From: an uncultured Verrucomicrobia subdivision 3 bacterium
GTDB taxonomy: Bacteria > Verrucomicrobiota > Verrucomicrobiia > Limisphaerales > UBA8199
Direction of reading: 5' to 3'
NCBI GenBank assembly: GCA_903913865.1
Contig: CAIWMU010000213.1
Span: forward strand, 26,854-90,853
Length of the DNA: 64,000 nt
Shown: positions 1-64,000 of the stretch, piece by piece
Position numbering within the stretch: the stretch's first letter is position 1
How the letters are laid out: each line of letters opens with the position of its first letter
The notes under the pieces: generated by a model
The model's input: only the letters and a program-made list of their open reading frames with translations
Told to the model about the DNA's origin: nothing
Database searches by the model: none
Program-made: the position numbers and the translations under genes

Positions 1-2550
1 AACGGGGTCACGGTCACTCCGCAGGTCAAGACCAAGGTCGGGACTCAGACCACCGTGCGCTTCAGCCCGGATTCCGGACGGTCGAACCCCAACAATGATG
101 TTCGGCTGACCTACACCGACTCGCTGGGAGCATCTGTCACCAAACAGTGGGCTTTCACCATCATTACTGCGGGTGGATCTTCCACCCGGGTGGCGGGTCA
201 GTGGGACTTCAATCAGGGCAATCTGAACGCGACAGTGGGTCAGCCCCTTGCCTATGTTGATCCCTCCTATGACGGTCCTTCCGGCTCTGCTGCCGACAAG
301 ACCCAGTTCGGCACCTGCTCAAGCCTCGGCGCTCCCCTGATCAACGGACAGGATGCCGTGGTGATGCGTGTTCCGGGCGGTCTCGACCGCCGGTATGGCT
401 ACATCATGAACCATGGAATTTCCCCGAACGGCGGCGGCACCAAGGTGAACCAATACACCCTCATCATGGATGTGCTGGTTGAGAACACGGGAGCTTTTGC
501 GGCCTCGCTGCTGCAGATCGATACTCCGAACAACACCAGCGATGGCGACCTCTTCTGGCAGCAGGGGAATTTCGGTCAGGGTGGTGGTGGCTATAATGGA
601 TACGGCACCTTCAGCGCAGGCACATGGCACCGCATCGCGGCAGCCTATGACATGGCAGCCAACCCGCCGGTGGTGACCAAGTTTGTCGATGGCATCAAGC
701 AGGATGACTGGACCGCAAATCAAGGGCTGGATGCCGCACGCCGTGCCCTTCTGCCCACCGCCGTTCTGTTCGGCGATGGTGATCAGGACGAGCGCCGCAC
801 AATGTGGGTGAACAGCATTCAGATTCGCGAAGGCAAACTCTCCGACGCAGAAATGGTGGCCCTCGGTGGGGCTGAGGCCGCAGGAATTCCTTCCAGCCTG
901 CCGCAGAGCACCGTGACGGGTCAGTGGGACTTCGATGGTGGAGATCTCCGCGCATCCCTCGGAAAGCCGCTGGCTTATCTTGATCCCGCGTTTGACGGCC
1001 CTGCAGGCAGCGCCGCCAACAAGACCGAATTCGGCACCTGCAGTGGTTTGGGCGTGGCCCTCATCAACGGAGCGGATGCGAACGTGATGAAGGTTCCGGG
1101 TGATCTCGATCGCCGCATCGGCTACGTGATGACCCACGGGATCGCCCCGAACGGTGGCGGCACCAAGGTCAACCAGTTCACCCTGGTGATGGATGTGCTC
1201 GTGGAAAACACCGGGGCCTTTGCGGCTTCGTTGCTCCAGGTTGACACCACCAACAACACCAGCGATGGCGACCTCTTCTGGCAGCAGGGGAACTTCGGTC
1301 AGGGCGGTGGCGGGTATAATGGCTACGGCACCTTCAGCGCCGGGTCCTGGCACCGCGTTTGTGCCGCTTATGATATGGCCGCCAATCCCCCGGTCGTCAC
1401 CAAATACGTTGACGGCATCAAGCAGGATGATTGGACCGCCAACCAGGCCCTGGATGCTGCACGCCGGGCTCTGCTACCCACCGCCGTCCTCTTCGGGGAT
1501 GGGGATCAGGACGAGCGCCGCACGATGTGGGTGAACAGCATCCAGATCCGCGCCGGAAAGCTGTCGGATGCCGAAATGGTTTATCTGGGCGGACCTTCCG
1601 CGAGTGGAATTCCGGTGTTCCTTCCGAAGTCCAACATTGCCGGTCAGTGGGATTTTAATGATGGGGACCTGCGGGCCACCATCGGGAATGCGCTGACCTA
1701 CATTGATCCGACCTGGGACGGCCCCACAGGCTCAAGCGCAAACCTCTCCACCTTCGACACCGTTTCGAACTTCGGTCTGCCTGCCCTGGCAGGTGGCGAT
1801 GCGAAAGTGGTGAAAATTCCCGGTGATCTTGATCGCCGTTACGGGTATGTGATGAAGCATGGGATCTCTCCGAACGGTGGCGGCACCAAGGTGAACCAAT
1901 ACACCCTCATCATGGACATCTACGTGGAGAACAGCGGTGCCTTTGCGGCATCCCTCCTTCAGATCGACACCCCGGACAACACCTCGGATGGCGACCTCTT
2001 CTGGCAGCAGGGTAACTTCGGCCAGGGTGGTGGCGGTTACAACGGTCCGGGCACCTTCACTGCGGGTGCATGGCATCGTATCGCAGCCTCCTACAACATG
2101 GCTGCCAATCCGCCGGTCGTGACGAAATATGTGGATGGCATTTTCCAGGATGATTGGACCGCCAATCAGGCATTGGATGCCGCCCGCCGTGCTCTGCTGC
2201 CCACCGCCGTTCTCTTCGGTGATGGGGATCAGGATGAGCGCCGCACGATGTATGTGAACAGCATCCAGATCCGCTCCGGAGCGCTGTCCAAGGCTGAACT
2301 GGCCTCGCTGGGAACCCCCACGGCCTCTGGTATTCCTCTGGTCCTGACGGTGTCCGCTCCGCCGGTGGTCTCCGTCGGCAAGCTGGGCAACCAGTTGGTC
2401 TTCAGCTGGGCTCAGAGCGCAACGGGTTACACCCTGGAATCCACATCGAACCTCGTCTCGGGACCGTGGACTGCGGTTCCGGGTGTGGTGAACAACTCCA
2501 AGACCGTCACTGTCGGTTCTGGAATGCAGTTCTTCCGCCTGCGAAAGTAG
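1..2550 (+). CDS. Exported LamG / concanavalin-A-like lectin-fold repeat protein, truncated at the 5' end by the window edge. It has three tandem 241-aa modules plus a roughly 60-aa C-terminal beta module ending FFRLRK.
   Basis: Frame 1 is open from nt 1, so the GTG at 55 in the ORF track is probably internal. Each module repeats GQWDF..VPGxLDRRxGYxMxHGIxPNGGGTKVNQxT..SDGDLFWQQGNFGQGGGGYNG..WHR..VDGIxQDDW..LFGDGDQDERRTMxVNSIQIR, which I recognise as a LamG-type fold. The stop at 2548-2550 is followed by a hairpin terminator. Confidence 0.75.
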   Translation, partial: NGVTVTPQVKTKVGTQTTVRFSPDSGRSNPNNDVRLTYTDSLGASVTKQWAFTIITAGGSSTRVAGQWDFNQGNLNATVGQPLAYVDPSYDGPSGSAADKTQFGTCSSLGAPLINGQDAVVMRVPGGLDRRYGYIMNHGISPNGGGTKVNQYTLIMDVLVENTGAFAASLLQIDTPNNTSDGDLFWQQGNFGQGGGGYNGYGTFSAGTWHRIAAAYDMAANPPVVTKFVDGIKQDDWTANQGLDAARRALLPTAVLFGDGDQDERRTMWVNSIQIREGKLSDAEMVALGGAEAAGIPSSLPQSTVTGQWDFDGGDLRASLGKPLAYLDPAFDGPAGSAANKTEFGTCSGLGVALINGADANVMKVPGDLDRRIGYVMTHGIAPNGGGTKVNQFTLVMDVLVENTGAFAASLLQVDTTNNTSDGDLFWQQGNFGQGGGGYNGYGTFSAGSWHRVCAAYDMAANPPVVTKYVDGIKQDDWTANQALDAARRALLPTAVLFGDGDQDERRTMWVNSIQIRAGKLSDAEMVYLGGPSASGIPVFLPKSNIAGQWDFNDGDLRATIGNALTYIDPTWDGPTGSSANLSTFDTVSNFGLPALAGGDAKVVKIPGDLDRRYGYVMKHGISPNGGGTKVNQYTLIMDIYVENSGAFAASLLQIDTPDNTSDGDLFWQQGNFGQGGGGYNGPGTFTAGAWHRIAASYNMAANPPVVTKYVDGIFQDDWTANQALDAARRALLPTAVLFGDGDQDERRTMYVNSIQIRSGALSKAELASLGTPTASGIPLVLTVSAPPVVSVGKLGNQLVFSWAQSATGYTLESTSNLVSGPWTAVPGVVNNSKTVTVGSGMQFFRLRK
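196..2364 (+). repeat. Three in-frame tandem copies of a 723-bp (241-codon) unit: 196-918, 919-1641 and 1642-2364.
   Basis: The GGT CAG TGG GA(C/T) TT(C/T) (GQWDF) anchor recurs at 196, 919 and 1642, exactly 723 nt apart. By eye the protein copies are about four-fifths identical. The DNA copies are visibly diverged at synonymous sites. Confidence 0.9.
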
Positions 2551-2569
2551 GCTCTGGTCCGTCCTTCAA

Positions 2570-2601
2570 GGCCCGGCAGCTTCGGCTGCCGGGCCTTTTT
2601 T
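2570..2601 (+). terminator. Rho-independent terminator of the LamG repeat gene.
   Basis: ggcccggcagc / ttcg / gctgccgggcc forms an 11-bp perfect stem with a UUCG loop, followed by tttttt. Confidence 0.85.
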
Positions 2602-2750
2602 GAGTAAATCGGGATCCAGACAGAACGTGGAAGTCCGTCGACATCATTGCGTGGTGGGGTTCAACACGCTGTTTTGGTAGAGGAATCCGGCCGGCATCGG
2701 TTGTCAAAAATAAGAGGCTCGGAGCTGCGGAATGAAGATGGATGCTCGAA

Positions 2751-3983
2751 CTATCGCTGTGAGGGAGGGGTGAAGGTGCCCTCCCAGCGGGCCATGACGG
2801 CGGAGGCCAGGCAGTTGCCGACGAGGTTCACAGTTGTTCGCCCCATGTCCAGGAAGGCATCCACTCCAAGGATGACTGCGATACCCTCGAGAGGGAGGCC
2901 AAAGCTTGTGAGAGTGCCGGAAAGAATGACGAGGGATGCCCGGGGAACAGCTGCGACTCCCTTGCTTGTCAGCATGAGGGTGAGGACAATGGGCAGTTGC
3001 TGGGCCAGAGTGAGTTCAATCCCGGCTGCCTGGGCAACGAAAACGGATGCCAGAGCGAGATAGAGTGTTGATCCATCGAGGTTGAAGGCGTAACCGGCCG
3101 GTAGGACAAACGAGACGATCCGGCGGGGCACACCAAACTGCTCCATCAACCGGAATGCATCCGGCAGGGCGGCCTCGGAAGAGGCCGTGGAGAAAGCAAG
3201 CAGGGCAGGCTGGCGCACAGCACGGAAAAATCCGGCGACCGGGATGCGTGCCAGCAGCATCACGGGGATGAACACCAACACCACCAGGGCGAACAGGGCG
3301 CCGTAGAGAGTTAGAACGAGTTTCCCGAGGCTTAGGAGGATTCCGAGCCCGTTTTTCGCCACAGTCAGCGCCACTGCGCCGCCGACACCCACCGGGGCGA
3401 ATTTCATCACCAGGTTTGTGAATTTGAACATCACCTCCGAAAGTCCCTCGCAAAAACCCAGAATGGTCCGGCGGTTTGTCGGGCCGGTCTGGGCAAGGGC
3501 AACCCCGAACAGGATCGAGAACATGACCACCTGGAGGACGTCGTTCCGGGCGGCGGCATCGAAAAAGCTTTGGGGCATCAGGTGCTCCATCACCCCCTGG
3601 AAAGTGACCTTCGTGTCGGCCAGTTCACGGCCGGTTGCGCTGGTATTTGGCAGTTGGACACCATCACCGGGCCGCACCAGATTGACGGCACCCAACCCGA
3701 CGAACAGGGCCAGGGTGGTGACGATTTCGAAATAAATGAGAGACTTGAAGGCCAGTCTTCCCACGGACTTGATATCGTCCGCATGACTGGCGATGCCCAC
3801 CACCAGGGTGCTGAAAATGAGGGGCACCACGATGCACTTGACCAGACGGATGAACAGGTTGGAGAGCACACCACCGTGCAGGGCGATCTCCGGGAAGCGC
3901 CAGCCGCAGAAAATTCCCAGAGCCATGGAAATGAGAATCCACTGGCTCAGGCTTAAACGTCGGATGGCTGCAATCATGGGCAT
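2751..3983 (-). CDS. Dicarboxylate/amino acid:cation symporter (DAACS family, GltP/DctA-like).
   Basis: It is polytopic and has family-typical segments: PLIFSTLVVGIA, FFDAAARNDVLQVVMFSILFG, SSEAALP, GYAFNLDGSTLY and VLTLMLTSKGVAAVPRASLV. I place the start at the ATG-CCC-ATG at 3983 (MPMIAAIRRLSLSQWILISMALG), which matches GltP-like N-termini. The 116 extra upstream codons in the ORF track look non-coding. Confidence 0.85.
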   Translation of the reverse strand: MPMIAAIRRLSLSQWILISMALGIFCGWRFPEIALHGGVLSNLFIRLVKCIVVPLIFSTLVVGIASHADDIKSVGRLAFKSLIYFEIVTTLALFVGLGAVNLVRPGDGVQLPNTSATGRELADTKVTFQGVMEHLMPQSFFDAAARNDVLQVVMFSILFGVALAQTGPTNRRTILGFCEGLSEVMFKFTNLVMKFAPVGVGGAVALTVAKNGLGILLSLGKLVLTLYGALFALVVLVFIPVMLLARIPVAGFFRAVRQPALLAFSTASSEAALPDAFRLMEQFGVPRRIVSFVLPAGYAFNLDGSTLYLALASVFVAQAAGIELTLAQQLPIVLTLMLTSKGVAAVPRASLVILSGTLTSFGLPLEGIAVILGVDAFLDMGRTTVNLVGNCLASAVMARWEGTFTPPSQR

Positions 3984-4521
3984 CTGCCATGGATATTGCC
4001 CCGCAGATGTGTCCTGGGGCAAGCATACTCGCTGCAGGGGGGCATTAAAAGTTAGCATGGGCCCGGTGCGGCTCGAAGGGGAACCGCGAATGGATGTGGG
4101 TGGGTGGGAGGCACTCGTGTAGAGGCGTTGACCAATTTCCCGCGAGGGGGCACTGTTGAATCCGGCTGGGGCCGGTCTCAACAGAAGAGAACTGACCCCA
4201 TCGCCCCGGGGGAGGGGTTGTCCGCAGATGGGGTAGGCGGGCGATGGGTGGAGGGGTGGCTGGCATCCCGCTGGGATGCGTGGACAATTGGGGTCTATAC
4301 CGGTGGTGTCGTCGCGTTGCTCCTCAACCACCGGCTAACATCTGGGAACCCTTCGGGTTCAGGGGGCGGGCGGCGGCGACGTTGCGATTATTGGTGGGTG
4401 AACCAATGGCGTCCGGTTTTCTGGTTTGCTGAGGTGGCGGTATTCGCGGACCGGGGGGCGATGCCTTTGCTTGATCCGGCCTTACAAATAAAGGAAGCTG
4501 GGACCTTTGAAACCTGAACAA

Positions 4522-5655
4522 ATGAGCAACACGTTTGAAGTTATTTCCCTGTCCCGCAGCAGCCGGGATATTGACCGGTTCATGAAGGTTAGCTACGGCA
4601 TTTATGCCGGGGACCCCTACTGGGTGGCCCCCCTGCTGATGGATTTGAAAAAGGTTTTTCTGGATTCAAACCCGCTGTTCGAGCATGCGCGGATGCAACT
4701 GTGGGTGCTCCGGAAGGATGGTCGGGATGTGGGGCGGATCGCCGGGCTCTTCGACGATTTCCACAATCAATCCCGGCCGGACAAGACGGTATTCTTCGGC
4801 TTTTTCGAGTGTGTGGATGACATAAATGCCGCCCGCACCCTTTTTGATGCCGTTTCTGCATGGGGTCGGCAGCTGGGTGCGGCAAAGATGCTCGGGCCGA
4901 TGAATCCCACCACGAACGACGAGTGCGGACTTCTTGTGAAGGGGTTTGATTCCATGCCGGTGTTCATGATGCCCTACAACCCGTCCTATTATGTCGGGTT
5001 GATGGAAGGTTTGGGGTTCGTGAAGGCGAAGGACCTGCTCGCGTTCCACTTGAATCTGGATGTGGTGCCCCTGGCCCGCCTTTCGCGAATTGCCCAGAAG
5101 GTTCAACAGCGGCATCCCGAGGTCCTGTTTCGGGCTGTGAAGAAGAAGGAGTTGGACCAGGTGCTGGAGCGGATCAAGCAGGTTTACAACGATGCGTGGG
5201 AGGAGAACTGGGGGTTTGTGCCCATGACGGTGAAAGAGATGGATTTCATGGCGGAGCGGTTGAAGCCGATGATGGTGGAGGGGTTGCTCTGGCTGGCGGA
5301 GGTGGGTCCAAAAACCGTTGGTTTTCTCCTGACTCTGCCGGATTACAACCCGGTGATGCAACCGCTCAAGGGCAAACTCCTGACGCCTGCCATTTTCGGA
5401 TTCCTGCCCTACATGTTGCACTGGAAGAAGTTGCCGCGTGCGAGGGTGTTGACCCTGGGCATCACGAAGGAATACCGGAACAAGGGTCTGGAGTCGGCCA
5501 TGCTGATCGAGGGCATGAAGGTTGCCGTTGCCTCCGGTCTGCGCGAGGCTGAAGCCTCATGGATTTTGGAGGACAACCACCGGATGACCCGTGTGATGGA
5601 GGCCATCGGCGGCAATCCCTACAAGGTTTACCGGCTCTACGATCGGGCGGTCTGA
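4522..5655 (+). CDS. Large (about 377 aa) GNAT-fold acyltransferase-like protein. It is a candidate bacterial ceramide synthase (bCerS-type), but that assignment is unproven.
   Basis: Segments seen include DPYWVAPLLMDLKKVF..NPLFEHA, GRIAGLFDDFHN, FFGFFECVDD, GPMNPTTNDECGLLVKGFD, MPYNPSYY, and a C-terminal GNAT core ITKEYRNKGLESAMLIEG. The ATG at 4522 is preferred over the TTG at 4507. Confidence 0.7.
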   Translation: MSNTFEVISLSRSSRDIDRFMKVSYGIYAGDPYWVAPLLMDLKKVFLDSNPLFEHARMQLWVLRKDGRDVGRIAGLFDDFHNQSRPDKTVFFGFFECVDDINAARTLFDAVSAWGRQLGAAKMLGPMNPTTNDECGLLVKGFDSMPVFMMPYNPSYYVGLMEGLGFVKAKDLLAFHLNLDVVPLARLSRIAQKVQQRHPEVLFRAVKKKELDQVLERIKQVYNDAWEENWGFVPMTVKEMDFMAERLKPMMVEGLLWLAEVGPKTVGFLLTLPDYNPVMQPLKGKLLTPAIFGFLPYMLHWKKLPRARVLTLGITKEYRNKGLESAMLIEGMKVAVASGLREAEASWILEDNHRMTRVMEAIGGNPYKVYRLYDRAV

Positions 5656-6662
5656 TCCCGGTCAGCAGCACCCGAGGGTGGTTGCACTTCATTCTCACGG
5701 GGCCCGATGGAACTGAAATAAAGTTTGTTCGCGAGCGGGATCAGGAGAGCCGCGGTGAGCAATCCTGCGACAACATCCAGAATGTAGTGGTAGCGGCAGT
5801 AAACCGTGGAAATCGTGAGAAGAACCGCCACGAACGCATGCGCGTAGCGGATGCGCGGGATGTAGCGAAAGGAGAAATAGACGGTGGTCCACGCGATTGC
5901 GACATGGCTGCTGGGAAAGGCGGCCCCCGGACCATCCACCATCCGGTAAAGCCAGGCAATGATCTGATGGAACGGCCCCTGCCTGAGCGCTTCCGGAATC
6001 AGATGCTGTCCATAGGCCTGAAACTCAGGTGGCAGAACCTGTCGCTCGAAAGGATTGAAAAAAAGCGGCGGGCCGACGATCGGGAAAAAGACATAGAGCA
6101 GGTAGCAAATGTAGAAAACGAAGGAGACGACCGAGACATAGTGAAAGAAGGAGTCCCGGCTGCGGTAGAGCAGGTAGATTCCCACTCCTCCGATCGTCAG
6201 ATAGTAGGAGAAGTAGCTCGCGTAAAGAATCTCGCTCAGGAGCAGGTTGGGAAATTTTTCCATCAAAACCACCGACGGCTGGCAGCCGAAGATCTGGTTT
6301 TCGAGCCGTATGAACGGCTCATCAATATAATTGAGGAAGAACATCCGGTTGATCCATCCCGTTTCGGCGAAGAACCAGATGAACAGGAGGACCGGATAAA
6401 AGTGGCGGAGGAATCCGAGAATCGGGTTGCTCCAGCGGGCATTCGAAAGGATCAGTGCGTGGATGCCGAGGCCCAGGGCGACGTGGATTGCGATCAGCCT
6501 TGCCCAGCCGGGAACTGTGTGGTTGTGAAAGCAGAGCAGCAGCAGGGCCACGATGAGGCTGTATCCCTGAGTCGCGTAATCGACGAAGGTGTAGTGGCGG
6601 GAGAAGCTAGATCCACCCATGCTTTTCATACCAGATGATGGTTTCACGAATGCCATCCTCAA
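5637..6662 (-). CDS. PAP2-superfamily integral membrane protein, PAP2_3 / AUR1-like (inositol-phosphorylceramide or sphingomyelin synthase-like).
   Basis: It has multiple TM helices. The phosphatase-family motifs are AFPSSHVAIAW (the PSxH motif) and CRYHYILDVVAGLL (the HxxxD motif). The start is ambiguous (Met at 6662, 6656, 6629 or 6620), and every option overlaps the end of the upstream gene. Confidence 0.75.
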   Translation of the reverse strand: MRMAFVKPSSGMKSMGGSSFSRHYTFVDYATQGYSLIVALLLLCFHNHTVPGWARLIAIHVALGLGIHALILSNARWSNPILGFLRHFYPVLLFIWFFAETGWINRMFFLNYIDEPFIRLENQIFGCQPSVVLMEKFPNLLLSEILYASYFSYYLTIGGVGIYLLYRSRDSFFHYVSVVSFVFYICYLLYVFFPIVGPPLFFNPFERQVLPPEFQAYGQHLIPEALRQGPFHQIIAWLYRMVDGPGAAFPSSHVAIAWTTVYFSFRYIPRIRYAHAFVAVLLTISTVYCRYHYILDVVAGLLTAALLIPLANKLYFSSIGPRENEVQPPSGAADRDQTARS

Positions 6663-7584
6663 GCCGGGTCCGGCAGCCGATTCCCAGGTCGGCAGTCAGC
6701 TGTGCCGGGTCACAGACCCAGCCGGGTGCCTGCAATTCCGGGAATTTGGCCAGGCTCAGGATGTCCGGGGTGCCGGTGATGGCTGTTTGGATTGATTTCA
6801 GCAGGCAGATGGGCCAGAAAGCGAGGGTTGGGAGGGGCAGGGGAATGGTCCAGACCTTCATCTCTGCGGCGATCATACCCGCCAGTTTGCGGCTGGAGAC
6901 AATCTCACTGCCTGCTGCAAAGTAGGTTTTTCCAACTGCAGCGGGGTGGTTCAATGAATGAACTGCCGCCTCGGCGAGATCCTTGACGTGAACCAGTGAC
7001 AGTTGCTGTGAATCGCTTGGGCAGGGACGCAAGTGCTTCCGGACCGATGCGAACAGGGGGAGGAATCCCCGGTCCCGGGGCCCGTAAACAGCGGGAGGCC
7101 GGATGATGGTGAATGGGGAACGGCAAAGGGTGCGAACTTCCTCCTCCGCAGCGAGCTTGCTGCGGCCGTAGTGGGAGACCGGGGACGGGGGATCTGATTC
7201 CCGGGCGGGCTTCTGCGGCGTGCCGGGCCCTGCCGCCGCAAGGCTGGAAATCAGCAGAAACCGGGCAATGTTCCCCTGCGCATTGGCAGCCTGGACGAGA
7301 TGGCGCGTGACCATCTGGTTGATGGTGTAAAAGTCCTTAACCTTTCGCGCCTTGGTGGCTCCCGCGCAATGGATGACATGCGTCACCCCTTTCAGGAGTG
7401 AGGGGAGGGTATCCGGGTCGGAAATGCTGCCTTCCCGCACCTCCATCAGAGGGTTGGTCGCATCCAGAAAGCTACGGTCACTATTGCGTCGTAACGGGGC
7501 GACTACCTGGATGCCCCTGCTGCAGAGACTGTCCAGAATATGGCTCCCAACGAATCCGCTGGCTCCTGTCAGCAGGACTTTCAA
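6607..7584 (-). CDS. NAD(P)-dependent epimerase/dehydratase-family SDR (CerR-like reductase candidate).
   Basis: The N-terminal Rossmann motif is KVLLTGASGFVGSHI. An extended-SDR YxxxK-type segment is HYGRSKLAAE. The TTG start at 7584 directly abuts the TGA of the upstream gene at 7585-7587. Confidence 0.8.
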   Translation of the reverse strand: MKVLLTGASGFVGSHILDSLCSRGIQVVAPLRRNSDRSFLDATNPLMEVREGSISDPDTLPSLLKGVTHVIHCAGATKARKVKDFYTINQMVTRHLVQAANAQGNIARFLLISSLAAAGPGTPQKPARESDPPSPVSHYGRSKLAAEEEVRTLCRSPFTIIRPPAVYGPRDRGFLPLFASVRKHLRPCPSDSQQLSLVHVKDLAEAAVHSLNHPAAVGKTYFAAGSEIVSSRKLAGMIAAEMKVWTIPLPLPTLAFWPICLLKSIQTAITGTPDILSLAKFPELQAPGWVCDPAQLTADLGIGCRTRLEDGIRETIIWYEKHGWI

Positions 7585-8889
7585 TCAGATCAACCCCAGC
7601 TCTTTTCCAACTGCACCGAGCTTTTCGAGTGCAAAGTCGATCTGCTTGTCCGTGTGCGTGGCCATGAGGCTGATGCGGATCAATTCCTCGCCCGGAAGAA
7701 CTCCCGGGGAGACGACTGGATTGACGAACACGCCCTCCTCCTGGAGTCTCTTGCAGTAGTTGAACGCCTTCATGACGTCCCGGCAGAAGAGGGGCAGGAT
7801 GGGGGTCTCGGAATGTCCCAGATCAAACCCAAGGCTCAGGAGGCCCTGCTTCATGCGCTCGGTGTTTGCCCAGAGGCGGGCAATCCGCTCCGGTTGGTCA
7901 ACCATGATCTCGATCGCCGCCAGCACGGCTGCGGCATTCGAGGGACTCATGCTGGCGCTGAAAATCAGGCTCCGGGAATGGTGCTTCAGGTAGTCAATCG
8001 TCTCCGCATCGGAGGCGATGAACCCGCCCAGACTGGCGAGGGATTTGCTGAAAGTCCCCATGATCAGGTGGACTTCGTCATCCAGACCAAAATGGCTGGC
8101 CGTTCCGGCCCCGTTCCTGCCCAGCACACCAATCGAGTGGGCATCATCCACCATGACGGCGGCCCCGTGCTTTTTCGCGATGGCGCACAATTCAGGGAGT
8201 TGGATGATGTCCCCCTCCATGCTGAACACTCCATCGACCACAATCAGTTTGCCCGCATCGGGCCGGATCTGGCGCAACCGATCCTCCAGAGCCCCCATGT
8301 CCTTGTGGGAAAATCGGTGGAATCTCGCGGGACTTGCCTGGCAGCCCTCCACGATGCTGGCGTGGTTGCTCTTGTCCCCAAGAATGAAATCCCCTCTTCC
8401 GGCCAGGGCGCTGATAACGCCCAGATTCACCTGGAAACCGGTGCTGTAAAGGAGGACTGCTTCCTTTTTCACAAGGCGGGCAAGGGCCTGCTCCAATTCA
8501 ATGTGAATGTCGAGCGTCCCATTCAGAAAGCGGGAACCGGCACAGCCTGTGCCATACTTGTCCACAGCCGCCTTTGCGGCTTCTTTGATTTTGGGATGGT
8601 TCGTCAGGCCCAGATAGCTGTTCGAGCCGAGCATGAGCACCGGCTTTCCGTCAATCATCACCTCCGTATCCTGCGCGGATGTGATCACCCGGAAATAGGG
8701 ATACACTCCCAGACCGCGAAGCTGGTTCGCGGTGGTGAAATCCTGCATCTTGTCAAAAATGAAGGGCCTGGTCCTGATCCGCCCCGACCCGTTGGCGGAT
8801 GGCGCGACGGTGCTCTTCTGCGGAGAACGGGTAGGGCAAGCCTCTTCCCGCTTCGTTTCAAGAGCTGACGTCGATTCGTTATAAATCAT
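7585..8889 (-). CDS. PLP-dependent alpha-oxoamine synthase, serine palmitoyltransferase-like (alternatively BioF/KBL-like).
   Basis: Segments seen: [55 protein letters not shown], and the PLP-lysine motif [13 protein letters not shown]. By eye it aligns along its length with the Sphingomonas SPT sequence I recall. Confidence 0.8.
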
Positions 8890-9130
8890 AGTTTTGAAAG
8901 CCGTAGAGCGACCTTATCCGCTCCCTTTTACGCCGAATCACGCGCCATGCAAGGCAGAAATTCCCCTCACAAGGTTGTCAAAAGTGTGTTTTACCGTGTA
9001 AAAAGGCTCTTCCGAAGTGTTTTTGAAAATCCGCTGTGCGGTGATGTGCAAGAGGTTGCAACGGATGAAGGCCGGGGTCTGCAAACAGATCACCCCCATC
9101 TCCGCTCCGCCAACAAAGCCCTCCGGTTTG

Positions 9131-9754
9131 CTACAGGGGCTTGCCCATGTAAACGCATCCGTCGCGGCCTTCGCCAACGCGGATCAGTTCCTTAAAGCCG
9201 AGCTTAAGATAAAATCCCATCGCCGGGGTGTTCATCATGCTGACGCCGAGGTGTGCTCCCGGGGCACCCTGCTTCTTGAGTTCTGCCATCACCTGATCCA
9301 GCATCTGGCGCCCGAAGCCATGGCCCTGTGCCCGTGGAAGCAGATCGATGTGCAGGTGGGAGGGGTAGGCGCTGTAGGGTTCGGGGCAAAAATAGTCGGG
9401 ATGGTGGTAAACAAAGTAAATCTGCTCGGCGCGGGTCCACTTTTCCGGGTCGCCTTTTGGTTCGGGATACTTGCTGCAGAGGGTGGGTCGCCATTCCTTC
9501 TCATACCGGTCGTAGAACTGGTGGGAGTCCAGAGCGCCAAGGGCGTAGCCGCAGATCCCCTGATCATCCTCGAGGATGAGTCCAAACTCAGGGGCATAGG
9601 AGAGATAGGGCCCGACGAAGACCCGTCCGAGCGCATCGGGATCCTCCCGGTAGAACGGTTCACCATCGCGGCCGAAATCGCCGGTTTTCAGGCAGACGTG
9701 GTAGGCACCTGCTTCATCGCCGGGGCGGACACCCCGGATCTTAAAATTGCTCAT
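9131..9754 (-). CDS. Stand-alone GNAT acetyltransferase homologous to the C-terminal HAT-like domain of eukaryotic O-GlcNAcase.
   Basis: LILEDDQGICGYALGALD matches human OGA FVLEDEDGICGYALGTVD. FKIRGVRPGDEAGAYHVC matches YSIRPYFPKDEASVYKIC. GFYLKLGFKEL matches EFYSKLGCFEI. It retains the acetyl-CoA motif RAQGHGFG. The start is 5 nt after the GH84 stop. Confidence 0.8.
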   Translation of the reverse strand: MSNFKIRGVRPGDEAGAYHVCLKTGDFGRDGEPFYREDPDALGRVFVGPYLSYAPEFGLILEDDQGICGYALGALDSHQFYDRYEKEWRPTLCSKYPEPKGDPEKWTRAEQIYFVYHHPDYFCPEPYSAYPSHLHIDLLPRAQGHGFGRQMLDQVMAELKKQGAPGAHLGVSMMNTPAMGFYLKLGFKELIRVGEGRDGCVYMGKPL

Positions 9755-9759
9755 GTTAT

Positions 9760-11163
9760 TTATGCCGGGTTGGTTTCCGGCGTTGATCTTTTCGTCTCGA
9801 GTGACTGTGCGACAGTAAAGGCACCATCCGCTTCCTGCACCAGAAATTTTTGCAGATCTGCCACAAAGCTTCCGCGGTAGGTATGGGGGAGGTGAAAGTC
9901 TGCCCTAAACGGTGTGTGCCGGATTGCCGGGTTGGCCCGGTGCTCGATGCAGCGCTGCAACAGGTCGATCTCCTCGCGCAGTTCCCACACCCGTCGGTGG
10001 ATGGCGTTGAAGAGGGGGCGGTTTATCAGTTCCGCCATCCGCGCACAGCAGGATCGGAGGCGCTCGGAGCGTTCGCGGAATTGTGCGAGGATGTCCGGCA
10101 TGGCCAGGGGATCGCCCTGCAAAAGTTTGCGGGTCAGGTCGAACAGGATTTCCGCCTCCGGCCCGCTTTCGTAGGGCAGGTAATGGCAATCCCCGAACAG
10201 GACGAGATCCTCATAGGAGATCGGGGCACCGGCCGTTAGAAACTGGGAGTGCCATTCCCGCATGGCTTCCAAATAGGCCTGGCGCGGATTCCAGTCAGGA
10301 GACCCGTGCAGGAACTTCCCCAGGGTGAGCCATGGGACAAAATTCACCGGGAACTCGCAATTGGGGTTGCAGAGCAACCCGGCGAGTTCCTGCCGCAGTT
10401 CGGGCGGGCGTCCGGAGTAAGGGCCGCAGTAGAAACGGCGGCCATCGTAATCGTTGGCATGCAGGTTCTCCCAGACCACCGGCTTCCGCCGCAGGAGGCT
10501 TGCCAGATCGCGGGTTTCCTGGACGGTGATTTCCTCTGGAATGATTTCGGACCCGGTCCAGAAGACGTCGATTTCCGGCAGCAATTCCTGACCCAGAATG
10601 GCGAGGTAGTTCTTCCCCCCATGCTCGCGCATGGCCATCCGCCCGCAGTAGGGGGTGGGGCAGAAAAGAAATCGCGAGGAGGGTTCCTGCTGGCGTATCC
10701 AGCGGAATATGGCGTTGGTGGTGGATGCCTGCGCGGCTGCCAGGGATGTCCATCGTTTTGAGTCCTCCGGGTGCATCTGGTCCGGGATGTCGTCGAAAAG
10801 CAGACAGAAATGTTTGGCTCCCAGCGAAAGAACCTGGGCGAGCTTGCCCTGTAGCGCTTCATGGTCGGATGTCGAGGAGTAGGTGATGTCCAGCCCGGGG
10901 CTGAGTGCATAGAGAAACTCGAGCCCATGCTCCGATGCCGCGCGAATGAGGGTCTGGAGGTCGGCCGCCTCCGTTTGTGTGTATTGTTGCCGCCACTGTG
11001 CCCGGTGCTTCAGATCGTCCTTGGGCGCATACATGTAGGTGTTGAACCCGCATCGGCGCATCCAGTCAAAGAGGGTCATCCGTTCAACGGAACTCCAAGG
11101 CGGGCCGTAAAATCCCTCAATCACACCGGTCAGGAATGTTGCTTCGTTGCTCACGTTTTGCAT
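9760..11163 (-). CDS. GH84 beta-N-acetylglucosaminidase of the O-GlcNAcase (OGA) type, with catalytic and helical stalk regions and no signal peptide.
   Basis: Motifs seen: [29 protein letters not shown], the catalytic Asp-Asp pair in [53 protein letters not shown] and LLCNPNCEF. All are co-linear with the human OGA motifs I recall. Confidence 0.9.
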   Translation of the reverse strand: [467 protein letters not shown]

Positions 11164-11202
11164 GGCGGTTTTCAGGAAGATGAGACCTGACCCTATTCGG
11201 CT

Positions 11203-13566
11203 CTAGTTGCTCTTTTTCGGGGTGACTTCGAGAGTTTCCCCGTTGATGCGGAGGTGCAGCGGCTTGGGTGAGGGGGAGCGCAGTTTGTAATTCGTCACGC
11301 GTCCGTTCGCCCATTCGATGTCCACAGTGATACCGCCCCGGGCTTTAAGACCCGTCACCTTGCCTTGTGCCCACGATTTGGGAAGGGCGGGCAGGAGGGC
11401 GATTTCATCCTGATGACTCTGAAGCAGCATCTCGGCGATGCCCGATGCGGCGCCAAAATTGCCATCGATCTGGAAGGGGGGGTGGGCATCAAACAGATTG
11501 GGATACATACCACCGCCCTGATTTCCCTTGCGGTTAATCGGTGCCAGGAGGTTTTTCAAGATCAGCAGGGCATGGTCTCCTTCAAGGAACCGGGCCCAAA
11601 GGTTGACCTTCCACCCCATGCTCCAGCCGGTGGCGGCATCCCCCCGGTAGATGAGAGACTGGCGGGCGGCTGCGAACAGTTCCGGCTCGCGCGGAGTGAT
11701 TTCAGAGCCGGGATAGACGGCCCACAAGTGTGAAACATGCCGGTGGGTGTTTTTGGGATCATCCTTGTCCTCCACCCATTCCTGAAGCTGGCCATGGCGG
11801 CCGACCTTGTTTGGAGCGATCTGCTGGCGGAGTGCATCCAGGCTGTCGGCGAAGGCCTGATCCTTCCCGAGAAGACGGGCCGCCCGTGCCGTGTTTTCAA
11901 ACAGGGTCCGGGTGATCTGATGGTCCATGGCGGGTCCCATCACAAGACCGCCCTGCTCGGGGGAGTTGGAGGGACCGCTGATCATTTTTCCGGTGATGGG
12001 ATCACGCACGAGATAATCGACAAAAAAGAGGGCGGCATCCTTCATCAGGGGATAGGCCCGCTGCTCCAGAAAATCGCGGTCCCCGGTGAACAGGAAATGC
12101 TCCCACAGATGCTGGCAGAGCCAGGAACCGCCACTGGGCCAGATACCGTGGTCACTGCCATTGATCGGGGCAGTTCCCCTCCAGACATCGGTATTGTGGT
12201 GGAGGACCCATCCCCTCGCGCCGTAGTGTGCCTTTGCGGTTTTGCGCCCAGTGATGGCGCAGTCACCCAGCATGTCGAAGAGGGGTTCCGCACATTCGGA
12301 GAGATTGCCCACTTCGGCGGGCCAATAGTTCATCTCGGTATTGATGTTGACCGTCATCTTGCTGTCCCAGGGGGGGCTTTTGGAATCGTTCCAGATCCCC
12401 TGCAGGTTCGCGGGCTGTCCGCCGGGGCGACTGCATGCGATCAGGAGGTATCGGCCGTATTGGAATGTGAGTGTGACGAGCCCGGGATCGTTCCCCGTGG
12501 CGAATTGTTCGAGGCGCTGGTCGGTCGGGAGGTCGGCCGTGGCCGAGTGACCCAGATCCAGTGCGACGCGGTGGAACAGTTTCTGGTGGTCCGCCACATG
12601 GGTTTTGAGCAAGCGGGCATAATCTTTGCCTGCGACAGAGGCAAGCATTGAAGCTGCCCGCTCCTCCGGGTTGGCGCTGATATCCCGGAAGTTTTTGTAA
12701 CTGCTGGCTCCGGCCAGGACGAGAGTGGCGGAGTCCGCATGCTCCACGAGGATAGAACTGTCGTTGAGCGTTAGCGTTCCCCCCTTGGTGGAGGCTTTCA
12801 GGCGGGCTTCAAACCGGACTCCACCCTCCTCGACCTGTCCGAACAGGGCCAGCTGATCACCCGGACGCCGTGTGGTTTGGACCTGCTGATGGGCACTGTC
12901 GAGCCGGGCGGCAAAGCTGATGCTGCCGGGCTTGTCGGCAGTGATGCGCAGGACGATCACCCGGTCCGGAAAGCTGGCAAAGGCCTCGCGGGTGTAGTGA
13001 ACCCCTCCGGATTCGTAGGAAACGCGGGACACCGCCATATCCAGATCCAGTTCGCGCCGGTAGGAGGTGAAATTGGTCTGGCCGGGAAAACTGATCCGGA
13101 GATCGCCGAACGGTTGGTAGGCTCGTTGGGTGAGGGGGACGCTCATGAACTCCTGCATGCCGAGCTGGTGCGCTTTTTTTTGTTTTGTTCCGGCTGCCTG
13201 GCGCCGGGATTTTGCATCCTCCTGTTTGCCGGCCTTTTCGAGTTCGTCCGCCTCGATTTCCAACCGCCTGCATTCGTTCAGCAGGTCGCGCAACTCGGGA
13301 AGGAACCTGACAGCCCCCTCATGTTGATATTCATGCGGTTTGCCGTTCCAGATGGTGCTCTCATTGAATTGAAGGTGCTCCTCCTGGACGCCCCCAAAAA
13401 CCATGGCTCCCATACGGCCGTTGCCGATGGGCAGGGCCTCCACCCATTGGCGGGCCGGTTTGTCATACCACAACTTCAGGGCATCGGCGCACAGCCCCGG
13501 GAGGGTTGTCCCGAGAGCGAGACCAACCGGTATCAGAAACAGCAATCTGCGTAGTGTTTTTTGCAT
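11203..13566 (-). CDS. Exported GH95-family glycoside hydrolase (alpha-L-fucosidase-like).
   Basis: The GH95 N-terminal signature is LWYDKPARQWVEALPIGNGRMGAMVFGG..LQFNESTIWNG. I place the start at the ATG at 13566, which gives the signal peptide MQKTLRRLLFLIPVGLALG. The longer ORF-track N-terminus is rejected. Confidence 0.85.
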   Translation of the reverse strand: MQKTLRRLLFLIPVGLALGTTLPGLCADALKLWYDKPARQWVEALPIGNGRMGAMVFGGVQEEHLQFNESTIWNGKPHEYQHEGAVRFLPELRDLLNECRRLEIEADELEKAGKQEDAKSRRQAAGTKQKKAHQLGMQEFMSVPLTQRAYQPFGDLRISFPGQTNFTSYRRELDLDMAVSRVSYESGGVHYTREAFASFPDRVIVLRITADKPGSISFAARLDSAHQQVQTTRRPGDQLALFGQVEEGGVRFEARLKASTKGGTLTLNDSSILVEHADSATLVLAGASSYKNFRDISANPEERAASMLASVAGKDYARLLKTHVADHQKLFHRVALDLGHSATADLPTDQRLEQFATGNDPGLVTLTFQYGRYLLIACSRPGGQPANLQGIWNDSKSPPWDSKMTVNINTEMNYWPAEVGNLSECAEPLFDMLGDCAITGRKTAKAHYGARGWVLHHNTDVWRGTAPINGSDHGIWPSGGSWLCQHLWEHFLFTGDRDFLEQRAYPLMKDAALFFVDYLVRDPITGKMISGPSNSPEQGGLVMGPAMDHQITRTLFENTARAARLLGKDQAFADSLDALRQQIAPNKVGRHGQLQEWVEDKDDPKNTHRHVSHLWAVYPGSEITPREPELFAAARQSLIYRGDAATGWSMGWKVNLWARFLEGDHALLILKNLLAPINRKGNQGGGMYPNLFDAHPPFQIDGNFGAASGIAEMLLQSHQDEIALLPALPKSWAQGKVTGLKARGGITVDIEWANGRVTNYKLRSPSPKPLHLRINGETLEVTPKKSN

Positions 13567-13676
13567 ACGGATTCTGGCTCCATCATAAGGAGAGGCGTGG
13601 CAGATGAACAGCACTGAGTGTCTCCGGGAGGCAACAAGACTTGAACCCCGGGATGCCATCTGTGAACAATGGGGGC

Positions 13677-15161
13677 ATGCGCCTGATTTTTGTTCGTCTG
13701 ATTTTTGGTCTCGCAGCCCTGTTCTGCATGGGATTGCAATCCGTCCGGGGAGTCACAGGGCCGCCAACGGGGCCCAATGTGGTTTTCATTCTGGCGGATG
13801 ACCTGGGGTGGGGGGAGTTGGGTTGCTATGGTCAGACGAAGATTCGCACTCCCAACATTGACCGGTTATCAGCCCAGGGGATGCGGTTCACGCAACACTA
13901 CTCGGGGGCCCCCGTTTGCGCGCCCGCGCGGAACGTGCTGATGACAGGGCTGCACCTGGGTCATGCGGAGATCAGGGGAAACAAGCAGGCGGTGGAAGGT
14001 GGCGAGGGGCAGTGGCCGATTTCCACCAACCGGATCACGATTGCCAGGGTGTTGAGGGACGCGGGGTATGCCACCGGGGCCGTGGGCAAGTGGGGGCTCG
14101 GTCCGGTAGGCAGCTCGGGGGATCCCAATCTGCAGGGATTCGACCTCTTTTTCGGCTACAACTGCCAGGCGGTGGCCCATTCCTATTTCCCACACCATCT
14201 GTGGAGCAACGCGACTCAAGTGGTGATCAACGAGAAGCCGGTGCCGGGTCACCAAAAAAAGACGGCAGGGGATGTCCGGCTTGAAGATTATCAGGGCGGG
14301 ACTTATGCGCCGGATTTGATGGAGGCCGCAGCCGTGAGGTTCATCGGGGAAAATGCCGCCAAACCGTTCTTCCTCTATTGTGCCTTCACGGAACCCCATG
14401 TTTCCATGCAACCTCCCAAACGGCTGGTGGAATCCTATCCGGCAGATTGGGATGATCAGCCGTATCGTGGCCAGAGCGGTTACCTGCCGCATCCCCGACC
14501 ACGGGCCGCCTATGCCGCGATGATCACGAGTCTCGATGAGCATGTGGGCAAGGTGCTGGATGCCCTTGAAAGGCATCACTTGACTGAAAAGACGCTGGTC
14601 ATCTTCACCAGTGACAACGGCACCACCCACCGGGCAGCCGACCCCGTTTATGGCATCGGCGGGGTGGATGCGGCCTTCTTCAACAGCACCCGCGGATTGC
14701 GCGCCTTCAAGGGCAGTGTCTATGAGGGCGGACTCCGGGTGCCACTGGTGGTGCGGTGGCCCGGCCGGGTCAAGCCCGGGTCCACGAGTGATTTTCCCAG
14801 CTATTTTCCTGATCATTTTGCCACCCTTTGCGATGCGCTGCATCTGGCCCCATCCGGCGCCCGGGACGGTATCAGCCTGCTGCCCGTGCTTCTGGGTTCG
14901 GGGACCCCCGGCCGCAATCCGATGGTCTGGGTGTATCCGGAATACGGCGGGCAGGTCTGTGTGCGGTTGGGCAAATACAAGGCTCTCCGGCAGCGGCTCA
15001 ACACGCCGAAGCCGGGGCCGTGGGAACTTTATGATATTGCTCAGGATCCGGGTGAGAAGGTGGACATTGCCCAGCGTCATCCAGAGATTGTCGAGCAGGC
15101 AAAGGCGATCCTGAAAAACCAGATGGACGAAAATCGTATTTTCCCCCTGAAGGTGCCGTAG
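13677..15161 (+). CDS. Exported formylglycine-dependent sulfatase (arylsulfatase family).
   Basis: NVVFILADDLGWGELGCYG is followed by the Cys-type maturation motif CAPARNVLMTG. FTSDNG is also present. The signal peptide MRLIFVRLIFGLAALFCMG starts from the ATG at 13677. Confidence 0.9.
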   Translation: MRLIFVRLIFGLAALFCMGLQSVRGVTGPPTGPNVVFILADDLGWGELGCYGQTKIRTPNIDRLSAQGMRFTQHYSGAPVCAPARNVLMTGLHLGHAEIRGNKQAVEGGEGQWPISTNRITIARVLRDAGYATGAVGKWGLGPVGSSGDPNLQGFDLFFGYNCQAVAHSYFPHHLWSNATQVVINEKPVPGHQKKTAGDVRLEDYQGGTYAPDLMEAAAVRFIGENAAKPFFLYCAFTEPHVSMQPPKRLVESYPADWDDQPYRGQSGYLPHPRPRAAYAAMITSLDEHVGKVLDALERHHLTEKTLVIFTSDNGTTHRAADPVYGIGGVDAAFFNSTRGLRAFKGSVYEGGLRVPLVVRWPGRVKPGSTSDFPSYFPDHFATLCDALHLAPSGARDGISLLPVLLGSGTPGRNPMVWVYPEYGGQVCVRLGKYKALRQRLNTPKPGPWELYDIAQDPGEKVDIAQRHPEIVEQAKAILKNQMDENRIFPLKVP

Positions 15162-15238
15162 GAGAAGGAGGGCTCAAACGTGATCTCCCCCAACAGAGTT
15201 CTTGGCACGGTTTTGGGCCGACTGTATTCTCTGCGGCA

Positions 15239-16600
15239 ATGAAGTCGCTGCTGTTCACTGGTGGAAGAGTAATTGATCCGGCCAATGGCCTTGATGCCGG
15301 GGCCGATGTCCTGGTTGTTGATGGCCGAATCAGCGCTGTGGGCAATGGGTTGGCCGCTCCCGAAGGGGATGTGGAGCGGGTGGACGCCCGGGGGCTGGTG
15401 GTTTGCCCGGGGTTGATTGATCTCCATGTTCATCTGCGGGAGCCGGGCCAGACCGCGAAGGAGACTATTGCCAGCGGCACACAGGCTGCGGCGCGGGGTG
15501 GATTCACATCCATCGTCTGCATGCCCAACACATCCCCATCGATCGATAATCCGGGGACGGTGGTGCTGATTCAAGAGGTTGCCAGGACTCAAGGGGTGGT
15601 GAATGTGCTGGTGTCGGGCGCCATCTCGAAGAATATCGCCGGGGAGGAACTGGCGCCGATCGGATCTCTCAAGAAGGCCGGTATTGTTGCGATCACCGAT
15701 GATGGTCACTGTATCCAAAACAATGAATTGATGCGGCGGGCGCTTGAATACGCGCAGATGTTCGACCTGCCGGTCATGGATCATTGTCAGGACTACAGCC
15801 TCGTGACGGACGGCATCATGCACGAAGGCTATTGGAGCACCGCACTGGGGTTGCGGGGATGGCCTGCGGCGGGGGAGGAGATGATCGTCGCGCGCAACAT
15901 CCTTCTGGCTGAATTGACGGGGGGACGCGTTCATTGCCAGCATCTGAGTGCGGCGGGAAGCGTGCGGCTGATCCGCGAGGCCAAAAAACGGGGTGTGCCC
16001 ATTTCAGGTGAGGCCTGTCCCCACCATTTTGTTCTGACCGATGCGGCAGTGGCAGGTAGTGAAAAATTCTGGGCTGCAGACGGGCAGGGGGTCGTTGGGT
16101 TGCCTCCAGGCCAGCCAAAGCCTGCATGGCCATGCTATGACACGAATTTCAAGATGAACCCGCCCCTCCGTTCGGCTGCGGACCGGGAGGCCATTCTGGA
16201 AGGGTTGACAGATGGAACCATCGAAATCCTTGCCAGCGACCACGCCCCCCACTGCAGCTACGAGAAGGAGGTCGAGTTCGACTATGCTCCGTTCGGAATC
16301 ACCGGGCTGGAGACGGAGCTGGCCCTTTCGTTGATGCAACTGTACCACTCGAAGCGTCTTGGATTGGCTGACATCATCGCCAAGTTCACCGTTAATCCTG
16401 CCCGGTTGCTTCGCCTCAAGAAGGGAACTCTTAGCGTCGGTGCCGATGCGGATATCACGTTGATCGATCCTGATCGTGAATGGACGTTTTCCCGTGCCGT
16501 CTCCGCCAGCAAATCCTGGAACAGCCCTTTCATGGGTTGGCCATTGAAAGGTCGGGCAGTGGCGACCTATGTGGGTGGCAAGAACGTCTGGGCTGTCTGA
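15239..16600 (+). CDS. pyrC: Dihydroorotase.
   Basis: Segments seen: GGRVIDP..DVLVVDGRI, the metal-binding GLIDLHVHLREPG, GGFTSIVCMPNT, ASDHAPH and ADITLIDP. Confidence 0.9.
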   Translation: MKSLLFTGGRVIDPANGLDAGADVLVVDGRISAVGNGLAAPEGDVERVDARGLVVCPGLIDLHVHLREPGQTAKETIASGTQAAARGGFTSIVCMPNTSPSIDNPGTVVLIQEVARTQGVVNVLVSGAISKNIAGEELAPIGSLKKAGIVAITDDGHCIQNNELMRRALEYAQMFDLPVMDHCQDYSLVTDGIMHEGYWSTALGLRGWPAAGEEMIVARNILLAELTGGRVHCQHLSAAGSVRLIREAKKRGVPISGEACPHHFVLTDAAVAGSEKFWAADGQGVVGLPPGQPKPAWPCYDTNFKMNPPLRSAADREAILEGLTDGTIEILASDHAPHCSYEKEVEFDYAPFGITGLETELALSLMQLYHSKRLGLADIIAKFTVNPARLLRLKKGTLSVGADADITLIDPDREWTFSRAVSASKSWNSPFMGWPLKGRAVATYVGGKNVWAV

Positions 16601-16667
16601 GGTCTGTCCCCTCCAGCCTTGCGTTGCATCAGGCGAGGGGGGCGGGGAAGCATCCCCGAAAAAGCAG

Positions 16668-16694
16668 AAAGGCCGGGTTTTCACCCGGCCTTTT
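16668..16694 (+). terminator. Rho-independent terminator after pyrC. It is symmetric, with A-tract, hairpin and T-tract.
   Basis: aaa ggccgggt tttc acccggcc tttt forms an 8-bp GC-rich stem. Confidence 0.8.
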
Positions 16695-17092
16695 GCCACA
16701 CTCTACACGAGAACTTAAAAATTGTCCTACGATGCGGCGCCGCAGACACGCGCCTTTCCAAACTTACACACGGTCTGGAATACTGCGTTTGTGCATCGTT
16801 AACACGCCATTAAACTACCAGATCCACAGCCGGGCGGTAGTCACCAGTACTGGTGACACGGATGTCCCCAATCGATGTCCCCAGAATCCATCCCCCTTCA
16901 TCGTGCCCGACCACGTTTAATCCACCCGACTTTTTCATCAGACCACAAGTCCACCACACGATGCGCTGCTCGCTGGATCTGGATTGTTCCGTTTTTATTG
17001 AAGCCTTGGCTTCCGGCCCGCCGAGGCTGTAACCTGAGCGGGATGATTCGCACTTGCCGGACAGATTTGGGAGTTGTTTTTGCCAACGCTCC

Positions 17093-18067
17093 ATGGGGGG
17101 ACGCATGAGCAGAGTGGGGCGCATTCTTTGTGTCGGGACCACCCCGGCTTTGCAGCGGGTGATTGTTTTCAATTCGATCACTTCCAACGCGGTGAATCGT
17201 GCTGTTCAGACCCATGAAGTTCCGGCCGGGAAGTCCGTCAATGTGGCGAAGGTTTTGCATACCCTGGGGTTGAGCCCGGCAGCGCTGGGCTTTTTAGGGG
17301 GGCTGCGGGGCGGTGTGATCCGTTCCGATCTGGCGATGCGGGGAATTGAGACCCTGTTTCTGGAAACAGATGCACCCACCCGGGAATGCGTCACGGTGCT
17401 GGATCTCAAAGCACAAACCCAGACTGAACTTGTGGAGGAAAGCGCCCCGCTGCCTCCGGCACTGTTTGGTGAGTTGCTGGAACTGATAAAGAAGCATGTG
17501 GGGGACTGTCATGCGGTGGTCCTGTCCGGCACTGTGGCCCCGGGAGGCCCCCGGGATTTTTATTCGAGATGCGTGCGAATTGCCAATGATGCCGGGGTGC
17601 TTTCGGTGCTCGACGCGCAGGGGGCGGCGCTGATGGAGAGCCTTCCCGCAGGACCCGGCCTTGTGAAGCCGAACCGTGGAGAGCTTGGCGTGTCGGTTGG
17701 AACCGTGCTCCGGAATGAATCGGACGTTTGCGGTGCGATGCGGCAACTGGTGGAGGCGGGTGCCCGCCAGGTGGTTGTCACTGCGGGACGGGAGCCTGTG
17801 ATTGCGTTTGATGGCAGGACGTTCTGGCGCATCACCCCTCCGAACGTTGAAGTGCGCAACCCGATCGGGTCTGGGGACTCCTTTACTGCGGCCATGGTGG
17901 CACGGATGGCTGGCGGGGATGATTTTGAGGAGGCCTGCCGTTGGGGGGCGGCTGCGGGATCCGCCAACGCCCTGACAATCCTTCCGGGAGAGTTGGATGC
18001 CGATGTTCTGAGAGGACTTGTGAAGAAGGTGTTGCTGGAGAGGCTTCCCGGTGGAACCTCGTGCTGA
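17093..18067 (+). CDS. PfkB-family sugar kinase (1-phosphofructokinase / tagatose-6-phosphate kinase subgroup).
   Basis: Segments seen: ILCVGTTPALQRV, AGKSVNVAKVL, VLSGTV, VKPNRGEL, and the PfkB signature NPIGSGDSFTAAMV. The start is uncertain (ATG at 17093 or 17105; TTG at 17054 in the ORF track). Confidence 0.8.
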   Translation: MGGRMSRVGRILCVGTTPALQRVIVFNSITSNAVNRAVQTHEVPAGKSVNVAKVLHTLGLSPAALGFLGGLRGGVIRSDLAMRGIETLFLETDAPTRECVTVLDLKAQTQTELVEESAPLPPALFGELLELIKKHVGDCHAVVLSGTVAPGGPRDFYSRCVRIANDAGVLSVLDAQGAALMESLPAGPGLVKPNRGELGVSVGTVLRNESDVCGAMRQLVEAGARQVVVTAGREPVIAFDGRTFWRITPPNVEVRNPIGSGDSFTAAMVARMAGGDDFEEACRWGAAAGSANALTILPGELDADVLRGLVKKVLLERLPGGTSC

Positions 18068-18073
18068 TTTCAA

Positions 18074-18568
18074 ATGAAAGAACCAAATAAAACCCGCAGA
18101 CCGGAAAGATCCATCATCCCGGGCCTGGCCTGGATCGTGGCAGTTCTTGTGGCATGCAGTTCCTGCTCGAAGCCGCAGGATTCGCCCCCGCCCCCGGTTG
18201 CAACCCCGGTGACAAATGCACCAGCCCATATTGACGCGGGCACGAATGCCACCCCGGCACGCTTCAGTGCCCTGGTGGGCAGATGGATCCGGCTGGATGG
18301 GGATTACCTTCTTGAAATCCGGGGAATCAATGGTGCGGGCGAGATGGAAGCCGGATACTTCAATCCCGATCCGATCAAGGTTTCAAAAGCGCTGGCCATC
18401 AAGGAGGGGGAGGAGACGAAGGTCTTTGTGGAATTGCGGGATGTGAACTACCCCGGCTGCACCTACACCCTCGTTTACGCTCCGTCGAGTGACCAGCTTT
18501 CAGGCACCTACTACCAGGCGGCGATGCAGCAGACCTACGACGTCGTTTTTTCACGATTCCGGCAGTGA
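18074..18568 (+). CDS. Hypothetical lipoprotein.
   Basis: The signal peptide has the lipobox AVLVAC. A Pro-rich linker is followed by a small beta-rich domain. It lies 6 nt after the pfkB-family gene. I recognise no family. Confidence 0.6.
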   Translation: MKEPNKTRRPERSIIPGLAWIVAVLVACSSCSKPQDSPPPPVATPVTNAPAHIDAGTNATPARFSALVGRWIRLDGDYLLEIRGINGAGEMEAGYFNPDPIKVSKALAIKEGEETKVFVELRDVNYPGCTYTLVYAPSSDQLSGTYYQAAMQQTYDVVFSRFRQ

Positions 18569-18735
18569 GCCGGTGTGGCAGGACGGTGTGGCGTTTCCCA
18601 GGCGGGGCAGGGGGGCGGGTGCCCGGGGGAGGGAAATTTGGAGGGACGTTCAAATTCGTTGGAAATAGGTCTTGCAAAACAGGTCTCAGATGGTAGGCTC
18701 CTTGCTCTTTATCTGAGCAGAAAGACAAACTTGGT

Positions 18736-19005
18736 ATGGCAAAAATTTGTGAATTGACCGGAAAGCGCCCTATGAAGGGCAGCATCATTTGGCGCAGTGG
18801 TAAATCGAAGAAGAGCGGCGGTATCGGCACTCACGTGACTGCGATCACGAAGCGTCGTTTTCTGCCGAATCTGCAGCGCGTGAAGGCTGTTGTGGATGGC
18901 GAAGTGCGCTACATCCGCGTGACGGCCAACGCGATCAAGCAGGGACTCGTCACCAAGGCCCCGAAGCGGACCTGGAAGAAGCCCGAAGCCAAAGCCAAGG
19001 CTTGA
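18736..19005 (+). CDS. rpmB: 50S ribosomal protein L28.
   Basis: MAKICELTGKRPMKG...RRFLPNLQRVKAVVDGEVRYIRVTANAIK is the typical L28 pattern. Confidence 0.9.
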   Translation: MAKICELTGKRPMKGSIIWRSGKSKKSGGIGTHVTAITKRRFLPNLQRVKAVVDGEVRYIRVTANAIKQGLVTKAPKRTWKKPEAKAKA

Positions 19006-19048
19006 TTCAACCTCCGGCCCTGAGCCGGTGGTGGGTATCATTTTCGCG

Positions 19049-19087
19049 CAGGAGCAGCTCCATTGGGGTTGCTCCTGTTTGTGTTTT
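19049..19087 (+). terminator. Rho-independent terminator after rpmB. Its T-tract overlaps the stop codon of the convergent ATPase gene.
   Basis: caggagcag / 11-nt loop / ttgctcctg forms a 9-bp stem including one G-U pair, followed by tttgtgtttt. Confidence 0.7.
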
Positions 19088-20825
19088 AGGAAGTTGCAAC
19101 CGGGGTGATGATCCGTGTCCAGCGTTCCTGCTCCTGAATGGGGATCAAGCCCTCCTGGACCTTGGACCAGCCCACCTCGCGAAGGGACCGCCAGCCAACT
19201 TTCCGCGCGGCATTCCGAAGATCCCCGGTGCGCAGACTGGGTTGGATGAGGTCGGCAATGTCCTGGTTGAGCAGGAAGAATTCATATAGAGCAACCCGCC
19301 CGCGTTGGCCTTTCTGGCCACATTCCACACAACCAGCACCCCGGTAGGCGCGAACCTCCGACGGGGCCACGTGCAAGGAGGCGGCCATTTCATTCCGGAT
19401 TCCATCAGGAATCTCCGTGTCCGGGGTGACGCAGTGGCGGCAGATGCGCCGGGCCAGGCGCTGGGAAATAGAACAGACCAGAGAGGATGCGATGAGGTAG
19501 GGTTCGATGCGCATCTCCATGAGGCGGGTGATGGCGCTGACGCTGTCGTTGGTGTGAAGGGTTGAAAGCACAAGGTGCCCCGTCTGTGCGGCGCGCACGG
19601 CAATCTCAGCCGTCTCAAAATCGCGTATTTCCCCCACCAGAACGACATCCGGATCGTGGCGGAGGACAGAACGCAACCCGGCGGCGAATGTGAGGCCGAT
19701 CTGCTCCCTGACTTGGATCTGGACCACCCCGTCCAACTGGTATTCTATCGGATCTTCAAACGTGATGATCTTGCGGCCTTCATCATTGGCCTGTGCGAGG
19801 GCGGTATAGAGGGTGGTTGTCTTCCCGCTGCCCGTTGGGCCGGTGAGAAGGACCAGTCCCTGCGGCAGTTGCGTGAGTTGCGCAAAGACAGCCTCCTGGT
19901 TCGGATCCATGCCAAGCTGGCCAAGATCGAGAAAAAGGCTTTGCCTTCCCAGGATGCGCAGGCAGATCCCCTCGCCGTGTCTTGTTGGAACAATCGAAAC
20001 GCGGAGGTCGTATTCCTCCTCACCGGTTTTCATGGCGATCCGCCCGTCATGCGGCAGCCGCTTTTCGGCGATGTTCAACCCTGCCATGATTTTCAACCGT
20101 GACACGACAGCGTTATGGAGGTGTCGCATGTCCGGCGGAACTGGAACCGTTTCGAGAATGCCGTCCACCCGGTAACGGAGGCGTATGGAATTGGCGTAGG
20201 GTTCCAGATGGACATCCGTGGCGCGGAGCCGGAGCGCTTCCTGCAGGATCTGGTCCACGAAGGCCCCGACGGTGGCCTCCACCATGGAATCGGTCTCCTT
20301 GCCCTGGACATCAAAGACAATTTCCTGACTGATTTCCGTCCCACCCCTTTCCTCGCGCAGCCGTTCGATGGTTTCAGCACCGAGGCCGAAATTCTTCTTG
20401 ATGACCGCATGGATGGAGCTTGGGGTTGAAAGCACCTCCCGAAAGCGTTTGTTCAGGAGCAGGCGCAGGTTCCCGAGATCCATCTGCCGGGGCGGTTCGC
20501 TAAAAGCGAGGACGATGCAGTCCCCCTCAATACCCACCGGGAGCATCCGATAGTGGAAGATGAACCTTATCGGGATGAGATCAAGAGTCTCCCTCTTCAG
20601 CTCCAGAGCCATCGGGTCCACGAACTCAAGATTCCGGGCGGCTGCAAGCGCCTTCCACGTTTCCTCCTCGGAAGCAAAGTTCAGATCTACAATGGCCTTG
20701 TGCTGGGGAAGGTTCAGGCGCTTTTGCCGACGCCGCACCTGCTCCAATTGCGACTGAGTCATCCGCCCCTGTTCGGCAAGCAGATCTCCCGCTTCACGTT
20801 CCTGTGTTGGCGCGTCGGGACTCAT
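19086..20825 (-). CDS. GspE/PilB-family secretion ATPase (T2SS / type IV pilus assembly ATPase).
   Basis: It has an N-terminal T2SSE_N-like domain, the Walker A motif LLTGPTGSGKTTTLY, the Asp box VLVGEIRD, the His box LVLSTLHTND, and the tetracysteine cluster CRHC...CVECG. Confidence 0.9.
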   Translation of the reverse strand: MSPDAPTQEREAGDLLAEQGRMTQSQLEQVRRRQKRLNLPQHKAIVDLNFASEEETWKALAAARNLEFVDPMALELKRETLDLIPIRFIFHYRMLPVGIEGDCIVLAFSEPPRQMDLGNLRLLLNKRFREVLSTPSSIHAVIKKNFGLGAETIERLREERGGTEISQEIVFDVQGKETDSMVEATVGAFVDQILQEALRLRATDVHLEPYANSIRLRYRVDGILETVPVPPDMRHLHNAVVSRLKIMAGLNIAEKRLPHDGRIAMKTGEEEYDLRVSIVPTRHGEGICLRILGRQSLFLDLGQLGMDPNQEAVFAQLTQLPQGLVLLTGPTGSGKTTTLYTALAQANDEGRKIITFEDPIEYQLDGVVQIQVREQIGLTFAAGLRSVLRHDPDVVLVGEIRDFETAEIAVRAAQTGHLVLSTLHTNDSVSAITRLMEMRIEPYLIASSLVCSISQRLARRICRHCVTPDTEIPDGIRNEMAASLHVAPSEVRAYRGAGCVECGQKGQRGRVALYEFFLLNQDIADLIQPSLRTGDLRNAARKVGWRSLREVGWSKVQEGLIPIQEQERWTRIITPVATS

Positions 20826-21352
20826 TTCAACGGAACTTCGACGATGGTCTTCACGTTCATCGGCAGAAGGTTGGTCAGTCCCGCGTGGTTCGTCAACACG
20901 AGGGCCTGCATATTGGCAGCGGAGATTGAAAGGTTGGTGACGAGTTGCGATCCAACCGGTATCTCAACCAGCGTATCGATCATACGCACTATGACCCTTG
21001 TCGAGGAACCAGTGGTCTTGTAATAACCAAGGTAGGTGATCTCGATTTTTCGGGTTGTGGGTGGAGGGGGGGGGCCGGGGGCCGGGGCGGGGACAAAATA
21101 ACGAGTGTAAAAAGGGCTCGTGGCATCCTGTTTGGTGATTTTTACCTGCACCATCTGGGTAGAGTAGAGATCCGCCAGATTTGTGACGGGTGGCAGGACT
21201 TGCGGCTGACCACGGAGGACATCCGTGTCATGAAAATAGGGGGTGGTGCCGTGAAAGCTGGTCAGACCGAAGATAAGAAGCATCCACAGGGCAACGTGAA
21301 CCGCCATGGACAGCGATCGGCTCTTCAACAAGGAATGGAGCAGTCCGGTCAT
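20822..21352 (-). CDS. Small bitopic protein of the secretin operon (PilP-like by position and architecture).
   Basis: It has an N-terminal TM helix, a poly-Pro linker (PAPAPGPPPPPTT) and a C-terminal beta-rich domain. An ATGA overlap couples it to the ATPase gene. The PilP-like assignment is architectural only. Confidence 0.55.
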   Translation of the reverse strand: MTGLLHSLLKSRSLSMAVHVALWMLLIFGLTSFHGTTPYFHDTDVLRGQPQVLPPVTNLADLYSTQMVQVKITKQDATSPFYTRYFVPAPAPGPPPPPTTRKIEITYLGYYKTTGSSTRVIVRMIDTLVEIPVGSQLVTNLSISAANMQALVLTNHAGLTNLLPMNVKTIVEVPLK

Positions 21353-21356
21353 GGGG

Positions 21357-22175
21357 TTACTCGCGATAAACGAAACCTAAAACGCGCAGGGACACGCGGA
21401 CTTCGTCCGTCTTATCAGGTGACTGCCGCTTGATGATGAGCCTGTCCACGAAGAGTGGTGGCTTTGTCGGGGCATTTGTGGGGAAGCCCTGCGCAGTAAT
21501 TTCCTCCGTGCGCAGGGGGAGGCTTTGGATGAAATCGATCGCATTGGCGATCGGGGATGTGAATTCGAATTGGATCGGAACCTCGCTCAGGTCGCCAGCA
21601 ACGCCAACGACCGGGGAGTTGGTCGGGGAGACATCGACTTCAAGCGAGTGCATGATCGGGATCTGATGAAACAGAGCGGATTTGACCATTCCCTCCACCA
21701 TGGCGAGTTCAGCCCAGAGGAGGTGTTGGTAAACGATGTCGGCGGTGTGCTGCGGGAACCCCGCATAAACGGCAGGCTCGACCGTGATCTTGCTGCGGGT
21801 GGCCTGTGCAGCCAGATCATCGAGCTGCTTGCTGCGTTCGTTTTCGTAATCGACCAACTGAAAGGGGGCCGATGTGCGGATCCGGACTGAAGGGGGCATC
21901 TCGACCCGGGCGAGGGCCTTCTTTCGTGCGGCATCCAGACGGGAGATGGCGGTGCGGGTGTCCTGAAGTTGATTCGTCAGAACCGTGAAGTTGAGGGCGA
22001 AGGCGTTGGTTTGCTCCAGAGATAGGGCGAGCTTTTCCCAAGCCTGCTTGAGGGGGGCATCGAGGCTCTCCGCCCGTCGTTTGATGGGAAGAAACACGAA
22101 CGCGTAATAGGCTGCGAGGACCAACCCTGTCAGGGGTAGGATTGCGCGCCGTTTATATGCATTGAGGGATGCCAT
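21357..22175 (-). CDS. Bitopic coiled-coil protein of the secretin operon (PilO/GspM-like by architecture).
   Basis: I place the start at the ATG at 22175 (MASLNAYKRRAILPLTGLVLAAYYAFVFL), 4 nt after the upstream stop. The order is TM helix, coiled coil, then an alpha/beta C-terminal domain. Confidence 0.55.
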   Translation of the reverse strand: MASLNAYKRRAILPLTGLVLAAYYAFVFLPIKRRAESLDAPLKQAWEKLALSLEQTNAFALNFTVLTNQLQDTRTAISRLDAARKKALARVEMPPSVRIRTSAPFQLVDYENERSKQLDDLAAQATRSKITVEPAVYAGFPQHTADIVYQHLLWAELAMVEGMVKSALFHQIPIMHSLEVDVSPTNSPVVGVAGDLSEVPIQFEFTSPIANAIDFIQSLPLRTEEITAQGFPTNAPTKPPLFVDRLIIKRQSPDKTDEVRVSLRVLGFVYRE

Positions 22176-22179
22176 GCGT

Positions 22180-24054
22180 TCAGTCCGGAGGTCTGGAGAG
22201 GGGCGGGACGTCGTTTCGAGGCGGACCGATCCGGCGTGGCGGTATTCGCGTGGTGGGGACGGTTGGCGGTTTACGGGGGATCGGTTGCGAGAACTCTGTG
22301 CGTGCAAAATCCAGGGCTAGCACGAAGTGGCGGTCTGGCAGGAGCAGCTTGGGATCGGCGAGGTTCCTCCTGAGATCGTCGGAGAGCAGATCGACCCGTG
22401 AAAAAACAGGCTGCTTTTCAAGTTCACTCACCAGTTCGCGCAAGGTATGGCGGGCGGTTTCGGCATCATCAGGGATGCAAAGCTCGGCAATGAAGCCGGG
22501 TTTCGCGGGGCTTGCGTTGGTGGTGGGGAGGGGTTGCGGACCGTATTCGACGATCAGCGGGGCAGGCTTTGCCCGCTCGGCAAGGGTTGAGAGGAGGTTG
22601 GTGCGAATGATCCTGTTGGTGGAGGGCGGCGGTGGGGGCTGGCGGAAATAGCTTTCCTGATCGGCCATCAGGACATACCAGAGCGCCCGGTTGCTTCGGG
22701 ATTGCTGGAGCACTGCGATTGTGGCGAGGGTGTCCACCATTCCCTGCCGGGCCGCGAAGACTGGCCGCAGCAGGTCATACTGCACCGCCAGATCTGCGCT
22801 GAGAGCATGGTTCGCCTCCAGCAATTCCCGACCTGAGGCCACTTTTCGAAGTAATTCCTGTTTTGTGCGAATCAGGCTGACCTGATAGAACGTTGCCAGG
22901 AGGAAGGCCACAGCACACAACCCTGCCAGAACCAGCGATGCCAGATCCACCCTTTGCCGGAGCAACCGCCGCTTCCAGACAGCGCGGAACTCATCGGGCA
23001 GCAGTGAGACAGGATGCGCACAGCACCCAAGGGATTGGAGCGCTGCCCCGAATGCGACCTCCATGCCTTTGCGTGGTGCCGGAAAATCCTGTTGGGCCGG
23101 GGGGGGCCAGGGGGTGATCAGGAGATTCTGCCCCGCGAGGTATTCTCGCAGCCCAGGCTGCTCCAAGCCGCCTCCGCTCCCAATCATTTCGAAAGAATCC
23201 TGACGGTGGCCGACCGCAGTCCCCCTCCGGAAGCAATCTGCGAGCTGGCGCTTCAATTCCGCAGTCCAGCCATCCACCACGGCCCTGAATTCCTTGGAGG
23301 CATCCAGACCGGAAAACAGGTTGCGGGTGGTTCTGATGTGCTCAGCCTGTTCTTCAGGACACGCCAGCTGGCGGGAAAGTGCCCGTGTGAAAAAGTCCGC
23401 CCCCATCTGGAAACTCGAGGCAAAAGCGCCCTGACCGGCGACCACCACCACCACCAGTGTGGTCTCCGCCCCAAGGTGCACAAGGATCGCACGGGAGCCA
23501 AGGGGGGTGCCCGCCCGATAGGCGGCGATCAGCGCGTTTGCCGTGGTGGTGACATCTGAAATGTCCTGATCCTCAAGCCCGAATCGGGTGATCCGCTCCC
23601 GAATTTCCCCTTCCTGGGCGTAAGTGACCCAAAACTGCTGGCGGGGGTTGGATTGGCCCGAGTCCCCAATCTTGACGAAGTCGTGAACAAAGCGGCTTTC
23701 ACTCACGCCGCTCAATTTCACGATTTCATCAGAGATCAGCCTCCTTGCCTCACTCTCGGGAACCTGGGGCAGATCAAACACCTGAGAGACGGAAAGTTGC
23801 TGGGGCAGCACGACTGCCACCGGCGGATCTCCCCAATCGTCCAAAAGGTTCTTCAGGTGGGTCTGGATTTCCTCTGCCGAGACCAGCCCCTCCTCTTCAA
23901 GGTCGATTGTCTCCTCCTTGCGAATACGCACCCGACCGAAATCGCTCTCGGCGAGGAGCAGCTTGATGCGGCGACTGCCGGCATCAATGGCAAGCACCCG
24001 CCGCATGGCGGGGCGTAGCTCACTCAGGTTTAGGATGGAGGCGAACCGGTTCAC
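22180..24054 (-). CDS. PilM-PilN fusion-like protein: a cytoplasmic actin-like ATPase domain, a TM helix, and a periplasmic domain.
   Basis: The N-terminus LAIDAGSRRIKLLLAE and an internal GAETTLVVVV are phosphate-binding-like motifs of the PilM/FtsA fold. The TM helix LASLVLAGLCAVAFLLATF is followed by a coiled coil, as in PilN. The GTG start overlaps the secretin stop (GTGA). Confidence 0.7.
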   Translation of the reverse strand: MNRFASILNLSELRPAMRRVLAIDAGSRRIKLLLAESDFGRVRIRKEETIDLEEEGLVSAEEIQTHLKNLLDDWGDPPVAVVLPQQLSVSQVFDLPQVPESEARRLISDEIVKLSGVSESRFVHDFVKIGDSGQSNPRQQFWVTYAQEGEIRERITRFGLEDQDISDVTTTANALIAAYRAGTPLGSRAILVHLGAETTLVVVVVAGQGAFASSFQMGADFFTRALSRQLACPEEQAEHIRTTRNLFSGLDASKEFRAVVDGWTAELKRQLADCFRRGTAVGHRQDSFEMIGSGGGLEQPGLREYLAGQNLLITPWPPPAQQDFPAPRKGMEVAFGAALQSLGCCAHPVSLLPDEFRAVWKRRLLRQRVDLASLVLAGLCAVAFLLATFYQVSLIRTKQELLRKVASGRELLEANHALSADLAVQYDLLRPVFAARQGMVDTLATIAVLQQSRSNRALWYVLMADQESYFRQPPPPPSTNRIIRTNLLSTLAERAKPAPLIVEYGPQPLPTTNASPAKPGFIAELCIPDDAETARHTLRELVSELEKQPVFSRVDLLSDDLRRNLADPKLLLPDRHFVLALDFARTEFSQPIPRKPPTVPTTRIPPRRIGPPRNDVPPLSRPPD

Positions 24055-26345
24055 TTGGGTGGGGCCGGGGAATTGGTGGCTGGTGCCGCAGCGGCGGGCG
24101 CTGCAGCGGGTGCGGGCGTCGGAGCCGGGGTCGGAGTGGGAGCGGGAGTGGCAGGCGCCGGAGCAGGCACAGGTGCGGATGTGGGTGCGGGTGCGGGTGC
24201 GGTAGGCACCGGAGCAGGTGCGGCAGCGGGAGTTGCGGGCGCAGGTGCGGCAGCGGCGGGTGCGGGCGCAGGTGCGGCAGCGGCGGGTGCGGGCGTAGGT
24301 GTTGGAGTCGCCGGTGCGGGTGCCGGGGTTACAGGTGCTGATGCTGCTCCCGCATGAGTTGCGGTGTTGGTATGTGAGTTGGGGCTGGAAAGGGGTTTGC
24401 CATCCTCATCATAATCATATATGAGGTATTCACCAGAATCCTTCAGAATGGTGGCTGTGACGAAGACCAGCAGATAGCGGGGCTTGTCGATCTCGGTGCG
24501 GCGGCGGAACAGCGCACCGAGCACAGGAATATTTCCCAGCACGGGGACTGACTCGACGTAGGTGCTTCGGTCCCGCTCGAGAACGCCACCCATGACCACT
24601 GTTTCGCCCGATTTGACGACCACACGGGTGGCCAGCTCCTGAGTGCGGTATTGGGGAAGGTTGATGTCGAACTTGTTAAGGACCTTGCCGGAATTGGGGT
24701 CGGTATCGCTGAGGGTGGCATAGCGCACGAGTTGGACATCTGTGTTCACGCGGGGGTTTAGTGCCAGAACGATGTGGCGACCATCACCGCTGATGCTGGC
24801 AAGCACGTTCAGTTCCGCCCCGGCAGTGATCTTGGTGGGTTTCCCGGCGGGGACGAAGGCCGAGGTTGTGTAATATTGCTGGACGGTGGATTTGACGGTG
24901 TATTCCTCGTAATAGTATTGAACTTTTCCATCCTGAATGGTCGCCGCCCGGTTGTTCAGAACAGTCAGACGCGGTGCGCTGAGGGTCTGGCTTTCGCCGC
25001 TCTGCTCAAGCGCACTGATGGTGGCACTCAGGCTTGGACGGCCGAGTATGTTCGTGAAGGTGTCCTGAATTCCGACCCCGACATTGCCCACATCCGTATT
25101 GGGGACAATGCCGGTGTTGTCCACGGGAAGGGTGGCCGCCTGTGCGGGCTTACTGGTCTCCCAGAGTGCGCCCAGGCGTAGAAATGCCGGCTTGGTGATG
25201 GTGACGAAGCGCGCCTCGATGAGGACCTGCTGTATCGGCCGGTCGAGTTCTTCGATAATCTTCTCGATCACAAGCAGCTGTTCGGGTGTGCCTTTCGCAA
25301 CGATCAGATTGTGCTCATAGTCGAGCGTGAACTTGCCCAGAAACAGGTCCTTGATGATTTTCTCAATCATGGGCACGGGTGGTGCTTCATCATTGACGAA
25401 GCGCTTGACCTTCGTGGTCTCTGTTGTGGTTGAGACGTTGTTGACGGTGACCACCGCCCGGTTGACATCTTCAGACCCGAACTGGGCCGGCAGGATGAAG
25501 CCTTTGCGGAGCCGATAGAACCGTGTCTCCTCCATGAGACGCTTGGGGTCCTTGCCATCCATCACCCAGACCAGTTCATCTCCAACCTGAAACTGAAGGT
25601 CATAGTTCCTGGCGACGTAGCGGAGAAACTCATCGAGCCGCACGTTGTCGAGATTGACGCTGAGAACCTGTTTGAGGGCTGGCACAGACTTGTCCGCCAC
25701 GATGTTGACCCCGGAGCTCTGGCTCATGTTGACCAGGATTGTCTCGAGAGGCACGTTGTCCAAGTGCATTGAGACCTGCTTCTCAAGAACTCTGGCCATC
25801 TTCCCCTTCGTGCTTTCAAGGTCGAACAGCGGGCCTTTTTCGTTCACCGTCTTCCCATAGCTCGGCGGGATGTAGGGGGTGCTCTCGATCCGGCTTACTG
25901 CATCCCGGATATCCTTGCTGGCGGGAAGTCCGCGATCCTTTTTCTCCGTGAGCAGATCCTTGAGGGTGGTGTTGAAAACAGAGTTTTTCGCATCGATTTC
26001 CCGAATCTTGTCCTCAAGTCCCTTTTCGCGAAGTTTTTGTGCCTCCTGCATGGTCCAACCGTAGATCCGTTCGACCATGGGGTTTTTGGGGTCAATCGCG
26101 TGAAGCTTCGTGGCTTCGACGCTGGCATCCTCCCACCGCCCCGCCTTGGCCAGCGCCAGAACGGCTTTGATCTGGGGGTCCAGGGCTTCATTGTATGCCA
26201 CCACTTTCGGCTTGGCGGGAGGCTTTGGGGCCTCCGGAGGCTTGGTCTCCGGGATCGTGTAGCGGCATGCGGTTACGGAAACCAGCAGCAGCATGGTTGC
26301 CGCCGCCACTTTCAGGTGGGTGGTGTACCTGGGTTGTGTGAGCAT
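24051..26345 (-). CDS. Lipoprotein secretin (GspD/PilQ family) with a C-terminal Pro/Ala-rich low-complexity tail of about 115 aa.
   Basis: The lipobox is LLVSVTAC. Secretin C-domain hallmarks are VVVKSGETVVMGGV, VPVLGNIPVLGALFRR and YLLVFVTATIL. The tail then runs TPAPAPATPTPTPAPAAAAPAPAPAAAAP... Confidence 0.9.
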   Translation of the reverse strand: MLTQPRYTTHLKVAAATMLLLVSVTACRYTIPETKPPEAPKPPAKPKVVAYNEALDPQIKAVLALAKAGRWEDASVEATKLHAIDPKNPMVERIYGWTMQEAQKLREKGLEDKIREIDAKNSVFNTTLKDLLTEKKDRGLPASKDIRDAVSRIESTPYIPPSYGKTVNEKGPLFDLESTKGKMARVLEKQVSMHLDNVPLETILVNMSQSSGVNIVADKSVPALKQVLSVNLDNVRLDEFLRYVARNYDLQFQVGDELVWVMDGKDPKRLMEETRFYRLRKGFILPAQFGSEDVNRAVVTVNNVSTTTETTKVKRFVNDEAPPVPMIEKIIKDLFLGKFTLDYEHNLIVAKGTPEQLLVIEKIIEELDRPIQQVLIEARFVTITKPAFLRLGALWETSKPAQAATLPVDNTGIVPNTDVGNVGVGIQDTFTNILGRPSLSATISALEQSGESQTLSAPRLTVLNNRAATIQDGKVQYYYEEYTVKSTVQQYYTTSAFVPAGKPTKITAGAELNVLASISGDGRHIVLALNPRVNTDVQLVRYATLSDTDPNSGKVLNKFDINLPQYRTQELATRVVVKSGETVVMGGVLERDRSTYVESVPVLGNIPVLGALFRRRTEIDKPRYLLVFVTATILKDSGEYLIYDYDEDGKPLSSPNSHTNTATHAGAASAPVTPAPAPATPTPTPAPAAAAPAPAPAAAAPAPATPAAAPAPVPTAPAPAPTSAPVPAPAPATPAPTPTPAPTPAPAAAPAAAAPATNSPAPPK
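24214..24294 (-). repeat. 27-nt tandem repeat inside the secretin tail: two perfect copies plus one imperfect copy.
   Basis: gcaggtgcggcagcggcgggtgcgggc occurs at 24241-24267 and again at 24268-24294. The copy at 24214-24240 has three mismatches. Each copy encodes a 9-aa Pro/Ala unit. Confidence 0.9.
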
Positions 26346-26371
26346 GGATTTTATAGACGAATAACGACCCC

Positions 26372-26401
26372 ATTAAATTCAAGAACACCAATCGATTGCA
26401 A
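26372..26401 (-). promoter_or_regulatory. Candidate sigma70-type promoter of the secretin operon.
   Basis: On the minus strand there is TTGCAA (26401-26396), an 18-nt spacer and TTTAAT (26377-26372), about 27 nt upstream of the ATG at 26345. This is pattern match only. Confidence 0.3.
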
Positions 26402-26421
26402 ACAAATTCGCCCAGGCGGGG

Positions 26422-26448
26422 AATAAAAGACCGGCCATCTTCGCCGGT
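26422..26448 (-). terminator. Rho-independent terminator after smpB.
   Basis: The minus strand reads accggc gaagatg gccggt followed by cttttatt. Confidence 0.6.
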
Positions 26449-26524
26449 TGATCTGGTGGATCTGCTGATGTGGAGGGCAGGGGACGTGTTATCCGGTTGG
26501 TTCTACAATGCAAGTAGATGTTGA

Positions 26525-26983
26525 TCAGGTATTTGCAATCCGGGTTTTCAATGTGGCCCGCTTGACTTCCCGATCTGCCTCCCGTTTCTTCAGATCCTCC
26601 CTCTTGTCGAACACCGCCTTGCCCTTTCCAACCGCCAGAAGAACTTTGATAAGGCCACCCTTCCAATGGAAGTTCAGGGGTACCAGGGCGTTGCCTTTGA
26701 TAGCCGCGTGGGCATGAAGTTTAGCTATCTCCGACCGGTGAAGTAGGAGTTTCCGGGGAGCTTTTGGCTGGTGGTTCTGGATGTTGCCATGGGAATACTC
26801 GTCAATGTGGGCGTTATAAAGCCAGGCCTCATCGTTTTCAACCCGGGCAAAGGCATCGCTGATCTGGCCCCGGCCTGCACGCAGAGCCTTGACCTCCGTG
26901 CCATGCAGGACTATGCCAGCCTCGAATGTCTCCAAGATGTGGTAATCCCGCCTCGCTTTGGAATTGGAGAGGATTTCCGGCAT
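26525..26983 (-). CDS. smpB: SsrA-binding protein.
   Basis: KARRDYHILETFEAGIVLHGTEVKALR...AWLYNAHIDEYSHGN...RKLLLHRSEI is the classic SmpB pattern. Confidence 0.92.
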   Translation of the reverse strand: MPEILSNSKARRDYHILETFEAGIVLHGTEVKALRAGRGQISDAFARVENDEAWLYNAHIDEYSHGNIQNHQPKAPRKLLLHRSEIAKLHAHAAIKGNALVPLNFHWKGGLIKVLLAVGKGKAVFDKREDLKKREADREVKRATLKTRIANT

Positions 26984-26991
26984 TTTGGTTT

Positions 26992-27027
26992 GGCCGCGTT
27001 AAGAACCACCCCCTGACGCGGCCTTTT
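26992..27027 (-). other. Intercistronic stem-loop between rpoZ and smpB.
   Basis: ggccgcgt / 16-nt loop / acgcggcc forms an 8-bp stem. The T-run lies on the plus-strand side only, so on the coding (minus) strand there is no U-tract. The hairpin ends 8 nt before the smpB ATG. It may be a processing or attenuation element rather than a full terminator. Confidence 0.4.
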
Positions 27028-27050
27028 GCGTGGGGCGAACCAAAAGTTGA

Positions 27051-27305
27051 TTAGTGTTTCTTGCGCCGCTTGGCACCAGCTTTGGAAGGATCAGAGGTCT
27101 CGGCAGGCTCGAAGGTTATCTTGTCCTCAATGATCTCCAAAAGTGCCGTGTCCGCAGCACCCATGTTTTCCAAGGTCTCAACCAGCGGGCGGCTCATTGC
27201 CCCAGCACCAGAGTTAAGCTGGCGCACGCGGCGTGAAACGAGGTTGACCAGAATGTTGGGGTTGCCAACCTTCTCCAGTGCTTTTTTTGTAAGTTCTGCG
27301 TTCAA
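27051..27305 (-). CDS. rpoZ: DNA-directed RNA polymerase omega subunit-like protein.
   Basis: ALEKVGNPNILVNLVSRRVRQL resembles the omega core (xxKVxNRFxLVxxAAKRARQL). It has an acidic/basic tail and a TTG start. Confidence 0.6.
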   Translation of the reverse strand: MNAELTKKALEKVGNPNILVNLVSRRVRQLNSGAGAMSRPLVETLENMGAADTALLEIIEDKITFEPAETSDPSKAGAKRRKKH

Positions 27306-27407
27306 AATACCTAAAAGTCAATGAAACCGAGCGTTATAGCCTACTACTCGGCGTGCAAAAAGCAACGGCAAAATTTTTAGACCTGAAACCACGTCAAAAG
27401 AAGGCAT

Positions 27408-27435
27408 CCCCCGGGAGTTTTTAACTTTCCCGGGG
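27408..27435 (-). terminator. Candidate terminator after the Gfo/Idh/MocA gene.
   Basis: ccccggga / 12-nt loop / tcccgggg forms the stem. On the minus strand it is followed by gatgccttctttt. Confidence 0.5.
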
Positions 27436-27466
27436 CCTCAACGCGACCATTGCCATCGTTAATTTA

Positions 27467-28915
27467 CTAGACGACTTCCCATCCCTTGCGGTAGGTGCCT
27501 TGCAGATACTTGTCAGCCTCGGGTGCGTTTGTCGCCTTCATGGCTTTTGCATCCCAGTAAATCTTTTTTCGGGTGCGCATGGCAGCAAGGCCCAAAAGGC
27601 CCACTTCGGTCAAGGCGGCGCCGTATTCAAAGTTTGAGCTGGCGGCAGGGCCTCCTTTGCAGGCATCAACCCAATCACGGTGGTGCCCTTTGGATCGAAC
27701 GAGGGTTTTCGCGGGCCTCTTGTATTCTGCATCCCTGGCTCCCGGGAGCAGGGTGGGTCTTCCACCCCAACCGGCGCAGGTGATCATCCCCTTCTCACCG
27801 ATGAACAGGATGCCGTTGCCACCAGAGCCCAACTGGTCGTCCGGTTCCAGGATGTCGGGTCTGGGGGGCATCAACCCACCCTCATACCAGGTGAACTTCA
27901 CGGCCGGCATCTTGCCGCGTGCCGGGAAGTTGTAGTAGTAGATGCCAGAGGCTGGTGCCATTTCGGGATCCACACCTCCACCGGCAGGGAAGGCCTCCAC
28001 GCTCAGCGGTTCCTTCAAGTCCAGAGCCCAGCAGGCCGGATCAAAATTGTGGCAGAAAAAGTCTCCAATCGGGGCGGTGCCGAAATCCCACCAATCCCGC
28101 CAACTGACGGGTGAATAGACGGAACTGAAGGGGCGGGGTTCGCGAGGTCCGAGCCATAGATCCCAATTCATTCCCTTGGGCACCGGTTCCGGAGCCGGTC
28201 TGCCACCAGGGTGCTTGGGATTCCACCGGGATGCGGCGGTCCAGGCATGAACCTCCCGGATATCCCCAATCGCTCCTTCCCAGATCATCTCGCAGGTGGT
28301 GCGGATGAAATCTCCGGAATGGCCGTGGTTGCCCAGCTGGGTTGCAACCCCTGTCTCTCTGGCAACTTTGGATACCAGCCGCGCCTCACGCACATTGTGG
28401 GTGAGCGGCTTTTCGCAATAGGCGTGCTTGCCCTGCCTCATGGCGGTGACGCAGACATAGGCGTGCAGATGATCGGGGGTGGCACAAAGGATCGCATCGA
28501 TCGACTTCTCCTTTTCCAGCATCACCCGGAAGTCCTCGTAATCGGCAACCTTGTAATTGGGGGTTTTCTGGGAGTAGTGCTTTTCCACCACATCCTTGAC
28601 CTTCAGCCGACCCGCCGTGCCTTTGTAGTAGAACGATTCCAGGTTATGGAACTCGGCGGGGTCCGCGAGGGCGATGACCTGTGCATCAGGCAACTGCAGG
28701 AGCGCCCGGGTATTGTTCAGCCCCTGACCACCGCACCCAATGATTGCGATGTTCACCTTTTCGCTGGGCGGCACGAATCGGGGTCCTCCCAAAACATGCC
28801 GGGGAACGATGGTGAAGCCCGCAGTGATTGTGGTTGCGGCCTTGATGAACTTCCGTCGGGTCATGCTGCCGGAAGGGGGAGTCTTGGCCGGTTTGTCCGC
28901 TTGATGGGTATTCAT
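27467..28915 (-). CDS. TAT-exported Gfo/Idh/MocA-family oxidoreductase.
   Basis: The twin-arginine signal is SMTRRKFIKAATTITAGF. The Rossmann motif is NIAIIGCGGQG. The EKP motif is in AYCEKPL. I place the start at the ATG at 28915. Confidence 0.85.
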   Translation of the reverse strand: MNTHQADKPAKTPPSGSMTRRKFIKAATTITAGFTIVPRHVLGGPRFVPPSEKVNIAIIGCGGQGLNNTRALLQLPDAQVIALADPAEFHNLESFYYKGTAGRLKVKDVVEKHYSQKTPNYKVADYEDFRVMLEKEKSIDAILCATPDHLHAYVCVTAMRQGKHAYCEKPLTHNVREARLVSKVARETGVATQLGNHGHSGDFIRTTCEMIWEGAIGDIREVHAWTAASRWNPKHPGGRPAPEPVPKGMNWDLWLGPREPRPFSSVYSPVSWRDWWDFGTAPIGDFFCHNFDPACWALDLKEPLSVEAFPAGGGVDPEMAPASGIYYYNFPARGKMPAVKFTWYEGGLMPPRPDILEPDDQLGSGGNGILFIGEKGMITCAGWGGRPTLLPGARDAEYKRPAKTLVRSKGHHRDWVDACKGGPAASSNFEYGAALTEVGLLGLAAMRTRKKIYWDAKAMKATNAPEADKYLQGTYRKGWEVV

Positions 28916-28941
28916 GTGGGGGTGGTGGGGATGGAGTGGGG

Positions 28942-29760
28942 CTATTTTGATGGGGCGGCCCACTGGACCGCATTGCAAAGGATCTGGCGGACTTCGGGGA
29001 GAAAGAAATCGTTGTAGGTCTCGTGGCCCGGGGTGAAGTAAAACACCCGTCCTTTTCCAACCTTCCAACAGAGGCCCATGCGGCAGGGTTCGGTGGTGCC
29101 GTTCGGTTTGGTGTAGATGCCCTCGAGTGGAACGGAATCCGGAGTGGGAACCTTGAACTGCTCCCCGTAGCGCTCAATTTTTGGCAGGGAAAAGTCTTTC
29201 ACTCCCTTGCAAATCGGATGTGCCGGGTCCTTGATTGAAATTTTCACAGACGTTCCGTCCGTGACGTATTCGCGCCAACTGCAGGCGGTGCCCATGAGCT
29301 TCTTGAACGGCTTTGCGAAATGGGTCGAGTGAAGTCCAATGAATCCCATGCCGCCCTCCCGCACCCGCTGGTCAATGCGGTTCACCAGATCGTCTGAAAT
29401 GTCTCCGTGCCGTTTATGTCCCCACCATATCAGCACGTCCGTGCCATTCAGGCGGTCGGCATCAAGGCCCTGTGCTGGGTCGGAAAGCGTCGCCGTGATG
29501 ATTTCCCATCCGGTGAGTGGCTTCAGGCCGTCTGCCACGGCGTGGTTGATGTCATGCGGGTAAACCTCCTTCGATCCCTCATCGACATTGGCGGTGCCCT
29601 CGGACCAGACGACCACGCGGCGCCGGGCACCGGGGGCGGCCTGGAGCAGAGCGGGAGCCAGAGCCATGGCCGTGGCGGAGGCGAGACCGAGCTTGATCAT
29701 GCGACGGCGTGAAAGCGCCCGGGATCCGTTTGAGGAAACAGAGGAGAATTGATGGATCAT
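28942..29760 (-). CDS. TAT-exported ThuA-domain (trehalose-utilisation-like) protein.
   Basis: The twin-arginine signal is LSRRRMIKLGLASATAMALAP. ThuA-like segments are VVVWSEG, DVLIWWGH, GFIGLHS and VFYFTPGHE. I place the start at the ATG at 29760. Confidence 0.8.
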   Translation of the reverse strand: MIHQFSSVSSNGSRALSRRRMIKLGLASATAMALAPALLQAAPGARRRVVVWSEGTANVDEGSKEVYPHDINHAVADGLKPLTGWEIITATLSDPAQGLDADRLNGTDVLIWWGHKRHGDISDDLVNRIDQRVREGGMGFIGLHSTHFAKPFKKLMGTACSWREYVTDGTSVKISIKDPAHPICKGVKDFSLPKIERYGEQFKVPTPDSVPLEGIYTKPNGTTEPCRMGLCWKVGKGRVFYFTPGHETYNDFFLPEVRQILCNAVQWAAPSK

Positions 29761-29793
29761 ATGTCCCGAGATTAGAGGGAGGATCGATGCTTG

Positions 29794-29814
29794 AAAAGTG
29801 CATTTCGCACTTTT
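29794..29814. promoter_or_regulatory. Perfect 8-bp inverted repeat (candidate operator) in the thuA/galT divergent region.
   Basis: aaaagtgc-atttc-gcactttt. Confidence 0.3.
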
Positions 29815-29966
29815 GTGAGATGACGGGCCCACACGCCCCAACCGGACGGCCTTTGCATCGGGGGATACCGATCCTGGGGCAGGGTCTTGCTTGCAATCGG
29901 GGGCTGCTCCAGTGAAATTGAAGGAGCCCGCCCGCGGGCTTTCTGGCAATGACGGAGTTCTGTTAA

Positions 29967-31010
<1,044 letters not shown>

Positions 31011-31076
31011 GCCTCGGGATCTAATCCAAATGATGGTGGGGTGAATCGGGAGGTTGTTAGCCTCTCCTTTCATCAG

Positions 31077-31727
31077 CTACTTCTTGCCCGTGTCTTTCTT
31101 TTCGGTGTCCTTCTTGTCCGGAGTGGCAACCTCAGGCTTGAGAACATCGGGAGGGGCGCTGGCATTCAGCTGTTTGAGAATGTCATCAGTGATATCATGG
31201 CTGCCGCTTGAAAACAGCACAGAGGGGGTGTTGTTGAGGCTTTCCGCTGCGGTATCCAGCACCAGGGCGAACCCGGCCGTCTTGGACTTGGCGTTCACGA
31301 CCGTGCGGATTTCTCCGAGAATGTTATCCCGCATGCGGCGGCGTTGCTCGTCGAGCGTGGTTCTGGCCTGGCGTTCATACTGCACGATGGTTTCCTTTTG
31401 CTCGGTCAAATACTTGAGCTTTGATTCGGCGGTCTTTTTTCGCTTGTCGCGCTCCTCTGCGGAGACAGCCTGATCGTTGGAGCTTGCCAGAATCTGTTTG
31501 TAGTCATCATCGCCCTTCTTCAGGTCGTCGACCATGTTCTTGTGCTCCTTTTCCATGTCGGCGGCACGCTCTTTCAGGCCCACATCGGCCTGCTTGGTTT
31601 TCCAGTAGCCATCAAAGACCTTCCTTAGATCTATCGTGCCAATGTTGTTCTGGGCCAAAGCGGTGCTGCTGAGCAAACCGGCCAGCAGCAGCGCCGGTAA
31701 CAATCGCCTGGTAAAATAATTCATCAT
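31077..31727 (-). CDS. skp: Periplasmic chaperone Skp (OmpH family).
   Basis: The signal peptide MMNYFTRRLLPALLLAGLLSSTALA is followed by IGTIDLRKVF, long charged coiled-coil arms and GFALVLD. It lies downstream of bamA. Confidence 0.8.
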   Translation of the reverse strand: MMNYFTRRLLPALLLAGLLSSTALAQNNIGTIDLRKVFDGYWKTKQADVGLKERAADMEKEHKNMVDDLKKGDDDYKQILASSNDQAVSAEERDKRKKTAESKLKYLTEQKETIVQYERQARTTLDEQRRRMRDNILGEIRTVVNAKSKTAGFALVLDTAAESLNNTPSVLFSSGSHDITDDILKQLNASAPPDVLKPEVATPDKKDTEKKDTGKK

Positions 31728-31842
31728 ATGAACAGAAAAGCAGAGTTTTGACAAAAAGGCCACTATTTTCAGCGCCCCGTTTGCCCGGGTTGGGGCCCCC
31801 CGGGTTCAAGTGGAAGCAGGAGTTTGTTGCGGTTGCCGGGGT

Positions 31843-34800
31843 CTATTTTCTGCGCAACCGGAAGAGACTTGCCGGGTTGGTTGTATCGATCAAGACCTGA
31901 TGGGATCCATTGATGAGGGATGGGGTGTTGGAAAGGGTGGTCCAGGCGGCTGTTCCGGTGGAACCGGATCCGCGTTCAAGTGTGTATTCCGGGGAGAATG
32001 CTTTCCACTGAAGCTTGAGCCTGGAATTGGTGACTCCTGCGGTGAGTGCAGGATCCATGGAAATTTTTGCGATGAACATGTCGTTCTGGCCCGTGAGGGT
32101 GCTGTTTGTGCCGGAGGAGGGAAAGTTCGTGGAGGCGGTCTCGCCGACGATGTAGGCGTTGCCTGCGGGATCGGTCGCCAGACCGAGGGCGAAATCGTCC
32201 CCTGATCCACCGAGGTAGAAGGAGTGGAGGTAGTCGGATCCATCAGCCTTGAAAACGGTTATGAAGGCATCCTGGCCACCTTTGTTGGTGCTGGATAGAA
32301 AACCTGAGGCGTTGCGAATCGGAAAATTGGTGGCTGTCGTGGAGCCTACAACGATCGGAATGCCGCTTGAATCGACTGCGACAGACCATCCTTGATCAAT
32401 TCCGCATCCTCCAAATGTCAGGGAAAAGCCGTTCGTTCCGAACTTCATCAGGAAGGCGTCCGAGTCTCCGCACCAACTGGCGATTGTCCCCGCATAGACC
32501 GTGGCAGGGTTCGCAGGATTGACAGCGACTGAGCAGACCGGGCGGGATGCGAGGCCATTGGTGATCGGGGTCCACGTGTCCCCTGAGTCAGTGCTTCGGT
32601 GGATTCCAGTCCAAGAGCCAACATAAAGGGTGGAAGGAGTTGTTGGATCCAGAGTCAGGGTGAGAATATTGCTGACATCGAAGCCCACCGTCAGCCTCGT
32701 CCAGTTGGTGCCGGCATTCGTGCTCCGTGCGATTCCACCGGCTCCGGCGATGTAAACCCGGGATGGGTTGGAAGGATCAATCACCACTTTTGAGGCCTGA
32801 AAGTTGGTGAAATTGGGTGTGATCACCTGCCAGGAGGCACAGGCATCGCGGGTGCGAAAAACTCCATCCCAAGTGACGGCAAATAGGTTTGAGGTGTTGA
32901 CCGGATTGATCGCGAGGCTCGTCACATGAAGATCCTTCAACCCGCTCACGCGAGCTATCCATAAATCGCCTGAGAGGGTGCTCGCATAAACGCCGTTCAA
33001 CGTTGCTGCATAGAGATTGGTGTGATGCAGGGGGTCGATCACGATGGACGTCAAGCCGACGGTATTAAGGCCGAGGCTTGCATCTGTCCAGGTGCTACCG
33101 GCGTCCACCGACTTCTTGAGGGAAGTTTGTCCGGCGTAAAGAATAGACGCATTAACAGGGTCCTGGGCGAAAACTGAAACAGGCTGGGTTTTCGGGAAAA
33201 TGGAATTCCAGTGGGCCCCGCTGTCGGTGCTGCGAAACAGGCCACGGGAATTTCCTGCGTAAACGGTGCCGGGAGACTTTCCATCCACCTGGATGACGTC
33301 GGCCTGATTATAAAAGAGGCCATCGCCACTGAGCGTCCAGAGTCCTCCAGAGTTGACGCTCGAGTAGAGGCCGCCGGTGTTGACAGCCCCGGGTGTCACC
33401 GGGAATCCGGAGGAGGCTTCCGTGCCTGTAACCAGTGGATTGCCGCTCGCATCAAGGACCACCCTGTAACCGATATCATCGCCGGACCCGCCGATGAATG
33501 TGGAATAGTTGAGGCTCCGACCGTCCGGTTCGAGCACGGTGAGGAATGCGTCTTTGAGGGCGTAAAGATCGCCCTGAAACGCGTCTGTTGTGACGGGGTA
33601 ATTCGTGGAGGATGTGTAGCCGGTGACGAATGCGCGACCTATGGAATCGACCGCGATGCCAGAGCCGTGATCATCGTAGGCACCACCCACATATGTGGAG
33701 TAGGCGAGAGCCGATCCGGCCGGAGTCAACTTGCTGACAAACAAGTCATCAAACCCGGAGTTGGTTGACTGCCATGCGTTAACCAGGGGGAAATTGGTGG
33801 AGAGAGTGAACCCAGTAACGTATGCACTACCTGTTGAATCTACGGCGATGGCGATACCCTGATCCTCGAGATTTCCGCCGAGATAGGTTGAATACACCAA
33901 ACCGGACCCGGTGGGGTTCAGCTTGGACACGAACGCGTCATAGGGATAGAGACGGAGGAATGGGCTGTTGGTGCCGGAGATCTTTCCGGCGATCGGGTTG
34001 ACTGTAGGGAAGTTGGTGGAATCGGTAACCCCCGTAATATAGGCGTTGCCTGTGGAATCGACGGCGATGCCGGCTGCGGAATCATTGCCCGAACCACCCA
34101 GATACGTCATGTATTGAAGGAGTCCGGAGTTGCTGAACTTTGCAACAAAAGCATCCCCACCTGCTCCTGCAAATCCACCCCCATAGGCAGGCTGAAGGGA
34201 TCCGTGAGTTGCGCCAAGATTAGCGGAGAGAGTCTGCCCGGCCACGAACACGTTACCCAAAGCGTCCAGGGCGATATCCCAACCTGTATCGCTCCCCTTG
34301 CCGCCGGCAAGCCGGGTATAGCTAAGGACTGGATCGATGACGAGGGGGAGGGATGTGTTGTAGGACCCGATCTTGAAACCAACCGTCTGGGCTGCGCGGA
34401 GGTCGAATTCAGCGGCGATGGGTTGGCGGACCCCGTTCTGTTCCTGGTAAACCACAGGCCGATGTTGTCGCAGTTCATCGCCGGCGATTTTGATGATCAA
34501 ATCCCCCTGAGGACTGAGAGACACACCGTCCGCCCCCTGAATGCGGAACCCAATCGGGCGGGGATCAACTCCCGGAGCGACCACGAAATCATATTCGAGC
34601 TGTTCCTGATTGCCGTAGTAAACGAGATCAACTCCTGTATAGGCAGAAGCCACCTTCACGCGGGTGAACGTGGACAGCCCTGTGCGCCATGCGGATGGAT
34701 CACTCCCGATCAAATAATTGACCCGACCGGGCAGTTCATCGAGGCCTTCGATGCGCGCCTTGGGATTGGGATTGAGCAACGAAAACTTCAGCGTGCTGGA

Positions 34801-35085
34801 GGTCGATTCGGAACCTGGAGTCACTGCGGTTGTTTCCCGCCGCCCCGAGCGGTTGACTGTTCCTTTCCTTATGGAAACAGAAGCTTCGCCGGGGGTTATC
34901 TGAAACACCCCTTGGGGAGTCCGGCCACGGTATTCAGCACCGGTGCCCGCCTCAAAATAGATGGGCGTGCCGGGTGCCAGAGATGGGGAGGCCGGTAGCG
35001 AAGTGGTGGAGCCGAAGGCGCTGGAGGCGATACCGGCGAAAAGAATGCAGGGTCCCACCCGTGTGAGCAGTTTGAAAGCGTTCAT
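31843..35085 (-). CDS. Exported 1080-aa SBBP-repeat plus BNR/Asp-box beta-propeller protein, with a C-terminal module ending LFRLRRK.
   Basis: The ATG at 35085 is 1 nt after the bamA stop and gives the signal MNAFKLLTRVGPCILFAGIASSAFG. There are at least six SBBP units (GGSGxDxGxGIAVDSxGNAYxTGxTxSTNFP). A central block has five SxDxGxxW Asp boxes: STDSGAHW, SVDAGSTW, TRDACASW, STNAGTNW and STDSGDTW. Confidence 0.8.
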   Translation of the reverse strand: MNAFKLLTRVGPCILFAGIASSAFGSTTSLPASPSLAPGTPIYFEAGTGAEYRGRTPQGVFQITPGEASVSIRKGTVNRSGRRETTAVTPGSESTSSTLKFSLLNPNPKARIEGLDELPGRVNYLIGSDPSAWRTGLSTFTRVKVASAYTGVDLVYYGNQEQLEYDFVVAPGVDPRPIGFRIQGADGVSLSPQGDLIIKIAGDELRQHRPVVYQEQNGVRQPIAAEFDLRAAQTVGFKIGSYNTSLPLVIDPVLSYTRLAGGKGSDTGWDIALDALGNVFVAGQTLSANLGATHGSLQPAYGGGFAGAGGDAFVAKFSNSGLLQYMTYLGGSGNDSAAGIAVDSTGNAYITGVTDSTNFPTVNPIAGKISGTNSPFLRLYPYDAFVSKLNPTGSGLVYSTYLGGNLEDQGIAIAVDSTGSAYVTGFTLSTNFPLVNAWQSTNSGFDDLFVSKLTPAGSALAYSTYVGGAYDDHGSGIAVDSIGRAFVTGYTSSTNYPVTTDAFQGDLYALKDAFLTVLEPDGRSLNYSTFIGGSGDDIGYRVVLDASGNPLVTGTEASSGFPVTPGAVNTGGLYSSVNSGGLWTLSGDGLFYNQADVIQVDGKSPGTVYAGNSRGLFRSTDSGAHWNSIFPKTQPVSVFAQDPVNASILYAGQTSLKKSVDAGSTWTDASLGLNTVGLTSIVIDPLHHTNLYAATLNGVYASTLSGDLWIARVSGLKDLHVTSLAINPVNTSNLFAVTWDGVFRTRDACASWQVITPNFTNFQASKVVIDPSNPSRVYIAGAGGIARSTNAGTNWTRLTVGFDVSNILTLTLDPTTPSTLYVGSWTGIHRSTDSGDTWTPITNGLASRPVCSVAVNPANPATVYAGTIASWCGDSDAFLMKFGTNGFSLTFGGCGIDQGWSVAVDSSGIPIVVGSTTATNFPIRNASGFLSSTNKGGQDAFITVFKADGSDYLHSFYLGGSGDDFALGLATDPAGNAYIVGETASTNFPSSGTNSTLTGQNDMFIAKISMDPALTAGVTNSRLKLQWKAFSPEYTLERGSGSTGTAAWTTLSNTPSLINGSHQVLIDTTNPASLFRLRRK

Positions 35086-35086
35086 G

Positions 35087-37546
35087 TTAAAACTCCCGGG
35101 TGTAGCCCACGCCGAATTGGAAACGGCCGGAACCCGAGTTGTATTGGTCATGTTGAATGGGGATGCCGTAGTCGAGACGGAGCGGACCGATCGGGAGGTT
35201 CAAACGCAGGCCCACACCATAGTTGTCGCTATAATTTGAGAAATTAAAGTCATACGCCTTGGACATGACATTGCCGATATCGTAGAAGAGGGCGAAACGG
35301 AACCGTTCGATGATGGGTATGCTGTATTCCGCAGAACCAAACCAGAACGTATCGCCCCCGATGGGTTCCTTGAGTGCCTCCTCGCGGGGGCTGATCCCCC
35401 TGTAACGAAAGCCACGCAGGGAGTAAAGGCCGCCCAGATAGTAGCGCTCGTAGAAGGGAACATCGACGGTGTTGTCGAACGCCTCAACAACGCCGGAACG
35501 ACCTGCCAGTTCCAGCACATGTCCCGGTGCGAGACCCTTGAAATACCAGGCACTGCGCAGTTCCAGTTTGTAGAAGGAGCGATCGCCGCCCATGGGACCA
35601 CCGACCAGTTCGCCGAACAACTCAGTGCGCTGGCCCTTGTTTGGAAGGGTGACGCTGTTTCGGGTGTCGTAGGCGATGGAAGAACCAAGACGGGAGAGGA
35701 GGGTGTGCCCACTCTCATCAAGAAGGGCCTGGGGGGCAGTCGGGGGTAGTTCGATGTAGGTGGGTTGATCCCTTCCGGAGCCCTGCTGCGGAACAATGAG
35801 CGGTCCGTGGGCTGAACTATTCAGCAGAATGCCGACGTCCTCAATCGTGTAGCTGACGCTCCCGATCAGGAAGTCGCTGCCCAATGCGCGGGTGAGGCTT
35901 ACCCGTGCACCAAGCCGCGTCTCATCGTAGAGGTTTTCAATGCTTTGAAAGTTGAGGTTGCGGTAGAACAAATCCACTCCCAGGGCGAGCTTCCTGCCCA
36001 GGAACCACGGTTCGATGAACGAGGCGAGGTAATCCTGACGCTGTGTGCCGACCTGAACACGGAGCCGGAACTTCTGACCACCGCCTGTGAAAGTCGGGGG
36101 ATGGAAGAGATCAAAATTGCCCTGACTGACTTCCGCGAAACCGACAACGGAATCCACGGAACTGAATCCCGCGCCCATGGAGATGTTCCCCGTATTCTTC
36201 TCATCCACACCGACAACGAGGTTCTTGCCACGCTGCACATCCGTATCCTCGGAGCGCGTATCCACCTTCTCAAAGTATTGCAAGCCTTCGAGACGCTGTT
36301 TGCTCACCTTGACGCGGACCATGTCGAACACTTCGCCCGGAGCCACAGCCAACTCGCGGCGGATCACCTTGTCCTTGGTCTTCGTATTGCCGTGAATCTC
36401 AACCTTCTCGATATTGAACTGTTTTCCCTCGTCAATCTTGAATTCGAGATCCATGGTTCCCCGTTCAATGTTGGGGATACGGACCACGGAGAGATTGCGG
36501 GACCCCGCTGTCACATCAATGTAGCCCTTGGAGCCGTAAAAATCTTCCAGTGCCTCGAGGTCCTTGGTGAGACCCTTGGGGGTGAACGTATCGCCAACAT
36601 CCATGGGCAGGTTGTGAACGCCCTGCTTGAATTTTGATCCCCGGAAGAGTTGGACAAAACGAACCCCGTTGGTGATCTCTCCGAGACTGAAGACCTTGTT
36701 GCCGGTCAGGTTGACTGAGCCGACCTTGTATTTCCGGCCCTCGAACACATACAATCTAAGGACCATTGTGCGGGCGGTGGGCTTCTCGATCTTGACCTCC
36801 CTGAGCTCATAGTCGATGTAGCCATTGTCGCGGTAGAATTCAGCGAGCTTTTCCTTGTCCTCCTCGAACTGTTCATCCTTGAGATACCCACTGCCGGTAA
36901 GCCAGGAGAACATCCAATGCTTCCGGGTTTTGATCAGCTTCCTGAGCTTCTTCTGTGGGAAAGCTGTGGCACCGACGAAATCGACCTCAGTGATTTTGAC
37001 CTTCGGACTTTCATGGATCTCAAAGGTGGCAGTTCCGCGCCCGACACTTTCATCAATGTTGAGCACATACTTGACCTGCGTGCTCGGGTAGCCGGACTTC
37101 TGATACATCTTCTCGATTTCCTGGGTGTCGGTGAAGAGCTTCCGCTCGTCCAGGGGTTGGCCGACCTTGGATGTGATCTTCTTTTGAAGTTTGGAATTGC
37201 TGAACTTTTTGTTGCCAGTGAACTTCACATCCGTCAGGCGGGGTTTGCCCTGGACGATGTAGGTCAGAACAAGTCCGTCACGGCCGTTTTCCTCGGTGAC
37301 GCGGATGTTGTAAAAGAGGCCGGTGCCGTAGAGGTTCCGGACGTCGTCATCGACGCCGGTGCGGATGTAGGGTTCCCCGGCCTTGACGCGAACATTGGCG
37401 CGTATCAGCTCATCGCTCACGCCGGGAGGGCCAACGTGTTTGATATCGACACGGGCAACCTTCAAGGAACTGGGTTGAGCCCATGCTGCGGACCCGAGGG
37501 CCAGCAGCAGCAACACCATCCCGCACAGACGAAACAAGGATTTCAT
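35087..37546 (-). CDS. bamA: Outer membrane protein assembly factor BamA (Omp85).
   Basis: The signal peptide is MKSLFRLCGMVLLLLALGSAAWA. Repeated POTRA-like units are followed by a C-terminal beta-barrel ending FQFGVGYTREF. The ATG at 37546 is preferred over the TTG at 37558. Confidence 0.9.
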   Translation of the reverse strand: MKSLFRLCGMVLLLLALGSAAWAQPSSLKVARVDIKHVGPPGVSDELIRANVRVKAGEPYIRTGVDDDVRNLYGTGLFYNIRVTEENGRDGLVLTYIVQGKPRLTDVKFTGNKKFSNSKLQKKITSKVGQPLDERKLFTDTQEIEKMYQKSGYPSTQVKYVLNIDESVGRGTATFEIHESPKVKITEVDFVGATAFPQKKLRKLIKTRKHWMFSWLTGSGYLKDEQFEEDKEKLAEFYRDNGYIDYELREVKIEKPTARTMVLRLYVFEGRKYKVGSVNLTGNKVFSLGEITNGVRFVQLFRGSKFKQGVHNLPMDVGDTFTPKGLTKDLEALEDFYGSKGYIDVTAGSRNLSVVRIPNIERGTMDLEFKIDEGKQFNIEKVEIHGNTKTKDKVIRRELAVAPGEVFDMVRVKVSKQRLEGLQYFEKVDTRSEDTDVQRGKNLVVGVDEKNTGNISMGAGFSSVDSVVGFAEVSQGNFDLFHPPTFTGGGQKFRLRVQVGTQRQDYLASFIEPWFLGRKLALGVDLFYRNLNFQSIENLYDETRLGARVSLTRALGSDFLIGSVSYTIEDVGILLNSSAHGPLIVPQQGSGRDQPTYIELPPTAPQALLDESGHTLLSRLGSSIAYDTRNSVTLPNKGQRTELFGELVGGPMGGDRSFYKLELRSAWYFKGLAPGHVLELAGRSGVVEAFDNTVDVPFYERYYLGGLYSLRGFRYRGISPREEALKEPIGGDTFWFGSAEYSIPIIERFRFALFYDIGNVMSKAYDFNFSNYSDNYGVGLRLNLPIGPLRLDYGIPIQHDQYNSGSGRFQFGVGYTREF

Positions 37547-37554
37547 TGGGTCGG

Positions 37555-39024
37555 TCAATTCGGCACGTCTTCTTCACTCACCACCGCCGGGCTTTCGAAG
37601 CGGGTGAACGATTTGTAAAAAGTCAGGTTCACATCGCCTGTCGGGCCGTTCCGCTGCTTGGCAATCAACAGGTTAACGGCAACTGTGTCCTCTTCCGTTC
37701 CTGCGGCGCCATCTTCTTCATCACCGCTACTCGGCTTGTATAGCAGCCCAATCAGGTCTGCATCCTGCTCGATTGAGCCGGATTCCCTCAGGTCGGACAT
37801 CCGCGGTTTCCGGTTCTTATCTTTTTCCAGTTCACGATTCAACTGGCTCAGGACGATGATAGGAACATTCAGTTCCTTGGCCAGCGACTTCACGCCACTG
37901 GAGATGTCCGCGATCTCCTGTTGCCGATTCTCAGCCCTTTTGGAAGTAGAATGAAGCAGCTGAAGATAGTCAATGACGAAAAGCTTGATGTGGTGCTGCT
38001 GGTGCATGCGCCGGGCCTTGGCCCGGAGTTGCAGGATCGAAAGACCCGACGAGTCATCGATGAAGATCGGGGCCGAGGAGAGCTTGCTGGCAGCCCCCGT
38101 GAGCTTCGGAAAGTCACGATCGGCCAGAAACCCCTCCCGGACGTTCCGCATGTTGACCTTGGACCGGGAGCAGAGCATCCGCAGCACCAGTGAGTCTGCG
38201 GTCATTTCCAGGCTGAACACTCCCACCGGCTGTTGTTGTTCGACCGCCACATATTCCGCGATGTTCATCGCGAGACTCGTCTTACCCATCGAGGGTCGGG
38301 CGGCGATGACAATCATTTCCCCCCCATGCAGACCGGTGGTCATCTTGTCCAGTTGCCTGAACCCTGTCGCCACCCCGGAGAGCATTCCCTGGCGCAAATG
38401 GAAGTCCTCGATCTGGGTGATTGCCGCCTTCACCAGGTCGGCTATCTCCATTTTCTTCTCCGAGACCCTGGACTGGCTGACTTTCAGGATGTCCCGTTCC
38501 ACCTCATCCAGCAGTGCATCGACATCCTGCTCCTCTTCGAAGACGCGGGTGACGACTCCCGTGCAGAGCTGGACCACCCTCCGGAGCAGGTATTTCTCAC
38601 GGACGATTTCTGCGTAATATCCTATGTTTGCGGCTGAAGGGGATTTGTCAGGCAGTGACGAGAGGTAGTCGAGGCCCCCCACCTGATCCAGAACCATGGT
38701 GTCCCGCAACCTCTGAGGCAAAGTGATGAGATCAATTGGCTCGCGGGAGTCATACATTGTCACCAGCACATTGAAGATGGTCTGGTGCCGCAGGTCGTAG
38801 AAGACTTCATCCCCCTTCAGTTTCTCAATGGCCTCGGAAACAGCCTCCCCGGGGCAGAGAAGGATTGATCCCAGAACTCCCTGTTCCGCCTCAATGGAGT
38901 GGGGCGGTAGACGATCCAGTCTCGGAGTGGTGGAGGGGGTCAGAGTCCTCCGCCGTGTCCGTTTCCGTTCGGCTCCGTTCGAGCCTTCTTCTTGTGTGGA
39001 ATCGTTCATGCTATCACCAAACAA
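37555..39024 (-). CDS. dnaB: Replicative DNA helicase.
   Basis: Segments seen: PPHSIEAEQGVLGSILL, the Walker A motif AARPSMGKTSLAMN, VIDYLQLL and IIVLSQLNRELE. Confidence 0.93.
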   Translation of the reverse strand: MFGDSMNDSTQEEGSNGAERKRTRRRTLTPSTTPRLDRLPPHSIEAEQGVLGSILLCPGEAVSEAIEKLKGDEVFYDLRHQTIFNVLVTMYDSREPIDLITLPQRLRDTMVLDQVGGLDYLSSLPDKSPSAANIGYYAEIVREKYLLRRVVQLCTGVVTRVFEEEQDVDALLDEVERDILKVSQSRVSEKKMEIADLVKAAITQIEDFHLRQGMLSGVATGFRQLDKMTTGLHGGEMIVIAARPSMGKTSLAMNIAEYVAVEQQQPVGVFSLEMTADSLVLRMLCSRSKVNMRNVREGFLADRDFPKLTGAASKLSSAPIFIDDSSGLSILQLRAKARRMHQQHHIKLFVIDYLQLLHSTSKRAENRQQEIADISSGVKSLAKELNVPIIVLSQLNRELEKDKNRKPRMSDLRESGSIEQDADLIGLLYKPSSGDEEDGAAGTEEDTVAVNLLIAKQRNGPTGDVNLTFYKSFTRFESPAVVSEEDVPN

Positions 39025-39102
39025 AATTCCTGCCCGGAAGACAAACCTGAAGTGCTTGAAACTTCACACTTTCGCGTGGTGTCCGGCCGAGGTTGACGCA
39101 AT

Positions 39103-39142
39103 TGAAAAGCAAAGCGGGGATTCCCTCTCCGGGAATCCCCGC
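39103..39142 (-). terminator. Rho-independent terminator after the NDK-like gene.
   Basis: gcggggattcc / 7-nt loop / ggaatccccgc forms an 11-bp perfect stem. On the minus strand it is followed by tttgctttt. Confidence 0.85.
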
Positions 39143-39167
39143 CTGACATTGTCTGGAAAAGGGCCTT

Positions 39168-40337
39168 CTATTTTCCGTAGAACTGTTCAACCACCTCGCG
39201 GAAGGTGTTTTCGCCGACGTTCACAATTCCCATTTCCCGAGCCGCATTTTCGGGAGAATCGCTGGCGTGTGCTGCGTTGATCATCACCGTCTGGCCAAAC
39301 TCGCGGCGGATGGAACCCGGGGGTGCCTTTGAAGGATCTGTCGGTCCGAGGACGTCCCGGATCTTCCGGACAGCCTCCACACCCTCGTAAACGAGAGCAA
39401 TGCACTTCTCCGAGCCCGGCTGGTTGATCTCGCCAAGGGGCGTCTCCGACGGGGCACGTCCGGACATGAATTTCACGATGTTCTCAAACTGGTTGTCCGC
39501 GAACACGGGGCCGAGACTTTCCCCCAACTGCGACTCAATCTGTGGGGAAACCTTGATCCCCAGTTCCTTTTCCAAGGCCAGTTTGGCCTTCCCGGCGACC
39601 ATGTCCTTCAGCTTGATGCGCAGCACTTCCCGCACGGGGCCATAAAATTCAAGGGCCTGTGCCACGCTCATGCGGTGCAATTTGACTGCGACGATATACA
39701 GGCCGGTCCGGGAAAAGAAATCGATCATGTTGCCCGGGCGTCCTGTCGGGAACCGGAAGTTCTCCGGCTTGATCAACACAAGGGTTCTCTGGGGAGGTGC
39801 CTCGGGGGCATAGGTCAGAACGTTTTCCAGAACACCACCATCGGCGTCGGAATAACTGGCCCACAAGCGGAGTTTGGAGGCGGCCTCTTCCGCAGTGGGA
39901 GCGGCCAGAACGGCTGGTTCGAAGTATTTCACCTCATCGCTCTCGTCGGTGATGAGATCCCCGTAGGTGTCCCGGATGGTCTCACCTCCACGGCGGTCAG
40001 TGGTGATATTCCCGATTACGGAACGGGTCTTCCTCACAGCGTCCTCTCCCTGGAAGAGCATCATCATCACCCGGCGCCGACGTCCTGTTTTGGGATCGGG
40101 GCTGAGGTTTTTGATGATGTAATTGTAAATAAGCTCCTGAATACGACGATCCTGGGGGTCGTTGGCTGAAATGGTCTCTTCCGCATATTTTTGAATCAGC
40201 TCGGCGCTGGGGGAGAACATGCGGGCACCAACCAATTCAAGACCGGTGCGGGTAATCAGACGGCTCAGAATGCCTCCCGTGCGGGACTTATGCAGGGAGT
40301 AGGGGGTGATGATGACGTAAGCGAGTTGTTGGGACAT
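39168..40337 (-). CDS. Tandem nucleoside-diphosphate-kinase-fold protein. The N-terminal copy is degenerate. The C-terminal copy keeps the catalytic His.
   Basis: Domain 2 has RTLVLIKPE.., GPTDPSKAPPGSIRREFG and NAAHASDSPENAAREM (the NxxHxSDS active-site motif). Domain 1 has AYVIITPYS.. and GETIRDTYG, but has EPAVLAAPT where the His motif should be. Confidence 0.75.
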   Translation of the reverse strand: MSQQLAYVIITPYSLHKSRTGGILSRLITRTGLELVGARMFSPSAELIQKYAEETISANDPQDRRIQELIYNYIIKNLSPDPKTGRRRRVMMMLFQGEDAVRKTRSVIGNITTDRRGGETIRDTYGDLITDESDEVKYFEPAVLAAPTAEEAASKLRLWASYSDADGGVLENVLTYAPEAPPQRTLVLIKPENFRFPTGRPGNMIDFFSRTGLYIVAVKLHRMSVAQALEFYGPVREVLRIKLKDMVAGKAKLALEKELGIKVSPQIESQLGESLGPVFADNQFENIVKFMSGRAPSETPLGEINQPGSEKCIALVYEGVEAVRKIRDVLGPTDPSKAPPGSIRREFGQTVMINAAHASDSPENAAREMGIVNVGENTFREVVEQFYGK

Positions 40338-40342
40338 AGTTA

Positions 40343-40552
40343 TCAGGATTTCGTGGGGGGGGTGGTGGAATCCGTCACGGCGGATTCCTGCGCTGCAGCA
40401 GCACTGGCTTTACCACCCAAAATTTTAAACATGACTGTTCCGCAGGTTGGGCACTTGCCTTTTATGGCTTTGCGCCCGTTCTTCATCGTTTCCTCAACAG
40501 CATCGATGATTTCCTTTTTTGCTTTGCATTTGACGCAATATCCTTCGGGCAT
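40343..40552 (-). CDS. Small zinc-ribbon protein (DUF5679-like).
   Basis: MPEGYCVKCKAKKEI...GKCPTCGTVMFKILG has a CxxC...CxxC pattern. I place the start at the ATG at 40552. Its stop is 5 nt before the NDK-like start. Confidence 0.6.
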   Translation of the reverse strand: MPEGYCVKCKAKKEIIDAVEETMKNGRKAIKGKCPTCGTVMFKILGGKASAAAAQESAVTDSTTPPTKS

Positions 40553-40762
40553 AGAAAATTTGGCCGCGATGACGCTGTATGCGCCCCGCAGTAACCAAGA
40601 TACCTTATTGGCGGTCACTTGCCAACGTCAACTCGAAAAAGGCTGGTTTGCTGGGAAATCGGAGGCTCTGATTGCGCAAATTGCTGTATGCAAGCAGTTT
40701 GCGACAGTAATTCCCAACCAGCGCTCCTGAAATCACCCTAAAAAGCGGATTGTGACCGTGGT

Positions 40763-42277
40763 TTAGTGCTTTTCTGCAAGAAGATCAGCCATCTGTTCCC
40801 GCAGGGTGGTCTTCAGAATTTTTCCGGTGGCATTTCTGGGGAGGGCGTTCATGAGCACGATGTGCTTGGGGACTTTGTAATCGGCAAGTTCCTTCTTTAG
40901 AAAGGCTTGCATGGCTTTCACATCGAGGATGACGCCATCCAGCGGAGCAACAAAAGCCACCGGTTGTTCTCCTCGTCGATCGTCCGGTTTCCCAACCACT
41001 GCGGCTTCCTTCACACCCGGGAAGTGATAAAGAACCTCCTCGATCTGTCTGGGGTAAACATTAATGCCGTTGACGAGCAGCATGTCTTTCTTGCGATCAG
41101 TGACATAAAAATAGCCATCCTCGTCCACATGCCCGATGTCTCCAGTGAGGAGCCATTTGTCACGCATCACCCTCGCGGTCTCTTCAGGCTGGTTCCAATA
41201 ACCCATCATCACGTTGCCCCCGCGGACGCAAATTTCCCCCGTCTGGTGTGGCGGGAGGATATTGCCCTGATCATCCTGAATCGATACCTCGACTCCGGAA
41301 ACGGGCAAGCCGATGGATCCCGGTTTGCGGATTCCGTTGATCGGGTTTTTGGTGGCCACCGGGCTGGTCTCGCTGAGGCCGTAGCCTTCAAGAAGGGGGA
41401 TTTTGAACTTTTCCTCGAACTCCTTGAGCACTTGCACTGGTAGCGGGGCCGCGCCGCTGACGCAGACGCGGAACGGAAAGGGCATCGTATGACCGTGGGA
41501 AGCCAGGCTGCGGTAGAACTGTGGGATCGCGGGGAGGATGGTGGCTTTTGCCTGGATCATCTCCTGAAGCGCATGGCGGACTGGATGGAGAGACTTGACC
41601 AGAACGATGGATCCGCCCACAAGAAGGGGGAGCAGCATTCCCACCGTGAGCATGTAACTGTGGAAAAGCGGAAGCAGAACGGCCATCCGGTCATCGGTGA
41701 TGGTTTGGAGAACGATCCGGCAGCTCTCAACGTTATGCAGGAGGTTCCCGTGGGAAAGCATCGCGCCCTTGGGCTGGCCCGTGGTGCCGGATGTGTAGAT
41801 GAGCACCGCCAGGTCGGATTCGGTGGCCTGAGTCGGGGCTGTCCAACCGGAGTCCACGGACAGGTGCTCCTGCTCCCAGACTGACAGGTCCACCACACAC
41901 AATTCCGGGTGGTTCTCGCGGAGTGCCTCCCTGTTTTGGATCAGTTCCGCATCCGTCAAGAGCAGGTCGATGCCGGCATCCGTTAAAATGTGCCGGAGTT
42001 CAGGAGCCTTGAGAAAGTTGTTAATGGGGACGACAACGCCCCCCGCCTGAAGGATCCCGAACAGGCCCCAGATGAAGTCGGGGCAGTTCTTCATCCACAG
42101 ACCCACACGGTCCCCGGGCTTGACGCCGAGTTCCCGTGAAAGCCGATATCCAACCCGGTCAGCCCTCGAGCGGATGTCCAGATATGAGAATTGTCGTTCT
42201 CCCCAGCACAGAGCGGTCTTCTCAGGGCGGGCAGCGGCGGAGTTTGCAAATGCAGTCCACAGGTTCATCGTTATCAA
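40763..42277 (-). CDS. AMP-dependent acyl-CoA synthetase/ligase (FadD-like).
   Basis: The AMP-binding signature is LIYTSGTTGQPKGAMLSH. GYGLSETS, TGDIGHVDEDGYFYVTDRKKD and the C-terminal NATGKILK are also present. Confidence 0.9.
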   Translation of the reverse strand: MITMNLWTAFANSAAARPEKTALCWGERQFSYLDIRSRADRVGYRLSRELGVKPGDRVGLWMKNCPDFIWGLFGILQAGGVVVPINNFLKAPELRHILTDAGIDLLLTDAELIQNREALRENHPELCVVDLSVWEQEHLSVDSGWTAPTQATESDLAVLIYTSGTTGQPKGAMLSHGNLLHNVESCRIVLQTITDDRMAVLLPLFHSYMLTVGMLLPLLVGGSIVLVKSLHPVRHALQEMIQAKATILPAIPQFYRSLASHGHTMPFPFRVCVSGAAPLPVQVLKEFEEKFKIPLLEGYGLSETSPVATKNPINGIRKPGSIGLPVSGVEVSIQDDQGNILPPHQTGEICVRGGNVMMGYWNQPEETARVMRDKWLLTGDIGHVDEDGYFYVTDRKKDMLLVNGINVYPRQIEEVLYHFPGVKEAAVVGKPDDRRGEQPVAFVAPLDGVILDVKAMQAFLKKELADYKVPKHIVLMNALPRNATGKILKTTLREQMADLLAEKH

Positions 42278-42397
42278 GATTATGGGAAAGAGTCATGATC
42301 GAGCAAGATCAAGATCAAGCGTGCGGGGGATATGAGACCGGGACGGATCGGACAAAAATTCCTCATGGCATCTGTCGCCCGGGTTCTATATTCTCGA

Positions 42398-43483
42398 ATG
42401 GTGATCGATACGGATGCCAAACTAGACGCTTATCTGGAGACGCTTCGCGAAGCGGAGTGGGTGGCGGTGGATACGGAAGCAGACAGCCTCCATGCCTATC
42501 CTGAGAAGGTCTGTCTCATCCAGATCAGCACCGTGCAGGGGGACCGGTTGATCGATCCGCTGTCCGGAATGGCGATCGATCCGCTGCTGGATGCGCTTGC
42601 CGGGCATGAGCTGATCATGCACGGGTCCGACTACGATCTGCGTCTGCTCCGGAAGCATCATGAGTGGGTGCCCGGTGCCATTTTCGACACGATGCTGGCG
42701 GCCCGGCTTCTGGGGTTGGCACAGTTTGGCTTGAGCCATCTTGTGGAATCGTTCCTGAAGGTGAAGCTGGAGAAAGGCCCCCAAAAGGCCAACTGGGCCT
42801 TGCGCCCCCTCACGTTGCGGATGGAGCAATATGCCAGGAATGACACCCGTTACCTCAAGCCGCTTTCAGACCAGCTCAGGGAGGAGTTGAACCGTCGGGG
42901 CCGGATGGGATGGCATCAGGAATGTTGTGCACGGCTCATCGCCGATTGTGCAAAGCCCAAGGAAGTCGATGCGGACGAAGTTTGGCGGGTGAAGGGAGGG
43001 CATGTTCTCGGTCCTGCGGGGCTTTCCGTCCTCAGGGAACTCTGGCACTGGCGGGAATCCGAGGCGGTGAGGGCGAATCGCCCACCGTTTTTCATCCTCA
43101 GTCATGAGGTGCTGGTGGCGATTGCTCTTGCCGCAGGTGATCAGAGTCCTTATGAGCGCCATCTGCCCCGGCACTTGTCTGAACGCCGCTGTGATGGGGT
43201 TCAAAAGGCGGTGGAGGCAGGGCTTTCTGTTCCTCCCCAGGACCAACCCAGACCCCGGAGGATCATCAGCCGCCGCCCCTTGGAATCGGAGCGGCGCCGC
43301 TTTGCGGAATTGGAGGTGAGGCGTAATGACCGGGCCACCGAACTTGGCATCGACCCGACCCTCATTGCCAGCAGGTCCACCATCTCCGATCTCGCACACG
43401 ATTGGGATCAGGCAGCGCCGAACCTGATGTGCTGGCAGCGGAACCTGATGGAGGGGGAGTCCATCAGGGACCCGGCAGTTTGA
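42398..43483 (+). CDS. rnd: Ribonuclease D.
   Basis: DEDD exonuclease motifs are VAVDTEADSL, MHGSDYDL and YARNDTRYL. An HRDC-like C-terminal region is present. The start is ATG 42398 (MVIDTD) or ATG 42332. Confidence 0.85.
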   Translation: MVIDTDAKLDAYLETLREAEWVAVDTEADSLHAYPEKVCLIQISTVQGDRLIDPLSGMAIDPLLDALAGHELIMHGSDYDLRLLRKHHEWVPGAIFDTMLAARLLGLAQFGLSHLVESFLKVKLEKGPQKANWALRPLTLRMEQYARNDTRYLKPLSDQLREELNRRGRMGWHQECCARLIADCAKPKEVDADEVWRVKGGHVLGPAGLSVLRELWHWRESEAVRANRPPFFILSHEVLVAIALAAGDQSPYERHLPRHLSERRCDGVQKAVEAGLSVPPQDQPRPRRIISRRPLESERRRFAELEVRRNDRATELGIDPTLIASRSTISDLAHDWDQAAPNLMCWQRNLMEGESIRDPAV

Positions 43484-43524
43484 TTCGCCGCCCTTCCGGC
43501 GGGAGTCGACCGTTCAAGCAGCCC

Positions 43525-44733
43525 TTAGCGGGCCAGTTCGAAAGCGAACCCCTTCAGGTATTCGGTTTCCGGTATGGCCGGGATGATCGGATGGTCTGGA
43601 GATTGGTGATAAGTGGAAATCTGGCGCAGAACCTTGTGGGCATCATATGCGGCCGCCATGATGGATTCCATGAACAACCCTGCGTCGACATGGTGCGAGC
43701 AGCAGAACGTGGCAAGTATCCCGCCCGGTTTGAGCAACTTGAGTGCCCGCAGGTGAATTTCCTTGTAGCCTCGCAAGGCATCGTTCACGGAGGCCCGGTT
43801 GCGGGTGAAAGAGGGAGGATCCAGAATGATCAAGTCCCACCGGGGAACGACCTTTTCGTGTGGGTTGGTTGCGGTTTGGGCTTTCAGCCAGTCAAAAACG
43901 TTCACTTCCTCGAAAGTGCAGCGGTCAGCCACCCCGTTTGACACCGCGTTCTTACGGGCCCGGGTCAGAGCATCCGCGCTCTGGTCCAGCATGTGGACAT
44001 GGGCTGCCCCCGATCGGGCGGCATGAAGGCCGAACCCGCCGAGGAAACTGAAGCAATCCAGCACCTGACGCCCGGCAGCCCATGTGGCGACTGCCTGATA
44101 GTTCGTCTGTTGATCCAGATAAAGGCCGGTCTTATGGCCCGCCACCAGGTCCACCTCGAAATTGATACCGTTCAACTTGATCGCCACCGGCCCATCCTGA
44201 GTCCCGTAAATGGCTCCGTTGGCCTCGCCCAGCCCTTCGAACTTCCGGGATCCGATGTCGTTCCGCTCCAGAATAGCGCGGGGGTTCAACAATTCCCGCA
44301 ACACCTCGATGATGATGGGCTTGCGGGAATCCATCCCCAGGGATGATGTCTGCAGCACCACCACATCCTCGTATTTGTCGATCACCAAACCGCTCAGGAA
44401 GTCGCTCTCGGCATTCACAACCCGGAATGAAGTGGCTCCCGGCATGTGCCGGCGCCTAAGTTCCAGTGCGCGGCTGATCTGGGTGCGGAAAAAGGCGGCG
44501 TCGATTTCGATCCGGTCCGGCGAGAGAATGCGCACGAGAATCTTCGACTTGGAATTGAAGAATCCAACACCGATGAACCGTTGCCGGTGGTCCTTGACCT
44601 GAACCACCTCCCCGTCGATGGCGGGTTGGGTGAGGCGCTGCACGGCTCCTTGATAAACCCAAGGGTGGCCCGCCAGCAGGCGGTCGGCTTCGCCGGGTCT
44701 AAGCAAAACGGTCGGCATCGTTTTCGTGATCAT
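43525..44733 (-). CDS. rlmI: Class I SAM-dependent 23S rRNA (cytosine-C5) methyltransferase, RlmI-like.
   Basis: The PUA-like N-terminus is LRPGEADRLLAGHPWVYQGAV. The SAM motif is VLDCFSFLGGFG. ILDPPSF is also present. The start is ATG 44733 or 44718. Confidence 0.8.
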   Translation of the reverse strand: MITKTMPTVLLRPGEADRLLAGHPWVYQGAVQRLTQPAIDGEVVQVKDHRQRFIGVGFFNSKSKILVRILSPDRIEIDAAFFRTQISRALELRRRHMPGATSFRVVNAESDFLSGLVIDKYEDVVVLQTSSLGMDSRKPIIIEVLRELLNPRAILERNDIGSRKFEGLGEANGAIYGTQDGPVAIKLNGINFEVDLVAGHKTGLYLDQQTNYQAVATWAAGRQVLDCFSFLGGFGLHAARSGAAHVHMLDQSADALTRARKNAVSNGVADRCTFEEVNVFDWLKAQTATNPHEKVVPRWDLIILDPPSFTRNRASVNDALRGYKEIHLRALKLLKPGGILATFCCSHHVDAGLFMESIMAAAYDAHKVLRQISTYHQSPDHPIIPAIPETEYLKGFAFELAR

Positions 44734-44886
44734 GGTAATAAAGGTAACCTGTCTCCCGCCATAAACGCTGGCGTTCCTCAACATACGAGAAATGTCCGCA
44801 TCCCGAAAGCTTCAAATCCGCCCTTTGACGGGAATCGGAGAGTGCCTGCCCCCGCCTCAACCCCAGACTCCTGGTCCACGGGATGC

Positions 44887-44917
44887 AAAAAGGGGGTGCC
44901 GAAGCTTCGGCACCCCC
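44887..44917 (-). terminator. Rho-independent terminator after the 651-aa exported protein gene.
   Basis: gggggtgccgaagcttcggcaccccc is a 26-nt perfect palindrome. On the minus strand it is followed by ttttt. Confidence 0.85.
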
Positions 44918-44946
44918 ATGTTTGGAGAATCAGGGCCTGCTCACCA

Positions 44947-46902
44947 TCAGAAGTTCACCTGAACAGGCGCGCTCGTGGCGGCCGCCTTCGTGGCATCCGT
45001 GACGTCGGTCGCTGTGATTGTGTGTGAATTTCCAGCATCACCCAGCGTGAGGGAGAAGGTGGCGGTTCCACTGCTCAATGCGGCATCCGCAGGCAGGAAT
45101 GCGAAGGCATCAGTGCTGGTGATCTTCACAGTGTCGCTCACATCCGTGATCACGTGCCAGGTTTCATCGACGGCGTTTACAACAATGTTGAACGGAACGG
45201 TGGCCTGCTGGGGAGTCGGGGTCCCGGTCTTGCCCGTGGCTGTGTCCGGGGCCGCAGTTTCACCCGGGAGGAGGATCTGCAGCTTTGTGAAGGGCCGTTT
45301 GGTGAGCCGATAATAATTTTGGTTTCCAAGCCCCGCGCCCGGAATCAAATTACGCACCTTGCTACCAATCGTATAGGAACTGGAAATGGCAGCGTTGCCC
45401 CAGACCCCGGTGACTGCCGGTGCACTCTGGGCGATGAATCCCCTGGCCGGCAAGGTCCAATCCAGGACCCAAGCGGTGCCCGGCGGAACATACTGCACCG
45501 CGCTGGCGGATGTTTTGCGCCAGGCGTTGTTATTGGTGAGCGTGGCACCGCTGAATTGATCATCGAACGGAGCAGCTCCGCCGGTGAATGCGACCCTGCT
45601 AAGCGTGCCGGCGCTCTGGTTGTTGTGCCCATCGTTCGCTCCGTCGTTCTTAAACATGCCGAACTGGAGGAAGGAAGTGACCGGGCTGAAATTGCTCAAC
45701 ACGGCATCCTCGGGCATGGTGAAATTTGTGGCTGACAGCCCGGGACCCGTCAGGTTGCCGTGTGTAGCGTCCGTAAAAGTCACCGTCCAGGTTCCAACGG
45801 GGCTGGGGGCAAAGGCGATTACCGGGATATTCGTTGAGTTGGCGGCAGGATAGTTCGTCTTCCACTGAATCTGAGCCATCGCATCGTAGGTGACGTTGGT
45901 GGTGATCGTAAGGTCCTGGTTCGTCACGTGCAATTCGGAGCGATGGTTCTCCACGCGGAAAATGAAGATGTCCGGCACGGTCCAATCCGGAGCTCCGCCG
46001 GTTTGGTCGTTGGCGGAAGATGTGTCGCCATTGGCGAGGTAGATATGGGCTTCGAAGCCAAGATGGGATTTGATCGCCGGGAAGTCCGCGATTGTCAGCG
46101 AGTAGCTCACAGGATAGGAACCTTGGGATGCCCACGTGTAGGGGCCGCCGCCGGAGGGGGTGCTTATGGCATTGCGCTGCCACTGGGAGCCATTGTCATC
46201 CATGGTGATCACAGCCCCGGTCGGGCCGGCTTTTTTCAACTCCAACGTGGGCGGCGGAATGACGACCGGGACGGTGGGCTTGGTTATCGAGACGTTATCG
46301 ATGTTGAACGTCAGCGTGTTGGTCTGCGCTCCGTTGGACCACATTTTGAAGTAAAAGCCGACCACCTTCTCGAGGCCCGCCATCGTCGGATTGAGCGGGC
46401 GACTGACATGCGTCCAATTCGTCGCGGTCAGAGGAATGGTGAAAGTGGGAAGTCCCACAGTGCCCCACCCATCTGTCACCAGTCCGATTTCCAGAGGTCC
46501 GTAATTGCCACCTGAGACGATGGGAAAGCTGGAGGGATCGACTTTGATATCGAAGGAGTAATTGGTGTAAGTCGTGGCGTCGATCTTGTAACCACCGTCC
46601 CAACCCCAGCGGTTGGCGATGGTGAAAAAGGTCATGAATTGTTCGCCCGCTGCTCCCGTGAAGGCTGCCGAATACCGGGCGGAGCCTGAATTCGCATCGT
46701 TGGCCGAATCCAAGGCACCGTCCCAAGTCATCGTCGGGGTCGTAGGTCCCCACCAGGTTGCAAACGAAGCCGTGCTGCCGGTGGCGTCAAAGGTGTTGGT
46801 TGGGTTGGTGTTCTGCGCCAGACCGAGGGCGGTCGAGGCCATCAGGGCAGCGCCGGACAAGCCGACGCTCAGCATGCGCTGTAAGTCTAATGTTTTTTTC
46901 AT
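44947..46902 (-). CDS. Exported 651-aa protein of unknown function, with a CBM-like N-terminal beta-sandwich and an Ig-like C-terminal domain.
   Basis: The signal peptide is MKKTLDLQRMLSVGLSGAALMASTALGLA. The composition is rich in T/N/G/W beta segments. The C-terminal VKITSTD...ATFSLTLGDAGNSHTITATDV resembles bacterial Ig-like domains. I recognise no enzyme motif. Confidence 0.7.
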   Translation of the reverse strand: MKKTLDLQRMLSVGLSGAALMASTALGLAQNTNPTNTFDATGSTASFATWWGPTTPTMTWDGALDSANDANSGSARYSAAFTGAAGEQFMTFFTIANRWGWDGGYKIDATTYTNYSFDIKVDPSSFPIVSGGNYGPLEIGLVTDGWGTVGLPTFTIPLTATNWTHVSRPLNPTMAGLEKVVGFYFKMWSNGAQTNTLTFNIDNVSITKPTVPVVIPPPTLELKKAGPTGAVITMDDNGSQWQRNAISTPSGGGPYTWASQGSYPVSYSLTIADFPAIKSHLGFEAHIYLANGDTSSANDQTGGAPDWTVPDIFIFRVENHRSELHVTNQDLTITTNVTYDAMAQIQWKTNYPAANSTNIPVIAFAPSPVGTWTVTFTDATHGNLTGPGLSATNFTMPEDAVLSNFSPVTSFLQFGMFKNDGANDGHNNQSAGTLSRVAFTGGAAPFDDQFSGATLTNNNAWRKTSASAVQYVPPGTAWVLDWTLPARGFIAQSAPAVTGVWGNAAISSSYTIGSKVRNLIPGAGLGNQNYYRLTKRPFTKLQILLPGETAAPDTATGKTGTPTPQQATVPFNIVVNAVDETWHVITDVSDTVKITSTDAFAFLPADAALSSGTATFSLTLGDAGNSHTITATDVTDATKAAATSAPVQVNF

Positions 46903-46933
46903 AGGGGATTTATCAGGTGTTTATGTTTACTGA

Positions 46934-47428
46934 CTAGGCAATCTGCCACGCTGCATCTGGCAGGCGACAGACTGCACATTCATTCGTGAGACAGAAACGA
47001 GTGGGGAGATCTGACATTATGTATTGCGTCGCTAAAAGCGCGGCGCTTCTCACGTGTAGGGGAAAATTTTCAGAGACGTTATATCGATTGGTTTGGGTTC
47101 CATCGTGCGAGGTGTTTCCCTCCCAGGACCAGCGGTTGGGGAACGTGCGGAAGGCCACGGTTTGCTCACTGGAGCCAATGACGGGGGGGATTGGAAACCA
47201 AAACAAACTGCGGGCTCCATCATTGTTGAAATCGATCGTCGAATCGCAGCTTGCCTGCCGCCTGAGGCCCAACGGATTGGGGCAGAATTCTGTCCTGCCG
47301 CTACTTTCGTGATTTTGAATCCAGTTTGCAGTTTGATCCGACGCGCTGATTGTCAGCGGTCCGAAGGCGATACCCAAGGCGACGATCTGAAGCCATAGGT
47401 TGGCGATGTGGAGTGTCTTGTCGCGCAT
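46934..47428 (-). CDS. 164-aa exported fragment paralogous to the N-terminus of the downstream 651-aa protein. It may be decaying.
   Basis: The signal is MRDKTLHIANLWLQIVALGIAFG. DFNNDG..EQTVAFRTFPNRWSWEGN aligns with DSANDA..EQFMTFFTIANRWGWDGG of the neighbour. The C-terminal third has low GC and no similarity. Confidence 0.4.
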   Translation of the reverse strand: MRDKTLHIANLWLQIVALGIAFGPLTISASDQTANWIQNHESSGRTEFCPNPLGLRRQASCDSTIDFNNDGARSLFWFPIPPVIGSSEQTVAFRTFPNRWSWEGNTSHDGTQTNRYNVSENFPLHVRSAALLATQYIMSDLPTRFCLTNECAVCRLPDAAWQIA

Positions 47429-48085
47429 GTTTATCTGTGTTGAGGGTTTGAGCCCCAACCTGTTGGCTCCACAGAGGCGGCATCAGCCATAAATAATCGT
47501 GCTGCAGGATGGACATGGATTCCTGCTCCTAACTTTTGCACCGTGATGACACAAAGAGTGACTGTCATATGGCTTAGCTGATTCCCACTTTATGCAATTG
47601 GGCGGAAAGAATCCACAAGAGTTTTTCATCATGGATCAGTCCGTCTGGAGGCGGGGCAGGGGGAGCGATGTAAACTTCGGATCGGAGGGTTGGGTAGCGG
47701 ACGCAATTTGATCGCCAGCAATGCTCCCGCACACTTTGGCGCGGGCTCAAATTTTTCTCACTTTTGCACTTGAGAAGCCGCAGGATGGGGCGATAATGAA
47801 TGTGTGGTAGGCGCGTGAGCGTGCCTTGTTCTTTGGTTGGAAGTTCTAGGGGAGTAAAATTTGATTTACCCTGCCTATGCTCGTGAAAAGAAACTATGTC
47901 CTTGGACCGTAAGTTAACACTATAGGGGCTTAGACCGTGCTTGTGGCCGACAGGCCTTTACTGGAAGTCGAAAACAGCCCGGAGAGTCTCATCTGTTTCT
48001 AAAGAAGTTCAATGGAACTGTTGTACACGGCACTGGCGGGGTTTTTTTATTTCAAGGAAGCCCCCCGTGATGCTAACCTGAATCC

Positions 48086-49471
48086 ATGGCGCAGCATGAG
48101 CTGTTCCCCGCAGCGGACACAGGGGATTCCGTTACCAACCAGAGAAAGGAAGGGGACGGCTTTTCCCATATCCCTCTGGCAGCGCGAATGCGCCCCCGAA
48201 CTCTTAGCGAATACATCGGCCAGAGCCACATTCTCGGCCCGGGCCATCTGCTGCGCCGGGCGATTGAAGCCGATCGAATTCAATCCCTGATTTTTTTCGG
48301 TCCTCCGGGCACGGGGAAAACGAGTCTTGCCCACATTATTGCCCAGCAAACAAAGAGCCGTTTTGAGCGGCTGAGCGGGGTTGAGTCCAATGTGGCGGAG
48401 ATGAGGCGTGTCCTGGCTTCTGCCGCCAATCGGCTTGAAAACACCGGCCAATCGACCATTCTGTTTGTCGATGAGATTCACCGTTTCAACAAGGCACAGC
48501 AGGATGTGCTGCTGCCGGATGTTGAGTCCGGTGTTGTCCGGTTGATCGGGGCCACGACTCACAATCCGTTTTTCTTTGTCAATTCACCTCTTGTCTCGCG
48601 GTCCCAGATTTTTGAGTTGCGGCCGCTGGGTGAAGAGGAGTTGCTCGGCCTTTTGAATCGCGCCCTTGGGGATGGAGAGAGGGGCTTGGGCTACCTGAAG
48701 ATTCGTGCGGATGAGGAGGCCCTTCGCCATCTGTCGAGAATATCCGATGGGGATGCGCGAAAGGCTCTGAACGCCCTTGAAATCGCAGCGCTGACGACAA
48801 ATCCGGAACAGACGGGGGAAATACATCTGACATTGGAGGTTGCCGAGCAGAGCATTCAAAAGAAGGCCGTTGTTTATGATGACGAGGACGCTCATTACGA
48901 CACGATCTCGGCCTTCATCAAATCCATGCGTGGCAGCGATCCGGACGCCGCTCTCTACTGGCTCGCCAAGATGATCCACGCCGGGGAGGATCCCCGTTTT
49001 ATCGCCCGGCGGCTGGTCATCCACGCAGCTGAGGATGTGGGGTTGGCAGACCCGATGGCGTTGGTTCTGGCTCAGGCAGCCACACAGGTGGCGGAGTTTG
49101 TGGGATGGCCCGAAGCGCGCATTCCCCTCGCGGAAGCGACGATCTACATCGCCACAGCCTTCAAGAGCAACAGCGTCGTGAAGTCGATCGATGCCGCCCT
49201 GGAGGATGTGCGCACCGGTCGCACCCTGCCGGTTCCGGAGCACTTGCGGGATGGGACGTATGCCGGTGCAAAGAGGCTTGGGCACGGGCAGGGTTATCAA
49301 TATGCGCATGATCATCCGGGCCATTTTGTGGCGCAGGACCACCTCGGCGCGGTGCGAAGGTATTATGAACCGACGGAGCAGGGAGTGGAGAAAAAGATAA
49401 GGGACAGGGTGTTGAAGTGGAGGGAGCAGGTGAATGAGGCCCGCACAAAGGCCGATGGGGGGGGACAGTGA
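48086..49471 (+). CDS. rarA: Replication-associated recombination protein A (AAA+ ATPase).
   Basis: Segments seen: ARMRPRTLSEYIGQSHILG, the Walker A motif FFGPPGTGKTSLA, LFVDEIHRFNKAQQD, GATTHNP and the MgsA C-terminal YWLAKMIHAGEDPRFIARR. Confidence 0.92.
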   Translation: MAQHELFPAADTGDSVTNQRKEGDGFSHIPLAARMRPRTLSEYIGQSHILGPGHLLRRAIEADRIQSLIFFGPPGTGKTSLAHIIAQQTKSRFERLSGVESNVAEMRRVLASAANRLENTGQSTILFVDEIHRFNKAQQDVLLPDVESGVVRLIGATTHNPFFFVNSPLVSRSQIFELRPLGEEELLGLLNRALGDGERGLGYLKIRADEEALRHLSRISDGDARKALNALEIAALTTNPEQTGEIHLTLEVAEQSIQKKAVVYDDEDAHYDTISAFIKSMRGSDPDAALYWLAKMIHAGEDPRFIARRLVIHAAEDVGLADPMALVLAQAATQVAEFVGWPEARIPLAEATIYIATAFKSNSVVKSIDAALEDVRTGRTLPVPEHLRDGTYAGAKRLGHGQGYQYAHDHPGHFVAQDHLGAVRRYYEPTEQGVEKKIRDRVLKWREQVNEARTKADGGGQ

Positions 49472-50082
49472 CGGTGGATGCAACCGAATCCATTGCCGCG
49501 CAGAAGGCACGGATGCGGACCGAGATGCGTGGGCGTTTGGACAGGGTAGATTCCCTGGCGAGATGTGAGGGATCCGCTCTGGCCGGGAATCGATTACTGG
49601 CCCAGGAGGTTTGGTGTTCGGCACGGACGGTGGGCTTTTTTGTCCCGTTGCCGGACGAAATGGATGTGTGGCTCTGGATGGTTACCGCTCTTGAGTCTGG
49701 TAAAAACGTCGCTCTTCCGGCGTTTGATCCGATTCGTAGAACATATGGGATGCGCCAGATTCGTGATCCGGGGAGTGATTTGGTTGCGGGACGTTATGGG
49801 GTGATGGAGCCGGGGGGGCATTGTGGGGAGGTGGAATTAAACCGGCTGGACTTGATCCTTGTCCCCGGGTTAGCATTCGATGTGCGGGGTCATCGGCTCG
49901 GGCGGGGTAAAGGGTATTTTGACCGGATGCTGGAGGGGGTAGGCGCCGTGAAGTGCGGCGTGGGTCTTGATGAGCAGATCGTGGACTACATCCCTGTGGA
50001 ACCGCATGATGAGATAATGACTTGCATTTTGACACCTACGCGCTGGATTCGGATTGAAGAACAGGGTCGGGTTGTGGAATGA
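49468..50082 (+). CDS. 5-formyltetrahydrofolate cyclo-ligase.
   Basis: Segments seen: KARMRTEMR, VALPAF, YGVMEP and LILVPGLAFDVRGHRLGRGKGYFDR. A 4-nt overlap joins it to rarA. Confidence 0.85.
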   Translation: MTVDATESIAAQKARMRTEMRGRLDRVDSLARCEGSALAGNRLLAQEVWCSARTVGFFVPLPDEMDVWLWMVTALESGKNVALPAFDPIRRTYGMRQIRDPGSDLVAGRYGVMEPGGHCGEVELNRLDLILVPGLAFDVRGHRLGRGKGYFDRMLEGVGAVKCGVGLDEQIVDYIPVEPHDEIMTCILTPTRWIRIEEQGRVVE

Positions 50083-51641
50083 CTTTTTGGTACAAAATAA
50101 TGGAGCTTACCGGGACGCTTGTGATGGGCGCCGTGGCGTGCTATTTGCTTCTCTGGTGGCGGGATCGGAGTCTGAAGCGCGTGCGAATCCTCGAAACTGA
50201 GGCCATCCTGTCGAAGGCGGGCCGTGAGGCGGAGGTTATCCTTAGGGATGCCCGCCTTCTCGCCAGCCAGGAATCAATCCAACTCAGGCAGCACATTGAG
50301 GAATCCTTTGCCGCTCGGCGGCTTGAGCGTGCGGAACTTGAGAAGCGGCTTGGGGAGCGGGAGGGGTTGATCAATTCCCAGTTGCAGCGGATTGTGGAGG
50401 CGGAGAAGGCGTTGCTTCTACAAAAGGACGAGGTCAAGCAAACGCAGCAGGAAGCAATGAAACGGGAGGTTGAGGCCTCAGAGCGGTTGAAGCAGGTGCG
50501 GGAGCAGTTGCAGATCGTCTCGGGCCTGAGCGAATTTGAAGCCCGGGAGGCTCTTCTCAGACGGGTGGAACAGGAGGCGCTCCAGCATGCAAACACCCTT
50601 TCGCGGCACATTGTGGAGGAGGCTAAAGCCCGCGCCGAAGAGAAAGCCCGCCAGATCATTTGCATCGCCATCCAGCGCTATGCCGGAAGCCAGACGATCG
50701 ACAATACCACTGCCAGCATCGCCTTGAACGGTGATGAGATCAAAGGACGCATCATTGGCAGGGAGGGCCGTAATATCAGGGCATTTGAGGCGGCGACGGG
50801 CGTGACCGTGTTGATCGAGGATGCCCCGGCGGCAGTTCTGCTCTCCGGATTTGACCCTGTGCGCCGGGAGGTGGCCAGGGAGGCAATGGTGCGGTTGATC
50901 GCCGATGGACGGATTCACCCCACGCGTATTGAAGAGGTCGTCGGGTTGGTGAATCAGGAGATGAACGAGTCGATCACGCGGCTGGGTGAGGATGCTGTCA
51001 GGCGGACCGGGTTGCCCCCCATGCAGATCGAGGTCGTCAAATTGTTGGGCCGGTTGCATTTTCGCAGAAGTTACTGCCAGAATATTCTGGAACATTCCAT
51101 AGAGGTGGCGCATCTCGTGGGATTAATGGCGGCCGAGATGGGCCTCGATGTTCAGACCGCAAAGCGGGTCGGGCTTTTGCACGACATTGGCAAGGCCGTA
51201 GATCATGAGATTGAGGGGCCTCACGCGGTGACGGGTGCCGAGATCATCAAACGCCATGGGGAACTGGAACCTGTGGTCAACGGAGTGGCCTCCCACCATA
51301 ATGATGTGCCTGCCATTGGTCCCTGGGGAAGTCTGGTGAGTGCTGCCGATGCCATCAGCGCCTCCCGACCCGGTGCCCGTTCTGAAAGCATGTCCACCTA
51401 TTTGAGGCGGATTGAAGATCTGGAGAAGATCGCCACCAGTTGTGCCGGGGTGGAAAAGGCTTATGCACTCCAGGCAGGCAGGGAGTTGAGAGTCTTTGTT
51501 CAACCCGGCGAGATCAACGATGATCAGGCCTACGCGCTCGCCCGCAGCCTGGCGACCCGTGTGGAGAGTGAGTTGCAATATCCCGGACAGATCAAGATCA
51601 CAGTGATCCGGGAGACCCGTTGCATTGAAGTGGCCAAGTAA
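50079..51641 (+). CDS. rny: Ribonuclease Y.
   Basis: It has an N-terminal TM helix, a long coiled coil, the KH motif IIGREGRNIRAFE and the HD domain LLHDIGKA..HH. Confidence 0.92.
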   Translation: MTFWYKIMELTGTLVMGAVACYLLLWWRDRSLKRVRILETEAILSKAGREAEVILRDARLLASQESIQLRQHIEESFAARRLERAELEKRLGEREGLINSQLQRIVEAEKALLLQKDEVKQTQQEAMKREVEASERLKQVREQLQIVSGLSEFEAREALLRRVEQEALQHANTLSRHIVEEAKARAEEKARQIICIAIQRYAGSQTIDNTTASIALNGDEIKGRIIGREGRNIRAFEAATGVTVLIEDAPAAVLLSGFDPVRREVAREAMVRLIADGRIHPTRIEEVVGLVNQEMNESITRLGEDAVRRTGLPPMQIEVVKLLGRLHFRRSYCQNILEHSIEVAHLVGLMAAEMGLDVQTAKRVGLLHDIGKAVDHEIEGPHAVTGAEIIKRHGELEPVVNGVASHHNDVPAIGPWGSLVSAADAISASRPGARSESMSTYLRRIEDLEKIATSCAGVEKAYALQAGRELRVFVQPGEINDDQAYALARSLATRVESELQYPGQIKITVIRETRCIEVAK

Positions 51642-51790
51642 CACGATGGCTTCCTCGCACTGGTCCCGGGGTTTTCGGGCGTGCGACCTCTGGCGGACCA
51701 TTCAACCCGAATATCCAACACACCCTACCCATGTCCAGCCCGCGACAATGTTCACTTGGGATTCACCTGACGCAGGAGGTTTGATCTGGT

Positions 51791-51826
51791 AAACAAAACA
51801 GGCGCGAAGGTGAACCCTCGCGCCTG
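51791..51826 (-). terminator. Rho-independent terminator after the small lipoprotein gene.
   Basis: The minus strand reads caggcgcga / 10-nt loop / tcgcgcctg followed by ttttgttt. Confidence 0.75.
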
Positions 51827-51849
51827 TGATTAAGAGGAGAAATGACGGG

Positions 51850-52023
51850 CTATCTGCCTTCGGTCATGCTGCTCGGCAGGCCGGTCTCCCAGGATTTGGG
51901 AGCATTCCAAGGGCGAACCGAAGCGTTATCCACATCTGTGCTGGCGCAACCGGTTAGAGAACCGAGAGTTGCAACGGCAAAGCAGCAGAGCAACAATCTG
52001 AAAATCCAGACCGGAAGCTTCAT
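51850..52023 (-). CDS. 57-aa lipoprotein, absent from the supplied ORF track.
   Basis: Hand translation gives MKLPVWIFRLLLCCFAVATLGSLTGCASTDVDNASVRPWNAPKSWETGLPSSMTEGR. The lipobox is LTGC. The ATG overlaps the upstream TGA (ATGA at 52020-52023). A terminator follows. Confidence 0.6.
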   Translation of the reverse strand: MKLPVWIFRLLLCCFAVATLGSLTGCASTDVDNASVRPWNAPKSWETGLPSSMTEGR

Positions 52024-52787
52024 GAAGCGGGATTTGCAGGGATGACCTGATCGCCCTCAAGCACTTCACTGAGCTGCCATCCGGGGAGAACGTTGGCGAT
52101 GCTGCGATCCTTCTGAACAGTGCGAACCTTCACTTTGGCGACGAGCTTGCCGTCCCGGTTGATCAAAAGCTCACCGTGTTCAAGCACGCCCTGATCTTCG
52201 CCGACATTGATGATGACGAAATTCCACTTTGGATCGCTCACGAGCACTTTGCCGCGAAGGGTGGGGGGCAGGGGAACCACATACTCTGCAGTTTTGTAAA
52301 CTTCGAGCTCGTTCTTGAGGCGCTTGATAGTTTGGCCCAACGTTGTGTTTTCGGCACGGGTTCCATCAAGGGTGGCCTGCAGGTTCTTGAACTCCTTGTT
52401 AAAAGCGATGATCTGCTCCGGTTTCACACCTGTCGCCGTATAAGCGGCCAGTTCGGCCTGGGCATCATCCCGCTCTTTGGTGCGCTTGCCCAGATCCTCT
52501 GCCAGCTTGGTGGCCTTTTTGGTTGCATCGTCGGCCGCTTTCACAGCAGAGTTGCGCTCATTGGTGGTGGTTTCCAGAGTGTCCTTGGTGGACTTCAACT
52601 CCGCACTGGTCTTGACGAGTTCCTTCTTCGTCTTGTCACGATCCGTCTCAGCGGCAGCGCGACCGGCTTTCTCAGTCTCCCAATTGGTGTGGAGCGTGGT
52701 GATTTTGTCTTTCACCATCGTAAAGTTCAGTGCGCCAACCGCCAAAGAGGCGATGATGGCCAATGTCAAACTGATTCGGAGCAACAT
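52020..52787 (-). CDS. Membrane-anchored coiled-coil protein with a C-terminal beta domain; function unknown.
   Basis: The N-terminal TM helix is MLLRISLTLAIIASLAVGAL. About 130 aa of K/E/T-rich coiled coil follows. The C-terminus is GKVLVSDPKWNFVIINVGEDQGVLEHGELLINRDGKLVAKVKV. Confidence 0.65.
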   Translation of the reverse strand: MLLRISLTLAIIASLAVGALNFTMVKDKITTLHTNWETEKAGRAAAETDRDKTKKELVKTSAELKSTKDTLETTTNERNSAVKAADDATKKATKLAEDLGKRTKERDDAQAELAAYTATGVKPEQIIAFNKEFKNLQATLDGTRAENTTLGQTIKRLKNELEVYKTAEYVVPLPPTLRGKVLVSDPKWNFVIINVGEDQGVLEHGELLINRDGKLVAKVKVRTVQKDRSIANVLPGWQLSEVLEGDQVIPANPAS

Positions 52788-52889
52788 GATCTTAGTCGGT
52801 TTACTTGTTGAGTCGAAATCGTAGAGGGTGCGTGTGGAAGTGTCAACGTTGCTTTGCCATTTTTCAGCAAATCGATGCTGTTAGTTTTC

Positions 52890-52926
52890 TTTACGCCCCG
52901 CCGTCGATCCAGTTACAATGGATCGA
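52890..52926 (+). promoter_or_regulatory. Candidate prfC promoter whose -10 element sits inside an 8-bp perfect inverted repeat.
   Basis: tcgatcca-gttacaa-tggatcga lies at 52904-52926. TACAAT is at 52914-52919 and TTACGC is about 17 nt upstream. The repeat ends 27 nt before the prfC ATG. Confidence 0.3.
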
Positions 52927-52952
52927 TGATTTGCGCCGAACATTTTTGATTT

Positions 52953-54563
52953 ATGGACCAGGAAATTTCCCGCAGGCGCACCTTTGCGATCATCTCCCAC
53001 CCGGACGCTGGCAAAACGACTCTCACCGAGAAGTTTCTTCTGTATGGTGGTGCTGTGCAACTGGCTGGATCCGTCACCGCGCGGAAAAACCAGCGGGCAA
53101 CCACCTCCGATTGGATGGAACTGGAGCGTCAGCGCGGGATTTCCGTCAGTTCCACCGTTCTCCAGTTCGATTACCGGGGTTTCTGTGTAAACCTGCTCGA
53201 CACGCCGGGTCACAAGGACTTTTCCGAGGACACCTACCGTGTTTTGACGGCGGTGGACTCTGCGGTGATGGTGATTGACGCAGGCAAGGGCATCGAAACC
53301 CAGACGAGGAAGCTTTTTGAGGTCTGCCGCCAGCGGGGGGTGCCGATTTTCACGTTCATGAACAAGATGGACCGGCCGGCCCGGGATCCATTGTCCCTTC
53401 TGGATGAGTTGGAGCGGGTCCTTGGCATCGCCGCATGCCCGATCAACTGGCCCCTGGGGGATGGGCCGGAGTTTCGGGGGGTCTATGATCGGCGGGCGAA
53501 TCTGGTGCATTTCTTTGAGCGTGTGCCCGGGGGGGAATACCGCGCCCCGGTTTCGGTGCATGGACTTGCAGATCCAGCTGTTCAGGAGCGGATGAACCCG
53601 GATGTTTACTCCCGGACGGTGGATGAGCTGGCAATGTTGGAAGGGGCAGGGGCAGCGTTTGACGCCGAGGCGATTCTCGCCGGGAAGCTCACTCCCGTCT
53701 TTTTTGGCAGTGCGGTGAACAATTTCGGTGTTCAACTGCTGCTGGACTCCTTCCTGGAAACGGCCCCTGCGCCCCGGGCCCGTATGGCTGGAGGAAAAGT
53801 GATTCCGACATCGGGAGCCGGTTTTTCAGGGTTTATTTTCAAAATCCAGGCCAACATGGACCCCAAACACCGGGACAGGCTGGCCTTTGTCCGGGTTTGC
53901 GCCGGCAAATTCGAGCGGGATATGAGCGTGGTCCACACCCGGACGGGCCGCAAACTGAGGCTCTCCAGTTCCCACAAGATATTCGGCCGGGACCGGGAGA
54001 CCATGGATGAGGCTTATCCGGGGGATGTTGTTGGGCTGGTGGGACATGCGGATTTCAGGATCGGGGATACCCTCGCAGAGGATCCAGGGCTCGTTTACAA
54101 GGAAATCCCCAGATTTACACCGGAATGTTTTGCCTGGTTGCAAAGTCCCAGCACAGCCCAATACAAGCGTTTTCGGGAGGGGTTGGACCAACTCCTGCAG
54201 GAGGGTGTGGTTCAGTCCTTCATGATCAAGGATTCCATGCAGCGTGTTCCCCTGCTCGGGGCGGTCGGTCCACTGCAGTTTGAGGTGGTCCAATATCGCA
54301 TGCAGACGGAATACGGTGCTGAATCACGGCTCGAAACGGCCGCATGGAAGGTCATCCGATGGGTCACCACGGCCGACGGAAGCCCGGTGGACGAAGCCAC
54401 CCTGCCAACCGGCGCCAGATTGGCGGTGGATGCGGCGGGGAATAATGTGATCCTGTTCAACGACCAGTGGAGCTATGAGTTCTTCGCCAGCCGTCATCCC
54501 AAGGTGCAGATGGTCGCGCTTCCGCCGGGATCTCAATTCCCCACGGACACTGCCGGGAGTTAG
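52953..54563 (+). CDS. prfC: Peptide chain release factor 3.
   Basis: Segments seen: RRRTFAIISHPDAGKTTLTEKFLLYGG, DTPGHKDF and NKMD, which are GTPase motifs G1-G4 in an RF3-specific context. Confidence 0.93.
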   Translation: MDQEISRRRTFAIISHPDAGKTTLTEKFLLYGGAVQLAGSVTARKNQRATTSDWMELERQRGISVSSTVLQFDYRGFCVNLLDTPGHKDFSEDTYRVLTAVDSAVMVIDAGKGIETQTRKLFEVCRQRGVPIFTFMNKMDRPARDPLSLLDELERVLGIAACPINWPLGDGPEFRGVYDRRANLVHFFERVPGGEYRAPVSVHGLADPAVQERMNPDVYSRTVDELAMLEGAGAAFDAEAILAGKLTPVFFGSAVNNFGVQLLLDSFLETAPAPRARMAGGKVIPTSGAGFSGFIFKIQANMDPKHRDRLAFVRVCAGKFERDMSVVHTRTGRKLRLSSSHKIFGRDRETMDEAYPGDVVGLVGHADFRIGDTLAEDPGLVYKEIPRFTPECFAWLQSPSTAQYKRFREGLDQLLQEGVVQSFMIKDSMQRVPLLGAVGPLQFEVVQYRMQTEYGAESRLETAAWKVIRWVTTADGSPVDEATLPTGARLAVDAAGNNVILFNDQWSYEFFASRHPKVQMVALPPGSQFPTDTAGS

Positions 54564-54667
54564 CCTCCAGATCCGGGTCGGTGGGTGATTGGGGGGCAGT
54601 AGTCCGCATTCTTGCGGTCAATCTGAGAATTTATGCCAACTTGACTCCGGTTCGCGTTTTTCTTCCA

Positions 54668-56101
54668 ATGCAGCCCATGATTTTTTTGGCTGCACACCGG
54701 GGCCTGCTGCGTTTTGCGCTGATGGCCATGCTTTTTTGCTGCTCATGGCATTCCGCCATGGGGGCTGATCCTGCCCCCACTCCATCCATTGAGGCCCGTT
54801 TGACCCAGCTGGAGGCCAAGCTTGCGGCGGCGGGCGGTTTGAATTCCGGGGATAACGCCTGGTTACTGGTCAGTTCGGCCCTTGTTCTGATGATGACCGC
54901 TCCCGGGTTGATCCTTTTCTACGGCGGGTTGGTTCGGCAGAAAAACGTCCTCGGGACGATGATGCACAGCCTGATTCTGATGGGGGTTGTCTCCCTGCTA
55001 TGGGTTTTATTTGGCTACAGCATGGCTTTCGGGGAGGGGAATGCCTTTGTGGGGAATCCGCTGCAGCATTTTCTCCTGCGGGGGGTGGGCAGTGCTCCCA
55101 ACATGGATTATGCCCCCACTGTTCCAGCGGAGACCTTCATGCTGTTCCAGATGATGTTCGCGATCATCACTCCCGCGTTGATCAGCGGGGCCGTGGCGGA
55201 GCGGATGAAGTTCAGTTCCTACCTGCTGTTCATAGTTCTCTGGGTGACGATTGTCTATTTCCCGATGGCCCACATGGTGTGGGGCAAGGGAGGGTATTTT
55301 AACTGGGCACTGGGCGGGAAGTCTCCGCTTCTCGATTTCGCGGGTGGCAGCGTGGTGCATATCAGTTCCGGTGTGTCGGCACTGGTTTGCGCCTTCGTGC
55401 TGGGGCACAGGCTGGGATATCCACGTGAACCGATGCCCCCCCACAACGTTGTGCTGAGCCTCATCGGAACGGGTCTTCTCTGGGTCGGTTGGTTCGGGTT
55501 CAATGCGGGCAGTGCGGTGAACGCGGGTGTCCTGGCGACGAGCGCGTTTGCCGCAACCCACTTCTCTGCAGCTGCCGCGGCGGTGAGCTGGGCCTTTTTC
55601 GAGTGGTTCCACAAGGGCAAGCCGAGCGTTCTTGGCGCTGCCTCCGGCATGGTGGCTGGATTGGCCACCATCACCCCGGCGGCTGGATTTGTCTCAATTC
55701 CCTCTGCAATTCTGATCGGTCTCTGCGCCGGTGGCGTTTGCTACTTTGCGGTGACGCACCTGAAAACGCGATTTGCCTATGATGATTCGCTGGATGTGTT
55801 TGGTGTCCATGGCATGGGGAGCACGCTGGGCATGTTGATGCTCGGGTTTCTTGCGAACGTGCAGGTGAATCCCGCGATTGCCTCCTGCGATGTGGGTGGA
55901 CATGCCATTTCCCTGGCAGGCGGCATGGGGCAGTTCCTCTTCCAGCTCAAGGGAGTCGTGTTCACAATGGTTTTTTCAGGAGTCGCCACATGGTTGCTGC
56001 TGAAGCTGGTGGACGCCCTGGTTGGGCTTCGTGTGACTGAGGATGATGAAACCCTCGGGTTGGATCTCTCGCAGCACGGGGAGAGCGCCTATAATGATTG
56101 A
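54668..56101 (+). CDS. amtB: Ammonium transporter.
   Basis: A signal-like N-terminus is followed by Amt signatures: AWLLVSSALVLMMTAPGLILFYGG, DFAGGSVVHISSG and DDSLDVFGVHGMGS. I place the start at the ATG at 54668. Confidence 0.9.
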   Translation: MQPMIFLAAHRGLLRFALMAMLFCCSWHSAMGADPAPTPSIEARLTQLEAKLAAAGGLNSGDNAWLLVSSALVLMMTAPGLILFYGGLVRQKNVLGTMMHSLILMGVVSLLWVLFGYSMAFGEGNAFVGNPLQHFLLRGVGSAPNMDYAPTVPAETFMLFQMMFAIITPALISGAVAERMKFSSYLLFIVLWVTIVYFPMAHMVWGKGGYFNWALGGKSPLLDFAGGSVVHISSGVSALVCAFVLGHRLGYPREPMPPHNVVLSLIGTGLLWVGWFGFNAGSAVNAGVLATSAFAATHFSAAAAAVSWAFFEWFHKGKPSVLGAASGMVAGLATITPAAGFVSIPSAILIGLCAGGVCYFAVTHLKTRFAYDDSLDVFGVHGMGSTLGMLMLGFLANVQVNPAIASCDVGGHAISLAGGMGQFLFQLKGVVFTMVFSGVATWLLLKLVDALVGLRVTEDDETLGLDLSQHGESAYND

Positions 56102-56244
56102 TTCAGAATGGAGGGAACATCCCTCCCGGTCGGGTCAGGCACCGTCTGCAAGGGTGGAGCCCTGTCCAAAAAACCGCGATGCTGGACTGGTCCAGCCAAG
56201 ATGAGGCTTGCGCCTCCGGTTCGGTTCTCCTAAAAGAAATCGCG

Positions 56245-57258
56245 ATGCGGCAAAAATCAACCAGCAAAACCCCGGGTCCCGTGAAGGGAACGGATCAAAC
56301 ATCCCAGCGTGCGGCCACCGGGGCGCCTGCAACAACAAAGGGCGGATCCGATGCGTCAACACCCGGCGGCAACGGGTTCGATGTGGGGATGTTTTTGGCC
56401 GACAGCACCGCCGCTGTCAATGAGGCGCTCGACCGTTTTCTGCCCAAGGCCTCGGTGAAGCCTGCGACGATGCACAAGGCCATGCGCTACTCGCTTTTTG
56501 CGGGAGGCAAGCGGATGCGTCCCGCCCTGTGCCTGGCTGCGGCCCAGGCCTGCGGGGGAACCTTCGAGAGTGCGATGCCCCTGGCTTGTGCGGTGGAGTG
56601 CATCCACACCTATTCCCTCGTGCACGATGATCTTCCGGCGATGGACAACGACGATTACCGTCGCGGGAAGCTGACCAGCCACAAGGTGTTTGGCGAGGGA
56701 ATCGCCGTGCTGGCGGGAGATGCGCTGCTGACCCAGGCTTTTGAGATCGCCGCCCAATGTGACGGCTGGAAACGCTACACGCATCAGGACATCGTTCTGG
56801 AAATCGCCAAGGCATCCGGCTCGCTCCAACTGATCGCCGGTCAGGTGGCCGATCTGGAAGGGGAGGGCAAATCCCTTTCCGCGAGCCAGCTGCGCTACAT
56901 CCACGAACGGAAAACCTCCGCGCTGCTCTGCTGTTCCGTGCGGCTGGGGGGGATGAGCGCCAACTGCAGCCCGGCCGAGCTCGAGGCGCTGACCCGGTTT
57001 GGCTACAATGTGGGTTTGGCGTTTCAGGTCATCGACGACATCCTGGATGTCACCCAGACGAGCGAGAAGCTTGGCAAGACCGCGGGGAAGGACATCAAGG
57101 CGGGTAAAGCCACCTATCCCGCCATCGTGGGCCTTGAACGCTCCAGGAAAATTGCGGAAAAGCTGACCAGCGAGGCCTTTGCCGCCCTCAAACCGTTCAA
57201 GGGCCGCGCCGGGGCGTTGAATGGTCTGGCCCAGTTTCTACTGCAGCGCGACCGCTAG
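56245..57258 (+). CDS. Polyprenyl diphosphate synthase (FPP/GGPP synthase, IspA-like).
   Basis: The first Asp-rich motif is LVHDDLPAMDNDDYRRGK and the second is QVIDDILD. The start is uncertain: ATG 56245 gives a 50-aa S/T/G/P-rich extension, and ATG 56389 gives a canonical length. Confidence 0.85.
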   Translation: MRQKSTSKTPGPVKGTDQTSQRAATGAPATTKGGSDASTPGGNGFDVGMFLADSTAAVNEALDRFLPKASVKPATMHKAMRYSLFAGGKRMRPALCLAAAQACGGTFESAMPLACAVECIHTYSLVHDDLPAMDNDDYRRGKLTSHKVFGEGIAVLAGDALLTQAFEIAAQCDGWKRYTHQDIVLEIAKASGSLQLIAGQVADLEGEGKSLSASQLRYIHERKTSALLCCSVRLGGMSANCSPAELEALTRFGYNVGLAFQVIDDILDVTQTSEKLGKTAGKDIKAGKATYPAIVGLERSRKIAEKLTSEAFAALKPFKGRAGALNGLAQFLLQRDR

Positions 57259-57270
57259 CAGATTGTCCCT

Positions 57271-58239
57271 GTGTCCCAACCATTGCCCAGCGTCACAGTG
57301 CTCATCGCCGCCCGTCCTGGCCAGCAGGATGTGAAGGCGGTGGAGGCGGCCCGCAGGCTGGATTATCCGGCCGGGCTGCTGGAGATCATCGTGGCGCGGG
57401 GTCGTCAACCCTCGGTGCAGCGCAACACCGGGATGCGGGCCGCCCGGGGGGACATCATTTACTTTCTGGACGATGATTCCGTCCCCCCGCCATCCAATCT
57501 GTTGCGCATGGCGAGCCATTTTCGGGATACCAATATCCAGATGGTTGGGGGACCCAATGTGTGCCCGCCGGATGCCCCGTGGCTGGAGCAGGTCTTCGCG
57601 TTGGTGCTGGGGTGCTGGCTTGCGTTCGGACCCAGCAGGGCCCGTTACACTCCGGTCGGCATCGTCCGGCCCTCAAGCGAAAAGGAATTGATCCTGTGCA
57701 ACCTGGCCGCGCGCCGGTTGCCGATGCTGGATCTGGGCGGATTCAACGAGGCCCTTTATCCCAACGAGGAAAATGCCCTCATGGATGAGCTGCAGAAAAA
57801 GGGTGGAATTCTCCTCTACGATCCGCAATTTGCCGTGCATAGGCGTCCGCGACCGAGTCTGCGGGCCTTTATGAAGATGCTCATGACCTATGGCCGGGGT
57901 CGGGCTGAACAGTTCCGTTTGCATCCCACCCCCGGATCGAGTCTCAACTTCGTTCCACCGCTGTTCTGCATTTACCTCCTCATACTGTTCCTGACCCCCT
58001 GGGCGGGATTGTGGCTGCTGGCACCGCTGGGGTTGTATGCGATGGCGGTTCTGGGGCAGACGCTGGCGATGTGTTCATCAGGGGGCGTTGCCCGGAGCCT
58101 GGGGGCGCTGCCACTCATTGTGGTGACGCACATTTTTTACGGGATCGGTTTTTGGCGCGGCTTGTTCACCGAACTGAAGGCACCCGGCAAATCTGAAGTG
58201 CCGGTGGAGCTGGAACATCCGCCAGTGAAAGGGGAATGA
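57271..58239 (+). CDS. Family 2 glycosyltransferase with C-terminal TM helices.
   Basis: VTVLIAARP.., QRNTGM and YFLDDDS (the DxD motif) are present, followed by hydrophobic C-terminal helices. Confidence 0.75.
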   Translation: MSQPLPSVTVLIAARPGQQDVKAVEAARRLDYPAGLLEIIVARGRQPSVQRNTGMRAARGDIIYFLDDDSVPPPSNLLRMASHFRDTNIQMVGGPNVCPPDAPWLEQVFALVLGCWLAFGPSRARYTPVGIVRPSSEKELILCNLAARRLPMLDLGGFNEALYPNEENALMDELQKKGGILLYDPQFAVHRRPRPSLRAFMKMLMTYGRGRAEQFRLHPTPGSSLNFVPPLFCIYLLILFLTPWAGLWLLAPLGLYAMAVLGQTLAMCSSGGVARSLGALPLIVVTHIFYGIGFWRGLFTELKAPGKSEVPVELEHPPVKGE

Positions 58240-61200
58240 TGCACGAGACCACTGTTTGGAGGCAGGCGCTGGCGGCCGCCGCAGATCCCGTCCGTTCGCG
58301 GAAGTATCTGGATTTGCTGTCCGGCACCTCTGCCGGCCCGGTGCTGGAAGGCTTTCAAGCGGAGAGCGCACGGGTGCTTTGCGCCCTGTTCAGCGGCTCC
58401 CAGTCGTTGAGCACCTTCCTGATCCGGCAGCCGGAACTGCTTGCGATACTGGATCCGGAAAAGCTGATGTATCCCCGGAGGAAGGAGGGCATTCTTCGCG
58501 AGGTCGGGACCTGGCTTGAGCCCATGATCACGGCAAAGGATTATGCCGCCGCCTTCCGCCGGGTGCGTGCTTTGAAGCAGGTCGAGATGTTGCGGATTGC
58601 CGCAAGGGATCTGGCGCGATTTGGCAAGGTGCCGGAGTTGACCCGTGAACTCTCCGATCTGGCCGATGTCAGTCTCGGTGCCACATGGCGGCTCTGCCTT
58701 GCGCAGCATCAGGACCGGCACGGGTTTCCCTGGCAGCCCAATCCCCAAAAGGAGGGCACCTGGGAGCCGACACGCGCGTGTGTGCTGGGCATGGGGAAAC
58801 TGGGGGGGCAGGAACTCAACTACAGCTCGGATGTGGACGTGCTCTTCGTCTATGGGGCTGAGGGGAGTGTGTTCAAGGAACCGCCGGGGCGTGGAAAGAC
58901 CCCGCGTGCGGTGATGAGCAATCACCAGTTCTTCAACCGTGTGGCGGAGTCATTCATCGCCGAGGTGGGCCGGACCGCTCCCGAGGGGATGCTATACCGG
59001 ATTGATCTGCGGCTCCGTCCGGAGGGTGACAGCGGTCCCTTGAGCCGCTCCCTTGAGAGCTACGAAAACTATTACTCGCAATGGGGGCAGACCTGGGAGC
59101 GGATGATGCTCATCAAGACCCGGGGCGTTGCGGGGGATGATCCGGTGGCAGCGGAGTTTCTGGAAATGATCCAGCCGTTCCGTTACCCGAGGGCGATGAA
59201 CGAGGGGGTTCTGCACGAGGTCGCCGCCATGAAGGACCGCATTGAGCGGGAGGTCATCCGCAGCGGGGAGATCGACACCAACGTGAAGCTGGGGCGGGGC
59301 GGCATTCGCGAAGTGGAGTTCATTGCGCAGTCCCTGCAACTGCTCCATGCCGGGCGCCAGCCGTTTTTACAGGGCTCCCAGACCCTTCCATGCCTCGGGA
59401 AGCTGATCCAATACGAACTGCTGGATCGCGAGGAATCGAGAATGATGGCGGAGGCCTACGTCTTTCTGCGGGATGTCGAGCACCGGTTGCAGATGGAGGA
59501 CAACCTGCAGACGCACACCATCCCGGCAAATCGCATGACGCAGGAGCGGCTGGCCCGGTTGATGGGGTTTGCAAAACTTTCCGAGTTCGATTCCGCCCGC
59601 AAAAAACTCAGTGGCAATGTGCGGCGTATTTTTGAAAAACTGCTCAAGCCGGGCGGGGGAGAGGCTGGGGCGGTCTCAGCCCTGCCCCGTCAGTTTGACG
59701 GGGAGGATGCCGCGTGGGGGCTGGTTTTGGACCGGCATGGGTTTCGGGATCGGGAAAAGGCAATCCGTGTGCTGCGGGAATTTGTTGAAGGGCCCGGGTA
59801 TGTCCATGTTTCCCAGCGCACGAGCGGGCTGGCGTTGGCGCTGCTGCCGCGCCTGTTCGCGCTGTGTCCCCAACCGGCAGGAGGACCGGCTGTCACGCCC
59901 GCCCCGGAGGCGGGCCCGGGAACCCTTTCCGATCCCGACCGGGTCCTGATGCGGCTGGATAATTTCATCACCGCCTACGGAGCGCGCGGCACCCTGTTTG
60001 AACTGTGGCACTCCAATCCGACCATTTTCGAACTCCTGGTCATCCTCTTTGATCGCTCGGAGTTCCTCGCTGAACTGGCAATCCGCACCCCGGACCTTGT
60101 TGATGAACTGGTGATCAGCGGGAGGTTGCGGCAGCGCAAGACTGCGGCGGAGACCCTGCGGGATCTGCGCCATGGAATCGCCGACGCCGACCAGCATCTT
60201 TGGCTTCGCAAATACCATCAGGCCGAGCTGATGCGCATCGGGCTCCGGGACATTCTGGGTCTCGCGGAGTCCGACCAGTATCTGACTGAACTTTCCGCCC
60301 TGGCCGATGCCTGCCTCCAATATGCGGTGGAGGTTGTGATGCGGAAGCACAAGCTCAAGAAACCGCCCTTTGCCATCATCGGGTTGGGCAAACTGGGAGG
60401 GGCCGAGATCGATTACGGTTCCGATCTGGACATCCTTTTTGTGGCCGACTCGAAGGCGAAGGATCTGCGGCGCAATTCCAGGTTCGCGGTGGAGGTCATG
60501 GAGATCATTTCCACCCGCACAGAGAGCGGGATGACCTTCCAGACGGATGCGCGTTTGCGACCGGATGGTGAGAAGGGAATTCTGGTCAACACCCTCAAAG
60601 CCTACGAGGAATACTACCGCCAGCGGGCGCTGTTGTGGGAATTGCAATCGCTCACCCGCACCCGGTTTGTGGCCGGGGATGAGGCAACCGGGGCGAGCTT
60701 TCAGGCACTGGCAGCCAGCCTGACCGATTTCCGCAAACCGGAATGTCCGCCCGCGGCATTTGTCCCTGAGTGGAAATCGCAAATCCACCGGATGCGCATG
60801 CGGATCGAGAAGGAGCGCACCCCGCAGGGGCGTGAAGCCCTGGCCATCAAGACCGGTGCCGGAGGATTGGTGGATGCGGAGTTCCTGGCACAGGCGGTCT
60901 GCCTGGCGCATGGTTGGCAGGAGGCCAACACCCTCGCCGCCCTGCTGCGCGCCGAGCGGGAGGGACTCGTGGCGGATGCCGGGCCGTTGATCGCCAATTA
61001 CCGGATCATCAGGAGGGTGGAGGGGATCCTGCGCCGGTGGAGCTACGAGGGGGAGACCGTCCTGCCGGAGGATCCCGCCCCCTTTTACCGGGTGGCTGTG
61101 CGTTGCGGTTGCCCCTCCGCCGGGGAGTTTCGCGAGTCGGTGGCGACCGCCCGGGCCCGCGTCCGGGAGGCGTATCTCAAGTTTTTCCAGCCACCTGATG

Positions 61201-61256
61201 CGCCTGTTCCGCCGCAACGCCGGTCCGCTGGTGGTGGTGCGAAGGCTCAGTCCTGA
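58236..61256 (+). CDS. glnE: Bifunctional glutamine synthetase adenylyltransferase / adenylyl-removing enzyme.
   Basis: It has two nucleotidyltransferase modules: GMGKLGGQELNYSSDVDVLFVY..RIDLRLRPEG and GLGKLGGAEIDYGSDLDILFV..QTDARLRPDG. Confidence 0.9.
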   Translation: MMHETTVWRQALAAAADPVRSRKYLDLLSGTSAGPVLEGFQAESARVLCALFSGSQSLSTFLIRQPELLAILDPEKLMYPRRKEGILREVGTWLEPMITAKDYAAAFRRVRALKQVEMLRIAARDLARFGKVPELTRELSDLADVSLGATWRLCLAQHQDRHGFPWQPNPQKEGTWEPTRACVLGMGKLGGQELNYSSDVDVLFVYGAEGSVFKEPPGRGKTPRAVMSNHQFFNRVAESFIAEVGRTAPEGMLYRIDLRLRPEGDSGPLSRSLESYENYYSQWGQTWERMMLIKTRGVAGDDPVAAEFLEMIQPFRYPRAMNEGVLHEVAAMKDRIEREVIRSGEIDTNVKLGRGGIREVEFIAQSLQLLHAGRQPFLQGSQTLPCLGKLIQYELLDREESRMMAEAYVFLRDVEHRLQMEDNLQTHTIPANRMTQERLARLMGFAKLSEFDSARKKLSGNVRRIFEKLLKPGGGEAGAVSALPRQFDGEDAAWGLVLDRHGFRDREKAIRVLREFVEGPGYVHVSQRTSGLALALLPRLFALCPQPAGGPAVTPAPEAGPGTLSDPDRVLMRLDNFITAYGARGTLFELWHSNPTIFELLVILFDRSEFLAELAIRTPDLVDELVISGRLRQRKTAAETLRDLRHGIADADQHLWLRKYHQAELMRIGLRDILGLAESDQYLTELSALADACLQYAVEVVMRKHKLKKPPFAIIGLGKLGGAEIDYGSDLDILFVADSKAKDLRRNSRFAVEVMEIISTRTESGMTFQTDARLRPDGEKGILVNTLKAYEEYYRQRALLWELQSLTRTRFVAGDEATGASFQALAASLTDFRKPECPPAAFVPEWKSQIHRMRMRIEKERTPQGREALAIKTGAGGLVDAEFLAQAVCLAHGWQEANTLAALLRAEREGLVADAGPLIANYRIIRRVEGILRRWSYEGETVLPEDPAPFYRVAVRCGCPSAGEFRESVATARARVREAYLKFFQPPDAPVPPQRRSAGGGAKAQS

Positions 61257-62128
61257 AACTGGAGCCAGACGGTCAGGGGAAAGTGGTCGCTCGGGAATTT
61301 CCCATCCTGTGAGAAGGTCCCGATCTCGGTTTTGTCCACCTGGAACTTCCCACGGGTGAGGATCCAGTCGATCCGATCCCCATCCTTGGGCATCTCCTTG
61401 AATCCGTTGAAAGTGCCCATGCCGCGCCCGATGACTTCCTTTGCCTTGTCCCAGCTGTCGGTCAGGAAGCCGCCCCGGGTCAGGATCTCGTGGGATTTGT
61501 TTTCGTAACCGGCATTGAAGTCACCTGTCAGGATGATCGGGAGTTCCGGCTTGAGGGCCTCCATCCGGTTTCGGACCAGTTCAGCGCTCTTCTCGCGTGC
61601 GAACTGGATTTCGTGATCGAAGTGGGTGTTGAAATGGTAGAAATCCTTCCCCGTGACGGTGTCATGGAAGCGCACCCAGGTGACCATGCGCCGGTTGCTG
61701 TTGCCCCAGGTGGTGGATGCGGGGACCTCCGGCGTGTCGGACAGCCAGAAATGGTTTGTGGAAAGGGGTTGCAGGCGGGAGGCGCGGTAGTAAATCGCCA
61801 TGAACTCACCCTTGTTGCCCCCGTCACGACCCGTGCCGATCCACTTGTAGCCCGGGAGGTCCGAGGCGAGTTCCTGCAACTGTGCGTGGAGTCCCTCCTG
61901 CGTGCCGAACAGGTCCGGGTTGGTGGTTTGGATGAGCTTCTGCATCAAGGGCCGCCGCTGGGGCCAGGCATTTGGCGGGGTGACACTCGCATACTTGAGA
62001 TTGTAGGTCATGACCCGCAGGGTCTTGTCCGGCGTCTGGGCCCGGGCGGAGCCCAGCAGGATGGAGACTGTGAGGATTGCGGCGCAAATGCGCAAGGCGG
62101 CCTGTTGTATGGATTGTGGGGGTGTCAT
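61247..62128 (-). CDS. Exported endonuclease/exonuclease/phosphatase (EEP) family protein.
   Basis: A signal peptide is followed by LRVMTYNLKY, FGTQEG and the C-terminal SDHFPL. Confidence 0.8.
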   Translation of the reverse strand: MTPPQSIQQAALRICAAILTVSILLGSARAQTPDKTLRVMTYNLKYASVTPPNAWPQRRPLMQKLIQTTNPDLFGTQEGLHAQLQELASDLPGYKWIGTGRDGGNKGEFMAIYYRASRLQPLSTNHFWLSDTPEVPASTTWGNSNRRMVTWVRFHDTVTGKDFYHFNTHFDHEIQFAREKSAELVRNRMEALKPELPIILTGDFNAGYENKSHEILTRGGFLTDSWDKAKEVIGRGMGTFNGFKEMPKDGDRIDWILTRGKFQVDKTEIGTFSQDGKFPSDHFPLTVWLQFQD

Positions 62129-63024
62129 GGGTGGTGGGGGTTTTGGTTCGGTTTTTCACCGGTGGACGGATTGGCTGCGGGGGATGCTTCGTCGGAAAGG
62201 TTGGCCGGTTGCAGTTTTCCACGTTGCCGCGCGGCTTCGTAGAAAAAGGCGGTGGCTGCCGTGGCGACATTCAGCGAGTCCACGCCATCCGCCATCGGAA
62301 TGGCGACGGCATCACAGCAGAAGTTGAGTGCCTCCCGCGTCAGCCCGTAACCCTCGCTTCCGAAGACGATGCAGCAATCACGATCGAGTGCAGCCATGGG
62401 GAGGGTCCGGCCGGAAACATGGGGATGGGCGGCAACGCAGGAGATGCCAGCCGCTTTGAGTGCCTGCAGGCTGGAGATAAGCGATCCGCTCTCAATGATG
62501 GGCATCTTGAACACCGCCCCCATCGAACTGCGCACCGCACGGCGCAGGTACGCGCTGGTGCTCGTCTCCCCGACAACGAGTCCCTGAACACCGAAGGCGG
62601 CTGCGCTGCGGATGATGGAGCCCAGATTGTCCGCGTTGGTCAACCCTTCGGCGGCAGCCAGAAGCCAGGGCCTTGGATTTGCGGCGAGGATCGAATCGAT
62701 CGTCGCCTCCGGCGGAACTCTGGCGATGCCCAGAACCCCCTGGTACATGGAATAGCCGGTCAGGGTTTCGAGCAGTTTTTTTTCCGCAATGAAGACCTGG
62801 ACCATCTCCCGGCGGTTGGCCACCAGCGGGCGGAATTCCTGAAACCACTTTTCAGGCAGAAGCAGGGACACCACCTCCAGGTGGCTTTCCAGAAGCCTCT
62901 GGACGACCTTGTCCCCCTCCGCCACGAAGATGCCTTCGCGGCGGTGGTCCATTTGGCGGCGCAGGGTCCGGTAGGGCTGCAGCTCCGGCAGATCCAGGGA
63001 ATCGATCGTCCTCAGTTGCAGCAT
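62125..63024 (-). CDS. TrmH/SpoU-family RNA 2'-O-methyltransferase.
   Basis: Segments seen: NLGSIIRSAAAFG, IVFGSEGYGL and IPMADGVDSLNVATAA, which are SPOUT motifs 1-3. Confidence 0.85.
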   Translation of the reverse strand: MLQLRTIDSLDLPELQPYRTLRRQMDHRREGIFVAEGDKVVQRLLESHLEVVSLLLPEKWFQEFRPLVANRREMVQVFIAEKKLLETLTGYSMYQGVLGIARVPPEATIDSILAANPRPWLLAAAEGLTNADNLGSIIRSAAAFGVQGLVVGETSTSAYLRRAVRSSMGAVFKMPIIESGSLISSLQALKAAGISCVAAHPHVSGRTLPMAALDRDCCIVFGSEGYGLTREALNFCCDAVAIPMADGVDSLNVATAATAFFYEAARQRGKLQPANLSDEASPAANPSTGEKPNQNPHHP

Positions 63025-63036
63025 GTGCGGGCGGGG

Positions 63037-63819
63037 CTACAGGGTCAGGGTTGGGCAGGGGAGTGCCTGCGATGTCACCTCCGTGCGGACATGTGTGGCA
63101 CCGAGCACCGCCAACCGATCCCGGATGACCCGGTGCGCCAGTTCGGGGTGGTTGCACTGCTGGCTCAGGTGGCCGAGGTAAACATGTCGGAGATCGGCGG
63201 ACATGATCTCCTGTGTGACATTCGCCGCATCCTCGTTCGAGAGGTGGCCTGTCCGGCTCTGGATGCGCTGCTTGAGACTCCAGGGGCGGTGGGGGCAGTC
63301 CTGAAGCATCTTCAGATCGTAGTTTGTCTCGAGCACCAGCACGTTTGCCAGCCTGGCCCGCTCAAGCACCAGTTTGGTGGCGATGCCGAGGTCGGTCAGA
63401 AAACCGACTGTCCCCGCGCTGGTCCGGAGGATGTAACCCACCGGATCCTGGGCGTCGTGGGAGATCGGAAAGGGCTGGATCTCGACGTCCCCCACCGTGA
63501 ACGACCCGCCGGTGGTGAAGAGACGGCAGGGCAGGGATTTTTTGCTCTGGTATTCCACCGCCTCCTTCGTGGGGCGGTTGCAATAAATGGGTATGTTGAG
63601 CTTTGTGCCCAGGAGCGGGAGGCCTGCCACATGGTCCGAATGCTCGTGGGTGACGATCACGGCGTCCAGATTCTCCGGCACCCGCCCGATCGTCTGGAGC
63701 CGGGTGCGGATCTGGCCCAGGCTGAATCCGGCATCAATGAGAATGCGTGCGCCGTCTGTTTCCAGATAGGCGCAATTTCCGGAGGAGCCGCTGCCGAGGA
63801 TGGTCAGGTGAACTGGCAC
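63037..63819 (-). CDS. MBL-fold metallo-hydrolase.
   Basis: ILGSGSSGN..LIDAG and the HxHxDH motif VTHEHSDHVAG are present. The start is GTG. Confidence 0.8.
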   Translation of the reverse strand: MPVHLTILGSGSSGNCAYLETDGARILIDAGFSLGQIRTRLQTIGRVPENLDAVIVTHEHSDHVAGLPLLGTKLNIPIYCNRPTKEAVEYQSKKSLPCRLFTTGGSFTVGDVEIQPFPISHDAQDPVGYILRTSAGTVGFLTDLGIATKLVLERARLANVLVLETNYDLKMLQDCPHRPWSLKQRIQSRTGHLSNEDAANVTQEIMSADLRHVYLGHLSQQCNHPELAHRVIRDRLAVLGATHVRTEVTSQALPCPTLTL

Positions 63820-63827
63820 ACTCCAGC

Positions 63828-64000
63828 TTACTTCCGGGCTGTGGAGGCGATCAATGCTTTTTCAGCCTGCGATTTTCCGGAGGGGCGGGTCGCGGGGGGC
63901 ATAATCCGTGACAGCTCCGGCGCGATCTTGTAGAACGTCTCCATGTCATCAAAGCGTGGGCTGAATCCCTGTTTCGCTGTCCTTCTTGCTGCGAGCCTGC
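63828..64000 (-). CDS. 3' end of an unidentified gene, truncated by the window edge.
   Basis: Hand translation of the minus strand gives ...FSPRFDDMETFYKIAPELSRIMPPATRPSGKSQAEKALIASTARK, stopping at 63828-63830, 8 nt upstream of the MBL gene start. I recognise no family. Confidence 0.35.
   Translation of the reverse strand, partial: RLAARRTAKQGFSPRFDDMETFYKIAPELSRIMPPATRPSGKSQAEKALIASTARK

Follow-up and report, generated by a model that had tools for sequence, protein, structure and literature searches.

The locus at positions 4522–8889 of the window, the whole 64,000 nt stretch of DNA that was analysed, raises the question of whether a subdivision-3 Verrucomicrobium could make a phosphosphingolipid from serine with the products of four neighbouring genes. 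A sequence-only reading of the locus had proposed a ceramide pathway combined with a phospho-head-group transferase, and the results for the AOS, the GNAT protein, the SDR and the PAP2 protein each supported that proposal. In our view, the products of the locus probably make up a self-contained route that leads from serine to a phosphosphingolipid, a reading to which we assign a probability of about 0.72. The pathway is known and its enzyme families are known in bacteria; the open element is the AUR1-like PAP2 protein, which is uncharacterized.

The four open reading frames were all found where the sequence-only reading had placed them. They are listed below with the basis of each assignment, together with the region upstream of the operon.

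4522..5655, plus strand: bCerS-like tandem-GNAT N-acyltransferase of the YghO/CC_1154 family, 377 aa (BLASTP, fold)
5637..6629, minus strand: AUR1-like PAP2_3 integral membrane protein, 330 aa, eight predicted TM helices (Pfam, profile, fold)
6607..7584, minus strand: CerR-like extended SDR (NAD(P)H-dependent 3-keto reductase), 325 aa (Pfam Epimerase, homology)
7585..8889, minus strand: serine palmitoyltransferase (Spt), Bacteroidota (CFB) type, 434 aa (NCBIfam, PDB matches)
8890..9130, minus strand: intergenic region upstream of SPT, 241 nt (read from the sequence)

The SPT, SDR and PAP2_3 genes form a minus-strand operon on which the plus-strand GNAT gene converges. The zero or negative spacing reported for the three minus-strand genes was confirmed: the SPT stop codon (TGA, 7587–7585) lies directly next to the SDR start codon (TTG, 7584), and the SDR gene, which ends at TAG 6609–6607, overlaps the PAP2 gene by 23 nt when the latter starts at ATG 6629. 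Translation from TTG 7584 gives MKVLLTGASGFVGS, the ordinary Rossmann N-terminus of an SDR. The PAP2 reading frame is open from TTG 6662; homologues begin at the equivalent of ATG 6629 (MKSMGGSSF...), which is the likely start. The 19 nt overlap described between the 3′ ends of the GNAT and PAP2 genes also matches their stop codons (5653–5655 and 5639–5637, respectively), and the GNAT product read from ATG 4522 has the same length as its homologues. We would expect spt, cerR and the PAP2 gene to be translationally coupled within one operon and bcerS to be a convergent transcription unit of its own, an arrangement that agrees with the separation of cerS from spt noted for Rhodobacteria (PMC11324152). 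The operon promoter is presumed to lie within 8890..9130, where a simple scan did not find a sigma-70-like site.

Chance does not account for this arrangement. Among 80 species-representative Verrucomicrobiota genomes, the PAP2 gene directly follows SPT and SDR genes in 65 of the 74 evaluable loci and has a convergent GNAT gene directly downstream in 31 of 71 (about 44%), while no other neighbouring family recurs in more than six of the 80 loci and the flanks are variable. Linkage of the PAP2 gene to ceramide genes is found in four settings: the Verrucomicrobiota; a metagenomic lineage with the operon spt-bcerS-cerR-PAP2 (L102/L103); Nonomuraea, where all four families are also clustered; and Bacteroides, where an overlapping cerR-PAP2 pair is retained.

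The window contains a single AOS, the first enzyme of the operon. Its PLP-binding motif GTFSKS, which like the FPSSHVA and RYHYILDVVAG motifs quoted for the PAP2 protein was found in the translation, spans residues 278–283, with the PLP lysine at Lys282 (window 8044–8046); the N-terminal extension of some 45 residues is kept only in close relatives. The protein is 70–82% identical to the operon SPTs of these relatives. It scores 606 bits against the NCBIfam model NF047600 (SerpalmtaseCFB), slightly under the equivalog cut-off of 640, compared with 404 bits for the BioF/Kbl-related model, 389 for KBL, 387 for BioF and 253 for ALAS, and these profile scores place the AOS outside the BioF and KBL groups, as had been anticipated. 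The earlier emphasis on the Sphingomonas enzyme did not hold: the best solved relative is the Sphingobacterium SPT (PDB entries 8guh and 3a2b; 487 bits), which is much closer than the Sphingomonas SPT (280 bits). Judged by its sequence, the window SPT is of the acyl-CoA-using Bacteroidota type and not of the Sphingomonas type. Since SPTs of the Bacteroidota type use acyl-CoA (PMC11324152), the absence of an ACP and an ACP synthetase near the operon fits this assignment.

An AOS of the KBL, BioF or cysteate type, with another N-acyl amino-lipid such as a sulfonolipid as the product of the cluster, is very improbable. The shortfall from the SPT cut-off and the presence of cysteate-C-fatty acyltransferase among the PDB matches (231 bits) point in that direction, but the SPT model leads the best non-SPT model by about 200 bits and the Sphingobacterium SPT far exceeds both the cysteate enzyme and KBL (277 bits). 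Furthermore, a head-group transferase would require a free C1 hydroxyl, which we would expect to be unique to serine-derived bases.

Assignment of the locus to ceramide synthesis also rests on the SDR and the GNAT protein, the homology of which to CerR and bCerS was judged against the published Escherichia coli orthologues in place of the Caulobacter sequences. The SDR carries the motifs TGASGFVG (residues 6–13) and YGRSK (residues 139–143), scores 125 bits against Pfam Epimerase and shows homology along the entire protein to the epimerase of the E. coli cluster (31% identity, E = 2e-35). This epimerase (ECD_02852) is listed as the orthologue of Caulobacter CerR, CC_1164 (PMC9386255), and the proposed relation to CerR is thereby upheld. 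The GNAT protein has a tandem-GNAT fold and is 32% identical to E. coli YghO over its full length (BLASTP, E = 3e-69), with 32–39% identity to orthologues from other organisms. The Caulobacter protein CC_1154 has YghO (ECD_02850) as its listed orthologue (PMC9386255), which bears out the suggested link to bCerS. Homologues of the GNAT gene are adjoined by AOS and SDR genes in E. coli, Sphingomonas, Nonomuraea, Rubrobacter, Streptomyces, Pseudomonas veronii and Aureispira, and the Roseomonas homologue lies in a Caulobacter-type cluster for sphingolipid head-group and transport (LptF/G) functions. Of 14 distant metagenomic loci, 11 likewise have AOS and SDR neighbours, with an SPT homologue directly upstream of the GNAT gene; at least one GNAT protein at 64% identity has an unrelated gene neighbourhood.

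The description of the third operon protein as AUR1-like was corroborated by Pfam, profile and fold alike. The protein scores 69.9 bits against PAP2_3, and its family profile retrieves AUR1 as the top match in the PDB (E = 7e-4), with the PSxH and HYxxD motifs aligned. The motifs FPSSHVA (residues 238–244) and RYHYILDVVAG (residues 279–289) hold the assigned catalytic triad of His242 (5904–5906), His281 (5787–5789) and Asp285 (5775–5777). Foldseek searches with an AF2 model (pLDDT 83.8) gave IPC synthase (9vj4_A; TM 0.57/0.65) and Aur1 (9ivc_A) as the best matches, with weak E values (6e-3 and 1.5e-2) at about 15% sequence identity. We consider the protein to be a candidate ceramide phospho-head-group transferase and, as such, a candidate for the phospho-ceramide synthase of bacteria, a function without an assigned gene.

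It seems unlikely that the ceramide part of the locus holds while the PAP2 protein works as a lipid phosphatase, acting on ceramide-1-phosphate, sphinganine-1-phosphate, lipid A or polyprenyl diphosphate. Most characterized bacterial PAP2 proteins are phosphatases, and the protein belongs to the same superfamily (PF01569, 37 bits) and matches PgpB, LpxE and acid phosphatases weakly. However, the phosphatase C1 motif KxxxxxxRP and the C3 arginine were not found in its sequence, AUR1 is the top match by both profile and fold, and the whole-length TM scores of 0.54–0.65 for IPC synthase structures compare with values of 0.36 or less for phosphatases and SMSr. A gene for a ceramide or sphingosine kinase, which would make the substrate, is not linked in any of the 80 loci.

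If the PAP2 protein is a head-group transferase, its closest solved structures and top profile match would suggest an inositol-phosphorylceramide synthase with phosphatidylinositol as the donor. Yeast Aur1, the catalytic subunit of IPC synthase (PDB entries 9vj3, 9vj4 and 9ivc), shares the whole-protein fold and the His-His-Asp triad in PSxH and HYxxD, and both proteins lack the C3 arginine; it differs in its low sequence identity and in its Kei1 partner, which the window protein lacks, and in a donor that the window protein probably does not use. Enzymes of this kind do exist in bacteria, as demonstrated by BT_1522, the AUR1-like PI-dihydroceramide synthase of Bacteroides thetaiotaomicron (Heaver et al., 2022; PMC9246714). 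Compared by description, BT_1522 is likewise a PAP2_3/AUR1-like membrane enzyme acting on dihydroceramide, but its gene shares an inositol-lipid cluster with those for MIPS and PIP synthase, whereas the window gene accompanies spt and cerR with no inositol genes nearby. Genes for MIPS, CDP-alcohol phosphatidyltransferase and PIP phosphatase are absent from the window and none recurs near the operon in the 80 genomes. The related Bacteroides PAP2 is not in any inositol cluster, and its family is spread over many Bacteroides species, unlike PI-DHC, which is species-specific in this genus, where PE-DHC is universal (PMC10191378). We therefore regard a phosphatidylinositol-dependent synthase as quite improbable. 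As the head-group donor, PI is less likely than PE or PG, because head-group precursor genes do not travel with the operon.

[quoted passage not shown] By homology, the bCerS/YghO-family protein would N-acylate the long-chain base from acyl-CoA, and the CerR-like SDR would use NAD(P)H to reduce the 3-keto group before or after acylation. The PAP2_3 protein may then take a phospho-alcohol head group from a bulk glycerophospholipid, pass it to the C1 hydroxyl of dihydroceramide and release diacylglycerol, with a phospho-histidine intermediate formed on its triad. The positive-inside rule predicts that its active site is on the periplasmic face.

Comparison with the system of Caulobacter crescentus (Spt, bCerS and CerR; CC_1162, CC_1154 and CC_1164) and its E. 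coli BL21 counterparts (spt, yghO and ECD_02852) indicates three enzyme families in common with the window, the homology being seen to the E. coli orthologues, and a cerS transcription unit separate from spt. The identities to the window proteins are only about 30–39%. Unlike Caulobacter, the window has a Bacteroidota acyl-CoA-type SPT without AcpR or AasR, its operon lacks linked LptF/G paralogues, ceramide kinase and CPG genes, and its head-group enzyme is a PAP2_3 protein within the spt operon. A parallel in gene order is the pair found in Bacteroides, for example in B. finegoldii (WP_022274854.1 and WP_237923849.1), in which a CerR-like SDR gene overlaps a following PAP2_3 gene as in the window, although spt and bcerS map to other parts of the genome. 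The literature searched reports no function for this pair. Sequence identity is 30% between the SDRs (E = 6e-53) and 29% between the PAP2 proteins (E = 4e-25), both of which keep the PSSH and HY..D residues without variation.

The sequence-only reading had placed a compact candidate sphingolipid locus here, and its four open reading frames lie at the coordinates it gave; the junctions between them were read from the sequence. These genes and the two beyond them are as follows.

4522-5655, plus strand: GNAT-fold protein of 377 aa, resembling the bacterial ceramide synthase bCerS
5637-6629, minus strand: PAP2 protein of 330 aa, PAP2_3/AUR1-like
6607-7584, minus strand: SDR of 325 aa, resembling the ceramide reductase CerR
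7585-8889, minus strand: serine palmitoyltransferase (SPT) of 434 aa, an alpha-oxoamine synthase (AOS)
9131-9754, minus strand: RimI-like small GNAT of 207 aa, directly upstream of the SPT gene and on the same strand
9760-11163: GH84 beta-N-acetylglucosaminidase gene, with the 207-aa GNAT gene 5 nt downstream

The tight packing described in the earlier reading is also borne out. Spacing between the SPT and SDR genes is zero, the TGA of the former occupying 7587-7585 and the TTG of the latter beginning at the next base; from 7584 the SDR gene reads TTG AAA GTC CTG..., coding for MKVLLTGASGFVGS. It stops with TAG at 6609-6607. The PAP2 reading frame opens at TTG 6662, and ATG 6629 corresponds to the start of its homologues; taking this ATG, the PAP2 gene overlaps the SDR gene by 23 nt. 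At the other end, the GNAT stop (5653-5655, plus strand) and the PAP2 stop (5639-5637, minus strand) give the 3' overlap of 19 nt already noted there. All of the protein motifs quoted in that reading were found. A promoter and terminator scan returned no promoter and only terminator-like sites at background level. The 207-aa GNAT was considered as a ceramide synthase and rejected: it is RimI-like, is not present in the loci of relatives and was not matched by any of eight bCerS orthologues.

The AOS belongs to the Pfam family Aminotran_1_2 (199 bits) and carries the motifs NHASI, DDAHS and GTFSKS, the last containing K282. Its class was assigned from curated HMM scores in place of a tree with BioF, KBL and HemA outgroups. 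By these scores it is an SPT rather than a BioF or KBL, as had been proposed: it scores 606 bits against NCBIfam NF047600 (CFB-type serine palmitoyltransferase), compared with 404 bits for a BioF/Kbl-related subfamily, 389 for KBL, 387 for BioF and 253 for ALAS. The score lies 34 bits under the NF047600 equivalog cut-off of 640, so that the protein misses automatic naming, and is about 200 bits clear of all non-SPT models. The best PDB match is the SPT of Sphingobacterium multivorum (487 bits), followed at a distance by Sphingomonas SPT (280 bits), KBL (277 bits) and cysteate-C-fatty acyltransferase (231 bits), and it is very unlikely that the protein is a KBL, BioF or cysteate-type enzyme instead. 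The likeness to the Sphingomonas enzyme on which the earlier reading relied is genuine, but the Sphingobacterium enzyme is far closer. No second AOS was found within the 64-kb window.

Both the NF047600 score and the best PDB match identify the SPT as one of the Bacteroidota type. Such enzymes use acyl-CoA directly, whereas the Rhodobacteria type requires AcpR and AasR (PMC11324152), which accounts for the lack of an adjacent ACP or acyl-ACP synthetase gene. An AMP-binding ligase at 40763-42277 was rejected as a possible AasR, since its gene is 32 kb distant, surrounded by housekeeping genes, and an SPT of the CFB type requires no acyl-ACP synthetase.

The GNAT was less easily placed. Pfam gave a weak Acetyltransf_1 match to the C-terminal half only, NCBIfam gave no match and a single-sequence search of the PDB returned nothing useful. 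A tblastn search of plasmid records was decisive, matching E. coli YghO over approximately 95% of the length together with a 'dATP pyrophosphohydrolase' from Roseomonas and N-acetyltransferases from Sphingomonas, Streptomyces, Rubrobacter, Nonomuraea, Pseudomonas veronii and Aureispira. The legend to Figure 9 of PMC9386255 pairs the Caulobacter and E. coli genes ('aca: CC_1154, yghO ECD_02850'; 'epi: CC_1164, ECD_02852'), which makes YghO and the cluster epimerase the published E. coli orthologues of bCerS and CerR; our homology tests were made against these two proteins, standing in for the Caulobacter sequences. In BLASTP the GNAT shares 32% identity with YghO over 370 residues (E 3e-69), 32% with the Sphingomonas protein (E 2e-62) and 38-39% with the homologues from Rubrobacter, Nonomuraea and Streptomyces. 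The AF2 model (pLDDT 78.8) is a tandem GNAT, for which Foldseek returned the tandem GNATs 2wpw, 5kf1, MshD, NMT and FemX with E-values down to 1e-13; a tandem GNAT of the clavulanate pathway and glucosamine N-acetyltransferase are among the similar proteins.

The suggested relationship of this GNAT to bCerS is upheld by its full-length homology to YghO and by the presence of GNAT homologues beside AOS and SDR genes elsewhere, such neighbours being found in E. coli, Sphingomonas, Nonomuraea, Rubrobacter, Streptomyces, P. veronii and Aureispira. The order in Rubrobacter is AOS-GNAT-SDR. In E. coli strain 550 yghO adjoins genes for a fatty-acyl-AMP ligase, the epimerase, an ACP and spt, after which come lptG and lptF. 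E. coli BL21 possesses an spt cluster of its own (PMC9386255). We note that yghO flanks a full aasR-epi-acpR-spt cluster in this strain (locus L011), that the lptF and lptG copies there are extra ones and that yghO is found in 4549 of 5426 complete E. coli genomes. The genes ahead of the Roseomonas homologue are two for LptF/G and one of the sterol desaturase family, and a nucleotidyltransferase gene comes after it, an order which, except for the inserted desaturase, is that of Caulobacter CC_1156, CC_1155, CC_1154 and CC_1153. A metagenome scan added 14 distant GNAT homologues (28-46% identity); an SPT homologue is directly upstream in 11 of these 14 loci and an SDR directly downstream in seven.

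The SDR matches Pfam Epimerase at 125 bits with its motifs intact (TGASGFVG at 6-13, the serine in ISSLAA and YGRSK at 139-143). Over its whole length it can be aligned with the epimerase of the E. coli cluster (the ECD_02852 equivalent; 31% identity over 324 aa, E 2e-35), and this match to the published CerR orthologue establishes the proposed homology to CerR. Alignments were also obtained with the cluster SDRs of Sphingomonas, Rubrobacter, Streptomyces, P. veronii and Aureispira. Specificity relative to other extended SDRs was judged by scores: seven other cluster-linked SDRs gave BLAST scores of 90-165 bits, compared with 79 bits and below for the best solved relatives, NDUFA9 among them. 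A KDSR of the BT_0972 type was rejected, as BT_0972, a 3-ketosphinganine reductase from Bacteroides, is a classical SDR of a different family. The Rossmann motif begins at residue 6, too near the N-terminus for a classical signal peptide to precede it. Caulobacter CerR is reported to be periplasmic and its own export route is undefined (PMC11087976).

The third operon gene encodes a PAP2_3 protein (Pfam, 69.9 bits; cut-off 27), with PAP2_C, the sphingomyelin synthase family, falling under its cut-off of 27 at 24.6 bits. A family profile was required to reach AUR1 in the PDB, a single-sequence search having given nothing useful: a profile built from 45 members of the family matched yeast AUR1 best (E 7e-4), PSSH aligning with PSLH of AUR1 and HYVVD with HYFVD. 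Residues S240, H242, H281 and D285 are invariant in the 45 sequences, including those from Bacteroides and Nonomuraea, while R279, two residues ahead of H281, is not shared by the Bacteroides and Nonomuraea members. The AF2 model (pLDDT 83.8, pTM 0.83) superposes on the IPC synthase-ceramide complex 9vj4_A with TM-scores of 0.57 (query) and 0.65 (target) over 307 columns and on 9ivc_A, Aur1 of the Aur1-Kei1 complex, with a TM-score of 0.54, although the Foldseek E-values of these matches are weak (6e-3 and 1.5e-2, respectively). Scores against B. subtilis PgpB, LpxE and SMSr were just 0.30-0.36, the value for SMSr (8ijq) being 0.30, and an SMS-like fold is not indicated. The AUR1-like character proposed for this protein is supported by its domain, by its best profile match and by its fold. 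The positive-inside rule and the helices of the model suggest eight transmembrane helices and cytoplasmic N- and C-termini; the C2 and C3 residues would then lie on the periplasmic side, where other PAP2 enzymes have theirs.

The main alternative for this protein is that it is a phosphatase and not a head-group transferase. We do not favour this interpretation, as the protein fails the full motif set of PgpB, LpxE and LPP (C1 KxxxxxxRP, C2 PSGH and C3 SRxxxxxHxxxD): C1 was not found, and the C3 arginine is replaced as it is in AUR1, the motif being ST...H compared with SR.....H. The AUR1-like fold and the absence of a linked lipid kinase also argue against a phosphatase.

In our view, the most likely interpretation of the four genes, as read from their families, is a four-step route from serine to a phospho-ceramide. 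Spt would condense serine and acyl-CoA to 3-ketosphinganine, the bCerS-like GNAT would N-acylate the long-chain base and the CerR-like SDR would reduce the 3-keto group, each family being assigned by homology; the order of N-acylation and 3-keto reduction is disputed even in Caulobacter (PMC11087976, PMC11324152). The AUR1-like PAP2 protein would then transfer a phospho-alcohol from a glycerophospholipid to the C1 hydroxyl of ceramide, releasing diacylglycerol.

As to the head group, no inositol-supply genes (MIPS or PI(P) synthase) are present in the 64-kb window and none recur in 80 related loci, and the related PAP2 gene of Bacteroides is not part of the BT_1522 inositol cluster. PE-dihydroceramide is made by all Bacteroides tested, whereas PI- and galactosyl-dihydroceramide are species-specific, and a 2023 review gives enzymes for the latter two and none for the first (PMC10191378). 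No bacterial ceramide phosphoethanolamine (CPE) synthase was identified in the literature searched. On these grounds we hypothesize that PE or PG is a more attractive donor than PI. We further propose, tentatively and at somewhat less than even odds, that the operon-linked PAP2_3 subfamily is a bacterial ceramide phosphoethanolamine (or phosphoglycerol) synthase, AUR1/SMS-like and drawing on bulk PE or PG. Members of the subfamily are conserved in Verrucomicrobiota of soil and freshwater and as far away as gut Bacteroides, in which cerR is the partner gene. If the proposal is correct, the gene behind the PE-dihydroceramide of Bacteroides would be named.

A scan with the PAP2 alignment, using one genome per species, identified a relative in 563 genomes. 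The best 80 of these are all Verrucomicrobiota MAGs labelled subdivision 3, Limisphaerales or Pedosphaerales, and the closest named relative, UBA693, shares 66-82% identity across the four proteins. Among these best 80, the PAP2 gene is immediately preceded by SPT and SDR genes in 65 of 74 evaluable loci and a convergent GNAT lies downstream in 31 of 71, at -12 to +215 nt except in one locus (L077, 899 nt). Clustering of all flanking ORFs from the 80 loci gave no further family in more than six. These counts and the variable flanks indicate that the conserved unit is spt-cerR-PAP2, with bcerS a frequent but not obligatory neighbour; one GNAT of 64% identity lies in an unrelated neighbourhood. 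The ceramide pathway is probably complete beside PAP2 in most of the best 80 loci.

Some other arrangements were seen in Verrucomicrobiota. A second PAP2 paralogue (52-55% identical) without upstream SPT and SDR genes is present in UBA693 (loci L015 and L071) and in loci L034, L044, L045 and L069. In 65 loci both sides could be evaluated; seven of these lack the operon, two of the seven retaining a convergent GNAT. One Verrucomicrobial locus (L090, 44-1375) has a PAP2-GNAT pair without SPT and SDR, and the gene before it matches the N-terminal domain of neutral/alkaline ceramidase weakly and below threshold (29 bits).

Further afield, all four genes lie within 5 kb in Nonomuraea gerenzanensis, and a co-directional spt-bcerS-cerR-PAP2 operon occurs in two metagenome contigs of another lineage. 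Overlapping pairs of CerR-like SDR and PAP2_3 genes were found in Bacteroides finegoldii and another Bacteroidaceae genome. The positions of these loci are as follows.

L102, 4717-9034: four-gene operon in contig Ga0315553_10001275
L103: four-gene operon in contig Ga0307444_1000255
L013, 5952-7915: Bacteroides SDR-PAP2 pair
L099, 9003-10966: Bacteroides SDR-PAP2 pair

The Bacteroides pair, and its PAP2 gene with it, lies away from spt and from the inositol cluster of BT_1522 (PMC9246714), and no function for it is reported in the literature searched. The Bacteroides PAP2 family is also present in B. stercoris, B. clarus, B. nordii, B. hominis and B. togonis. On Rubrobacter radiotolerans plasmid 1 (L095, 10185-12254) AOS-GNAT-SDR is followed by an LTA-synthase-family gene in place of PAP2, which may encode a different head-group (glycerol-phosphate) transferase.

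Demonstrations of bacterial sphingolipid production come chiefly from Bacteroidota and some Proteobacteria. In Verrucomicrobiota the evidence has so far been limited to metagenomic hints, with 22 Black Sea MAGs containing Spt-like genes flagged as potential producers (PMC11334938). Because of this, and because the four families are all known, as are bacterial Spt/bCerS/CerR clusters and a bacterial enzyme resembling AUR1, the locus is not a new system. What is worth retaining is a compact and widespread Verrucomicrobial operon: its PAP2 gene is present in at least 563 species-level genomes, and most of the best 80 keep compact ceramide genes beside it. It follows that bacteria abundant in soil, peat and freshwater may add sphingolipids to environmental lipid pools. 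Also worth retaining is the operon-linked PAP2_3 subfamily as a candidate phospho-ceramide synthase, cerR-paired in Bacteroides too; it offers a concrete candidate gene for phospho-head-group addition, with a homologous cerR-PAP2 pair in a genetically tractable genus.

The remainder of the window is ordinary chromosome, encoding a secretion/pilus-type ATPase, a secretin, BamA, DnaB, RF3, Amt, GlnE, glycosidases and a sulfatase. Two ORFs begin with N-terminal sequence without a match, of about 125 aa in a DctA/GltP-type symporter (2751-4331, minus strand) and about 250 aa in NDK (39168-40337, minus strand); the starts as listed are probably too far upstream, the extensions otherwise being real. 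At 55-2550 on the plus strand, an 831-aa protein consists of a tandem array of three modules, nearly identical and each about 270 aa long, and a C-terminal tail, each module containing ...QWDFxxGxL...NQYTLIMD...DGDLFWQQGNFGQGGGGYNG....

Follow-up and report, generated by a model that had tools for sequence, protein, structure and literature searches.

The locus analyzed here is a two-gene, translationally close-coupled GH84-GNAT module behind a predicted exported GH95 enzyme, with the order GH95, GH84, GNAT on the minus strand of a 64-kb stretch of verrucomicrobial DNA (the window). Gene context in relatives and analogy with a fungal enzyme suggest that the pair is most likely a cytoplasmic amino-sugar salvage module. 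The complete account, in which this module acts on small amino-sugar glycosides rather than on O-GlcNAc proteins and the pHAT domain of eukaryotic O-GlcNAcase (OGA) is a relic of such a system, has in our estimate about an even chance of being correct. The arrangement itself is not new. A GH84-then-GNAT operon was published in 2013 for Oceanicola granulosus, and its parallel with the domain order of human OGA was noted at that time (Rao et al. 2013, PMC3814719); the window contributes a verrucomicrobial member. The coordinates, strand, and spacings given in an earlier sequence-only reading of this DNA were recovered unchanged (Table 1).

Table 1. Features of the GH95-GH84-GNAT locus (positions in the window)
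Feature	Position	Strand	Basis
OgpAT/OGA-pHAT-type GNAT, 207 aa, intact acetyl-CoA site	9131..9754	-	Sequence matches, AlphaFold model, Foldseek
GNAT catalytic core	9311..9352	-	Alignment to OgpAT AcCoA-contact residues
GNAT P-loop, Gln143-Gly-His-Gly-Phe-Gly148	9311-9328	-	Aligned with OgpAT P-loop 143-148
GNAT beta4, His135-Ile136-Asp137	9344-9352	-	Aligned with OgpAT His135, Ile136, Asp137
Spacer GH84-GNAT, 5 nt, ATAAC	9755..9759	-	Sequence read directly
OGA-type GH84 beta-N-acetylglucosaminidase (predicted), 467 aa, TIM barrel and helical stalk	9760..11163	-	Profile and PDB sequence matches
GH84 helical stalk, aa 310-442	9838..10236	-	Second aligned segment in HMMER matches to human OGA constructs
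GH84 catalytic domain, aa 13-305	10249..11127	-	Pfam match, residue alignment to human OGA
GH84 catalytic Asp124-Asp125	10789-10794	-	Alignment to human OGA D174, D175
Spacer GH95-GH84, 39 nt	11164..11202	-	Sequence read directly
GH95 glycoside hydrolase (alpha-L-fucosidase family), predicted exported	11203..13659	-	Pfam Glyco_hydro_95_cat, 5e-177

The GH84 product matched the Pfam NAGidase profile (PF07555) with an E value of 3e-81 (273 bits; cut-off, 25), with strand beta1 of the TIM barrel beginning at residue 13. Human OGA chains were its top PDB matches (HMMER, 4e-95 to 1e-89), and identity to the human catalytic domain was 44.8% over 308 aa. The O. granulosus enzyme OgOGA (2xsa) was matched over its full length (residues 11-448, 1.5e-88; 38% identity), whereas BT_4395 and NagJ followed at about 1e-38 to 1e-33 in the PDB sequence search, and the score against the NCBIfam equivalog for NagJ/BT_4395-type enzymes (155 bits) was below its cut-off of 1000. 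As proposed from the sequence before, the protein is thus placed by its sequence matches in the OGA-type subgroup, nearer to OGA than to NagJ/BT_4395, and is a predicted beta-N-acetylglucosaminidase/O-GlcNAcase. Its sugar-binding residues (G17, Y19, K48, Y172, W231, N233, D238, Y239, and N268) and the catalytic aspartates fall in gap-free alignment blocks opposite human OGA G67, Y69, K98, D174, D175, Y219, W278, N280, D285, Y286, and N313. The stalk corresponds to human OGA residues of about 535 to 704 and also matches the stalk-only chains 5uhk_B and 11lj_C (3e-05), while the disordered insert of roughly 170 residues (about 367 to 535 in human OGA) is absent. In a hydropathy check, no hydrophobic segment was found at the N terminus of GH84 (maximum 15-aa hydropathy of 0.71) or of the GNAT; both proteins therefore appear to lack a signal peptide and are predicted to be cytoplasmic, as had been proposed. 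NagJ of Clostridium perfringens and BT_4395 of Bacteroides thetaiotaomicron share the GH84 fold and the Asp-Asp mechanism but, unlike the window enzyme, are exported and multi-modular, with N-terminal modules in addition to carbohydrate-binding or cohesin-type ones.

By sequence and modeled structure, the GNAT is a member of the OgpAT/SsAT/OGA-pHAT subfamily. Its Acetyltransf_1 match (motif A core) scored 39.3 bits against a threshold of 20.7. The top PDB matches were 3zj0 (OgpAT, 1.4e-45; 44% identity) and 4bmh (SsAT, 5e-39), followed by human OGA residues 715 to 913 (3e-26; 33.5% identity to the pHAT domain), with generic GNATs only at about 1e-3. The AlphaFold model (pLDDT of 94.1) gave Foldseek TM scores of 0.92 to 3zj0, 0.88 to 6r45 (a eukaryotic OGA pHAT), and 0.86 to 4bmh, compared with 0.6 or less for the next-best, generic GNATs, in agreement with the previously suggested grouping with OGA C-terminal domains. 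In the model, a long alpha1-alpha2 loop (residues 24 to 40) and extra alpha3 and alpha4 helices (77 to 95 and 108 to 117, between beta3 at 66 to 74 and beta4 at 132 to 138) are present, which are specific to this subfamily and form the acceptor tunnel in its members. SsAT of Streptomyces sviceus (37 to 38% identity in alignments, 35% in Foldseek) represents a stand-alone branch of the family, and its paper (PMC3919268) reports no GH84 neighbor.

OgpAT has been crystallized with bound AcCoA, which is contacted by His135, Ile136, Asp137, and P-loop residues 143 to 148, and binds it with a Kd of 8.7 or 8.3 uM, the only experimental case in the subfamily (PMC3814719). Every AcCoA-contact residue named for OgpAT is present in the alignment of the window GNAT, and these contacts include Asn175, Tyr182, and a Thr that corresponds to position 25 of OgpAT. 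The P-loop RAQGHGFG, previously read as a retained acetyl-CoA motif, fits the pattern [Q/R]xxGx[G/A] and stands opposite RAQGRGVG in OgpAT and KVTDPSVA in human OGA. With the P-loop, His135, Asp137, and Asn175 intact, the GNAT is predicted to be acetyl-CoA competent, and the catalytic His, P-loop, and Asn are kept in 78 to 80 of 80 relatives. All bacterial motifs quoted in the sequence-only reading occur in the translations, and all of their human counterparts were recovered when human OGA chains were aligned by HMMER.

The gene order parallels the OGA domain order, as had been claimed: the spacer (junction TAA-ATAAC-ATG) sits at the stalk/pHAT boundary, with GNAT residue 4 aligned to human OGA residue 715. 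Two polypeptides in the window thus correspond to a single one in eukaryotic OGA (human, Trichoplax), whose catalytic domain (human, 45% identity) has all of the active-site residues and whose stalk is homologous. No minus-strand terminator-like site was found in the 39-nt GH95-GH84 spacer. The OgOGA-OgpAT pair has the same two families, order, strand, and tight coupling, a stalked GH84 without a signal peptide, and a GNAT with the alpha3/alpha4 helices, the long alpha1-alpha2 loop, and the intact P-loop, His135, Asp137, and Asn175. The window pair differs in its verrucomicrobial host, in sequence (38% identity for GH84 and 44% for GNAT), and in its surroundings, as the O. granulosus pair is flanked by an ABC sugar importer on one side and a NagK-like kinase on the other, while the window pair follows GH95 and has neither a transporter nor a kinase close by.

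Conservation was assessed in the best-scoring 80 of at least 553 species-level genomes or loci from several phyla, and the synteny fractions are therefore valid for the nearer relatives. GH84 was directly upstream of GNAT in 60 of the 79 judgeable loci (Verrucomicrobiota, Acidobacteriota, and Planctomycetota), consistent with the expectation that synteny would be conserved; the junction was mostly a 4-nt stop/start overlap, or the genes were fused. The two genes also adjoin each other in O. granulosus and in a second alphaproteobacterium. Single-ORF GH84-GNAT fusions (L065, L067, and the 171-member P0125 cluster) retain HLHIDLL...RAQGxGxG...N. Both a Luteitalea sp. protein (HTV00244.1, 668 aa) and an IMG cluster named "protein O-GlcNAcase/histone acetyltransferase" (about 680 aa) combine these two domains and have kept the P-loop intact, and the bacterial fusions differ from the window pair in the linker of about 15 to 20 residues that joins the domains. 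One fusion (P0122) shares 52% identity with the window GH84 and joins the window protein in an NJ group of weak support. Fusion of the two genes has occurred repeatedly in bacteria. The divergence of GH84 and that of GNAT were correlated (r = 0.89, 53 pairs). Together, synteny, natural fusions, and correlated divergence support the earlier suggestion that GH84 and GNAT work jointly.

These observations also bear on a looser relationship between the two proteins, in which the GNAT would carry out a LacA-like side reaction or detoxification and modify either nonmetabolizable glycosides or an aglycone that bears an amine and is set free by GH84, instead of making the substrate ready for GH84. The lac operon (lacZYA) combines a glycosidase, a permease, and an acetyltransferase (LacA), and the gene sets in relatives resemble this design. 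GNAT-EIIC units without an adjacent GH84 exist, and the DegT aminotransferases discussed below, with their keto-cyclitol and keto-sugar enzyme relatives, hint at an unusual aminated aglycone. However, repeated GNAT-GH84 fusion and near-universal translational coupling speak for consecutive steps on one substrate rather than an optional safety valve, and the likeness to LacA, which has a different fold, is one of analogy only. We consider this explanation very unlikely.

The neighborhoods of the relatives point to amino-sugar uptake. In Verrucomicrobiota, Acidobacteriota, and Planctomycetota, a lactose/cellobiose-family EIIC was located 3' of GNAT at 44 of the 60 loci that could be judged, at some of them together with a DegT aminotransferase. 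This EIIC scored above the TIGR00410 cut-off, with 3qnq (2e-62) as its only solved relative, and EIIC followed by a secreted protein was also found 3' of fused GH84-GNAT genes. DegT-type sugar aminotransferases were present in 26 of 60 judgeable loci; their closest solved relatives are AHBA synthase (5e-72) and 2-deoxy-scyllo-inosose aminotransferases, which act on keto-cyclitols and keto-sugars. In O. granulosus and the second alphaproteobacterium, genes for a sugar-binding protein and two permeases (a binding-protein-dependent importer of the CUT1 ABC type), GH84, GNAT, and a NagK-like BadF/BadG kinase follow one another in this order, and divergent genes encode a GntR/UTRA regulator, an ABC ATPase, and a NagS-related SIS protein. 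The pair is thus found with two independent, unrelated importer types, EIIC and CUT1 ABC. This amino-sugar context is found in relatives and is absent beside the pair in the window itself.

A salvage pathway could operate as follows. A beta-linked GlcNAc- or GlcN-containing oligosaccharide would be imported, and the GNAT would use acetyl-CoA to N-acetylate glucosamine, either as a non-reducing-end GlcN residue or as free GlcN after cleavage. An acetylated GlcN residue would supply the 2-acetamido group required by the substrate-assisted mechanism of GH84, which would then free GlcNAc for phosphorylation followed by catabolism or cell wall reuse. The proposed working model is RmNag of the fungus Rhizomucor miehei, a GH3 beta-GlcNAcase fused to a GNAT that acetylates GlcN and (GlcN)2-5 and is needed for (GlcN)2 cleavage (PMC4680927); a glucosamine/glucosaminide N-acetyltransferase from Clostridium acetobutylicum is among the work cited in that paper. 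Both systems would couple a beta-N-acetylglucosaminidase to an AcCoA-dependent GNAT. However, the hydrolase of RmNag belongs to GH3 and not GH84, and its GNAT activity is demonstrated, whereas that of the window protein is predicted. The RmNag structure (4zm6) was not among the PDB sequence hits of the window GNAT at E <= 0.01. The two GNATs are related at the superfamily level only, and a common function would therefore be convergent; the window pair may work like RmNag-type systems without membership in them.

Of the substrates offered by the sequence-only reading, a GlcN/GlcNAc salvage intermediate is favored because of the sugar gene context in relatives, and a GlcNAc-modified protein is less favored. 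The latter would imply a bacterial protein O-GlcNAc system, in which GH84 strips O-GlcNAc from cytoplasmic proteins and these proteins, or others associated with them, are acetylated by the GNAT at lysines or N termini. Such a system would mirror the bifunctional role once proposed for eukaryotic OGA. The conserved sugar-binding and catalytic residues and stalk, the 45% identity to the human catalytic domain, and the predicted cytoplasmic location of both proteins are consistent with it. Against salvage and in favor of a protein substrate, OgOGA is described in PMC2973230 as cleaving O-GlcNAc from proteins in vitro, and it is described as having a conserved peptide-binding groove in common with human OGA (PMC2973230; PMC3814719). 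Next to the OGA-type GNATs, the structures closest to the window GNAT in Foldseek include the N-terminal acetyltransferases Ard1, RimI, and Naa20, but the same list also holds many small-molecule N-acetyltransferases. In eukaryotes, OGA is partnered by OGT, whereas the 64 kb of the window encode neither a GT41 OGT nor a TPR protein. Furthermore, the partners of the pair in three phyla and the alphaproteobacteria are importers, a GlcNAc-kinase-like enzyme, an aminotransferase, and a GntR/UTRA regulator, with no signaling proteins among them; the gene context is one of sugar uptake and catabolism. A protein O-GlcNAc system is therefore considered unlikely.

Other observations also run against the salvage reading. 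Neither the window nor the closest relative (L001) has importer, kinase, or DegT genes adjoining the pair, and its sole partner in both is the predicted exported GH95. The GNAT occurs without a GH84 partner in some genomes (L082, L084, and L078 to L080), and the salvage scheme leaves the role of DegT without explanation. A pair lacking a dedicated importer would be accounted for by cell wall recycling, with GH84 serving as a NagZ-like enzyme for GlcNAc-(anhydro)MurNAc muropeptides and the GNAT re-acetylating deacetylated GlcN in peptidoglycan fragments for their cleavage and reuse. The C. acetobutylicum N-acetyltransferase offers a precedent, and its gene presumably lies in an operon with a MurNAc/GlcNAc kinase; a BadF/BadG-type kinase gene is directly 3' of GNAT in O. 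granulosus. However, genes for a MurQ etherase, an AmpG-type permease, an amidase, and an L,D-carboxypeptidase were absent beside the pair in all loci examined, and importers of the CUT1 ABC and cellobiose/chitobiose EIIC families are typical for the uptake of exogenous disaccharides. Cell wall recycling is thus a distinctly unlikely primary role.

If amino-sugar salvage is the function of the pair, the OgpAT/OGA-pHAT family as a whole may consist of glucosamine/glucosaminide N-acetyltransferases that act with GH84 and were repeatedly fused to it in bacteria, the animal pHAT being what is left, in inactivated form, of a bifunctional bacterial sugar enzyme of this kind and not of a histone acetyltransferase. 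This extension is tentative, and we would sooner expect it to need revision than to hold. For eukaryotic OGA, we infer that the pHAT is a degenerate relic of a sugar acetyltransferase. The opposite direction of descent, from a eukaryotic OGA gene acquired horizontally and then split rather than a bacterial invention, had been left open alongside an unfused ancestral state. The window GH84 shares more identity with human OGA (45%) than with OgOGA (38%), the first eukaryotic OGAs come at rank 10 of the 50%-identity representatives, and the backbone of the NJ tree was unresolved, leaving the direction of the bacteria-eukaryote relationship undecided by the tree. However, the catalytic His, P-loop, and Asn persist in nearly all of the bacterial loci, whereas all eukaryote-type representatives examined had a degenerate P-loop or had lost the catalytic His, and the eukaryotic pHATs tested do not bind AcCoA (PMC12494797). 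A split would require the improbable regain of a lost site. The bacterial proteins also lack the eukaryotic disordered insert, and relatives occur in typical bacterial operons across several phyla, in at least 553 species-level genomes; intact motifs and a wide distribution among bacteria speak against a recent split. Acquisition and splitting of a eukaryotic gene is thus extremely improbable.

While the locus is a verrucomicrobial example of an arrangement known since 2013, the comparative picture, of a pair that is widespread, co-inherited, and repeatedly fused with an intact acetyl-CoA site and that occurs in sugar-import operons, bears on the acceptor of this GNAT family and on why OGA carries a dead acetyltransferase domain. 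It yields a hypothesis that can be tested cheaply, namely, that the GNAT N-acetylates glucosamine or glucosaminides and thereby feeds a substrate-assisted hexosaminidase. If true, the origin of the OGA domain architecture would be reframed, and a new route would be added for partially deacetylated chitin/chitosan-type oligosaccharides in abundant soil and freshwater phyla.

L001 retains the GH95-GH84-GNAT trio in a setting of different flanking genes. The signal peptide previously ascribed to GH95 was borne out as a signal-peptide-like hydrophobic segment, which follows an internal Met32 rather than the ORF start. The GH95 homologue in L001 aligns from residue 32, and translation probably begins at Met32 (13566), not at 13659. 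A sulfatase encoded in the window also has a signal-peptide-like segment.

The GH84 gene encodes a protein of the O-GlcNAcase (OGA) type. Its product matched the Pfam NAGidase model (3e-81), and its best PDB matches were constructs of human OGA (hOGA; 4e-95 to 1e-89). The match to the GH84 enzyme of Oceanicola granulosus (OgOGA; 2xsa) was full-length, at residues 11-448 (1.5e-88), while matches to BT_4395 and NagJ in the PDB search were weaker (~1e-38 to 1e-33). Identity to the human catalytic domain was 44.8% over 308 residues, and identity to OgOGA was 37.9% over 448 residues. In the alignment, the catalytic D124/D125 and the sugar-binding residues matched hOGA G67, Y69, K98, D174, D175, Y219, W278, N280, D285, Y286, and N313. 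Residues 310-442 corresponded to the human stalk, and the eukaryotic disordered insert was absent.

The adjacent GNAT belongs with OgpAT, the GNAT of O. granulosus, and with the C-terminal pseudo-HAT (pHAT) domain of OGA. Pfam GNAT models passed over the C-terminal motif A only. In the PDB search, OgpAT (3zj0; 1.4e-45), SsAT (4bmh; 5e-39), and hOGA residues 715-913 (3e-26) were matched, with generic GNATs reaching only ~1e-3. The AlphaFold model (pLDDT, 94.1; pTM, 0.90) contains a long loop from alpha1 to alpha2 and, between beta3 and beta4, two additional helices; these features define the OgpAT-type subfamily (PMC3814719). Foldseek TM scores were 0.92 (3zj0), 0.86 (4bmh), and 0.88 (6r45, the pHAT domain of Trichoplax), with the next GNATs in the list at <=0.6. 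Every OgpAT residue that contacts acetyl-CoA (AcCoA) or was proposed to be catalytic (His135, Ile136, Asp137, the P-loop 143-148, Asn175, Tyr182, and Thr25; Rao et al., PMC3814719) is kept in the aligned window protein; the P-loop position of hOGA reads KVTDPSVA.

The GH84-GNAT arrangement has already been described, as an operon in O. granulosus (Rao et al. 2013, PMC3814719), and the window therefore adds another instance. That study also drew the parallel to the domain order of hOGA. In it, OgpAT was crystallized with AcCoA bound (Kd of about 8 uM), and introducing the human P-loop abolished binding. The structure of SsAT was solved by He et al. in 2014, and a 2025 study (PMC12494797) found acetyl-CoA binding by the O. 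granulosus protein but by none of the eukaryotic pHATs tested. The interest of the present case is moderate and comes mainly from a testable substrate hypothesis and from bacterial fusions in related loci, not from the window locus alone.

GH84 and GNAT are tightly coupled: the GH84 stop codon TAA is separated from the GNAT ATG by ATAAC, and 39 nt lie between the GH95 stop codon and the GH84 ATG. A sequence-only reading had recognized this layout and aligned the two proteins, motif by motif, with hOGA sequence. All of the bacterial motifs it quoted are present in the translations, and all of the human motifs were found in HMMER alignments to hOGA chains. It had also noted a signal peptide on GH95 and none on GH84 or GNAT; neither GH84 nor GNAT has a hydrophobic N terminus, while GH95 has a hydrophobic segment after Met32. 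Its observations were confirmed, and its interpretation, in which the pair would share a substrate and could represent either an unfused ancestral OGA or a split horizontal acquisition, was supported in part. As the signal-like segment follows Met32 and the alignment of the homologue in the window's closest relative (locus L001) begins at residue 32, GH95 probably starts at 13566. The longer form, from 13659, would overlap the start of the divergent sulfatase gene (13641), whose product has a likewise hydrophobic N terminus. The exact GNAT protein was found again on several environmental contigs with an identical layout, and the locus is therefore no assembly artifact. The nearest database relatives carry Verrucomicrobia names, and among species-level genomes the closest one is that of 'Verrucomicrobia subdivision 3 bacterium UBA693'.

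Features of the window and of related loci (L-numbers denote loci of GNAT relatives in other genomes)
Locus	Feature	Position	Strand	Remark
Window	382-aa GNAT-like protein	4507-5655	+	divergent, acyltransferase-like
Window	PAP2 protein	5637-6662	-	downstream of pair
Window	Short-chain reductase/NAD-dependent epimerase-like	6607-7584	-	downstream of pair
Window	Serine-palmitoyltransferase (SPT)-like	7585-8889	-	downstream of pair; NCBIfam SerpalmtaseCFB 606 bits, cut-off 640
Window	53-aa ORF	8938-9099	-	between GNAT and SPT-like gene
Window	GNAT, 207 aa	9131-9754	-	six-frame ORF list
Window	GH84, 467 aa	9760-11163	-	six-frame ORF list
Window	GH95 (longest form), 818 aa	11203-13659	-	six-frame ORF list; upstream of GH84
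Window	T2SS/T4P-type ATPase	19086-20825	-	secretion/pilus genes, 19086-26345
Window	Secretin	24051-26345	-	secretion/pilus genes, 19086-26345
Window	AMP-binding enzyme and 389-aa protein	39168-42277		about 30 kb from pair
Window	6S RNA	47865-48046	+	Rfam RF00013, 52.9 bits, gathering score 46.4
L001	AMP-binding enzyme and 389-aa protein	2841-5949		directly upstream of GH95-GH84-GNAT
L065	Fused GH84-GNAT	1778-3784		about 666-680 aa, intact acetyl-CoA P-loop
L067	Fused GH84-GNAT	1-2001		about 666-680 aa, intact acetyl-CoA P-loop
L086	Fused GH84-GNAT	8001-10043		about 666-680 aa, intact acetyl-CoA P-loop
L023	Secreted type A	13159-14772
L086	Secreted type B	11323-12975
L008	Secreted type B	3-917

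Relatives of the GNAT were collected by a pattern scan with one genome per species, and at least 553 genomes proved to carry one. Synteny statistics refer to the best 80 of these only (46-84% identity), with genes in the related loci called by tblastn and ORF logic. These 80 derive from Verrucomicrobiota, Acidobacteriota, Planctomycetota, and Deinococcota. Of the 79 loci with sufficient upstream sequence, 60 have an OGA-type GH84 gene directly upstream of the GNAT gene on the same strand, and in most adjacent pairs the GH84 stop and the GNAT start overlap by 4 nt. The divergence of GNAT from the window copy correlated with that of GH84 (r=0.89 over 53 adjacent pairs), as expected if the two genes are inherited as one unit. 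The HxH[IV]D motif was kept in all 80 GNATs and the P-loop consensus in 78, and the Asp-Asp pair was kept in 49 of 53 GH84 proteins. Two alphaproteobacterial relatives, other than O. granulosus and a second alphaproteobacterium with the pair, have the GNAT alone.

Both domains also occur naturally in one polypeptide. Single fused ORFs, with both domains recognized by Pfam, were found in L065 (Luteitalea) and L067 (Planctomycetaceae). Among 150 GH84 representatives of 50%-identity clusters, 41 carry an OGA-type GNAT domain, and the P-loop was scored as intact in about eleven of these, mostly of 590-725 aa, with two much longer. In nine of the approximately eleven, the complete 'H-x-H-I-D ... 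RAQGxGxG ... N' signature is also retained, while the longer eukaryote-type proteins among the representatives have degenerate P-loops. One fusion is Luteitalea sp. HTV00244.1, and another represents a 171-member metagenomic cluster with the IMG label 'protein O-GlcNAcase/histone acetyltransferase.' As these bacterial fusions keep intact sites, they show that an intermediate both fused and active exists in nature. No description of bacterial GH84-GNAT fusions was found in the papers searchable.

The origin of the arrangement was addressed with a neighbor-joining tree of 131 GH84 catalytic domains (200 bootstraps). Eukaryote-type OGAs formed one group (33% support), and the window protein fell within a bacterial radiation in which split and fused forms are interleaved (44% support for its group). 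With backbone support of <5%, bootstrap values were too low for the tree to serve as a test of transfer from bacteria to eukaryotes or the reverse. A recent transfer from a eukaryote to a bacterium, followed by splitting, is nevertheless argued against by the retention of catalytic motifs in bacteria where eukaryotes are uniformly degenerate, by a distribution across at least 553 species of several phyla, and by the embedding of the genes in bacterial operons. A choanoflagellate OGA-like protein (P0148; Choanoeca perplexa, EukProt, 670 aa) is short and built like the bacterial proteins; it retains the Asn and a P-loop within the consensus (RAQGNG), but the HxHxD catalytic strand is lost (HLYVCLL). 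Either an intermediate state or contamination of the transcriptome could account for it.

In relatives, the pair has a sugar-uptake context. Of the 60 loci with sufficient downstream sequence, 44 have a stand-alone PTS EIIC gene after GNAT, and in 26 of them a DegT/DnrJ/EryC1 aminotransferase gene separates the two. The EIIC scored above the curated threshold set for the lactose/cellobiose-family model, and its sole solved relative is 3qnq (2e-62). The DegT protein stayed under every equivalog cut-off, nearest to AHBA synthase and 2-deoxy-scyllo-inosose aminotransferases. Often next downstream is a secreted protein of ~550 aa with no assigned family (type A), while the fused 680-aa genes are followed by EIIC and a second, unrelated secreted protein of ~550 aa (type B). 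Both types recur at the end of GH84-GNAT-EIIC operons. Type A had no Pfam or NCBIfam match, and its sole PDB match covered a brief segment similar to the periplasmic domain found in hybrid two-component sensors. Type B has >3,400 homologues, all labeled hypothetical, no Pfam domain, and a poor AlphaFold model (pLDDT, 54.8). No description of this extended operon was found in the papers searched.

GNAT-EIIC units also occur without an adjoining GH84. No substitute glycosidase was found there; the genes upstream of these GNATs encode NusB, FG-GAP, enolase-like, and other proteins. In several Verrucomicrobia (among them L003, L006, and L010), the unit lies directly behind nusB, so GNAT and permease can be paired on their own. 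O. granulosus and a second alphaproteobacterium instead encode, in this order, a sugar-binding protein, two permeases, GH84, GNAT, and a BadF/BadG kinase; genes for a SIS-domain protein, an ABC ATPase, and a GntR/UTRA regulator are divergent. Importers of two unrelated types have thus been recruited beside the same GH84-GNAT pair. The kinase is nearest to N-acetylglucosamine kinases, at a score well under the NCBIfam NagK cut-off. The SIS protein is akin to SCO4393 (NagS, a GlcNAc-6-P dehydratase); as the study of NagS limits verified activity to Streptomycetaceae, this kinship is only a hint.

GH84 enzymes use the 2-acetamido group on their substrate as the nucleophile, and terminal non-acetylated glucosamine (GlcN) is therefore not cleavable. 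PMC10636738 also gives this mechanism. Handling GlcN-containing oligosaccharides would call for an AcCoA-dependent GNAT coupled or fused to the hexosaminidase. In the unrelated fungal RmNag, the GNAT region acetylates GlcN and (GlcN)2-5, and this acetylation is 'required for the N-acetylglucosaminidase to cleave (GlcN)2' (PMC4680927). The chemistry was demonstrated there, whereas for the window pair we infer it. The O. granulosus order of GH84, GNAT, and NagK-like kinase would fit cleavage, N-acetylation of the released GlcN, and phosphorylation. The homology, the intact active-site residues, the cytoplasmic location, the tight coupling, the fusions, and the sugar-uptake context in relatives are all shown. 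Together with the acetamido requirement, the RmNag chemistry, and this gene order, they lead us to favor a role of the pair in amino-sugar salvage, which has a roughly even chance of being correct. Among the rival readings, a role in protein O-GlcNAc or acetylation appears unlikely, a peptidoglycan-recycling variant is more doubtful still, and a LacA-like side role for the GNAT is the least probable. Amino-sugar salvage does not explain the DegT partner and the secreted proteins.

Near the pair in the window, there is no EIIC, DegT, ABC importer, or sugar kinase gene, and neither EIIC nor DegT types are encoded anywhere in the 64 kb. No O-GlcNAc transferase partner lies within the window, as the 64 kb contain no gene for a GT41/TPR protein. 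The pair follows the gene of an exported GH95. The GH95-GH84-GNAT block recurs in L001 between entirely different flanking genes, and in this lineage the trio thus acts as a unit. As conserved partners of the pair, GH95 (kept in L001 only) and the sulfatase (kept nowhere) were rejected. The downstream SPT-like, reductase-like, and PAP2 genes are absent beside the pair in L001 and all other loci; a link was therefore rejected, and they are regarded as unrelated neighbors. The gene set at 4507-8889 resembles bacterial ceramide/sphingolipid synthesis. The 53-aa ORF had no Pfam match, and gene calls on several independent metagenome contigs of identical layout include it. The genes for the AMP-binding enzyme and for the 389-aa protein, in which three stretches resemble nucleoside-diphosphate kinase, are distant in the window and adjoin the trio in L001, which indicates rearrangement around it. 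Scans for sigma-70-like promoters and for minus-strand terminator-like sites within the trio, both uninformative for this phylum, found none. Between the secretion ATPase and the secretin lie two ORFs without a Pfam match. Rfam and tRNA scans gave nothing near the locus and no tRNA genes in the 64 kb; the sole Rfam match in the window was a 6S RNA.
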